Of a stretch of 35,263 nucleotides of DNA, positions 1 to 35,263 are shown one piece after another. Within the stretch, counting starts at the first letter, position 1. Every line of letters begins with the position of its first letter. The notes under the pieces were generated by a model. It did not search any database. It saw nothing but the letters and a program-made list of their open reading frames with translations, and was not told the origin of the DNA. The stretch covers positions 1 to 35,263 of the forward strand of contig JALVTX010000144.1 in the NCBI GenBank assembly GCA_027035825.1. The letters run 5' to 3'. This DNA comes from Mariprofundaceae bacterium. Its GTDB lineage: Bacteria > Pseudomonadota > Zetaproteobacteria > Mariprofundales > Mariprofundaceae. The position numbers were made by a program, and so were the translations under genes.

Positions 1-129
1 CACTGGGCCGAGCTGCCGCACGAGCTGCTGGCGCGCGTGGCGGGCCGCATCATCAACGAGGTGCGCGGCATCAACCGCGTGGTGTACGACATCTCCGGCA
101 AGCCGCCGGCGACCATCGAGTGGGAGTGA
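1..129 (+). CDS. guaA: GMP synthase (glutamine-hydrolysing), 3' end only; 5' part lies outside the window
   Basis: Frame 1 is open from base 1 and reads [42 protein letters not shown], then TGA at 127-129. The ending ...[23 protein letters not shown] matches the conserved C-terminus of bacterial GuaA as I recall it from E. coli. Confidence 0.8.
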
Positions 130-156
130 GTCCCGCCAATCCAGAGGAGAGGAAAC

Positions 157-867
157 ATGAAACGATTGCTGACATGCGCGGCCCTGGCGGCCGCTTTCGC
201 GGCCTGTTCGGCCGGGGGGAGCGGTCAGGCCACGGCCGCCGACGTGAAGCTGGACAACGACGAGGCGAAGCTCAGCTACGCCATAGGCATGGACGTGGGC
301 CAGTCGCTGGCGCACGCGGGCGCGAAGGTTGACCTGGACGCCTTCAATGCAGGCGTGGCGGCCATGGTGAAGGGCGAGAAGCCGAAACTCTCGGCCAAGG
401 AGGCGGCGGCGGCCAAGCAGGCCTTCTTCGCCAAGCAGCGCGAGAAGGCGATGAACGAGCGAAAGGAGCTGGGCATGAAGAACAAGCGCGAGGGCGAGAA
501 GTTCCTGGCCGAGAACGCGAAGAAGGCGGGCGTGAAGACCACGGCCAGCGGCCTGCAATACATGGTGCTGAAGATGGGCGACGGCCCCCGCCCCAAGGCC
601 ACCGATCGCGTGAAGGTGAATTACGAGGGTCGGCTGATTGACGGCACGGTGTTTGATTCCTCCTACAAGCGCGGCCAGCCGGTGACCTTCCCGCTGAACC
701 GCGTCATCAGGGGCTGGACGGAGGGCTTGCAACTGATGCCGGTGGGCAGCAAGTTCCGGCTGTTCCTGCCGCCGGAGCTGGCCTATGGCGAGCGCGGTGC
801 GGGCAGCGCCATTGGCCCGAATGCGACGTTGATCTTCGACGTGGAGCTGTTGGGCATCGAACAATAG
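157..867 (+). CDS. FKBP-type peptidyl-prolyl cis-trans isomerase (Mip/FkpA/FklB-like), exported
   Basis: 236-aa ORF with ATG at 157 preceded by GAGGAGAGG. N-terminal signal peptide MKRLLTCAALAAAFAAC with a possible lipobox Cys. Helical N-domain followed by an FKBP core (VKVNYEGRLIDGTVFDSS...VIRGWTEGLQLMPVGSKFRLFLPPELAYGERG...LIFDVELLGI). Confidence 0.92.
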   Translation: MKRLLTCAALAAAFAACSAGGSGQATAADVKLDNDEAKLSYAIGMDVGQSLAHAGAKVDLDAFNAGVAAMVKGEKPKLSAKEAAAAKQAFFAKQREKAMNERKELGMKNKREGEKFLAENAKKAGVKTTASGLQYMVLKMGDGPRPKATDRVKVNYEGRLIDGTVFDSSYKRGQPVTFPLNRVIRGWTEGLQLMPVGSKFRLFLPPELAYGERGAGSAIGPNATLIFDVELLGIEQ

Positions 868-878
868 ATGCTCCCATC

Positions 879-906
879 GCAAAAAGTCCGTCCGTGGACT
901 TTTTGC
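879..906. terminator. Rho-independent (bidirectional-looking) terminator hairpin after the FKBP gene
   Basis: Perfect 11-bp stem GCAAAAAGTCC (879-889) / GGACTTTTTGC (896-906) with a 6-nt loop GTCCGT. An A-run sits on the 5' arm and a T-run on the 3' arm, 12 nt past the stop codon. Confidence 0.75.
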
Positions 907-1134
907 TTGACGGGAAGCGACAATCCGGCAGGAAGCCGGATTGGACGCGCGCAGCGCGCCCGTAAGGGGGCGAGGCCAAGGATGGTCTCGCATCAAACGC
1001 GCGACTTTCGCTTCCCTCACAAATCCATCGCTTGGCTTCGCAAGCGCTGGATTTGCGCGGCCGTCCATGGCCGCGATGACGGTTTCTTGCGAAGCCGTTG
1101 GTAAACAGGCCAGATTGAGGGCGGAGGCTATGCA

Positions 1135-2502
1135 GTGTTTGATCGGCTGAGCGAAAAGCTGGGCGGCATCGCGGAGCGGCTGCGGGGCGCGGCGCGCGTT
1201 TCCGAGGCCGATCTCGACGCCACGTTGCGCGAGATGCGCATTGCGCTGTTGGAGGCGGACGTGGCCTTGCCGGTGGTGCGGCACTTGATGAGCGAGGTGC
1301 GCGAGCGGGCGCTGGGCGCGGAGGTGGCCAAGAGCCTCCAGCCCGGACAGGTCATCATCAAGATACTGCACGATGCGCTGGCCGAGGTGCTGGGCGGCGC
1401 GCGCCGCGAGCTGGACGTATCCCGCATTCCGGCCGTGGTGCTGCTGTGCGGCCTTCAGGGCGCGGGCAAGACCACGACCGCCGGCAAGCTGGCGCGGCTC
1501 CTGGCCGGGCAGGGGCGCAAGGTGGCGCTGACTAGCGTGGACGCCACCCGTCCCGCCGCGCGCGAGCAGCTCCAGGTGCTGGCCGGGCAGGTGGGCGTGC
1601 CCTACCTGCACGGCGAGGGCGGCGGCGCGGCGGCGATGGCGCGGGACGCGGTGCGCCAGGCGGGGCAAAGCGGCTGCCATGTGCTGATCCTGGACACCGC
1701 CGGCCGCCAGGTGGCGGACGAGGCGCTGATGGCCGAGATTCGCGAGGTGGCCGAGGCCGTGTCGCCCAGCGAGCGGCTGCTGGTGCTGGACTCGATGACC
1801 GGCCAGTCGGCGCTGCCCATCGCCGAGCAGTTCCATGCCGCGGTCGGGCTCACCGGCTGCATCCTGACCAAGACGGACGCCGACGTGCGCGGCGGCGCGG
1901 CGCTCTCGGTGGCGCATGTCACCGGCGTGCCGGTGCGCTACGTGGGCACGGGCGAGAAGCTGGACGCGCTGGAAACCTTCGATCCCGCGCGTTTCGCCGG
2001 CCGCATCCTCGGCCAGGGCGACGTGGTCGGCCTGGTGGAGAAGATCCAGACCAGCGTGGACAAGGCCAAGGCCGAGAAGCTGGCCCGGAAGGCCAAGAAG
2101 GGCGCCTTCGATCTGGACGATTTCGCCGACCAGCTCGGGCAGATGCAGAAGATGGGCGGCATGGGCGGGCTGCTGAAGATGCTGCCCGGCGCGAAACTGC
2201 CGCAGGAGGCGCTGGCGCAGCTGGACGACAAGCCCATCCGCCGCATGCAGGCCATCGTTTATTCGATGACGCCGAAGGAGCGGCGGTATCCGAAGATCAT
2301 CAACGGCAGCCGCAAGAAGCGGATCGCGCGCGGCGCCGGCGTCAGCGTGCAGGAGGTCAATCAACTGCTCAAGCAGTTCGCGCAGATGCAGAAGATGATG
2401 AAGAAGATGAAGGGCGGCAAGGGCCGCCGGATGCTGGCGCAGATGGCGGGGCGGCTTGGCGGCATGGGCGGCGGCATGCCGCCAGGGATGCCGGGGGCTT
2501 AG
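1135..2502 (+). CDS. ffh: Signal recognition particle protein Ffh
   Basis: 455 aa with a GTG start. N-terminus MFDRLSEKLGGI..., SRP54 G-domain motifs (GLQGAGKTTTAGKLA, DTAGR, TKTDADVRGGAALS) and a Met-rich M-domain (GQMQKMGGMGGLLKMLPG...QFAQMQKMMKKMKGG). Confidence 0.97.
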   Translation: MFDRLSEKLGGIAERLRGAARVSEADLDATLREMRIALLEADVALPVVRHLMSEVRERALGAEVAKSLQPGQVIIKILHDALAEVLGGARRELDVSRIPAVVLLCGLQGAGKTTTAGKLARLLAGQGRKVALTSVDATRPAAREQLQVLAGQVGVPYLHGEGGGAAAMARDAVRQAGQSGCHVLILDTAGRQVADEALMAEIREVAEAVSPSERLLVLDSMTGQSALPIAEQFHAAVGLTGCILTKTDADVRGGAALSVAHVTGVPVRYVGTGEKLDALETFDPARFAGRILGQGDVVGLVEKIQTSVDKAKAEKLARKAKKGAFDLDDFADQLGQMQKMGGMGGLLKMLPGAKLPQEALAQLDDKPIRRMQAIVYSMTPKERRYPKIINGSRKKRIARGAGVSVQEVNQLLKQFAQMQKMMKKMKGGKGRRMLAQMAGRLGGMGGGMPPGMPGA

Positions 2503-2513
2503 GCTTCCGGGCC

Positions 2514-4283
2514 GTGGCGGAGACGCGCGAAGGCTCGCTGATTGAGCAGACCGGCTCGGCGCCACGTGACGAGTCGCGGGAATCGCTGGAGCTCGTCCGA
2601 CATCTGTATCTCAATGGGCCGATCCCGATTCTGGCGAACATCGTGTCATCCTCCGTGCTGGCAGCCATGGTCTGGGATGACGTGGATGCCATCATCTGGG
2701 GATATTGGCTGGGCGCGCAAGTCATGCTCGCCTCCGTGCGCATGGGGCTGGTGCTGGCGTTCAAGCGCGACGAACGGAAAAGGACGCCCTCGTGGTGGGG
2801 AGGCTGGTTCGCCGTCGGAGCATTGTGTTCTGGCTGCTTGTGGGGTTTGCTGCCGCTGTTTGCGATGCAGACCGGCTCGACGTTCAACGTCCTGTCCATC
2901 ATGCTGGTCATGTATGGGATGATCTCGGGTTCCGTGGCTTCCAACAGCGCCGTCTATCCGGCCTATCTGGGATATGCCGTGCCAGCGGGGGGCGGCCTTG
3001 TTTTCCGTTTGGCCATGGAAGGGGGAGACTACGGGTATCTTTCGGGACTCATGGCGGTGTTTCTCCTGGTGAATCTCGCTTTTGCCTGGAATCACCGTTC
3101 GCTTGTCCGGTCGGTGATCCGAAAGCGTCTGGACAATGAACGGTTGCTGAAAGTTCTGGATGAACGAAGGCGTCAGGCCGAAAAGGCCAGCCGGGACAAG
3201 TCACGATTTCTCGCATCCGTCAGTCATGATCTGCGGCAGCCGCTGCACGCGCTCGATTTGTTCCACGGAAGCCTGGCGGGTCGGTTGAGCAGCGAGGATC
3301 AACGGGAGTTGTTGGAACTGGCGCGCCGATCCAGCCGCTCCCTGGCGGAAATGCTGGGTGAGTTGATGGATGTGGCGCGGCTGGACGCCGGCAAGGTCGA
3401 GGCGCGGGTCAGGAAGCTGCGGCTTGCGCCGCTGATGCGGGAATGCGTCGAGGAGTTGCGGCCACTGGCGGTTGGCAAGGAGCTGTCACTGCATTTGCGG
3501 ATTCCACGCGGCGTGTGCGTGGAAACGGATCCCGTGCTGCTCAAGCGCATCCTGCGCAACCTTCTCGCGAATGCCATTCAGCACACGGATACAGGCGGGG
3601 TGCTGGTGGGCGCGCGACGGCGCGGGAGCACGGTGCGCATCGAGGTGCACGACACGGGGCCGGGCATTGACGAGGAAAGCCTGGGCAAGGTGTTCGACGA
3701 GTTCTATCAGGTGCACAATCCCGAGCGCGACCGCGAGAAGGGACTGGGACTGGGGCTCGCCATCGTGCGGCGGTTGGCCGGGCTGCTTGGCTGCGAGGTG
3801 GAGGCGCGCAGCCGGCTCGGAAGGGGCTCGTGTTTCGCGGTAACCATGCCCGTGTGCGAGTCCCTGATGCCTTGCGAGGAGACGGATGTTGTCGGGGACG
3901 ATGCGTCCCTTGCCGGGTTGTTCGTCGTGGTGGTGGACGACGACCGGGCGATTCTGGAGGGGATGCGACGACGGCTGCGCGACTGGGGTTGCGAGGTGCT
4001 GCTGGCCGAGGGCGGGCGGGCGCTGATGGAGGAGCTGGGCAGCCATGCCTATCTCCAACCGGATTGGGTGATTTGCGATTACCGGCTGCGGGACGGCGAG
4101 ACGGGCCTGGATGTCGTGGCCGCCGTCCGGCGGCATTTCGGAGCTTCGTTGCCGGCCGCGATTGTCAGCGGCGACGTGCATCCAGATGTGCGGCGCGCCG
4201 CCGAGGCGGCCGGTTGCGTGTTCGTCGAGAAGCCGGTGGAAGAAGGAAGGTTGCGCGGCTTGCTGGCGTCCGCCGGCGATTGA
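2514..4283 (+). CDS. Membrane-bound hybrid sensor histidine kinase (multi-TM sensor, HisKA, HATPase_c, C-terminal receiver)
   Basis: 589 aa. About six hydrophobic helices lie in the first ~190 aa. H-box FLASVSHDLRQPLHAL, N-box NLLANAIQHT, G-boxes HDTGPGI and GLGLGLAIV. C-terminal REC domain (VVVVDDD...WVICDYRLRDGETG...IVSGD...EKP). The GTG start at 2514 is uncertain and an internal start is possible. Confidence 0.9.
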   Translation: MAETREGSLIEQTGSAPRDESRESLELVRHLYLNGPIPILANIVSSSVLAAMVWDDVDAIIWGYWLGAQVMLASVRMGLVLAFKRDERKRTPSWWGGWFAVGALCSGCLWGLLPLFAMQTGSTFNVLSIMLVMYGMISGSVASNSAVYPAYLGYAVPAGGGLVFRLAMEGGDYGYLSGLMAVFLLVNLAFAWNHRSLVRSVIRKRLDNERLLKVLDERRRQAEKASRDKSRFLASVSHDLRQPLHALDLFHGSLAGRLSSEDQRELLELARRSSRSLAEMLGELMDVARLDAGKVEARVRKLRLAPLMRECVEELRPLAVGKELSLHLRIPRGVCVETDPVLLKRILRNLLANAIQHTDTGGVLVGARRRGSTVRIEVHDTGPGIDEESLGKVFDEFYQVHNPERDREKGLGLGLAIVRRLAGLLGCEVEARSRLGRGSCFAVTMPVCESLMPCEETDVVGDDASLAGLFVVVVDDDRAILEGMRRRLRDWGCEVLLAEGGRALMEELGSHAYLQPDWVICDYRLRDGETGLDVVAAVRRHFGASLPAAIVSGDVHPDVRRAAEAAGCVFVEKPVEEGRLRGLLASAGD

Positions 4284-4284
4284 G

Positions 4285-4890
4285 TCAGCTGTTCAGCCCC
4301 AGGATTTCGCGCGCGCGAATGGCGGCCTGAACGCGGTTGTCCACGTTCAGAATATCGAGAATGCTCTTGACGTATTGCTTGACGGTCCCCTCGGTGTGGC
4401 CCGTTTTCTCCGCGATCTCGCGATTGGACAGCCCCTCGGCCAGCAGGCGCAGGATACGTAGCTGGCTCGGCGTGAAATCGTGGGGCGAGGCGCTGGCATC
4501 CTTGGGAAACGCATGCTGGCCTTGCAAGATGCGGTCAATGGCCCGGAGAATGGCGTTCGCGTTGGCGGACTTCGGAACGAACCCGTTGGCGCCCGCATCC
4601 CTGAGCGAGCGCGCCACGTATGGGTCATCGCTCGCCGATACCACAAGGAGGGGAATCTCGGGCCAGGAAGCCCGAATACTGCGGATGGCGGGCAACGGCT
4701 CCTCGCCGGGCATGCGGAAATCCAGGACAAGAATGTCGGGGTGGAGCCCTTCCGCAAGGCGCTTGCGCACTTCGGCATGGGAGGATGCGATATCCACTCG
4801 ACAACCCGGCCTTTCGGTTTGCAGCAGGTTGCTCATGCCTTCCCGAAACAGCGCGTGGTCATCCGCCCAAAGTATATGCATGCGTTCCAT
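4285..4890 (-). CDS. LuxR/NarL(FixJ)-family response regulator (REC + LuxR HTH)
   Basis: This is the C-terminal 201 codons of the 612-aa minus-strand ORF, starting at MERMHILWADDH (ATG at 4890). REC motifs: DD pair, ILVLDFRMPG, LLVVSAS, GFVPKS. LuxR HTH: LTPSQLRILRLLAEGLSNREIAEKTGHTEGTVKQYVKSILDILNV. The rest of the ORF upstream (4891-6123) is antisense to the TolC gene and is not coding. The alternative start MHILW is at 4881. Confidence 0.9.
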   Translation of the reverse strand: MERMHILWADDHALFREGMSNLLQTERPGCRVDIASSHAEVRKRLAEGLHPDILVLDFRMPGEEPLPAIRSIRASWPEIPLLVVSASDDPYVARSLRDAGANGFVPKSANANAILRAIDRILQGQHAFPKDASASPHDFTPSQLRILRLLAEGLSNREIAEKTGHTEGTVKQYVKSILDILNVDNRVQAAIRAREILGLNS

Positions 4891-4998
4891 CCCTTGACGA
4901 ATCCGAGGTGTGCTCAAGGCCGCCAGTCGGCGCTGCCCCGTCAATCTACTAACGAAAGTGAATAGTGCAACGTCGCGACCGCCTCCATAATAGCCGGT

Positions 4999-6351
4999 GT
5001 GAACTGGTGGGTGAGGAATACATTGGCATTGATGTCTGGCGCTTTCTGCCTGTGCGGCAGTTCCGGCGCCCTTGCGATGGGCGTGGAAGACGCCTTTCGG
5101 GCGGCCATGGATGGGGATCCGGGATTTCAGTCTTCCGAGGCAGCCATCGAGGTGGCCGAGGCGGGCAAGGCCAAGGCTTGGTCCCGTCTGCTGCCCGATG
5201 CGCGCGTGGAAGGGCGATTCGACCGCGTTGACCAGAATATTATCAGTTCGGACAACACGGTTTATGCGCTTGGCCATTCTCGCTACAACAAGGCATCGGC
5301 GGTGGGGCGGCTGATTCAGCCCGTGTTTCACTGGGATGCCATCAAGGGCATTGGCAAGGCCGCGCTGGTCGAGGAAAAGGTCCGCATTGAACGTCTGGAC
5401 GCCCGGTCGGACTTGGCCCTGCGCGTGGTGACGGCATATCTGGACGTGCTGTTTGCCGAGGATGACCTGGAACGGGCTCGTCGTGAGCGCGAGGCTGTCC
5501 GGGCGGAGCGGAATCGCATCGAGGCCCGCCATGCGTCCGGCCAGGCGTCTCGTGTGGAGCTGGAAGATGCGCGGGCGCGCGGCGAAATGGTGGAGGCGCT
5601 CCTGGTGCAGGCGCGGGATGCGCTTCAAGTGCGACGGGCGAACCTTGAGATGCTCGTTGGAACGCATGTGGACGAGTTGGAGCGGATGACCGACGAGGTG
5701 CAAATGTTGCGCGTGGATCCAATGGATGCCAAGGCATGGGTGGAGCGGGCTCTGAGCGGCAATCTCAAGGTCAGGGCTGCGATGCTTGGCGTGGAGATTG
5801 CCCGACGGGAAGTGGCCATCCAGCAAGCCGGCCACTTCCCGGTTCTGGACGCGGAGGCATCCTACGATTACCAGAAGACGACGGGATCGGTCTTCGGCGG
5901 CGGGAGCCGGGTTGGCACGATGGATTTGGCTCTGGTGCTCAAGGTGCCGCTGATATCCGGCGGGCGGGTGTTGGCGTCGACGCGGGAGGCGCGGGCTCGT
6001 CTTCGTCAGGCGGAATTGAGGCTGGAGCAGGCGCGCAGGCAGGCACGGAGGGATGTCCGGGATGCATTCGCGGGCGTTGTCAACGGTTTGGCCAAGCTGC
6101 GCGCGCTGAAGCGATCGGTGCAAGCTCAGGAGTTGTCGCTAAGGGTTCGGGAAAGGGGCGTGCGAGCCGGCCTGAATACGAGCGTGAAGGTTCTGGATGC
6201 ACGGCGGGACTTGTTCATTGTTCGGCGCGATTACGCCAGGGCGCGTTATGAGTACGTGAAACATTATCTTCGTCTGAAGCGGGCGGCGGGAGAACTTGAG
6301 GACAAGGACCTCAAGGCCGTGGACGGTTTGTTGCGGGGAGATGAATCATGA
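4999..6351 (+). CDS. TolC-family outer-membrane efflux/type I secretion protein
   Basis: 450 aa. Signal peptide ...AFCLCGSSGALA/MG. Two-fold repeated coiled-coil/OEP architecture with typical strings (AAIEVAEAGKAKAWSRLLPDARVEGRFD; VTAYLDVLFAEDDLERA; ARRDLFIVRRDYARARYEYVKHYLRLKRAAGEL). The GTG start at 4999 is uncertain. The stop TGA at 6349-6351 overlaps the next ATG (6348) as ATGA. Confidence 0.88.
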   Translation: MNWWVRNTLALMSGAFCLCGSSGALAMGVEDAFRAAMDGDPGFQSSEAAIEVAEAGKAKAWSRLLPDARVEGRFDRVDQNIISSDNTVYALGHSRYNKASAVGRLIQPVFHWDAIKGIGKAALVEEKVRIERLDARSDLALRVVTAYLDVLFAEDDLERARREREAVRAERNRIEARHASGQASRVELEDARARGEMVEALLVQARDALQVRRANLEMLVGTHVDELERMTDEVQMLRVDPMDAKAWVERALSGNLKVRAAMLGVEIARREVAIQQAGHFPVLDAEASYDYQKTTGSVFGGGSRVGTMDLALVLKVPLISGGRVLASTREARARLRQAELRLEQARRQARRDVRDAFAGVVNGLAKLRALKRSVQAQELSLRVRERGVRAGLNTSVKVLDARRDLFIVRRDYARARYEYVKHYLRLKRAAGELEDKDLKAVDGLLRGDES

Positions 6352-9300
6352 GGAGTTCGGTGTTTGCGCGGGTGGTCGAGGCCGTGAGACGGCGGTCGCG
6401 TCGCGGTCTGGCCGGGCGTCATGTTCGACTGGTGTTTGAGCCGCTGGAGGAGCGCCTTCTGCTGTCGGCGGATTTCGCGCCCCCGCCGCCGGATGCGCAG
6501 GGGCTCCGCGCCGCCCAGTGGGCGGCGTCGGTGGATGCCGCGCTTGGCGCGGGGCATCGGGATGCGGCGGTCGCGACGATGGCGCCGATGCATGAGGCGC
6601 TGACGAAGGTGCGGGAGAGTCGTGAAATTGTTTTCGTGGATCCGTCGGTGCGCGATTATCAGTCCCTTCTAAGCGGTTTAAGGCATGACGACAATGGCGC
6701 CCGGACGCTGGAAGTGGTGGTGCTGGATGCGGGCGCCGACGGCGTGGATCAGGTTTCACGGGTCTTGGCGGGCGCGCGGGGGCTTTCCGCCATTCATATC
6801 CTGTCGCATGGCGCCAGCGGCGCCGTGAAGCTGGGCGACTCCGCGCTCTCCTCGGCGAGCCTGGACGCGTACGCCCAGGCTGTGCGCGGCTGGGGCGAGG
6901 CGTTGAAGCCTGGCGGGGATATCCTGCTTTATGGGTGCAATGTGGCCTCGGGCCAGTCCGGCATCGCGTTCGTCAATCGCCTGGCGCATCTCAGCGGAGC
7001 GGACGTGGCGGCGTCCGATGACGTGACGGGCGGTCGAGGCTACGGCGACTGGAATCTGGAATATGCAACGGGCCGGATTGACGCGGCGCAGGCGTTCTCG
7101 GCGGCCGCGGAGGCTGGTTACGCGAATGCGTTGGGCTATGCCGTCAATCCGCCCGCAGGCACCGCTGTGGCCGCCAATCAGCAGGATGTATTCAAGTTTG
7201 ATGCAAACGGACTGTTGACGGCAGCCGGCGCGCCCATTGCCGGGCCGATCGATGGCCTGGGCGGGGCACCGGGCGCGCCCGACGTGCTGGATTTCAGCGC
7301 GTATGCGGGCAATCTGACCTTTACGATTCAGGGGGTGCCGGCCGGCGGCGCGGGGCCGGCGAGCGTAATCATTGCCGATGCGGCGGGGAACACGCTCACG
7401 GCCAACAACTTCGGCAAGATTATCGGCGGTTTGGGCAACGACACCTATGTATTCAATTCCGGCTGGGGCAATATCGTCATTCAGGACGCCGCGGGCGCCA
7501 ACAAGGCGGATTTTGCCGCAGTGGCAAGTCAGCTGACATCCACTGTGGGCGCGGGCACATTTACGCTGGCGGACGCCGCAGCACCGGCCAACACCGCGAC
7601 GCTGGATTCAGGCTTTGGGCTTAATCTTGATCTGACAGCCTACAAGACACAGATCAACAGCTACCTCGCCCAGCTTCAGAGTTTCGGTTCAACACTCGAC
7701 ACATTCGGCCAGTTCGCCAACGTCCTGCCCGGCATCAATCAATCATTGGGCACGGTGCTGAATGCGGCGGACATGCTGAAGCGGTTCCAGAATGATGTTT
7801 CCAATTATCTGGCCGCTCCTGGAACACCCAGCGGCAAACCGACCAGCGACGGGCTGGCCGCATTGTTGAACGGTCTGGCCGTGAATGCCACGCCCAACGG
7901 CCAGGGAACGATCTCGGGCGGCTACGGCCCGGTGGCATCCACGGTGAAGGTCGCGCCGGGCGGCGTGGAATTGGGATTTAATCTTGATTTCAATGTGACG
8001 CGCACGGCCAACTGGGCGGTGGATTTGGGTTCGAATGCCGCATTGCAGGGGATCAAGCTTCCCACGGTCAATGTGTCGGTGGGGGCCACATTCGATTTGA
8101 ATGCCATGCTGGGCATCCAGCTCAAGGCGACGCCGGCCGTATTCCTGGACGTGAACAATCTGAGCGGCAGCGCCAGCGTCAACGCGACCCTGAACGGATT
8201 CACGGTGGATTTCGGCTTTCTGACGGCTACCGCCAATGCCGGCGCATTCAATCTGTCGGCGGCGCTTCAGGCCGTTTTCAACGATCCCGCGGGCGATGGC
8301 GTCAACCGGCTGAGCCTGACCGAGCTGACCAATGCCGCGACGGCGCCTTCCTCGCTGATCGCCAGCTTCAATGCGCGCGGCGTAACCGTCACTGGCGCGG
8401 CGGACGCGGCGGGGACATCGCCCTCGTTCTCGTTCACCTTGCCGGTGACGGTGACGGGCGTGACGGGCGTTACAGGCGGAACGATTATCGCAACGCAAGC
8501 CAGCGTATTCAGCGGAAACGATCCGTCCGTATCCGTCACCAATGGCCTGACCGACTTCGGCAATATCGGCGCGGCGGACATGCTGGGCATGTTGCGGCAA
8601 CTGGATGGATGGCTGGCGCAGCTTTCCGGAACGTCCATCCTCAACCAGAAAGTGCCGATGACGCAAAACATCACGTTGGGCGATGTGCTGAACTTCGGCG
8701 TGGCGTTCAAGACCGATGTGGTGGACAAGCTCATCAAGCGGGACGCGCAGGGCAATCCGATTCTGGATGCCCAAGGCAACCAGCAGTTGACCTTTTCCAG
8801 CGCGCAGACATTGGCAAGCCGTTTGGGCAGCCTGCTTGGCGCCACGGTGACGGCCAATGTCATCGCCGCCACTGCGACGACGCCGAGGGAACTGCGCTAC
8901 CGGCTGAATTGGAGCCATGCCTTTGTGAACAGCAGCGTGCCGGCCAATTTCCAGTTGGACCTCGGCTCGCTGGCCGGCATTCAGTCCACGAGCAGCATTC
9001 CCATCACGGCGAACGCCACGCTGGGGTTTGATTTCGGCATTGCGCTGAATCCGAGCCGGACGCTGACCATCGCGCCGCCGAACTTTGTGCCCAATGCCAA
9101 TGTGGTTCCAGCCAACGGCCAGCTATCCGCGTCCGCCACATTCAACGTGACGCTGTTTGAAACCACGACAAAGACCGATGCCAATGGCGTGGTGACCAGC
9201 ACAACGCATGCGATGCCGCTGGTGAAGACCGTGACCGTGAACGCGGCGGATACGAACGGGACAACCGCCGGAACAACGGCCAATGCTTCCCCGCAAGATC

Positions 9301-12300
9301 TGGCGCTGGATGTGCAGAAGGCTCTGGATGCGGCTTTTGGAGCCAATGTGGTGAAGGCTTCCTACAATGGCAGTCGCATTATTCTGGAGGCGGTGAATCC
9401 GGCGAATACGACGAATGCCGCGGGGGTGACCACCAGCGTCAGTCGAGCCATCGAAGTGGGCGCGGCCTTGGGGAATACGGCCTACACGGAAATGGGATTG
9501 CCGCCCGCCACGCTTGCAAGCAATGCGACATTCAATGTGACGGTGACGACGCCTTCAACTGGCGCGAAGGCGAGCAAGGCCATCACGGTCACGTCTGGAA
9601 CTACTGGAACCAACAAAACCATTGCCGATCTGACCGCCGACGTGCAGGCGGCGCTGGACATGGCATTTCATGGCCAGTTGCGCGGTGGGGCCATCGCGCT
9701 GGGGCTCGGCCCGAATCCCTCGCCGGTTGATTTCAACGCGCTGATGGCGCGGGATCAGACCTTCCAGATGCAGGTTCAGGGTGTCGCCAATCCGGTTCAG
9801 GTTACGTTGACGGCTGCTGCTGGTAACGGCGTTTTGTCCACGCTCAGGACAAATCTGCAAACCGCCGTGACGAATGCCGTCAACGCGGCCATTGCGGCCG
9901 GAAATATTCCCGCGGGCACGGTGGTGACGGTAAGCCTGAACGGCGACGTGGTGTCGTTGACGGCCAGGGACGCCGCGGGGAATCCCCTGAACGTGAGCGT
10001 GCTGCAACCGGACGTGGTTGCATCGCATCAGGGCGGGCGCATCGTCCTCAACGCCACGCCGACGACGAAGACGACCAGCACGACGAACGCCAGCGGCGTG
10101 ACCGTCACGAGCACTACCAGCGTGCCCCGCGAGTTGAGCGTGACGGCCTTGCCAACGGATTCCGCCTATGCGGTGCTGGGGCTGTTGAATTATCCCACGC
10201 CGGCCAATGGCCAGCTTTCCGGCGACGCCGAGTTCAATATCAAGATCAATGGCGTGAACCATGCGGTGATCGTGACGGCGGCGAACACGAATGGGGCAGC
10301 TCCCGGAACGACGGCCAACGTCTCCATCGCGGATTTGGTGGCCGATGTCAACGCGGCGCTCGCGAACGCCGGCATCGGCGGCCAGGTCAGGGCGGTTCAG
10401 GTGAAGGATTCCGGCGGCAATCTCACCAATGCCTTGGGTTTTGAGTCCATCGCGGGGGCGGGCGTCAACAGTCTGGTGATCTCCGTGCCGAAATACCTGA
10501 GCGGCAGCGGCGTCACCGCCGGGGCCAGCAATAACGCGGCCGTGAACGAGCTTGGCTATGATCCGAATGCGGACATTGTGCAGAAAGGCCGCGCCACCGA
10601 CTTCTTCGTGGACAAGGCGGCGCTTTCCGGAACCGTGACATTCGACATGAGCAAGATTTCCGGTTCGGCACACTTCGGATTCCTTGGCGTGGACATGGCC
10701 AGTTCCGCGGGCGATGCCATCAGCGGAACGGCAAGCCTGAATCTGGTGAACCCGACGGCCCTGGGCGGCGGAAGGCGCGTGTTACTGTCCACGCTGGTCA
10801 GCCATCTCAAGAGCGGGACGATTCGCGACGTGGTGACGGGCAGCCTCAAGGGCAACGTCAACGTGAATTTGGTGCTGACGCCGCAGGCCGGCTTTTTCAC
10901 GGGCGCTGTTCCCCAAGCCCGGTTCAGCATCGGCCTGTCCAGTTTCGACTGGCTGAACAACAGGGTCATCAACACGGGAACGCCGACGGCGGGTCAGCTG
11001 AAGGTGAATACGAACCTGAGCATGATTTCCGGCCAGCTCAGCGATTTCACCAATTTCAGGCACATGGGATTCGCCGACATCATCGCGGCGCTGAATCAGG
11101 CGGTGAATTATCTGCACCAGACCGAGGGCACCACGGCGGGAGGCGGCTCGGCAGGGTCGGCCCTGGTGGGGCTGCTGGACAAGAAGATTCCCGTGATCGA
11201 CCAGAGCGCGACCGACCTTATCGGGTTGGCGGACAGGTTCGCGCGGGTCGTGACCCAGCTTCAGAATCAGCAGGCCGATTCGATTCAGGCGGCGGATCGG
11301 TTCATCAAGCAGGCATTGGGCCTGCCGCTGTTCCAGGCGGGAACGACCACGCCGACCGCGCCCGTGATTCGCTTTGACACGTCGATTATCGGCACGCAGA
11401 CGCTTCGTCTGGATTTGCCGTTCACGGTGTCCCTGAACAAGCATGTGCCGCTCGTTCTCGACCTGGCGCAGCTTGGCAGCCTGGCGGGCGTGACGTTTCC
11501 TTTGAAAATGAAGAAGTTCGTCGGCGTCAGTTCCACCGGCGATCTGAACCTGAGCGCCACGGCCACGTTGAATCTGGCTCTTGGCATGGAGATTGTCGGC
11601 ACGGGCGCCAGCGTGACATTCACGCCATTCCTCTACACCGGCGCGGGCAATACGAAACTGGACTTCACGGTGGCGGCCACCGGGACGAATCTCAATTTTA
11701 CCGCCCAGGCGGGGCCGTTCGGCATTCATGTCATCAATGGCTCGGCCAGCGCCAGCGAGGGCATTTCGTTCACCATGAAGGATGCGACCGGAACCGGACG
11801 GCATCTGTTCTCGGCCGGATTCTCCGCGGCTGACTTCAATGTCGGCGCGCCCACGGGCGCGGCCAGCGCCTCATTGCCCACTTTCTTCCCCAGCGCGTCC
11901 ACGCCCATTGGCGGCGCGGGCAACAATCTGTTCACCCTTGACGTGAAGTCGGTGAATGGATTGTTTGACCAGGTGTCGTTCCCGAAGGTGCCTTCCTTCG
12001 GCGGCCTGGTTGCGCTTACGCCGTTGGGCATGTTGAGTAATCCGGCAATCCTGATTGACGGTCTGGATATGCTGCTGCTCACCCTTCAGGATGCGCTCAA
12101 TTCGCAGGTGTTGAATGCCAGTTTGCCGTTTGTCGGCCAGGCATTGGAGCCGGCGTCGCAGTTTATTTCCGGCTTCCGCACCGATGTGTTGGCGCCGCTC
12201 AGCCTGAATCTCCGCGCCGCGGGCGGCTCGGCCGACCAGATCGTCGCCAACACATTGTTCAATGTGTTCGGTTCCGCGGCTGATGGCGCGGTCAAGCAGT

Positions 12301-15300
12301 TCGGCCTTGGTCAGCTTGGTTATCTCCAAGATATCAACGGTGATGGGGTGGTGAACCGGAATGATATCCAGACCAGCGGGTTCGGCCTGACGGATACATT
12401 CGGGCAGTTTGATTTCGTGATTGGCGACACCTATTGGGTGAAGGCGCCGACAGGGTTTGACCTTGGCGTTCCCGGGTTCAATCTCAGCATCGACGCCAAT
12501 GTGCTTCTTTCCATTGACTGGAGCATCCGCTTCAGCTTCGGCGTGGACCAGAACAAGGGGTTCTACTTCTACACCTCGAACAACAAGCCGGTGGTGCAGT
12601 TCAACAACATCAAGGGCGGCAATGAACTGCTGCCGGGGGGCACGCCGTTCGCCCAGCCCAATGAAATCAACATTACGGCGACGGCGCAACTGGTGTCCCG
12701 CAATTACACTGGGCCATCCAGCGGCACGGGCCCGTTGCCGGTCAGCGCCACGCCGGCCAGCGCCACAGGCACGCTTGGATTCCTGAAGCTGAAGTTGACG
12801 GATGGAGCGGGAACGGCCAAGAAGATTGCCAATGAAACCACGGCCAGCAACAAGACCCGCGTGGTGGCCGGGTTCTCCGTGGATGTGAAGGATCCGAACA
12901 ACGATGGATTCCTGACGTTTGCAGAAATGACGGCGCCATCCACGTCGTTTTCCAGCCTCCTGTCCACCACGAAGTCTGGCGGTGCGTTCCTCGGCCTGAA
13001 AACCAGGGTGGATTTCAGCGGCCTGAACATCAACCCGATTCCAGGCGTCAGCTTGGCCTCGCTATTGCCGAGCATGAGCTTTGATTTCGCCGGGCAATGG
13101 GATTTCTCCAGGAATTTCCAGATCAAGAAACCGACCGCGTTGGGTGGCGCTCTGGTTTCCCTCCAGTTCCAGAATATCCAGATGGATGCGGGTTCGCTCA
13201 TCAAGGGCTTCATCGGCCCATTCCTGGATCAGATCAAGGTTACCATCGGCCCGCTGGACTGGCTGCTAGGGCCGACGGGCATGCTGAACATGCGAATCCC
13301 GATGATTTCCGACCTGATGGGGCGGAGCATCAACCTGAATACGCTGGCCTCATGGTTTGGCACGGCCAAGTTTCAGGCCTTGCTGGATACCATTCAGAAC
13401 ATTTACAACCTCATCAGCATGGCGGCGAAGCTGCCATCCGCCGGGCTGGGAAACATCGGGTTCGGCAGTATTGATTTTTCCGGAATTGATTTCACGAATG
13501 TGAAGAACTTGAGTTTGCTGATTCCCAGCATGACCAATCCTCTGGTGGCGAACGAAACCACGATGAATTCACAAGCCAGAGGCTTTGTGGCTTCCGCAAG
13601 AGGCGGTGGCATCACGCTGGATATTCTGAAAGCAAGCAATGTGTTCCAGTTGTTGCTGGGCAAGCAGGACGTGAATCTGATTACGTTCAATCTGCCGAAG
13701 GCATCGCTGGCCTTTAACTATCTCCAACGTTTCCCGATATTCCCGCCTCTGTTTGCCACGCTGCAAGGCGGCTTCTCGGCCTCGGCCGATCTGGCCATAG
13801 GTTATGATACGCGCGGTCTGGCACAGTTTGGCGTTTCCCATAATCCGAACGCGCTCATCAATGGCTTCTTCTTCCACGATCTGAATCTGACCACCGGCGT
13901 GGATCAGCCCGAGGCAGTGTTGAACGGTTCTATTGCCGCCGGAGCGCAGATTTATGGAGGCATCGTTTCAGCTGGCGTGGCGGGTGGCATCAACGCGCAC
14001 GTGAATTTCAACTTCAATGATCCCAACCGCGATGGCAAGGTGCGCTTGGGCGAGATGGCGGCCAACATGCAGGCCAATGGCAATAATCCGCTGGCGATTT
14101 TCGATATCAGCGGCGCCGTGGACTGGTTCTTCCGGGCCTACGCGAAGGTGGGGGTCACCGTCTTTGGAAAATTCATCGGTTGGCAGAAATCATGGAATCT
14201 CGGTGGCGGCACGATCTTCAATTTCAATATCGGCTTTGCCCGGCCCGGCGTGGCGGCGCAAAAGGTGGGCTCTGAATTATGGGTAAATGTCGGCCCGAAC
14301 GCGGCCGACCGCATTCAGGGCAATGTGTCCGATATCAACGAGCATGTAAAAGTGAGCCTAGGAACCGGCCTTCATGCCGGGCAATACCATGTGCAGGTGC
14401 TCAATCGCGATACTGGCGCCATGTTGGCGGACAGCTATTTGTCCACTGCTGGCGTCAATAAGCTGGTGATTGACGGCGGCGCGGGCAATGACTGGATTGA
14501 AGTGAATGGCATTACCAAGCCGATCGAAGTGCATGGCGGCACGGGCGACGACACCATTACCATTACCGGCGCGACGGTTGGATTGAATGCCACGACGAAC
14601 AAGCCGCAAATCAATGTGTTTGGCGATGATGGAAATGACACGATTAATCTTGCCGGCAGTTCGGGGGCGGCGCTGATTCGCGGCGGCAAGGGGAACGATA
14701 CGATTACAGGCGGCTCCGGCGCGGATCAGCTCTATGGCGAGGGAGGCAATGACACGCTGAATGGCGGCGCGGGCAACGATCAGCTGACCGGCGGCTTGGG
14801 CAATGACAGGCTGGCTGGTGGCTCGGGGAACGATACGTATTTCTTCGCCAACAACTTTGGCAAGGATGTCGTGAATGATGCGGGGGGAACGGGCGATACC
14901 TGGGACTTCTCCAAGGTGACCACGGACATCAATTTCACGCTGAATGCATCGGGAACGAAGGCGGAGGTAACGACCAGTAAGGGCACCGTGACCGACAGCG
15001 TGACCGAGCAGATGAATTTGCTGGCCGTGGAGAATCTTCTGGGCAGCAGGGGCGCGGATACCTTCGATGTGTTTAATGTGGGCGCGAACAACCTGACGCT
15101 GAATGGCCAGGGCGGATCGGACACCTATATCATGAATGCGCCGTTAACTACGGCGGGCGGGCAGGTCGTCCTGAATGACACCGGCAACCTTTGGGACAGG
15201 GATGCGCTGGTGACCAAGGGAACGGCGAGTGGAGACGCATTCACGGTGACCGATCAGTCCATCACGATTGGGGTTGGGCTTAATGCAAGCTCAGTGAATT

Positions 15301-18300
15301 TCGGCACGGGCGGCGGCATCGAAACGATGGAAGTGCTCGGGTTTGGCGGCAACGATACCTTCAATGTCCTGGCCACGCCGAAAAGCATGAGCGTGACGCT
15401 GGATGGCGATGCGGGTGCGGATGTATTCAACATCGGGACTTCAAATGCCGGGTTTGTGCTGAATGGTGGTGCGGGCGCCACGGTGTTTGGTCTCAACGGC
15501 ATCCAGGGTAATCCGCAGCTTACAGGCAACCTTTTCATCAAGGGCGGTAGCGCCGCCGCGGGCACGCCCGTGGAGACCGATGTTCTGAACGTCTCCGATG
15601 CATTCGATGCGACCGCCAACACGGGCGCCATGACCGACAGCCTGATCACGGGCCTTGGCATGCAGGTCGGGATTGATTATGCGACTATTGAAACATTGAA
15701 CATTTTGCTGGGCTCCGCTGCAGATACCTTCACCGTGCAGAATACGATGGGCGGAACCACGAATGTGTTCGGAAACAATGGATCCGACATTCTGGATGTC
15801 CGGAACGCGGCGGGAGTGTTCATGGCGGACGGCGGCGCTGGCGCCGATGTAATTACCCTGCATTCCACCGCCTTGGCGACGAACGCGACATTGCTGGGGA
15901 AGGCCGGCAACGATCAATTGAACGTGCTGGCCGCCGCCGGGCCGACGGCGATTGGCGGCGGGACTGGCAATGATGTTGTGACGCTTGGCAGCAAGGCGCC
16001 GCTGGCGACGGGTGGAGTGGTTGACAACATATCGGGCCTGGTGACGGTGAGCGGCGACGCGGGCCAGGATGTTCTGAACGTGGACGACAGCGGCGATGCC
16101 AAGGGCAACGCGGGAGTTCTGACGGGGACGAGCCTGACGGGCTTCGGGATGGCGAAGGGCGTGCGGTATGGCACGGTGGAGACGCTGAATCTGAACCTTG
16201 GCGGCGCTGCGGACATGCTCACCGTGCAGAGCACGATGGGTGGTTCGACGAACGTATATGGCAATGGCGGATCGGATGTGATTGACATACGCAGCGCTTC
16301 GGGCGTGTTTGTGTCGGATGGCGGAGCTGGCGCTGATGTGATGACGCTTCATTCGTCGGTTTTGGGTTCGACGGTGACGATGCTCGGTCGGGGGGGGGCG
16401 GATCAGTTGAATGTTCTGGCCGCGTCTGGCGCGACGATCATGGACGGCGGCGCGGGCAATGATGTTGTGACGCTTGGGAGCTTGGCTCCGCAGACGCAGG
16501 GCGGGGTTGTTGACAACATTTTGGGCCTGGTGACGGTGATTGGCGGAGCCGGTCAGGATGTTTTGAACGTGGATGACAGCGGCGATGCCAAGGGCAACAC
16601 GGGTGTTTTGACGGGAACGAGCCTGACGGGTCTCGGGATGGCGAAGGGTGTGCAGTATGGCACGGTGGAGACGCTGAATCTGAACCTTGGCGGCGCTGCG
16701 GGGGCGGTGAGCCAGCTGGATATTCGTGGCACGAGCGCGTTGACGAATGTGGTTGGGGGCTTGGGCGGCACGACGTTCAATGTCAGCTCGGATGCTCCGA
16801 TGAACGCGGGCATTCTTGATGGCATTCAGGGTGTTTTGAACATTACGTCCAATGGCGCGGATACGTTGAACATCAGCGATCTGGGTCGTGTGTTGCCGGA
16901 CACGGTGACGATATCCAGTCAGACGGTGACGGGTCTTTCGCATGCGGCCATCAACTATTTTGAGGGCTTGGGCCGCTTTTCTGGCGGGATTAACATCAAT
17001 ACGGGTCAGGGCGCTGATGCGGTGACGGTTCTGAGCACGTTGGCGGGTGACGTCACATCCCTGTGGACGAATGGCGGATCGGATGTGATTGACATACGCA
17101 GCGCTTCGGGCGTGTTTGTGTCGGACGGCGGCGCGGGCAATGATGTTGTGACGCTTGGGAGCTTGGCTCCGCAGACGCAGGGCGGGGTTGTTGACAACAT
17201 TTTGGGCCTGGTGACGGTGATTGGCGGAGCCGGTCAGGATGTTTTGAACGTGGATGACAGCGGCGATGCCAAGGGCAACACGGGTGTTTTGACGGGAACG
17301 AGCCTGACGGGTCTCGGGATGGCGAAGGGTGTGCAGTATGGCACGGTGGAGACGCTGAATCTGAACCTTGGCGGCGCTGCGGGGGCGGTGAGCCAGCTGG
17401 ATATTCGTGGCACGAGCGCGTTGACGAATGTGGTTGGGGGCTTGGGCGGCACGACGTTCAATGTCAGCTCGGATGCTCCGATGAACGCGGGCATTCTTGA
17501 TGGCATTCAGGGTGTTTTGAACATTACGTCCAATGGCGCGGATACGTTGAACATCAGCGATCTGGGTCGTGTGTTGCCGGACACGGTGACGATATCCAGT
17601 CAGACGGTGACGGGTCTTTCGCATGCGGCCATCAACTATTTTGAGGGCTTGGGCCGCTTTTCTGGCGGGATTAACATCAATACGGGTCAGGGCGCTGATG
17701 CGGTGACGGTTCTGAGCACGTTGGCGGGTGACGTCACATCCCTGTGGACGAATGGCGGCAATGACGTGGTGACCGCATCCAGCACAGCCGCCAATGGGCT
17801 TCTCATCGTTTTCGGAGGCGAGGGAAGCGATACGGTGAATGCCTCCTCGTGGAACCGGGGGATGGTGGCTTTTGGCGATTACGGCATGGTGCAGTACGCG
17901 GGCTCTGTTCGTAGGCCGGATAGCATTGTTGCCGCCAGTTCGCTCAATCCGGGTTCGGGCGGCAATGACGTCTTGTCCGGGGGAAGCGGCAACGATGTTC
18001 TGATTGGGGGCTTTGGGAACGAGGTATTGTCCAGCGGACGGGGGAATGATGTTCTGATTGGCGATTCCGGCGAGGTGTTGTTTGTCAATGGACGCTTCTC
18101 TCAGGCATCCACTACCGATTTTTTGGTTGGCGGGGCGGATACGCTAATCAGCGGAGCCGGCAACGATGTGCTGCTCGGCGGCTTCGGGAAGGATGTGTTC
18201 ATCGGCAATCTTTCGCGGGACGTGATGATTGGCGACAATGGGCGCATCACGATGCACAATGGCAAGGTGACGACCGTGGTGACGTTCGCCCAGGCGCCGC

Positions 18301-18830
18301 AGGATGTGATTGCATCAACCCTGTTCCACCTCTATGACAGCCCGTATGCTGATGTCGCGGTTACATTGCCGCGCGCGCCTCTTGACCTGATCCTGGGGGC
18401 GAGGCAAGAAGCGCCGGGCGCTCAGAGCGCAACGCCGGCGAGCGACAGGCGGGACATGGTTGGCGAAAGCAGTTATCTCGGCATGGGCGGAGACTCGTTC
18501 ATCAAGCGGGAACCAACCGCCGGCAAAGCGGCGGATCGGGGATTGGAGGTGGAAAAGTTCGCCATGATGGCTCAATCTGCGCATGGCGGGGGGCGGATGC
18601 TCGCGGCAAACCCGCATGCGTCCGGAGCGAGCGAAACAGTTTCGGCGCCACATGTTCGGCAGGCCGAGGGCGATGCCGCCGGTCATGCGTGGCCGGGCAT
18701 GTTGCTGGCCGCATGCGCTGGCTGGAAGACTGTCCGACGGGGGCGTGCGCGAAACCGGACTGTTCGGGTGAATTTCGCGGGCGGAAAGAAGGCCGGCAGA
18801 CCCTCGGCGAGAGTGAACTGGGGCTCTTGA
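6348..18830 (+). CDS. Giant (4160 aa) DUF4347-domain / RTX-repeat secreted repeat protein (putative T1SS-type adhesin)
   Basis: Single uninterrupted 12.5-kb ORF. N-terminus ...[14 protein letters not shown] is followed by a DUF4347-like domain. A ~2400-aa Ala/Gly/Thr/Ser/Asn/Val-rich, almost Cys-free region contains divergent modules. A hemolysin-type GGxGxD nonapeptide block and tandem beta-helix-like modules follow, then more degenerate GGxGxD repeats near the C-terminus. Confidence 0.93.
   Translation: [4160 protein letters not shown]
6621..7082 (+). other. DUF4347-like N-terminal domain of the giant protein (aa ~92-245)
   Basis: [20 protein letters not shown]...[48 protein letters not shown]...[40 protein letters not shown]...GDWNLEY. 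This is the pattern I associate with DUF4347 at the N-terminus of very large repeat proteins. Recognition is from memory, not from a search. Confidence 0.7.
14474..14835 (+). repeat. Hemolysin-type Ca-binding (RTX) nonapeptide repeat block
   Basis: [85 protein letters not shown], i.e. consecutive GGxGxDxL/I/x units. Confidence 0.9.
15732..16709 (+). repeat. Two divergent tandem 489-bp (163-aa) modules inside the giant gene
   Basis: Anchor strings recur at a 489-nt offset: accgtgcag at 15732 and 16221; ttgacaacat at 16021 and 16510. Protein level: [19 protein letters not shown]...[65 protein letters not shown] versus [19 protein letters not shown]...[65 protein letters not shown]. A more degenerate copy lies upstream (~15540-15731). 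Confidence 0.75.
16263..17758 (+). repeat. 100%-identical direct duplication: 807-bp unit (16263-17069) followed by a 681-bp copy (17070-17750) lacking 126 bp
   Basis: Compared line by line: 16442-17077 equals 17123-17758 (636 bp, offset 681, no mismatch seen), and 16263-16318 equals 17070-17125 (56 bp, offset 807). The second copy lacks 42 codons ([42 protein letters not shown]) between two DGGAG motifs. The identical antisense ORFs in the track (16553-16825 and 17234-17506) reflect the same repeat. Confidence 0.95.
17951..18250 (+). repeat. Degenerate C-terminal GGxGxD-like repeats of the giant protein
   Basis: [44 protein letters not shown] ... [40 protein letters not shown]. Confidence 0.7.
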
Positions 18831-18870
18831 GCCCGGTCAATACGCGAAGCGATTAAAAAGGAGATGTGAT

Positions 18871-19212
18871 ATGACAAAGCAGACGGCTGACAGCCAGACG
18901 GAGGCACAAGGTCAAACCGAGCCCAAGGTGATTTGGGATGACTCGGAGATGGTGAGCAGCTATGCCAATGTGGTGAACGCGACCAGCACGCGCGAGGAGT
19001 TCATGGTGTTTTTCGGCGTCAACCAGACTTGGAATCCAGCGCAGGCGGAGGTCGCGATCAAGCTGACCAATCGCATCGTGATGAGCCCCTTTGCCGCCAA
19101 GCGACTGAGCTTGATTCTGGCCAACGTTTTGCGCGAATACGAGGCCAATTTCGGCACGATCCCGCTGGATTTGCAGACCGTCCAGGAAACGGGGCGCGAG
19201 CAGCCGAACTGA
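18871..19212 (+). CDS. Small cytoplasmic protein, DUF3467-like (113 aa)
   Basis: ATG at 18871 is preceded by AAGGAG (18858-18863) with a 7-nt spacer, the best SD in the block. No signal peptide. The core YANVVNATSTREEFMVFFGVNQ...IKLTNRIVMSPFAAKRLSLILANVLREYEANFG resembles the DUF3467 pattern (Y.N...I.....EF.LDFG...V.RIVM.P..AK.L...L...I..YE..FG) as I remember it. Confidence 0.6.
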   Translation: MTKQTADSQTEAQGQTEPKVIWDDSEMVSSYANVVNATSTREEFMVFFGVNQTWNPAQAEVAIKLTNRIVMSPFAAKRLSLILANVLREYEANFGTIPLDLQTVQETGREQPN

Positions 19213-19235
19213 CGCGACCGGCGGGGTGACGCTGT

Positions 19236-21059
19236 GTGATGAAGGTTGAGGAAGGACGGGAGTCCTTCGAATTTCTGGATGCGGATGAGTGGCGGTCGCT
19301 CGCGGCCGCCGTTCCCGTGGGAGATTTCGCTTATTCTTGGTTGAATATCCTTTGCAGGATGCTTCCCCACGCACGAACCGGCGTGGTGGTGGTGCTGACG
19401 GATGGAGAATTCTCCGTTCTCGCGCAATGGCCGGAGCAAGGCGCGGATGTCCCCCGCGCGCTTCGGGATGTCGTGGAGGCGGCGCTCGATGAGAGAACCG
19501 CCACCATCCTTCGAGAGGCAAACGCCTCAACAACCGCCATGGCTTATCCGATCTTTTCCGCGGACGAGATCCATGCCGTGGCGGGGCTGCTGATGGCGGA
19601 CGCCTCGCCGGTGCAGATTCAGAGCGCGATGCGCCTCATGCAATGGGGCGGAGGGTGGTTGCAGTCCCGCGGCGCACGCGAAGCCGGGATGGAGACGGAT
19701 GAACGGGCGTTGTCCATTCTGTCCGCCGTGCTGGAGAGGCAATCCTTTTGGGAAGCCGTTCATGCGCTGGTGACGGAACTTGCGCTTGCCTGGTCATGCG
19801 AGCGCGTTTGCTTTGGGCGCTTGCGCAAGAACGGCGAGGCCAGACTGGAAGCGACGTCATTCCAGTCCGATTTCGATCGGAGGACGCGCCACACTCGCGA
19901 GATCGAAACGGTGATGGATGAGGTGCTTGCCGAAGGCGAGGCCATCCGATGGCCCGAGGACGATGCGGATGAATTGCTCATTGCCCATCGGCAATACGCC
20001 AAATCGCGCGGAGCTGTCTTTCTGCTGGGTTTCCCCGTGTTCGTGAATCAACGCCCGTGGGGCGTGTTGCTCCTGGAGAGGGATGATCGGCCGTTCTCGG
20101 AACGTGAGAAGAACGCGATAGCCGTTGTCTGCGACCTGGTCGGACCGTGGCTGAAGCTGACGGCCGAGGCGGGGCAATCGTTGCCATCGGTCGCCCTTCA
20201 GCGGTTCCGGCGGCAGTGGAGCAGGTTGTTCGGCTCCGGTTATTGGCTGCGCAAGGCGTTGGTCGCGGGGCTGAGCGTCGCGCTGCTGGCGCTTGCGGCG
20301 GTTCCGGGCGAATTCCGAATTGGCGGCGAGGCCACGCTGGAGGGGCTCTCGCAGCGTATCGTCGCCGCGCCATTCGATGGCTATGTTGACAAGGCATTTG
20401 TCCGGGCCGGAGATCGGGTGAAAAAGGGGCAGGCGCTTTGCCGCATGGATGAGCGGGATTTGCGCCTGGAGGAGAGCAAGTGGCTTTCCAAGCTGGCCGA
20501 GGCGAGAGACGCGTACCGGAAGGCATTGGCGGATCGGGACAAGGTGAAGATCCGCGTGGGTCAGGCGCGGGTTCGGCAAGCCGAGGCGGAGCTGGCGCTC
20601 GTGCGGAGGAAATTGTCTCGCATGGTGCTTCGGGCGCCCTTCGACGGTCTGGTGGTGAAAGGCGACTTGAGCCAGGCGCTGGGCAGCCCGAAACGCAAGG
20701 GGGAGGAGCTTTTCACGATTGCCCCGGTCAACCAGTACAGGGTGGCCGTGTTTATCCCGGAATACGATGTGGCGAACGCCGCCATTGGGCAGGCGGGAGA
20801 ATTGAGGCTGGCCGCCATGCCCTCGCGCCCCTTGCGGGTGCGACTGGCCCGGTTGACGTCCGTGGCGGAGGTTAAGGACGGAATCAACACATTCCGGGCG
20901 GAAGCGATGCTTGTTCAAGGAACGAATCACGCGCATGCGCTGAGGCCAGGTCTGAAAGGCGTATGCAAGTTCATTGTGGATCGCCGCGCCATCGGATGGA
21001 TATGGTTCCATCATTTGTGGCAATGGCTGCGGTTGAAGTTCTGGGAGTGGACGCCCTGA
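19236..21059 (+). CDS. GAF-like (x2) cytoplasmic sensor, single TM helix, periplasmic HlyD/membrane-fusion adaptor
   Basis: 607 aa. The N-terminal ~320 aa has no TM helix and contains two GAF-like units (...GVVVVLTDGEFSVLAQWPEQ...AMAYPIFSADEIHAVAGLLM; ...CERVCFGRLRKNGEARLEATS...GFPVFVNQRPWGVLLLERDDRPFSEREKNAIAVVCDLV). TM helix LRKALVAGLSVALLALAAV. MFP hallmarks follow: biotinyl-lipoyl-like hairpin (IVAAPFDGYVDKAFVRAGDRVKKGQALCRMD...VLRAPFDGLVV) flanking a coiled coil, then a beta-barrel region. Starts at GTG 19236 or ATG 19239. Confidence 0.8.
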   Translation: MMKVEEGRESFEFLDADEWRSLAAAVPVGDFAYSWLNILCRMLPHARTGVVVVLTDGEFSVLAQWPEQGADVPRALRDVVEAALDERTATILREANASTTAMAYPIFSADEIHAVAGLLMADASPVQIQSAMRLMQWGGGWLQSRGAREAGMETDERALSILSAVLERQSFWEAVHALVTELALAWSCERVCFGRLRKNGEARLEATSFQSDFDRRTRHTREIETVMDEVLAEGEAIRWPEDDADELLIAHRQYAKSRGAVFLLGFPVFVNQRPWGVLLLERDDRPFSEREKNAIAVVCDLVGPWLKLTAEAGQSLPSVALQRFRRQWSRLFGSGYWLRKALVAGLSVALLALAAVPGEFRIGGEATLEGLSQRIVAAPFDGYVDKAFVRAGDRVKKGQALCRMDERDLRLEESKWLSKLAEARDAYRKALADRDKVKIRVGQARVRQAEAELALVRRKLSRMVLRAPFDGLVVKGDLSQALGSPKRKGEELFTIAPVNQYRVAVFIPEYDVANAAIGQAGELRLAAMPSRPLRVRLARLTSVAEVKDGINTFRAEAMLVQGTNHAHALRPGLKGVCKFIVDRRAIGWIWFHHLWQWLRLKFWEWTP

Positions 21060-21068
21060 CGAGGGAGC

Positions 21069-23217
21069 ATGGTGGAACGAACCTACAGTGAACAATGGCA
21101 TCGGGTGGAGCAGCTCAGGCCCCGGCTGGCCCCGCATGTTCATGTTGGAAGACAGCGGTTGCGAGGTCGGGAGTGGTTTGTCCTTCATGACGAGACGACG
21201 GGCAAATCCTTTCGCATGTCGCCGGAGGCATTTGAGGTGGTTCGTCGTTTCAACGGTCGCCGGAGCCTGGCCGACATTTGGGAGGGATTGCGATCGCCGG
21301 ACAATTCCGAGGACAGCGTAACATCCCAAGACGAGGTCATCCGCCTGCTGGGCCAGCTGCACAAGGCCGACATGCTGATCGTGGATGCCGCCGGCAATAT
21401 CACGGAACGCGTCCATCGGCGCCGGAAGCGAAAGCGGGACAAATGGGTTTCGCAACTGGCCAATCCGCTCGCCCTGCGGATTCCGCTTTTCGACCCTGAC
21501 CGGCTGTTGGGGCGCTTGATGTCCTTCTCCAGGCCATTGCTGGGCTGGGCGGGTCTTGCGGCATGGTGCGTCGCCATGGCGTGGCTCATTGTCATGGCCG
21601 GGGTGCATTGGGATGAATTGACCAGGAATATTGGCGATCGAATCCTTTCGGGCCAGAACATCATGCTGATGGCGGTTTGTTATCCACTCCTCAAGCTGGT
21701 TCATGAATTGGGACATGGCCTTTTGGTGAAGAAATGTGGGGGAGAGGTGCATGTGCTTGGCGTCATGCTGCTGGTCATGATGCCCGTTCCATATGTGGAT
21801 GCGTCGGCCGCTTCCGCCTTTCGTCTTGCCCGGCAGCGGGCGCTCGTGGGGTTGGCCGGCGTGATGGCGGAAACATGGATTGCGGCGGGCGCCATGTGGG
21901 TGTGGCTTCATGTGTCCGGCGGCGTCGTGCATGCGGCCGCCTACACCATCATGCTGTTGGTTCTGGTTTCCTCCTTGCTGTTCAACCTGAATCCCTTGCT
22001 TCGGTTTGATGCCTACTATGTCGTGAGCGATCTGCTTGGCATGCCGAACCTGGCGCAAAGGGCGAATGCCTATGCGGGATACCTGATGCGCCGCTATTTG
22101 TTCGGCGTTCGAAGCGCGCGAACTCCGGCCACGGGGCCGGGGGAGGAGGCATGGCTTCTGCTCTATGCGGTCGCATCGTTCGCATACCGCGTTTTTCTCT
22201 GCGGAGCGCTGACATATCTTCTTGCCGGGAAATATTTCGTGTTCGGCCTTGTATTGGCGGCATGGCTCGTGGTTGTCATGTTTCTGTTCCCCCTTGCGCG
22301 GTCTCTGAGGAATCTCTGGCTTGATCCGGAGATGCAGAAAAGGCGGGGAAAGGCGTTATCCATGCTGGGCGGCGGGGCTCTGGCCGGGTTTGTCGTTTTT
22401 TTCTGGATACCGTTTCCTCATTGGATGGTCGCGCAGGGCGTGATCTGGCCGCCCGAGGGCAGCAGATTGGTGGCGGGGGCCTCCGGCTTTGTCCGGGCAT
22501 TGCACGTCAAGGACGGGGAACATGTCCAAAGAGGCCAGTCCATTCTGGATATGGTCGCTCCCGAATTGAGGGCGCGTCAACGCATTCTGAAAGCGCAGCT
22601 TGAGGCGATGGCCGTTGAGCATAGGGACTCCATGCTGGGTGACAGGCTTGTCCACGCAAAGACCGCCCAGGAAATTAATCACTTGCGGGATCGCTTGCGC
22701 GATATCAATGACAGGATCTCCGCCTTGACGATTCTCAGCCGTCAATCAGGGGTGATGTATTTCAGGCTGCCATGGCGAGATTTGCCGGGACGTTATCTGC
22801 CCAAGGGAGCGTTGATTGGTCATGTGCTGGGCGCGGACGAGGCGCCGTTGGTTCGGGTGCTTGTTTCGCATGATCGAATCGAGGACTTTCTTGTCGGACT
22901 GAAAGGGGTGGAAGTGAGGCTTCCCCACGCCGAGGCGACATATCCGGCGCGCCTGATTCGCCTTCATCCCGAGGCATTGCGCGAAATTCCATCGCTTGCC
23001 TTGACCAGGGAAGGAGGCGGGGAAATCGATGCCGATATGCGCGACAAGACGCGTCCCGTCGCGGTGGAGCCCCTGTTTCAGCTGGACGTGAGCTACCCCG
23101 AGGCCGCCGGGTTTGCGCGCATCGGCGAGCGGGCGTACGTCAAGTTCCGGTTTGTTGACGCTCCGCTCGGGCAACGACTCCTGAAGTGGGTGCGAAGGAC
23201 GTTCCTGGGGCGTTCGC

Positions 23218-23225
<8 letters not shown>
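21069..23225 (+). CDS. Fusion protein: cytoplasmic N-domain, ~9-TM M50 (site-2-protease-type) zinc metalloprotease, periplasmic HlyD/MFP adaptor
   Basis: 718 aa, ATG preceded by GAGGGAG. HExxH inside a TM helix (LKLVHELGHGLLVKK; HELGH at nt 21702-21716). Second M50 motif with the third Zn ligand (FNLNPLLRFDAYYVVSDLLG, nt 21990-22016). I count about nine hydrophobic helices. The C-terminal part has MFP hallmarks (VAGASGFVRALHVKDGEHVQRGQSILDM, coiled coil ...RARQRILKAQLEAMAVE...DRLRDINDRISAL, then ILSRQSGVMYF). Confidence 0.82.
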
Positions 23226-25172
<1,947 letters not shown>

Positions 25173-25176
<4 letters not shown>

Positions 25177-25943
25177 AGGGGTGGCGACGCGGATGCGCGC
25201 TGTTGGGCATTCTTCTCGCGCAAGGATCTACGGCGATAGGGAAGGAGTATGACTGTGTCATAGCCCCTCACCGAATCGTCAAGGTCAGCGCGGCGGCACC
25301 AGGGGTGATTCGCAAGGTGAACGTGGAACGCGGCGATCGTGTCCGCAAGGGGAGCGTGCTGTTTCAACTCGACGCAAGGGTGCGCGAGGCGGAAACGGCG
25401 CTGGCCAAGGTGAAAATGGAGTACGCCCAACGCGAGGTCAGACGCAATCTGGGAATGCGGAAGGAAGACCTCATTTCCGAAAGCAAGATGGATGAATTGA
25501 GGAATCGCCTGGCCCTGGCCAAGGCCGAACTCCGGGTGGCCCAGGCCAGGCTCGCGCAATACACCGTTCGCAGTCCCATCGACGGGGTGGTGCTCGAGCA
25601 ACATCATTTTGCAGGCGAGTTCGTCCGCGAGGACTATGTGCTCAAATTGGCGCAAACCAATCCCTTGAACGTGGAAACCGTTTTGCCGGCTGCGGTCGCG
25701 CTGGGATTGCGTCCCGGGGAGCGAGTCCCGGTATTGCTGGGGCCTCGCGGGGAGGAACGCGCCGGAGAGGTGCGCATCGTTGAGCCTGTCATTGATTCCG
25801 CCAGCGGCACGGTTGGAGTCCAGCTTCGTCTGGAGAACGCGCAAGGCGCGGTGCGAGCAGGCGCGGCGTGTCGCATTCGACTTGATGACGGCGGAAAACA
25901 TGAGAGCGGTTTGGTTCAAGATGGGGCGGGCGTCAGCCAATGA
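25173..25943 (+). CDS. Small HlyD/membrane-fusion-family periplasmic adaptor (256 aa)
   Basis: I take the start as ATG 25173 (MKGWRRGCALLGILLAQGSTAIG..., signal or anchor). It is preceded by GGAGGAAG (25161-25168) and overlaps the SecA-like stop (ATGA). MFP hairpin: VSAAAPGVIRKVNVERGDRVRKGSVLFQLD...coiled coil...TVRSPIDGVVLE, then a beta-barrel-like region (AGEVRIVEPVIDSASGTVGVQLRLEN). The track ORF begins earlier (25107), inside the SecA-like gene. Confidence 0.8.
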
Positions 25944-25952
25944 AACTTCGCC

Positions 25953-25981
25953 TTGCCCGGCGGGGGTCGCGCGTCTATAGT
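25953..25981 (+). promoter_or_regulatory. Candidate sigma70 promoter of the rpsP operon
   Basis: TTGCCC (25953-25958), 17-bp spacer, TATAGT (25976-25981), about 33 nt upstream of the rpsP ATG. Pattern match only. Confidence 0.4.
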
Positions 25982-26013
25982 GCGCCGCCTGATTTTCTGG
26001 AGGTGTTGATTTT

Positions 26014-26454
26014 ATGGCAACCGTGATTCGTTTGCAGCGTGGCGGGCGCAAGAAACGGCCGTTCTATTCCGTGGTGGTGATGGACTCGCGAGCCCGTCGC
26101 GATGGCGCCTTCATCGAGAAGGTGGGCTATTTCGACCCCTGCCGCGAGCCGGATGTCATCGAGCTGAACGTGGAGCGCATTCGCGCCTGGGAAGAGCAGG
26201 GCGCGCAGATTTCTCCGCGCGTGGCCAGCCTCGTGAAGCGCTTCGAGAACCCGGAACTGGTCGAGAAGGAGAAGGCCAGGGCCGAGGCCAAGGCCGCCGC
26301 CAAGGCGGAAGCGGAGGCCCGCGCCGCCGCCGAAGCCGCTGCCAAGGCCGAGGAAGAGGCCAAGGCTGCCGAGGAAGCGACCGCGGAGGCCGAGTCTGGT
26401 GAGGCCGCCGAGGAGGACGCCGCCGGCGAGGGCGAGGAGCAGGCCGACGCCTGA
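26014..26454 (+). CDS. rpsP: 30S ribosomal protein S16 with an Ala/Glu/Lys-rich C-terminal extension
   Basis: [42 protein letters not shown]...[23 protein letters not shown] is a canonical S16 core (~80 aa). It is followed by a ~65-aa tail, [63 protein letters not shown]. Confidence 0.95.
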
Positions 26455-26989
26455 GCGTTTTCTTCACATCGGTGAAATCACGCGCCCGCATGGACTGAAG
26501 GGGGCGCTGGTCGTTTTTTCGCATACCCGGCCTGCCATCGGCATTGCCGGGTATTCTTTTTGGTGGGTGGGGCCGTCCGCCGGGGCGGCGAAGCGCCACC
26601 GCGTCATCCGGTGCTGGCAGCATGGCCGGCGCATTCTGGCGCAGCTCGAGGGCGTTGATGATGTGGCCGCGGCCGAGGCGCTGCGCGGCGCCCGGATATG
26701 GATTCCGGCCGAGGCCGTGGACGTGGCCGAGGACGAATACCTCTGGGCCGATCTCATCGGTTGCGACGTGGTGCGCGAGGACGGCAGCCTGGTGGGGCGC
26801 GTGACTGCGCTCTCGGATTTCGGCGCCCAGGACATCCTGCTGGTGCGCGCGCCGGCCGAAACCGGGCGGCCGGGCGAGTGGATGCTGCCGTTCACCGAAC
26901 AGGTGGTGCGCGAGGTGGACGTGGCCGCGCGGCGCATCGTCGTTGTCCTGCCGGAAGGGATGGATGCATGTTTCACGCCCAGATCCTGA
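26399..26989 (+). CDS. rimM: Ribosome maturation factor RimM (start uncertain)
   Basis: [22 protein letters not shown]...[28 protein letters not shown]...[37 protein letters not shown]...[26 protein letters not shown] matches RimM (PRC-barrel) organisation. The only canonical in-frame start upstream of the conserved N-terminus is GTG 26399, which overlaps rpsP by 56 nt. Confidence 0.85.
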
Positions 26990-27699
26990 CGCTGTTTCCC
27001 GAGTTTTTTGATTCGCCACTGTCCTGCTCGATTCCGAAGCGGGCGATCGAGGCAGGGCTGGCGCGGGTGGACTGCATCCAGATGCGGGACTTCGCCACCG
27101 ACCGGCATCGCACGGTGGACGATGCGCCCTACGGCGGCGGGCCGGGCATGGTGCTCAAGCCCGAGCCGGTGGTGGCGGCCATCCGCGAGGCCCGGCGCCG
27201 GCATGCGGACACCCGCGTGGTGATGCTGACGCCCGGCGGCCGCCGGTTCACGCAGGACGTGGCGCTGGAATACGCCGCCAGTCCCGGCGTCACGTTGCTG
27301 TGCGGGCGATACGAGGGATTTGACGAGCGCATTTGCGATTACGTGGACGAGCAGCTCTCGCTGGGCGATTATGTGCTCTCGGGCGGGGAACCGGCGGCGC
27401 TCTGCGTGCTGGACGCCGTCATCCGGCTGTTGCCGGGCGTGCTGGGCAGCCCGGAATCGGCGGTGCTGGATTCCTTCACCGAGGAGGGCATTCTCGACTG
27501 GCCGCACTATACGCGGCCGGAGGTCTTCGAGGGCAAGCGGGTGCCCCAGGTGCTGCTTTCGGGCAACCATGCCGAGATCGAGCGCTGGCGACGCGAGCAG
27601 GCCCGGCTGCGCTCGGAGGCGCGGCGACGCCTGTGCGAGAAAGCGCGGGAGGAAACGCGGAAAGGAGCGCAGAAAAAAGATTCGGGACAGGGGGATTGA
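26968..27699 (+). CDS. trmD: tRNA (guanine37-N1)-methyltransferase TrmD
   Basis: [18 protein letters not shown]...IPKRAIEAGL...RDFATDRHRTVDDAPYGGGPGMVLKPEPV...LTPGGRRFTQ...LLCGRYEGFDERI...DEQLSLGDYVLSGGEPAALCVLDAVIRLLPGVLG...YTRPEVFEG..VPQVLLSGNHAEIERWRR. ATG at 26968 overlaps rimM by 22 nt. Confidence 0.96.
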   Translation: MFHAQILTLFPEFFDSPLSCSIPKRAIEAGLARVDCIQMRDFATDRHRTVDDAPYGGGPGMVLKPEPVVAAIREARRRHADTRVVMLTPGGRRFTQDVALEYAASPGVTLLCGRYEGFDERICDYVDEQLSLGDYVLSGGEPAALCVLDAVIRLLPGVLGSPESAVLDSFTEEGILDWPHYTRPEVFEGKRVPQVLLSGNHAEIERWRREQARLRSEARRRLCEKAREETRKGAQKKDSGQGD

Positions 27700-27721
27700 A
27701 AGCGGCGCTGGCCGACCCCAC
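27696..27721 (+). promoter_or_regulatory. Sigma32 (RpoH)-type heat-shock promoter upstream of grpE
   Basis: TTGAAA (27696-27701), 14-bp spacer, CCCCAC (27716-27721). Compare the E. coli sigma32 consensus CTTGAAA-N13-15-CCCCATnT. The -35 element overlaps the trmD stop codon. Confidence 0.6.
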
Positions 27722-27784
27722 AGAGGATGAGGCCCGCGAAGCGCGCGGCCAAGTCTGGAGAACAGCATCATCAGGAGCATTCCA

Positions 27785-28444
27785 TTGAGCAAGCCATCGA
27801 ACAAGCCGAACAAGAAGGCCGCCGGCAAGCAGCAGGGCAAGGCCTCGCCGGAAGCGCCGGAGCGGCAGGCGGCGGAAGCGGAGGCCCTCGAAGAGCCCTT
27901 GGAAGAACAGGCGGGCGGGGACGAGGAGCTCCGGAAGGAGCTGGCCGAGGCGCGCGAGGAAATCGAGCGGCTGAAGGACAAGCTGCTGCGCGCCCATGCC
28001 GAGATGGACAACCTGCGCAAGCGCACCGAGCGGCAGATCGAGGAGGCGCGCAAGTACGCCATCGAGAAGTTCGCCCTGGCGCTCTTGGACGTGGTGGACA
28101 ACCTGGAGCGGGCGCTGGCCGTGGAAGAAGGCAACGAGGCCGCGCTGCGCGAGGGGCTGAAGATGACGCTGGATGCCTGGCACGCGGTGATGCGCAAGTT
28201 CGAGATGGAGCGCATTGACGCCGTGGGCCAGCCGTTCGACCCGCATCATCACGAGGCGTTGTCGCACATGCCGAGCGAGGAGCATCCCGAGGGCGTGGTG
28301 GCGGCCCAGCACGTGGCGGGCTACAAGCTCAGCGGCCGGCTGCTGCGGCCGGCGAGGGTGCTGGTTTCCTCCGGCGCGCCGGGCGGGGGCGACGAGCAGG
28401 AACAGAAGGAAAACGAGGCGCCGCCGAAGTCCGACAAGGCGTAG
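27785..28444 (+). CDS. grpE: Nucleotide exchange factor GrpE
   Basis: 219 aa. TTG start 7 nt after AGGAG (27773-27777). LKDKLLRAHAEMDNLRKRTERQIEEARKYAIEKFALALLDVVDNLERAL...FDPHHHEAL...V.AQHVAGYKLSGRLLRPARVLVS. Confidence 0.93.
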   Translation: MSKPSNKPNKKAAGKQQGKASPEAPERQAAEAEALEEPLEEQAGGDEELRKELAEAREEIERLKDKLLRAHAEMDNLRKRTERQIEEARKYAIEKFALALLDVVDNLERALAVEEGNEAALREGLKMTLDAWHAVMRKFEMERIDAVGQPFDPHHHEALSHMPSEEHPEGVVAAQHVAGYKLSGRLLRPARVLVSSGAPGGGDEQEQKENEAPPKSDKA

Positions 28445-28461
28445 GCCGGCGCGGGTTCAGG

Positions 28462-28488
28462 CTTGAAACCTTCCATTCCCGCCCCCAT
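28462..28488 (+). promoter_or_regulatory. Sigma32 (RpoH)-type heat-shock promoter upstream of dnaK
   Basis: CTTGAAA (28462-28468), 14-bp spacer, CCCCAT(AG) (28483-28488), in the 107-bp grpE-dnaK spacer. Near-perfect match to CTTGAAA / CCCCATnT. Confidence 0.7.
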
Positions 28489-28551
28489 AGAGAGTGAGCG
28501 GAACAAAACAGGAAGAAAACCGGAAACAAACCAAACAACGGGAGAAGCGAC

Positions 28552-30477
<1,926 letters not shown>

Positions 30478-30620
30478 GCCGCCGGGCCTTGGCGGTGACT
30501 GGCTGGCACGCCTCCGCGTGGCGCATCCGGGGCAACGGGCGTCGCGCGGGGGCGGCTGGCGTATTTGAAGAAGAAGATTGAGGAAGGCTGAGAAACAGGA
30601 ACGAAAAAGAGAGGGGCGCT

Positions 30621-31763
30621 GTGCCAACCAAACGCGATTATTACGAGATTCTGGGCGTGTCCCGCGACGCGGACATCAACGAGATCAAGCGCGCCTACCG
30701 CAAGCTGGCGATGAAGTATCACCCCGACCGCAACAAGGATGACGCGGAGGCGGCGGAGAAGTTCCGCGAGGTGACCGAGGCGTACGAGGTGCTCTCCGAT
30801 GCGGAGAAGCGCAAGCGCTACGACCAGTACGGCCACGCCGGCGTGGACGACCAGATGCAGGATTTCTGGAGCCGGGGCGGCTTCCAGGAGTCGCACGCCT
30901 TCCGCGACTTCGGCGACGTGTTCGGCGACATCTTTGGCGACATCTTCGGGTTTGGCGGCGCGCGCAGCGGTCGCGGCGCGGACTTGCGCTACCAGCTGGA
31001 GCTGAGCCTGGAGGATGCGGCCCGCGGACGCGAGGTGGAGCTGGAGATTCCCAAGCAGATGACCTGCGACACCTGTCACGGCAGCGGCGCGCGGCCCGGC
31101 ACCAGCCCCGTGCCGTGCCGCACCTGCGGCGGCCACGGGCAGGTGCAGATGCAGCAGGGATTCTTCGCGATCCGCCGCACCTGTCCCGAGTGCCACGGGC
31201 AGGGCGTGCGCATTGAGTCGCCCTGCGTCGCCTGCGGCGGTGCGGGCCGGGTGCGCCGGAGCAAGAAGTTGAAGGTGCGCATTCCGCCCGGCGTCTATGA
31301 TGGCGCGCAGGTGCGCGTGGCCGGCGAGGGCGAGGCCGGCGTGCAGGGCGGGCCGCCGGGCGATTTGTACATCGTCGTGCGGCTGAAGAAGCACCCCATC
31401 TTCGAGCGCGATGGCGCCGACCTCTACTGCGACATGCCCATCACCTTCCCGCAGGCGGCGCTGGGCGCGGAGGTGGAGGCGCCGACGCTGGAGGGTCGGG
31501 TGAAGATTCGCATCCCGGCCGGCACCCAAGGCGGCAAGGTGTTCCGCGTGCGCGGCAAGGGCGTGCCTGACATTCGCGAGAACCGCACCGGCGATCTCTA
31601 CGTGCGGGTGCGAATTGCCGTGCCCAAGCGCCTGAGCAAGCGGCAGGAGGAGTTGTTGCGCGAGTTCGCTGCGGAAACGGGGGACGAGGTCTATCCTGAA
31701 CGGGCCTCGTTCCTGGACAAGGTGAAGCGATTCTGGGACGACCTGGCGGGGGATGTGCGATGA
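30621..31763 (+). CDS. dnaJ: Molecular chaperone DnaJ (Hsp40)
   Basis: 380 aa with a GTG start. J-domain [35 protein letters not shown], a G/F-rich linker, and four CxxCxGxG zinc-finger motifs ([32 protein letters not shown]). Confidence 0.98.
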
Positions 31764-32563
31764 TGCGAGTGATTGTGACCGGCGCTTCCGGGCGCATGGG
31801 GCGGATGCTGGTTCGCGCCGTGGCCGAGCGCGACGACGCGGAACTGGTGGGCGCGACGGAAAAGGCTGGCTCGGTGCTGGTGGGAACGGATGCCGGCAAG
31901 CTGGCCGGCGCGGGTTCGCTCGGCGTGCCGCTGGTGGACGACGTGACGAAGCTGCCGGAGGCCGACGTGCTGATTGACTTCACCACGCCGGAGGCCTGCC
32001 TCGATTACGCGCGGCTGGCGGCGGAGCGCGGCCTGCGCATGGTCATCGGCACCACCGGCCATGACGCGCTTCAGATGGAGGCGCTGCGCCAGACGCTTGC
32101 GTCCACGCCGGTGGTGATGGCGGCCAACTACTCGGTGGGCGTGAACCTGGCGCTGCAACTGATTCGCCAAGCGGCGCGGGTGCTGGGGCCGGAATACGAC
32201 GCCGAGATCTTCGAGGCTCATCACCGGCACAAGGTGGACGCGCCCAGCGGCACGGCGCTGGCCATGGGCCGATCGCTGGCCGATGGCCGCGGCGTGAAGC
32301 TGGAGGACGTGGCCGTCTATGCGCGCGAGGGCATCACCGGGGCGCGCGAGCCCGGCAGCATTGGCTTTGCCGTGGTGCGCGCCGGCAGCATCGTGGGCGA
32401 GCACAAGGCGATGTTCGTTTCCGACGAGGAGCGGGTGGAGATTGGCCACATCGCCAGCGACCGCATGGTGTTCGCCAAGGGCGCGGTGCGCGCCGCACGC
32501 TGGCTGATGGACAGGCCGGCGGGCTGGTATGGCATGGAGCACGTGCTGGGCTTTGCCGAATGA
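31760..32563 (+). CDS. dapB: 4-hydroxy-tetrahydrodipicolinate reductase
   Basis: 267 aa. [17 protein letters not shown]..., [44 protein letters not shown]. The start ATG overlaps the dnaJ stop (ATGA at 31760-31763). Confidence 0.96.
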
Positions 32564-32913
32564 CGGCCGTTCTCTGGGGCATCCGCCAGTGCGACACCAT
32601 GCGCAAGGCCATGCGCTGGCTGGACGCGCGCGGCGTGGGCTGGACGTTCCGCGACTATCGCGACCCGCCCGTGGATGACGAGACGCTGCTCCGCTGGGCG
32701 GCTACCTCGGGCTGGGAGCGGCTGCTGAACCGGCGCGGCCTGACCTGGCGCAAGCTGGATGCGGACGCCCGCGCCGACCTGGACGCGGAGAAGGCCCTTG
32801 GCCTGATGCGGGAGCATCCGACGCTCATCAAGCGGCCGGTGCTGGAGCTGGATGACGGGCGCGTGGAGATCGGCTTTTCGCCGGAACGCTACGCGGCCCT
32901 CTTCCACGATTGA
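32560..32913 (+). CDS. ArsC/Spx-family protein, YffB-like
   Basis: 117 aa. LWGIRQCDTMRKAMRWLDARGV.W.FRDYR...W..LLNRRGLTWRKLD......LM.EHPTLIKRPVLE parallels E. coli YffB (YGIKNCDTIKKARRWLE...LLNTRGTTWRKLD...IIKRPLL). ATGA overlap with the dapB stop. Confidence 0.88.
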   Translation: MTAVLWGIRQCDTMRKAMRWLDARGVGWTFRDYRDPPVDDETLLRWAATSGWERLLNRRGLTWRKLDADARADLDAEKALGLMREHPTLIKRPVLELDDGRVEIGFSPERYAALFHD

Positions 32914-32948
32914 GGCCCGGAGTCAGGCCTCGCCCCGTGTCGCGATCC

Positions 32949-33614
32949 ATGTCCCATGTCATCAGGCAGGAGCGGCTGTTCATCCCCGGCCCGGTCGGGC
33001 GCTTGCAGGCGCTCCACGAGCCGGGCGAGCCCGGGCGGCCCGCTGTGGTCATCTGCCATCCCCATCCGCTGTTTGGCGGCACCATGCGCAACAAGGTCGT
33101 GTACTGGATGGCCCGGGCCTTTGGCGATGCGGGCTGCGCCACGCTGCGCTTCAACTTTCGCGGCGTGGAACAGAGCGACGGCGCATGGGATGAGGGGCGC
33201 GGCGAGACGCGGGACGCGGCCGCGGCGCTGGACTGGATGGCCGGGCGGCATGCCGGCGCGCCGCTGTGGCTGGCGGGGTTCTCCTTCGGCTGCTACGCGG
33301 GGCTCGCGGCCGCGCGCGAGGATGCGCGCGTGGCGCGGATGTTCGCGGTGGCGCCGGCCGTGAATCACTGGGACTTCTCCTTCATGCGCGGCGAGACGCG
33401 GCCCGTGGTGGTGATTGCCGGCACGAAGGACGAGATCGTGCCCTTTCAGGCCGTGCGCGCCGCCGTGCGCGCGATCGAGGCGGACGGGAACGTTCGTTTT
33501 CACGCCATAGAGGGGGCGGGGCACTTCTTCCCGGAGCATCAGGCCGAGCTGCAACGTATCCTGCGCGAGGAAATCGCGGCGGGCCTTTCGCCTCGCCCCG
33601 ACGGGTCGGATTGA
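32949..33614 (+). CDS. Alpha/beta-fold hydrolase (uncharacterised family)
   Basis: PAVVICHPHPLFGGTMRNKVVYWMA..., nucleophile elbow GFSFG, ...VVIAGTKDEIVP..., GAGHFF. I placed the start at ATG 32949 (MSHVIRQ). The track ORF starts at TTG 32910, which overlaps the previous stop and is also possible. Confidence 0.8.
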   Translation: MSHVIRQERLFIPGPVGRLQALHEPGEPGRPAVVICHPHPLFGGTMRNKVVYWMARAFGDAGCATLRFNFRGVEQSDGAWDEGRGETRDAAAALDWMAGRHAGAPLWLAGFSFGCYAGLAAAREDARVARMFAVAPAVNHWDFSFMRGETRPVVVIAGTKDEIVPFQAVRAAVRAIEADGNVRFHAIEGAGHFFPEHQAELQRILREEIAAGLSPRPDGSD

Positions 33615-33683
33615 CGAAATTCGAGCATTGTTCTAACCTGCCATCAGCCCCTTTGACTGCCATGCTTGGCACGGGAGGAAGCA

Positions 33684-33938
33684 ATGCGCAAGCGATTGAC
33701 GCCCATTGGCAACAGCCTTGGCCTCATCATCGAGAAACCCATTCTCAATCTGCTCGGCATCGACCGGAACACGGAGCTGGAAATCACCACGGACGGCAAG
33801 CGGCTGGTGATCCAGCCGGTGGGCGCGGAGCGCGCCGCGCCGGCGGCCAAGTCCGCGTCCAGGCGCGAGGACAAGCCGATTTCCGTCCGCGAGGTGGGCA
33901 AGAGTTTCCTGGACGAGCTGCGCGACGCCTTCAAGTAG
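33684..33938 (+). CDS. AbrB/MazE/SpoVT-family DNA-binding protein (antitoxin-like), no partner gene
   Basis: ATG 33684 follows GGGAGGAAG. MRKRLTPIGNSLGLIIEKPILNLLGIDRNTELEITTDGKRLVIQPV is a swapped-hairpin AbrB/MazE-type N-domain, followed by a ~35-aa charged tail. 84 aa. Confidence 0.75.
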   Translation: MRKRLTPIGNSLGLIIEKPILNLLGIDRNTELEITTDGKRLVIQPVGAERAAPAAKSASRREDKPISVREVGKSFLDELRDAFK

Positions 33939-33980
33939 TGGAACAGGCCCCAAGCGCCGCCCGAGTCAAGCGAGGGTGCG

Positions 33981-34745
33981 CTACAGCAGGTGCAGGGCGT
34001 CCGGGAGATCGGCAATGGAAGGCAGCACGAGATCGGCGCGGATGCCGCTGCGCTTGACGAAATCGGCGCGATACTTGCCTGTCTGCACCAGCGCCGCCTT
34101 CAGGCCCGCCTGCTGCGCCCCGCCGATGTCCGATTCCACGTCGTCACCCACCATCAGCGTCGCCTCGGGCGGAACGCCCAGCTCCCGGCAGATGCCGAGA
34201 AAGAAGTCCCGCGAGGGCTTGCCGAGCACCACGGCCCGGACGCCGGCGGCGTACTCGATGGCGGCGACAAAGGCGCCGAGGTCCAAATGCAAGCCGTCCG
34301 GCTTCTTCCAGAAGCGGTTCTTGTGCAGCGCCAGGAGCTCCGCGCCGTCCAGCACGCGCAGGAAAATCTCGCGCAGCGTTTCCGGCGGGTAGCCCTCGCC
34401 GCCGATGTCTCCCATCACCACCGCCTCGGGGTGCGCCGCATCCTCGCGCACGTCTTGCAGGTCTTCGCGCAAGGCATCCTGCACGTGCAGCATGGCGCGC
34501 CGCTGGCCGAGGCGGGCCGCGGCCAGCGCCGCCGGGGTGTGGATGTCCTCGGCCGCCAGCGGTACGCCCATGGCCGCGAGCTTGTCCATGATCTGCCGCC
34601 GCGAGCGGGTGGTGGTGTTGGTGACGCCGGCGAGCTTCAGGCCGGCCTCGCGCAAGGCGCGCACGGCCTCGGCCGCGCCGGCGATGGATTCGTCGCCGAC
34701 GTAGAGCACGCCGTCGAGATCAAGCAGGATGGCCTGGATGTTCAT
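33981..34745 (-). CDS. HAD-superfamily subfamily IIA hydrolase (NagD/LHPP-like phosphatase)
   Basis: Starts at MNIQAILLDLDGVLYVG (DxDG motif I; ATG at 34745). ...GVTNTTT (motif II), GKPS (motif III Lys), MVGDDVESDIGGAQQAG (motif IV). The longer track ORF (to 34949) adds 68 non-conserved codons upstream. Confidence 0.88.
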   Translation of the reverse strand: MNIQAILLDLDGVLYVGDESIAGAAEAVRALREAGLKLAGVTNTTTRSRRQIMDKLAAMGVPLAAEDIHTPAALAAARLGQRRAMLHVQDALREDLQDVREDAAHPEAVVMGDIGGEGYPPETLREIFLRVLDGAELLALHKNRFWKKPDGLHLDLGAFVAAIEYAAGVRAVVLGKPSRDFFLGICRELGVPPEATLMVGDDVESDIGGAQQAGLKAALVQTGKYRADFVKRSGIRADLVLPSIADLPDALHLL

Positions 34746-34893
34746 GCCGGGATTGTAGCAAAACGTGTCGATGTATGCGGGCGGAGCGTCGGACTGAAGT
34801 CCGCCCAGGTCTGACCCACAAAGGAAGCCCGCGCGCGAGATGCAGCGGGTCGCCCAGCCTGATAAACTCCGCAAAAATTTGAACGGGACAAGG

Positions 34894-35263
34894 ATGATGA
34901 CGGAACAGGAACTGTTGACGATGTACGAGGATGCGGGCGCGCTGCTCACGGGGCATTTCGTGCTCTCCAGCGGGCGGCATTCGCCGCGCTATCTGCAATC
35001 GGCCCGGGTGCTGATGCATCCGGAGCATGCGGAGGCGCTGGGGCGCGCGTTGGCCGAGGAGGCGCGGGACCTGGACGTGGCGATGGTCGTTTCGCCCGCG
35101 CTGGGCGGGCTCATCATCGGCCACGAGGTGGCCCGTGCGCTGGGCAAGCCGATGATCTTCACCGAGCGCAAGGAAGGCGAGATGCAACTGCGGCGCGGTT
35201 TCACGATTCCCGAGGGCGCGCCGGTGCTGGTGGTGGAAGATGTCATCACCACCGGCGGCTCGG
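34894..35263 (+). CDS. pyrE: Orotate phosphoribosyltransferase, 5' part (runs off the window)
   Basis: Not in the ORF track because it is open-ended. My translation from ATG 34894 is MMTEQELLTMYEDAGALLTGHFVLSSGRHSPRYLQSARVLMHPEHAEALGRALAEEARDLDVAMVVSPALGGLIIGHEVARALGKPMIFTERKEGEMQLRRGFTIPEGAPVLVVEDVITTGGS. HF.LSSG.HS..Y.Q and VEDVITTGGS are PyrE/PRPP-binding hallmarks. Confidence 0.88.
   Translation, partial: MMTEQELLTMYEDAGALLTGHFVLSSGRHSPRYLQSARVLMHPEHAEALGRALAEEARDLDVAMVVSPALGGLIIGHEVARALGKPMIFTERKEGEMQLRRGFTIPEGAPVLVVEDVITTGGS

Follow-up and report, generated by a model that had tools for sequence, protein, structure and literature searches.

A candidate TolC-dependent export cassette with a short SecA-like ATPase in the place of a type I ABC exporter, encoded with a giant RTX protein in a Mariprofundaceae bacterium

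The window analysed here, a stretch of 35,263 nucleotides from a Mariprofundaceae bacterium, carries on its forward strand a gene for a TolC-family outer-membrane channel with an N-terminal signal peptide (4999..6351), a gene for a giant protein of 4160 aa (6348..18830) and, downstream of these, a series of genes that extends to position 25943. The 450-aa tolC reading frame matched the Pfam OEP family with an E value of 3.8e-47 and scored 234.6 bits against the cutoff of 225.15 for the NCBIfam model type_I_sec_TolC (TIGR01844), which places it in the TolC family as this is defined for type I systems. This frame ends with the TGA at 6349-6351, and the giant gene starts at the ATG at 6348, with a GGAG located 8-11 nt 5' of it; both codons thus lie within a shared ATGA at 6348-6351, just as the initial annotation had read them. 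As the 4-bp ATGA is the commonest type of overlap in bacterial operons, this feature is not unusual in itself, and two further overlaps occur in the same operon, one at 23218-23225 and the other an ATGA at 25173-25176. Scans for promoters and terminators were uninformative, giving counts close to the shuffled expectation, and no convincing terminator was detected inside the operon; Rfam and tRNA scans of the window gave no matches. The junctions at 6348, 23218-23225 and 25173 are tight or overlap, which, with the lack of a convincing internal terminator, is best explained if the genes at 4999-25943 form a single operon. Upstream of this region lie a hybrid histidine kinase with HisKA, HATPase_c and receiver domains in Pfam searches (2514..4283, forward strand), which is a candidate regulator of uncertain membership in the system, and a NarL/LuxR-type response regulator (4285..4890, reverse strand), which matched ErdR/NarL-like NCBIfam models, is divergent from tolC and is likewise a candidate regulator.

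The giant protein is acidic and rich in Gly, Ala, Thr and Asn, contains only two Cys residues (aa 197 and aa 4123) and has no TM segment. RTX repeats were detected in it with an E value of 1.6e-23, and both repeat motifs and profile matches delimit two blocks. The first, a block of Ca-binding nonapeptides (aa 2706-2863; 14463..14936), contains seven strict copies of GGxGxD at aa 2710-2824 (nt 14475-14846), and the second, an RTX-like block (aa 3798-3968; 17739..18251), is made up of looser repeats. Ten more copies of GGxGxD are spread across aa 3162-3944, of which those at aa 3878 and 3944 fall within 17951-18250. The hallmarks that had been ascribed to this protein, viz. its length of 4160 aa, a DUF4347 domain, the GGxGxD blocks and a near absence of Cys, were all borne out. 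In its middle part (aa 265-2700), Pfam searches of ten overlapping 500-aa slices matched RTX only, and the presence of adhesin-type domains in this part was rejected on that basis; a search for tandem repeats at the DNA level found two trivial arrays only. At its C-terminus the protein has a strongly basic tail of 44 aa (18696..18827; ...AACAGW KTVRRGRARNR...ARVNW GS) with the motif AGxxGW-basic-RxxRW, which is common to other giants linked to the same cassette and includes two near-invariant Trp residues (alignment A4).

It had also been stated that the giant protein has no N-terminal Sec signal. This holds, as nowhere in the protein is there a segment of the hydrophobicity needed for such a signal or for a TM helix; however, a leader of another type had been missed, since aa 28-50 (6429..6497), which include RLVFEPLEERLLLSAD and are preceded by a basic stretch, pass the NCBIfam model for the LEPR-XLL N-terminal domain (NF012209; 24.9 bits, cutoff 17). 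The consensus of this leader, as obtained from 57 sequences, was R-K..FExLEPRxLLSAD, and it was present on every cassette-adjacent giant whose N-terminus lies in the retrieved sequence. Judged from these sequences, the cargo feature common to the cassette is the N-terminal leader, and neither DUF4347 nor RTX. The DUF4347 domain was considered as the cargo-defining feature and rejected, as the cargo in Methylosinus has the leader and lacks DUF4347, and many cyanobacterial DUF4347 proteins are without the leader.

The DUF4347 domain itself (aa 94-262; 6627..7133) was matched by Pfam with an E value of 1.2e-52. Its AF2 model has a pLDDT above 93 over most of aa 90-260, and the top Foldseek match of this model was Tce1 (9qpe_G, E 4e-5); legumain and caspases came next, with probabilities of 0.96-1.0. 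Tce1, a T6SS effector of P. aeruginosa (PA0256), has been reported as a DUF4347 protein and a putative Cys protease. A putative dyad is formed by His154 (nt 6807-6809) and Cys197 (nt 6936-6938), and across 46 sequences the Cys is invariant and the His near-invariant (at least 90%). Pfam, fold and dyad point to a predicted clan-CD cysteine protease of the CPD/Tce1-like kind. It resembles the clan-CD proteases (the CPD of MARTX and TcdB, and Tce1) in the fit of its model to Tce1 and to caspase/legumain folds and in the conserved dyad, set in His-Gly ... Tyr-Gly-Cys, but differs from them in its setting, which here is the stretch directly after the leader in a giant protein of surface type and in their case is a T6SS effector or a toxin.

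The first gene behind the giant one encodes a small DUF3467 protein, predicted to be cytoplasmic (18871..19212; Pfam E 2e-20), with a strong SD. A role for this protein as a SecB-like chaperone was considered and rejected: its AF2 model (four strands and a long helix, pLDDT 66) had no Foldseek match in the PDB at E<0.3, and hhalign against an E. coli SecB sequence gave a probability of 0.2%. A sequence search of the PDB with DUF3467 also found nothing. Next is a gene for an adaptor (19239..21059), referred to here as GAF-MFP, in which profile matches indicate a GAF domain on the cytoplasmic side (nt about 19755-20144), a single TM segment (aa 341-359) and a periplasmic HlyD-type adaptor. It is followed by a gene for a 718-aa protein (21069..23225), the M50-HlyD fusion, which combines a PqqD-like domain (aa 35-103; nt 21171-21377), an M50/S2P-like intramembrane metalloprotease with about 7 TM segments and a periplasmic HlyD-like adaptor. 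The sequences HELGH (nt 21702-21716) and NPLLRFD (nt 21990-22010) of this protein correspond to HExxH and NPLLxxD motifs that are invariant in an alignment of four diverged members (A1). In four of four members a PqqD-like domain was matched by PF05402 in the same place, with 18.9-23.4 bits and thus at or below the cutoff of 23.4. The M50 part scored 14.6 bits with PF02163, below the cutoff of 27.2, and matched the NCBIfam model daptide_HExxH with an E value of 6.5e-42, but with 144 bits against a cutoff of 300; the curated family nearest to it is a RiPP leader peptidase that carries a PqqD-type domain. The names given by PGAP to homologs of this fusion are 'PqqD family', 'peptidase M50' and 'site-2 protease'.

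The following gene (23218..25176) encodes a short SecA-like ATPase of 652 aa, in which Pfam recognised a DEAD motor (NBD1 and NBD2; SecA_DEAD, E 7.5e-89; P-loop_SecA, E 2.9e-45) and a preprotein cross-linking domain (PPXD; SecA_PP_bind, E 1.1e-22). It retains the GEGKT, DEAD, TGTA and GRxxRxG motifs in addition to the PPXD, and possesses both the motor and the clamp of SecA; like the invariant motifs of the M50 part, this argues for catalytic competence. The full SecA architecture is not present: the protein aligns with E. coli SecA up to residue 658 and ends within the first scaffold helix, and is therefore without the wing domain, the two-helix finger/IRA1 and the C-terminal tail. With the NCBIfam models it scored 528 bits against the SecA cutoff of 814 and fell below all four SecA2 cutoffs. 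Its best 120 homologs are all 576-693 aa long. The start of the last gene (25173..25943) overlaps the stop of the SecA-like gene in the ATGA mentioned above and has the SD GGGAGGAAG 5' of it; its product is a small periplasmic adaptor (MFP) of 256 aa. The presence of an outer-membrane channel and several MFP-type genes, which had been noted earlier, was thus substantiated by a TolC and three adaptors.

To our knowledge this cassette (GAF-MFP, M50-HlyD, short SecA and small MFP, all on the forward strand) is apparently undescribed as well as widespread; a full-text literature search, in which most subscription journals were not covered and where absence is no proof, found no published description of it. 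At least 590 species genomes encode the M50-HlyD fusion, of which 3534 representatives were found at E<=1e-30 after clustering at 50% identity. The order of the four genes was nearly invariant in 83 loci; among the neighbours of M50-HlyD, GAF-MFP was found in 73 of 75 loci, the short SecA in 69 of 71 and the small MFP in 57 of 67. These loci are from Alpha-, Beta-, Gamma- and Deltaproteobacteria, Nitrospiraceae and Omnitrophota, and the closest homologs of the cassette proteins show 40-57% identity. DUF3467 was directly 5' of the cassette in 25 of 74 loci, which makes it an optional accessory. An ORF of at least 900 aa directly adjoined the cassette in 36 of the 48 loci visible on both sides, and the role of partner that the earlier reading had implied for the downstream SecA-like cassette agrees with its being a conserved neighbour of such giant genes. 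The same seven genes are present on the Methylosinus plasmid pMSC49a, viz. those for an 8847-aa leader-bearing giant, DUF3467, MFP, PqqD/M50-HlyD, short SecA, MFP and, last, TolC. The order of tolC and the giant gene seen in our window had been called unusual, together with their coupling; the order is indeed rare, as TolC adjoins the cassette in only three of 83 related loci and precedes the giant gene in this way in one of them alone (L008), but the ATGA overlap itself is common. In two other loci (L047 and L069) the TolC gene is inside the cassette. Another histidine kinase/response regulator pair lies upstream of the tolC-giant pair in L008.

RTX proteins of this kind are normally exported by a trio of ABC, MFP and TolC components, usually encoded alongside them, and the ABC component had been reported missing from the window. 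No ABC ATPase was found in the 35 kb, either by Pfam searches of the long ORFs or by a scan for Walker A, signature and Walker B motifs in all six-frame ORFs. Nor was a HlyB-type ABC found in 42 kb of pMSC49a or in any of 86 related loci (about 1.5 Mb), where the possibility of a hidden ABC exporter was rejected because the motif scan gave only three ABC ATPases, all of 282-337 aa. Comparison thus shows that loci of this kind consistently lack the ABC gene, and that its absence here is not an accident of the window. Furthermore, the three adaptors scored 54.7, 24.7 and 44.3 bits with the type_I_hlyD model (TIGR01843), of which the cutoff is 208.65, and the small MFP instead passes the general RND_mfp model (TIGR01730, 118.5 against 94.9). 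With no ABC gene and no adaptor that reaches the type I model, the label of T1SS substrate that had been given to the giant protein fails its defining test. We suggest that this giant RTX protein lacks an accompanying ABC exporter because it is part of a widespread cassette of a short SecA-like ATPase, a protease-adaptor fusion, two further adaptors and TolC, which probably exports giants with the conserved N-terminal leader.

The reading that we favour, and which on balance appears likely from the gene content, is that the operon at 4999-25943 encodes a dedicated, TolC-dependent, envelope-spanning exporter of the giant, in which the short SecA-like ATPase would replace the type I ABC protein. 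The steps proposed for it are what we infer from observed gene and domain content, motif conservation, synteny and the lack of an ABC gene. The leader of the cargo (the basic stretch and FExLEPRxLLSAD) would be bound in the cytoplasm by the PqqD-like domain, the clamp of the short SecA or both, a step at which DUF3467 may act as an optional accessory. With ATP as its energy source, the SecA-like motor would then feed the unfolded chain, which is poor in Cys, through an assembly in the inner membrane formed by the polytopic M50 domain together with the adaptors' TM anchors, and as the three HlyD-type adaptors would bridge to TolC, the chain is proposed to leave the cell in one step. The leader would be removed by the M50 metalloprotease, the RTX blocks would fold with Ca2+ outside the cell, and the CPD-like cysteine protease near the N-terminus may process or release the giant. 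Gating or regulation of the machine may fall to the GAF domain and perhaps also to the two-component system nearby. That such systems constitute a new secretion class, i.e., SecY-independent, TolC-dependent one-step exporters with a truncated SecA docked on a leader-recognising fusion of intramembrane protease and adaptor, serving FExLEPRxLLSAD giants in at least hundreds of species from several phyla, is a broader claim which we advance more tentatively, as a possibility that stops a little short of probable.

Several observations count against the exporter reading. No adjoining giant was seen in 12 of the 48 loci visible on both sides, the SecA gene is absent from two loci (L007 and L014), and TolC is seldom next to the cassette. 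The two-helix finger and scaffold of canonical SecA engage SecY and regulate the ATPase, and these are the parts that the short SecA is missing. M50 proteases are not known to us as protein-conducting channels. Lastly, the RTX blocks and the conserved C-terminal tail could indicate a C-terminal, T1SS-like recognition; we know of no sequence model for T1SS signals.

This last point leads to the alternative that the giant is an ordinary type I substrate, exported C-terminus first by an unlinked HlyB-type ABC/MFP pair together with this TolC, with the cassette having another task, such as the processing, anchoring or release of the protein or its quality control. The genome is in view over 35 kb only, the TolC passes the type I cutoff, and the giant has its RTX blocks in the C-terminal third with 216 aa beyond the last of them and a tail that is conserved among giants; however, this tail is strongly basic and a conserved N-terminal leader exists, and despite the usual linkage of T1SS genes with their cargo, none of the 86 cassette loci has an adjoining ABC exporter, the conserved neighbour of the giants being the cassette. 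We therefore regard this alternative as unlikely. What the locus has in common with type I systems (HlyB-HlyD-TolC, and LapBCE for giant LapA-type adhesins) is a channel of the TolC family, periplasmic adaptors of the HlyD type and, in the same operon, an RTX cargo that is giant, acidic and poor in Cys, for which export in one step is the natural reading. It differs from them in that it has no ABC protein, its ATPase is SecA-like, its inner-membrane part is an M50 protease-adaptor fusion, its three adaptors are of different kinds and its cargo has a conserved N-terminal leader. It also differs from the LapA system in having no LapG/LapD-type genes in the window, where no LapG (BTLCP protease) or LapD-type domains were found among the ORFs.

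A second alternative is export in two steps, in which the short SecA would act as an accessory SecA2 that delivers the giant to the housekeeping SecYEG, with the second step, from the periplasm to the outside, left to the adaptors and TolC, in the manner of MacAB-TolC and the enterotoxin STII. Accessory systems of the SecA2 kind serve a small set of large adhesins. The short SecA is a true homolog, with a DEAD motor and preprotein clamp homologous to those of SecA and SecA2 and with intact ATPase motifs, and like SecA2 it appears to be an extra copy dedicated to a special large cargo. However, the two-helix finger and those parts of the wing and scaffold by which SecA touches SecY are missing along with the C-terminal tail, its scores are below every curated SecA and SecA2 cutoff, the cargo has no hydrophobic signal peptide, and the cassette contains no SecY2-like gene, its SecA being linked in diderms to adaptors and TolC and not to SecY2/Asp genes. 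Such a route thus seems improbable to us. A published parallel speaks for the favoured exporter reading: SecA-like domains with DEAD and PPXD parts and no scaffold or wing are embedded in giant proteins of Omnitrophota, for which self-export has been proposed (West-Roberts et al., bioRxiv 10.1101/2023.11.21.568195). Those of giant Omnitrophota and Actinobacteria proteins resemble the present ATPase in having SecA_DEAD and preprotein-binding domains without scaffold or wing and in their link to giant proteins, but here the ATPase is a separate protein of 650 aa, encoded along with adaptors and an M50 protease in a cassette of four genes that is fixed; the terms HlyD, TolC and M50 are absent from the main text of that work.

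Homology to the daptide intramembrane metalloprotease covers the N-terminal half of the 718-aa protein, and this protein's PqqD-like domain, its attached HlyD-type domain and a substrate with an N-terminal leader-like motif are further points of likeness to RiPP machinery (PqqD-type element, daptide HExxH peptidase and NHLP-type HlyD); a weak match to the NHLP bacteriocin HlyD was also found in the cassette. It could be supposed from this that the cassette serves RiPP-like maturation and export, with a small unannotated peptide as its real substrate and only an indirect link to the giant gene. We give this little credence, as clustering of the flanking ORFs revealed no recurring modifying enzymes or conserved small ORFs, the leader-like motif is on the giants themselves, and a SecA-type unfoldase/translocase would be unnecessary for small peptides. 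In contrast to RiPP systems, the candidate substrate here is thousands of residues long, modifying enzymes are lacking, and a SecA-like ATPase and TolC are present. That the genes form no export machine and are adjacent through shared regulation, e.g., as a module for regulated intramembrane proteolysis beside a surface protein, is very doubtful. M50/S2P proteases are indeed common in signalling and GAF and two-component genes are present, but three periplasmic adaptors, TolC and an ATPase have the architecture of an exporter, and the gene order is conserved across phyla with overlapping starts and stops.

The TolC-coupled tripartite exporters known to us all have an ABC, RND or MFS protein as their inner-membrane engine, and SecA is, as far as we know, active only with SecY. 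If the exporter reading is true, the combination of adaptors, TolC and an intramembrane protease with a motor of the SecA type would amount to a new type of engine, and would suggest a route out of the cell for bacterial proteins of 4,000-9,000 residues and a function for the orphan LEPR-XLL leader, for DUF3467 and, in part, for DUF4347. It would also correct common errors of annotation, as PGAP labels the short SecA either 'prepilin peptidase' or simply 'SecA', and the fusion with the protease 'PqqD family protein'. Among the bacteria in culture that carry the cassette are Methylosinus sp. C49, Neptuniibacter caesariensis MED92, Desulfoluna limicola ASN36, Bradyrhizobium sp. DOA9 and a number of rhizobia and roseobacters, and the proposed exporter is therefore directly testable.

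The gene order of the GC-rich window (GC content 0.55-0.71) was deduced from an ORF map combined with Pfam and NCBIfam scans. Its forward strand encodes an FKBP protein (157-867), ffh (1135-2502) and a hybrid histidine kinase (2514-4283), followed on the minus strand by a NarL-type response regulator (4285-4890). On the forward strand there follow TolC (4999-6351), which scores above the type_I_sec_TolC cutoff, the 4160 aa giant protein (6348-18830) with a DUF4347 domain (aa 94-262) and RTX repeats, a DUF3467 protein (18871-19212) and four genes that we refer to as the cassette: a GAF domain joined to a HlyD-type periplasmic adaptor (GAF-MFP; 19239-21059), a 718 aa HExxH membrane protease fused to a HlyD-like adaptor (M50-HlyD; 21069-23225), a 652 aa SecA homolog (short SecA; 23218-25176) and a small adaptor (small MFP; 25173-25943). 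rpsP (26014-26454), trmD, dnaK, dnaJ, dapB and others lie 3' of these on the same strand. The ATGA overlap of the tolC and giant genes (6348-6351), pointed out in the initial annotation, is borne out in the sequence; such an overlap is ordinary by itself, and the same operon contains two more (23218-23225, and ATGA at 25173-25176). A 768 aa ORF on the minus strand (28321-30627) matches the Pfam family NAD-GH (PF10712; E 2.4e-196); it is almost certainly a shadow ORF opposite hsp70/dnaK rather than a real gene.

The giant had been interpreted as a type I secretion substrate without its HlyB-type ABC exporter. The sequence observations behind this all hold: seven strict GGxGxD motifs are present at aa 2710-2824 and 10 more are scattered over aa 3162-3944, the protein contains two Cys and lacks any hydrophobic segment, and no ABC ATPase was detected across the window by Pfam/NCBIfam scans or by a scan for Walker A, signature and Walker B motifs. 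The interpretation is only partly supported, as membership of an ordinary type I system is contradicted by the lack of an ABC component and of any adaptor in the window reaching the type_I_hlyD cutoff. The object of interest is also larger, being a SecA-like/M50-adaptor/TolC module for leader-bearing giants. A type I system with an unlinked ABC exporter, in which the cassette would be a processing or anchoring module, is unlikely. On its side, the ABC absence in this genome, like the exporter reading developed below, is drawn from the window, and the cargo may be recognized at its C-terminus, given the RTX blocks and the C-terminal tail. Against it, the same motif search of six-frame ORFs from 86 related loci revealed no HlyB-type fused exporter; the only three ABC ATPases were all 282-337 aa in length, and therefore none is of this type.

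The leader of the giant was overlooked in the initial annotation. Residues 28-50 (...RLVFEPLEERLLLSAD...) pass the NCBIfam model for the LEPR-XLL N-terminal domain, and a basic stretch followed by this motif occurs in every giant whose N-terminus falls within the fetched sequence (those of the window and nine related loci), with no other match in 3 million six-frame residues. The consensus of 57 sequences is R(-7)-[KR](-6)..F-E-a-L-E-P-R-[LI]-L-[LF]-S-A-D, with an invariant Arg and a median motif start of residue 26. The mark of the cassette cargo is the leader and not DUF4347, since many cyanobacterial DUF4347 proteins do not have the leader, whereas a Methylosinus giant has it without DUF4347. 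A tail composed of AGxxGW, a basic stretch and RxxRW, with two near-invariant Trp, is common to giants whose genes terminate immediately 5' of related cassettes (10 loci), and the last 44 residues of the window's giant (18696-18827; AACAGW-basic-ARVNWGS) fit this motif; alphaproteobacterial giants end differently (W..GLLxRLxxLF). The conserved tail could serve as a second signal, for sorting or anchoring. In another metagenome assembly with an identical DUF3467 protein, the gene just 5' of it (L086:1992-2960) encodes only 322 aa (RTX), which suggests assembly fragmentation, a frameshift or variation of the giant gene.

In an alignment of 46 DUF4347 sequences, H154 of an SHG motif is near-invariant (at least 90%) and C197 of GDILLYGC, one of only two cysteines among the giant's 4160 residues, is invariant. 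An AlphaFold2 model of the domain (pLDDT >93 over most of aa 90-260) best matched Tce1 of P. aeruginosa in the PDB (9qpe_G, E 4e-5), with legumains and caspases next in rank. Tce1 (PA0256) is reported to contain DUF4347 (PMC8262886) and, as a putative cysteine protease, to possess a His/Cys dyad that can be aligned with the CPDs of TcdB and RtxA (PMC13323088). Hence, DUF4347 is best read as a predicted clan-CD, CPD-like protease domain, and it is a candidate self-processing protease.

The short SecA retains the DEAD motor, the preprotein cross-linking domain and the second nucleotide-binding domain, all with intact motifs. Its alignment with E. coli SecA stops at residue 658, inside the first scaffold helix, and thus the wing domain, two-helix finger/IRA1 and C-terminal tail are missing. 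Its score falls below all curated SecA and SecA2 cutoffs, and its best 120 homologs (45-57% identical, all 576-693 aa) are, where an organism is named, annotated as Delta-, Beta-, Gamma- or Alphaproteobacteria. The cassette ATPase is thus a SecA homolog outside both curated families; SecA2-like delivery of the cargo to SecYEG, followed by expulsion through the adaptors and TolC, would make use of its intact motor, and we consider it improbable for a protein lacking the regions through which canonical SecA acts on SecY. In the 718 aa protein, residues 35-103 give a PqqD-like match that recurs in place across four diverged members, and residues 18-407 match the daptide intramembrane leader peptidase (E 6.5e-42). 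Both M50 motifs (HExxH and NPLLxxD) are invariant, and the protein has about seven TM segments and a HlyD-like C-terminal part. A RiPP-type peptide system, with which the PqqD and daptide matches would agree, is very improbable.

In the neighbourhoods of three SecA homologs the four cassette genes occurred in identical order (3/3), and DUF4347 giants adjoined two of them. A scan with the protease-adaptor alignment, using one genome per GTDB species, found matches in at least 590 genomes; the 80 loci kept are from the Alpha-, Beta-, Gamma- and Deltaproteobacteria, Nitrospiraceae, Omnitrophota and one Flavobacteriales MAG. An exhaustive HMMER search yielded 3534 representatives at 50% identity (E<=1e-30), and nearly all of the best 150 are about 715 aa. 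When the window's proteins were compared by tblastn with 83 non-redundant loci (denominators being the loci with room), GAF-MFP was directly upstream of M50-HlyD in 73/75, short SecA directly downstream in 69/71 and small MFP downstream in 57/67; DUF3467 was just upstream of the cassette in 25/74, and TolC was adjacent in 3/83. Among the 48 loci for which 3 kb or more could be viewed on each side, 36 had a directly adjacent ORF of no less than 900 aa (28 on the same strand upstream, six downstream, two divergent), and most of these ORFs run past the 10-kb flank, already exceeding 2000 aa. SapC-family genes (PF07277; e.g., L001:5071-5865) are inside or beside the cassette in 19/85 loci at variable positions, including between M50-HlyD and SecA (e.g., in L022, L025, L053, L063 and L079), and none is present in the window; the family owes its name to the gene at the type I secretion locus of the Campylobacter fetus S-layer.

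Plasmid pMSC49a of Methylosinus sp. C49 carries an 8847 aa giant, DUF3467, MFP, M50-HlyD, short SecA, MFP and TolC, i.e., the window's seven genes but with TolC last; its giant, which begins ...RRAKIIFDTLEPRVLLNAD, lacks DUF4347, and no ABC gene is present in 42 kb. In two other loci (L047 and L069) TolC is inside the cassette. In L008, a histidine kinase, a response regulator, tolC and the giant follow one another as they do in the window, except that 62 bp separate the genes that overlap there. The NCBI/PGAP product names 'PqqD family protein' for M50-HlyD and 'prepilin peptidase' for several short SecA homologs (including that of pMSC49a at 22222-24138) mislead and hide the module. The inconsistency of these names, to which 'efflux RND transporter periplasmic adaptor' is added, shows that the module goes unrecognised in annotation.

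The most economical reading of the gene content, motifs and synteny, and one that we hold to be somewhat probable, is a dedicated envelope-spanning exporter driven by the short SecA, of which we infer the following steps. Recognition of the leader would fall to the SecA clamp, the PqqD-like domain or both, the short SecA would supply ATP-driven threading of the cargo, the polytopic M50 domain and adaptor anchors would build the inner-membrane part, M50 would remove the leader, the three adaptors would couple to TolC, and as the final step the RTX blocks would fold outside the cell. Counting against this exporter are the absence of an evident channel-forming component, the loss of the SecY-related parts of SecA, and the RTX blocks and C-terminal tail of the cargo, at which recognition may take place instead. 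That the cassette has no export role at all is very improbable.

The cassette would work most like type I secretion, yet without ABC. Its closest published parallel is provided by giant Omnitrophota proteins that embed SecA DEAD and PPXD domains without scaffold or wing, which are proposed to export them (bioRxiv 10.1101/2023.11.21.568195). In line with this, an Omnitrophota MAG locus (L014, 10001-22106) has GAF-MFP, M50-HlyD and then directly a leader-bearing giant of >3150 aa with no separate SecA, which is likewise absent from L007. Our literature searches yielded no account of the cassette, and the module is widespread, conserved and apparently undescribed. We rate it as a putative novel form of the tripartite TolC-dependent exporters; the chance that it merits the name of a new secretion system class is substantial, if slightly below even.

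The two-component genes, tolC, giant and cassette (2514-25943) lie between ffh and rpsP, which usually sit together with rimM-trmD. This position and the lower GC content of the giant gene (0.55-0.63, against 0.64-0.71 in its flanks) suggest that the block was inserted by horizontal transfer; homologous cassettes were found on 13 plasmids. Genes for a histidine kinase and a response regulator are paired directly 5' of the tolC-giant genes both in the window (2514-4890) and in L008 (5216-7858), where the position is the same but the families differ (hybrid kinase and NarL type versus 7TMR-DISM kinase and OmpR type), and together with the GAF domain this system is a candidate regulator. A promoter-like TTGCCC-17-TATAGT (25953-25981) is present in the 70 bp that separate the small adaptor gene from rpsP, and rpsP may thus have retained its own promoter.

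What the first reader, a model, noticed from the sequence alone, without database searches (positions are those of the whole stretch)
21069..23225. Site-2-protease-type M50 domain fused to a periplasmic HlyD adaptor, with a ~110-aa cytoplasmic N-domain resembling a PqqD/RRE-like peptide-binding module
Seen:
- HELGH lies within a TM helix.
- NPLLRFDAYY provides the third Zn ligand, so the catalytic set looks complete.
- About 9 predicted TM helices would place the N-terminus in the cytoplasm and the C-terminal MFP hairpin and coiled coil in the periplasm.
- The N-terminal segment (WHRVEQLRPRLAPHVHVGRQRLRGREWFVLHDETTGKSFRMSPEAFEVVRRFNGRRSLADIWEGL...VIRLLGQLHKADML) has the 'short beta strands plus helix; x-DG-x-R-[ST]-[LV]-x-[ED]-[IL]' feel of PqqD-like leader-peptide recognition elements. 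That is my inference only.

A protease that is itself an adaptor to an outer-membrane channel suggests cleavage coupled to export or release. The substrate could be a leader or anchor segment of the giant protein or of another cargo.
Basis: partly seen in the sequence, partly recalled or inferred. Interest (0 to 1): 0.7.

Follow-up and report, generated by a model that had tools for sequence, protein, structure and literature searches.

The report
Leader-reading protease fused to secretion adaptor
This gene encodes one membrane protein that joins a peptide-recognition module, a membrane-embedded zinc protease and a periplasmic secretion adaptor, and it sits in a widespread, undescribed gene cassette that most likely recognises, trims and exports giant surface proteins carrying a conserved N-terminal "LEPR-XLL" tag.

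Summary
ORF 21069-23225(+) encodes a 718-aa protein with three parts:
- a cytoplasmic PqqD/RRE domain, supported by Pfam, a PDB profile hit, and an AlphaFold/Foldseek match to leader-bound lasso-peptide RREs;
- a site-2-protease (S2P) core with invariant HExxH and NPLLRFD motifs;
- a complete HlyD/MacA-type periplasmic adaptor.

Topology is N-in, 7 TM, C-out (not ~9 TM).

The RRE-S2P half is homologous to the daptide leader peptidase DapP/MpaP, so that pairing is known. The fusion to an adaptor and its context appear undescribed.

The family is large: over 3,500 clusters at 50% identity and at least 542 species. In 80 genomes the gene is flanked by a GAF-adaptor (72/73), a truncated SecA-like ATPase (66/70) and a small adaptor (56/67). 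It usually sits next to a giant protein. Every visible giant N-terminus (13/13, plus four fragments found separately and a distant Variovorax variant with ALEARYMFDAA) carries a basic stretch followed by LEPRxLLSAD. The cassette contains no ABC, RND or MFS transporter.

Best reading: the RRE binds the LEPR-XLL leader, the S2P removes it, and the SecA-like motor with the adaptors and TolC exports the giant protein. Cleavage and export are inferred, not shown.

The parts
21069..23225 (+). Whole gene: RRE + S2P/M50-type protease + HlyD-type adaptor, 718 aa
   Evidence: ORF. 2,726 full-length homologues. AF2 model has mean pLDDT 88.7 and pTM 0.72.
21120..21383 (+). Cytoplasmic PqqD-like RiPP recognition element (RRE), residues ~18-105
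   Evidence: PF05402 E=0.0017 over the full profile. 31/60 aligned sequences hit PF05402. PDB profile hit to PqqD 3g2b. Foldseek hits to leader-bound lasso RREs 6jx3_B, 5v1v and 5v1u with TMt 0.73-0.74.
21399..21461 (+). Basic juxtamembrane helix (residues 111-131, RRRKRKRDK), marking the cytoplasmic side
   Evidence: AF2 helix 111-131; sequence.
21498..22322 (+). Six-helix site-2-protease core (residues ~144-418) with a re-entrant beta-hairpin at 230-243
   Evidence: NF041824 daptide intramembrane metalloprotease, E=6.5e-42 over residues 18-407. PF02163 hit in 33/60 aligned sequences. Secondary structure.
21702..21716 (+). HELGH zinc-binding/catalytic motif (H212, E213, H216) in TM2
   Evidence: (invariant in 60 sequences).
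21990..22019 (+). NPLLRFDAYY motif, with D314 as the presumed third zinc ligand
   Evidence: N306, N308, L310, R312, D314, Y316 invariant.
22344..22403 (+). TM7 (residues 426-445), equivalent to the single membrane anchor of a classical HlyD-type adaptor
   Evidence: The family profile (positions 417-515 of alignment A1) aligns to HlyD 8dck_C residues 51-154.
22407..23222 (+). Periplasmic adaptor (lipoyl domain, alpha-hairpin 498-551, beta-barrel 582-699)
   Evidence: Foldseek hits to MacA 3fpp (7.8e-10), MexA, ZneB, EmrA, AcrA and CusB. PDB profile hit to MacA-MexA chimera 4dk1 (8.8e-8).
6348..18830 (+). Giant 4,160-aa protein (LEPR-XLL leader, DUF4347, RTX repeats): the presumed cargo
6429..6497 (+). 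LEPR-XLL N-terminal motif of the giant protein (residues 28-50; core LEERLLLSAD at 33-42), the presumed RRE-binding leader
   Evidence: NF012209 scores 24.9 bits against a cut-off of 17. The same motif is at 13/13 visible N-termini of cassette-linked giants.
4999..6351 (+). TolC-family outer-membrane channel; its stop overlaps the giant gene's start
   Evidence: TIGR01844 scores 234.6 bits against a cut-off of 225. PF02321.
18871..19212 (+). DUF3467 protein, 113 aa (possible chaperone/accessory)
   Evidence: PF11950 E=2e-20. Present upstream in 33/68 loci.
19236..21059 (+). GAF-domain + single TM + HlyD-type adaptor, 607 aa
   Evidence: TM 337-360. Adjacent upstream in 72/73 loci.
23218..25176 (+). 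Truncated SecA-like ATPase, 652 aa (NBD1, PPXD, NBD2; no wing domain, two-helix finger or C-tail); its start overlaps the target's stop by 8 nt
   Evidence: Adjacent downstream in 66/70 loci.
25173..25943 (+). Small HlyD-type adaptor with a signal-peptide-like N-terminus; ATGA overlap with the SecA-like stop
   Evidence: Within 6 kb in 56/67 loci.

Best explanation
**What the protein is.** The gene encodes the core inner-membrane subunit of a dedicated secretion and processing machine for giant LEPR-XLL proteins.

Architecture (shown by sequence and structure prediction):
- a cytoplasmic RRE/PqqD domain;
- a six-helix site-2-type zinc metalloprotease whose active site lies near the cytoplasmic leaflet;
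- a seventh helix leading into a full periplasmic membrane-fusion-protein module.

It is made from a translationally coupled operon: TolC, giant protein, DUF3467, GAF-adaptor, this protein, a truncated SecA-like ATPase and a small adaptor.

**Proposed mechanism (inferred).**
1. The RRE captures the N-terminal leader of the giant protein, which is a basic stretch followed by phi-phi-E-x-L-E-P-R-phi-L-L-S-A-D. Binding would be as an added beta-strand, as RREs bind RiPP leaders.
2. This positions the leader at the S2P active site, and the leader is cut off.
3. The SecA-like motor, which keeps its preprotein clamp but lacks the SecY-docking elements, feeds the unfolded chain N-terminus first.
4. 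The three adaptor paralogues form the periplasmic duct to TolC.
5. RTX repeats fold outside the cell.

The logic parallels peptidase-containing ABC exporters (leader recognition, cleavage and export in one machine), but it is built from different parts.
For: **Domains**
- NF041824 RRE-S2P daptide leader peptidase, E=6.5e-42.
- PqqD hits.
- RRE fold by Foldseek against leader-bound RREs.
- Invariant HExxH and NPxxRFD motifs.
- Adaptor fold.
- 7 TM helices with positive-inside topology.

**Precedent for function.** In daptides, an RRE fused to an S2P is described as an 'RRE-dependent intramembrane peptidase' that removes the leader peptide (PMC10028931).

**Synteny in 80 species genomes**
- GAF-adaptor adjacent in 72/73, SecA-like in 66/70, small adaptor in 56/67.
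- A giant same-strand ORF within 10 kb in 30/39 full-flank loci.
- The same gene order in RefSeq plasmids, one giant being annotated 'LEPR-XLL domain-containing protein'.

**Leader motif**
- NF012209 hit on the window's giant protein.
- The motif is found at 13/13 visible giant N-termini and in 4/4 DUF4347 fragments fetched independently (one N-terminally truncated in its gene call).
- One of those fragments lies right behind a full cassette.
- A 27%-identical Variovorax variant keeps giant + TolC + adaptors + M50-HlyD. Its giant starts with a basic stretch followed by ALEARYMFDAA.

**Operon structure**
- Gene overlaps of 4-8 nt and gaps of 9-40 nt leave no room for a hidden precursor ORF.
- No ABC, RND or MFS transporter lies between TolC and rpsP.
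- The SecA-like protein aligns to E. coli SecA residues 34-658 only, so it lacks most of the scaffold, the wing and the two-helix finger.
Against: - There is no experimental or structural evidence here that the RRE binds the LEPR-XLL motif, or that the leader is cleaved.
- Classical S2P substrates are transmembrane helices, and the LEPR-XLL leader is not hydrophobic. RiPP S2P-like peptidases do cut non-TM leaders, however.
- No obvious inner-membrane protein-conducting channel is identified. The 7-TM domain acting as a conduit is speculation.
- The giant protein has RTX repeats, the hallmark of C-terminal-signal T1SS cargo, so an unlinked ABC exporter could be the true transporter.
- 9/39 full-flank loci show no ORF of at least 1,200 aa within 10 kb.
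- 3-4 loci, and the Variovorax variant, lack an adjacent SecA-like gene, so that motor is not universal.
- The query itself falls below Pfam gathering scores for PqqD (19.1 vs 23.4) and M50 (15.7 vs 27.2).
- Foldseek on the full model returned only adaptors, so the S2P fold was not independently confirmed.
Confidence: 0.55

Rival explanations
1. Two-step route. The SecA-like ATPase works as an accessory SecA that drives the giant protein through the housekeeping SecYEG channel, using LEPR-XLL as an atypical signal. The S2P domain acts as its dedicated signal/leader peptidase. The adaptors and TolC carry out only the outer-membrane step.
For: - The ATPase is clearly SecA-derived, with an intact Walker A (GEGKT), a DEAD motif and a preprotein-binding domain.
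- Accessory SecA2 proteins that use SecYEG are established knowledge.
- No dedicated inner-membrane channel is visible in the cassette.
Against: - The protein lacks most of the scaffold, the wing domain and the two-helix finger, which in canonical SecA dock onto and insert into SecY (role of these elements from established SecA-SecYEG structures).
- The leader has no hydrophobic core.
- The protease active site and the RRE are predicted on the cytoplasmic side. This fits recognition before translocation rather than after it.
Confidence: 0.15
2. The cassette matures and exports a small product instead: the DUF3467 protein or an unannotated peptide, in RiPP/bacteriocin style. The giant protein would be only a frequent neighbour exported by another system, such as a classical T1SS acting through its RTX C-terminus.
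For: - RREs and RRE-S2P fusions are so far known only from RiPP pathways (PMC10028931).
- DUF3467 genes recur next to the cassette, in 33/68 loci.
- One locus (L005) has extra DUF3467 genes together with a radical SAM enzyme and a methyltransferase.
- The giant protein carries RTX repeats.
Against: - By tblastn, DUF3467 is detected in only about half of the loci, whereas giants are more constant.
- DUF3467 shows no LEPR-like motif.
- Intergenic gaps in the window are 9-40 nt, so there is no room for a hidden precursor.
- A conserved 10-14-residue motif at the extreme N-terminus of every linked giant needs an explanation.
- No RiPP-modifying enzymes are conserved in the cassette.
Confidence: 0.1
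3. The protease is a release or clearance device rather than a leader peptidase. It would cut a membrane-proximal segment of the giant protein, for example the short hydrophobic-plus-Arg patch near some C-termini, or clear stalled cargo from the duct. This would control shedding versus surface retention.
For: - About one third of the giants' C-termini, including the window's (AWPGMLLAACAGWKTVRRGRARNR), have a short A/G/L patch ending in GW followed by a K/R cluster.
- S2P enzymes classically cut membrane-embedded segments (established knowledge).
- LapG-type release proteases exist for T1SS adhesins (established knowledge).
Against: - The C-terminal patch is absent from most giants and is too short for a TM helix: no segment passes a hydropathy threshold.
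- This reading leaves the RRE and the universally conserved N-terminal motif unexplained.
Confidence: 0.08
4. Regulated intramembrane proteolysis. The S2P domain cleaves a regulator, such as an anti-sigma-like factor, to couple the state of the secretion apparatus to gene expression.
For: - This is the classical S2P role (RseP, SpoIVFB; established knowledge).
- A hybrid histidine kinase and a LuxR-type response regulator lie next to the operon in the window.
Against: - No sigma or anti-sigma gene is present in the cassette, and the kinase/regulator pair is not conserved in other loci.
- The closest sequence relatives are RiPP leader peptidases, not RseP: hhalign to RseP aligns only the HExxH stretch, with probability 27%.
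Confidence: 0.04

Closest known systems
Daptide leader peptidase DapP/MpaP (NCBIfam NF041824; Ren et al. 2023, PMC10028931)
   Same: An N-terminal RRE is fused to an intramembrane HExxH site-2-type metalloprotease. Homology runs over residues 18-407 (E=6.5e-42). The published role is RRE-dependent removal of an N-terminal leader.
   Different: - The score of 144 bits is far below the equivalog cut-off of 300.
- No daptide genes (precursors ending in Thr, aminotransferase, dehydrogenase, methyltransferase) are present.
- This protein has an extra TM helix and a 270-aa periplasmic adaptor.
- The presumed substrate is a 4,000-16,000-aa protein, not a peptide of about 50 aa.
- The hosts here are almost all Gram-negative (diderm) bacteria, whereas daptide clusters were found in Actinomycetota and Bacillota.
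Type 1 secretion systems for giant RTX adhesins (HlyB-HlyD-TolC; LapA/LapBCE type)
   Same: A TolC channel works with HlyD-type adaptors that have an N-terminal membrane anchor. The profile aligns to HlyD 8dck. The cargo is a giant, RTX-containing, repeat-rich protein encoded next to the transport genes.
   Different: - No ABC transporter is in the cassette.
- There are three different adaptor paralogues instead of one.
- The ATPase is SecA-derived.
- The conserved signal is N-terminal (LEPR-XLL) rather than C-terminal.
- One adaptor is fused to a protease.
Peptidase-containing ABC transporters (PCATs; C39 protease fused to a bacteriocin exporter)
   Same: The functional logic matches: one membrane machine recognises an N-terminal leader, cleaves it on the cytoplasmic side and exports the cargo (established knowledge; an analogy only).
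   Different: The parts are unrelated: a cysteine protease and an ABC transporter there, versus RRE + zinc S2P + adaptor + SecA-like ATPase here. There is no sequence homology.
SecA-like domains embedded in giant proteins of Omnitrophota and Actinobacteria (West-Roberts et al. 2023, bioRxiv 10.1101/2023.11.21.568195)
   Same: SecA DEAD and preprotein-binding domains that lack the scaffold/wing part are associated with giant proteins. The authors proposed a role in exporting the giant protein itself. The neighbour gene here has the same truncation.
   Different: There the SecA-like module is part of the giant polypeptide, and no TolC, HlyD or M50 partners are mentioned. Here it is a separate 652-aa protein, translationally coupled to the protease-adaptor.
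Stand-alone RREs of lasso-peptide pathways (TbiB1, B1 proteins) and PqqD
   Same: The winged-helix fold is the same (three strands then three helices): Foldseek TMt 0.73-0.74 with probability 1.00, and a profile hit to PqqD 3g2b.
   Different: Those are small soluble proteins that hand leaders to modifying enzymes. Here the domain is tethered to a membrane protease-adaptor, and an extra conserved N-terminal segment (residues 7-23) is present.

Membership tests
PqqD / RiPP recognition element (PF05402) | Sequence match to the PqqD profile | tested here: inconclusive
   The query scores 19.1 bits, E=0.0017, over the full profile 1-67, but below the gathering score of 23.4. 31/60 aligned sequences match at E<=1e-3, best 3.9e-9. 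The family profile hits PqqD 3g2b at E=0.0037. RefSeq names homologues 'PqqD family protein'.
PqqD / RiPP recognition element (PF05402) | Winged-helix fold: three-stranded sheet followed by three helices | tested here: met
   The AF2 N-domain model has strands at 24-31, 34-41 and 47-50 and helices at 52-58, 67-74 and 87-99. Foldseek hits 6jx3_B, 5v1v and 5v1u (TMt 0.73-0.74), plus LynD and CteB.
PqqD / RiPP recognition element (PF05402) | Binds a leader peptide as an added strand next to beta3/alpha3 | not testable with these tools
   There is only indirect support. Invariant or near-invariant residues lie on beta3 (R49) and alpha3 (Q87, L93, L94, L97, H98) and just after it (D101). The linked giants carry a conserved candidate leader.
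Site-2 protease / peptidase M50 | HExxH within a transmembrane helix | tested here: met
   HELGH at 212-216 lies inside helix 195-222. H212, E213 and H216 are invariant.
Site-2 protease / peptidase M50 | Second motif supplying an Asp ligand (NPxxxxDG-type) after a later TM helix | tested here: met
   N306-x-N308-P-L-L-R-F-D314, invariant, directly after helix 286-306. The metal geometry itself was not measurable because no coordinates were returned.
Site-2 protease / peptidase M50 | Significant match to the family profile or fold | tested here: inconclusive
   - PF02163: query E=0.0099, 15.7 bits against a cut-off of 27.2.
- 33/60 aligned sequences match, best E=7.3e-7.
- NF041824 E=6.5e-42 and NF058609 E=1.1e-5.
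- hhalign to E. coli RseP aligns only the HExxH stretch, probability 27%.
- Foldseek on the full model listed only adaptors.
Daptide biosynthesis protease (NF041824 equivalog) | Score above the equivalog cut-off, and a daptide gene cluster around it | tested here: not met
   The score is 144 bits against a cut-off of 300. No daptide-type enzymes or precursors are in the window or in related loci.
Membrane fusion protein / HlyD-type periplasmic adaptor | Lipoyl domain + alpha-helical hairpin + beta-barrel, preceded by a membrane anchor | tested here: met
   AF2 shows TM 426-445, lipoyl strands, a hairpin at 498-521/526-551 and a barrel at 582-699. Foldseek hits MacA 3fpp (7.8e-10), MexA and EmrA. 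The profile hits MacA-MexA chimera 4dk1 (8.8e-8) and HlyD 8dck (1.3e-6).
Membrane fusion protein / HlyD-type periplasmic adaptor | Periplasmic location and partnership with a TolC-family channel | tested here: inconclusive
   Topology is predicted as C-out. TolC is in the same operon in the window and in L011, L073, L079, L082, L086 and L095. Physical contact was not testable.
Type 1 secretion system | ABC transporter as the inner-membrane energising component | tested here: not met
   No ABC transporter lies between TolC (4999) and rpsP (26014), nor in the cassettes of L001-L005, L086 and L087.
LEPR-XLL domain proteins (NF012209), for the presumed cargo | N-terminal LEPRxLL motif scoring above the cut-off | tested here: met
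   24.9 bits against a cut-off of 17, at residues 28-50 of the 4,160-aa protein.
Canonical SecA / SecA2, for the neighbouring ATPase | Full domain set, including scaffold, wing and two-helix finger, and a score above the equivalog cut-offs | tested here: not met
   The best NCBIfam score is 528 against a cut-off of 814. The alignment to E. coli SecA ends at about residue 658. No SecA wing/scaffold Pfam hit was found.

The most novel reading that the evidence does not exclude
The cassette is a previously unrecognised envelope-spanning secretion pathway for giant proteins. It would be distinct from T1SS and from Sec.
- An N-terminal LEPR-XLL leader is read by an RRE. This would be the first RRE found acting on a secreted protein rather than a RiPP.
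- The leader is cut by the fused intramembrane S2P.
- The chain is pushed N-terminus first, possibly while still being translated, by a truncated SecA motor.
- It passes through a duct built from three adaptor paralogues and TolC, with no ABC transporter and no SecYEG.
Probability: 0.35. Interest if true: 0.95.

Novelty: new variant of a known kind. Interest (0 to 1): 0.8.

Why it matters
How bacteria export proteins of 4,000 to more than 16,000 residues is poorly understood. The textbook route (T1SS) needs a C-terminal signal, so the whole protein must be made first.

This family suggests a different solution: an N-terminal tag read by a peptide-recognition domain borrowed from natural-product biosynthesis, joined to a membrane protease and a secretion adaptor, and paired with a SecA-derived motor.

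- It is widespread: at least 542 species representatives and thousands of sequence clusters, across Proteobacteria, Nitrospirota, Acidobacteriota and others, and on rhizobial and roseobacter plasmids.
- It occurs in cultivable strains (Pseudomonas, Vibrio, Rhizobium, Methylobacterium, Marinobacterium), so it can be tested directly.
- It would give a function to the LEPR-XLL tag, to DUF3467 and to a class of truncated SecA proteins.
- It would correct inconsistent database names. The target's homologues are labelled 'PqqD family peptide modification chaperone' or 'peptidase M50', and the neighbouring SecA-like gene 'prepilin peptidase' or 'DEAD/DEAH box helicase'.
- It would extend RRE biology beyond RiPPs.

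Tried and rejected
1. **Foldseek on the full-length model.** Only adaptor structures ranked, so it gave no independent test of the S2P fold.
2. **hhalign of the family profile against E. coli RseP.** Only the HExxH stretch aligned, probability 27%; uninformative.
3. **C-terminal anchor as the S2P substrate.** The last 110 residues of 37 giants are not conserved. A short hydrophobic + K/R patch occurs in only about a third, and no TM segment passes a hydropathy threshold. This idea was demoted to a minor rival.
4. **Reciprocal test starting from the giant's N-terminus (LEPR-XLL + DUF4347).**
   - The search returned only short fragments of frameshifted or partial genes.
   - Of five looked up, one had the full cassette adjacent, one had TolC adjacent, one had a small adaptor, and two had nothing within 10 kb.
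   - The 10-kb flank is shorter than the giants, so the test is inconclusive.
5. **DUF3467 against PDB sequences.** No hit, so its role stays open.
6. **PADLOC scan for defence systems.** Nothing relevant.
7. **Promoter/terminator scan.** No internal terminators. The only notable site is a promoter-like match before rpsP.
8. **Literature.** Ten full-text searches found no description of the cassette. Terms included LEPR-XLL, DUF3467+SecA, DUF4347, PqqD+M50+HlyD, SecA-like+MFP+TolC, and RRE+TolC+SecA. The library covers open-access papers and bioRxiv only, so absence is not proof.
9. **Modelling the RRE-leader complex.** Not possible, because chimeric or multi-chain inputs are not accepted by the structure tool.


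Full report
**1. The observation**

The ORF at 21069-23225 (+) encodes 718 aa. HELGH lies at residues 212-216 and NPLLRFDAYY at 308-317. A homology search returned 2,726 proteins at E<=1e-5. Almost all are 711-721 aa, cover the whole query, and share 39-52% identity. An exhaustive HMMER scan of 1.84 billion cluster representatives found 10,774 hits at E<=1e-3 and 3,534 at E<=1e-30, and nearly all of the top 150 were full length. In an alignment of the query with 59 homologues, these residues are invariant: H212, E213, H216, N306, N308, L310, R312, D314 and Y316. The gene is real, and its catalytic set is under strong purifying selection.

**2. Three modules**

*N-terminal domain*
- Pfam PqqD (PF05402) matches residues 35-103 over the entire profile. 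At E=0.0017 it is below the gathering score.
- 31 of the 60 aligned sequences match it, best E=3.9e-9.
- The family profile hits the PqqD crystal structure 3g2b.
- An AlphaFold2 model of residues 1-140 (pLDDT 83.8) has three strands followed by three helices.
- Foldseek retrieves RREs solved with their leader peptides: lasso B1 protein 6jx3_B and TbiB1 5v1v/5v1u (target-normalised TM 0.73-0.74, probability 1.00). It also retrieves the RRE-containing enzymes LynD and CteB.

*Middle region*
- NCBIfam NF041824 (daptide intramembrane metalloprotease) matches residues 18-407 at E=6.5e-42, below its equivalog cut-off. The YydH/LiaK model matches at E=1.1e-5.
- Pfam M50 is matched by 33/60 aligned sequences.

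*C-terminal region*
- The full-length model (pLDDT 88.7, pTM 0.72) shows a lipoyl domain, a hairpin at 498-521/526-551 and a beta-barrel.
- Foldseek matches MacA, MexA, ZneB, EmrA, AcrA and CusB, with E down to 7.8e-10.
- The profile aligns to HlyD 8dck, including its membrane anchor.

**3. Topology**

The model has seven membrane helices: 160-179, 195-222, 254-281, 286-306, 359-388, 390-418 and 426-445. It also has a beta-hairpin at 230-243. The stretch RRRKRKRDK before TM1 and the K/R-rich loops 223-253, 307-358 and 419-426 indicate N-in, C-out by the positive-inside rule. This places the RRE in the cytoplasm. HELGH (late in the out-to-in helix 195-222) and D314 (just after the out-to-in helix 286-306) sit near the cytoplasmic leaflet. 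The adaptor is periplasmic. The architecture reads as an RRE, a six-helix S2P core and a complete single-pass HlyD-type adaptor.

**4. Surroundings in the window**

The window shows an insertion of about 23.5 kb between ffh (1135-2502) and rpsP (26014-). Its G+C content is lower than that of the flanks, 0.55-0.64 against 0.65-0.71. It contains:
- a hybrid histidine kinase;
- a LuxR-type response regulator on the minus strand;
- TolC (4999-6351);
- a 4,160-aa protein (6348-18830) with an N-terminal LEPR-XLL domain (NF012209, 24.9 bits against a cut-off of 17), DUF4347 and RTX repeats;
- DUF3467 (18871-19212);
- a GAF-TM-HlyD adaptor (19236-21059);
- the target gene;
- a 652-aa SecA-like ATPase (23218-25176);
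- a small adaptor (25173-25943).

Stop and start codons overlap or lie 9-40 nt apart. This implies one operon with translational coupling and leaves no room for a hidden small ORF. There is no ABC, RND or MFS transporter. The SecA-like protein aligns to E. coli SecA residues 34-658. It therefore has NBD1, the preprotein cross-linking domain, NBD2 and the beginning of the scaffold helix. It lacks the wing domain, the two-helix finger and the C-terminal tail.

**5. Conservation of the context**

They span Alpha-, Beta-, Gamma- and Deltaproteobacteria, Nitrospirota, Acidobacteriota, Rokubacteria, Flavobacteriales and Sulfurovum, and include many cultured strains.

| Feature in the 80 fetched loci | Count |
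|---|---|
| GAF-adaptor immediately upstream | 72/73 testable |
| SecA-like gene immediately downstream | 66/70 |
| Small adaptor within 6 kb | 56/67 |
| DUF3467 upstream | 33/68 |
| Same-strand ORF of at least 1,200 aa within 10 kb (full-flank loci) | 30/39 |

The giant ORF usually runs in from beyond the upstream end of the locus. Gene calls on metagenomic contigs show the same order, next to proteins of 4,000-10,000 aa. RefSeq plasmids of Methylosinus and Pontibrevibacter show giant (8,847 and 10,603 aa), DUF3467, adaptor, target, SecA-like, adaptor and, in Methylosinus, TolC. In those records and other plasmid hits the target's homologues are named variously 'PqqD family protein', 'PqqD family peptide modification chaperone', 'peptidase M50' or 'site-2 protease family protein'. 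The SecA-like gene is named 'prepilin peptidase' or 'DEAD/DEAH box helicase'. No system-level annotation exists.

**6. The candidate leader**

Wherever the N-terminus of a linked giant protein is visible (13 cases including the window), it has a K/R-rich stretch of 14-49 residues. This is followed by phi-phi-E-x-[LM]-E-[PEA]-R-phi-L-[LFM]-[SN]-A-[DTG], usually with Pro or Gly two to four residues later. Four further DUF4347 fragments found independently also carry the motif, one of them truncated at its annotated start. One of the four lies directly behind a full cassette.

A distant relative of the target (27% identity) in Variovorax paradoxus sits behind a 16,239-aa protein, TolC and two adaptors. 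It has no SecA-like gene nearby but is followed by a T2SS cluster. Its giant starts with a basic stretch followed by ALEARYMFDAA, and the N-terminus of its protease looks RRE-like by eye; no PqqD match was found. The link between the protease-adaptor fusion and LEPR-type N-terminal tags on giant proteins therefore extends beyond the immediate family. The leader has no hydrophobic core, so it is not a Sec signal peptide.

**7. Mechanism**

*Shown:* the domain architecture, the invariant catalytic residues, the predicted topology, the operon structure, the conserved synteny, and the conserved N-terminal motif on the neighbouring giants.

*Taken from the literature:* RRE-S2P fusions remove RiPP leaders. 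[quoted passage not shown]

*Inferred:*
- The RRE binds the LEPR-XLL leader in the cytoplasm.
- The S2P removes it at the inner face of the membrane.
- The SecA-like motor drives the unfolded chain.
- The three adaptor paralogues and TolC form the duct.

An N-terminal signal would allow export to begin before translation of a 12-50 kb gene is finished, which a C-terminal T1SS signal cannot do. This rationale is speculation. The main gaps are that the inner-membrane conduit is not identified, and that RTX repeats leave open a role for an unlinked classical T1SS.

**8. Rivals**
- A Sec-dependent two-step route, with the S2P as a dedicated leader peptidase.
- A small-peptide (DUF3467 or RiPP-like) cargo.
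- A release or clearance protease acting on a C-terminal patch.
- Regulatory intramembrane proteolysis.

The evidence for and against each is given in the Rival explanations section. None of them accounts as well for three facts together: a cytoplasmic RRE, an invariant N-terminal motif on the giants, and the protease being fused to an adaptor.

**9. Comparison with known systems, and novelty**

RRE fused to S2P is known from daptides. HlyD-type adaptors with TolC and giant RTX cargo are known from T1SS. Truncated SecA modules associated with giant proteins have been noted in Omnitrophota and Actinobacteria, without TolC, HlyD or M50 partners (bioRxiv 10.1101/2023.11.21.568195).

I found no description of four features:
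- the fusion of RRE-S2P to an adaptor;
- its fixed partnership with a stand-alone truncated SecA and two further adaptors;
- the absence of an ABC transporter;
- the link to the LEPR-XLL tag.

This rests on ten full-text searches. The library is limited to open-access papers and preprints.

The protein fails the equivalog test for daptide proteases, and the system fails the defining ABC-transporter test for T1SS. I therefore rate the protein as a new variant of known kinds. I give a probability of 0.35 that the whole cassette is a new secretion pathway.

**10. Verdict**

Interest is 0.8. All functional steps remain to be tested. Suitable cultured hosts and clear experiments are listed under the next steps.

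Noticed in passing
window 2514-25943 (flanked by ffh 1135-2502 and rpsP 26014-): The whole system, together with a hybrid histidine kinase and a LuxR-type regulator, forms an insertion of about 23.5 kb between ffh and rpsP, which are usually neighbours. Its G+C is lower than that of the flanks (0.55-0.64 vs 0.65-0.71). Relatives also occur on 15 plasmids, which suggests horizontal transfer.
   Followed up: partly
window 23218-25176 (+): A stand-alone SecA-like ATPase lacks the wing domain, the two-helix finger and the C-tail. In RefSeq, homologues in this cassette are named 'prepilin peptidase' or 'DEAD/DEAH box helicase'. The same truncation is reported for SecA modules embedded in giant Omnitrophota proteins.
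   Followed up: partly
window ~18630-18700 (giant protein residues ~4085-4110); also L003, L008, L013, L036, L042, L053, L056, L077: About a third of the giants have a short Ala/Gly/Leu patch ending in GW, followed by an Arg/Lys cluster, 40-70 residues before the C-terminus (window: AWPGMLLAACAGWKTVRRGRARNR). It is too short for a TM helix and its function is unknown.
   Followed up: partly
window 21111-21128 (target residues 15-20, QLRPRL; family consensus LRPRL with P18 invariant): The conserved extreme N-terminus of the protease superficially resembles the LEPRL core of the leader and forms a short strand (18-20) in the models. It could be a pseudo-substrate occupying the RRE groove, or the resemblance may be chance.
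   Followed up: no
L096/L097 (Variovorax paradoxus VAI-C, CP063167.1 1151-70500): A distant variant has this order: 16,239-aa 'tandem-95 repeat protein' with N-terminal ALEARYMFDAA, TolC, two adaptors, a 719-aa M50+HlyD protein, then a complete T2SS gene set. No SecA-like gene is present.
   Followed up: partly
L005 960-7892: In one relative, three small DUF3467 genes, a 705-aa DUF3467-containing protein, a radical SAM enzyme and a methyltransferase lie between the giant gene and the cassette. This hints at modification chemistry in some versions.
   Followed up: no
window 15678-17401: The giant gene contains internal direct repeats of about 300 nt. Copies at 16421-16720 and 17102-17401 are 97% identical, which gives recently duplicated protein segments.
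   Followed up: partly
window 28321-30627 (-): A 768-aa ORF antisense to dnaK matches Pfam PF10712 'NAD-specific glutamate dehydrogenase' at E=2.4e-196. The real gene on the + strand is dnaK (28552-30477), so this looks like a spurious antisense-ORF family.
   Followed up: no
window 19236-21059 (+): The upstream adaptor carries a cytoplasmic GAF domain before its membrane anchor, and this is conserved in 72/73 loci. That suggests small-molecule or nucleotide control of the machine.
   Followed up: no
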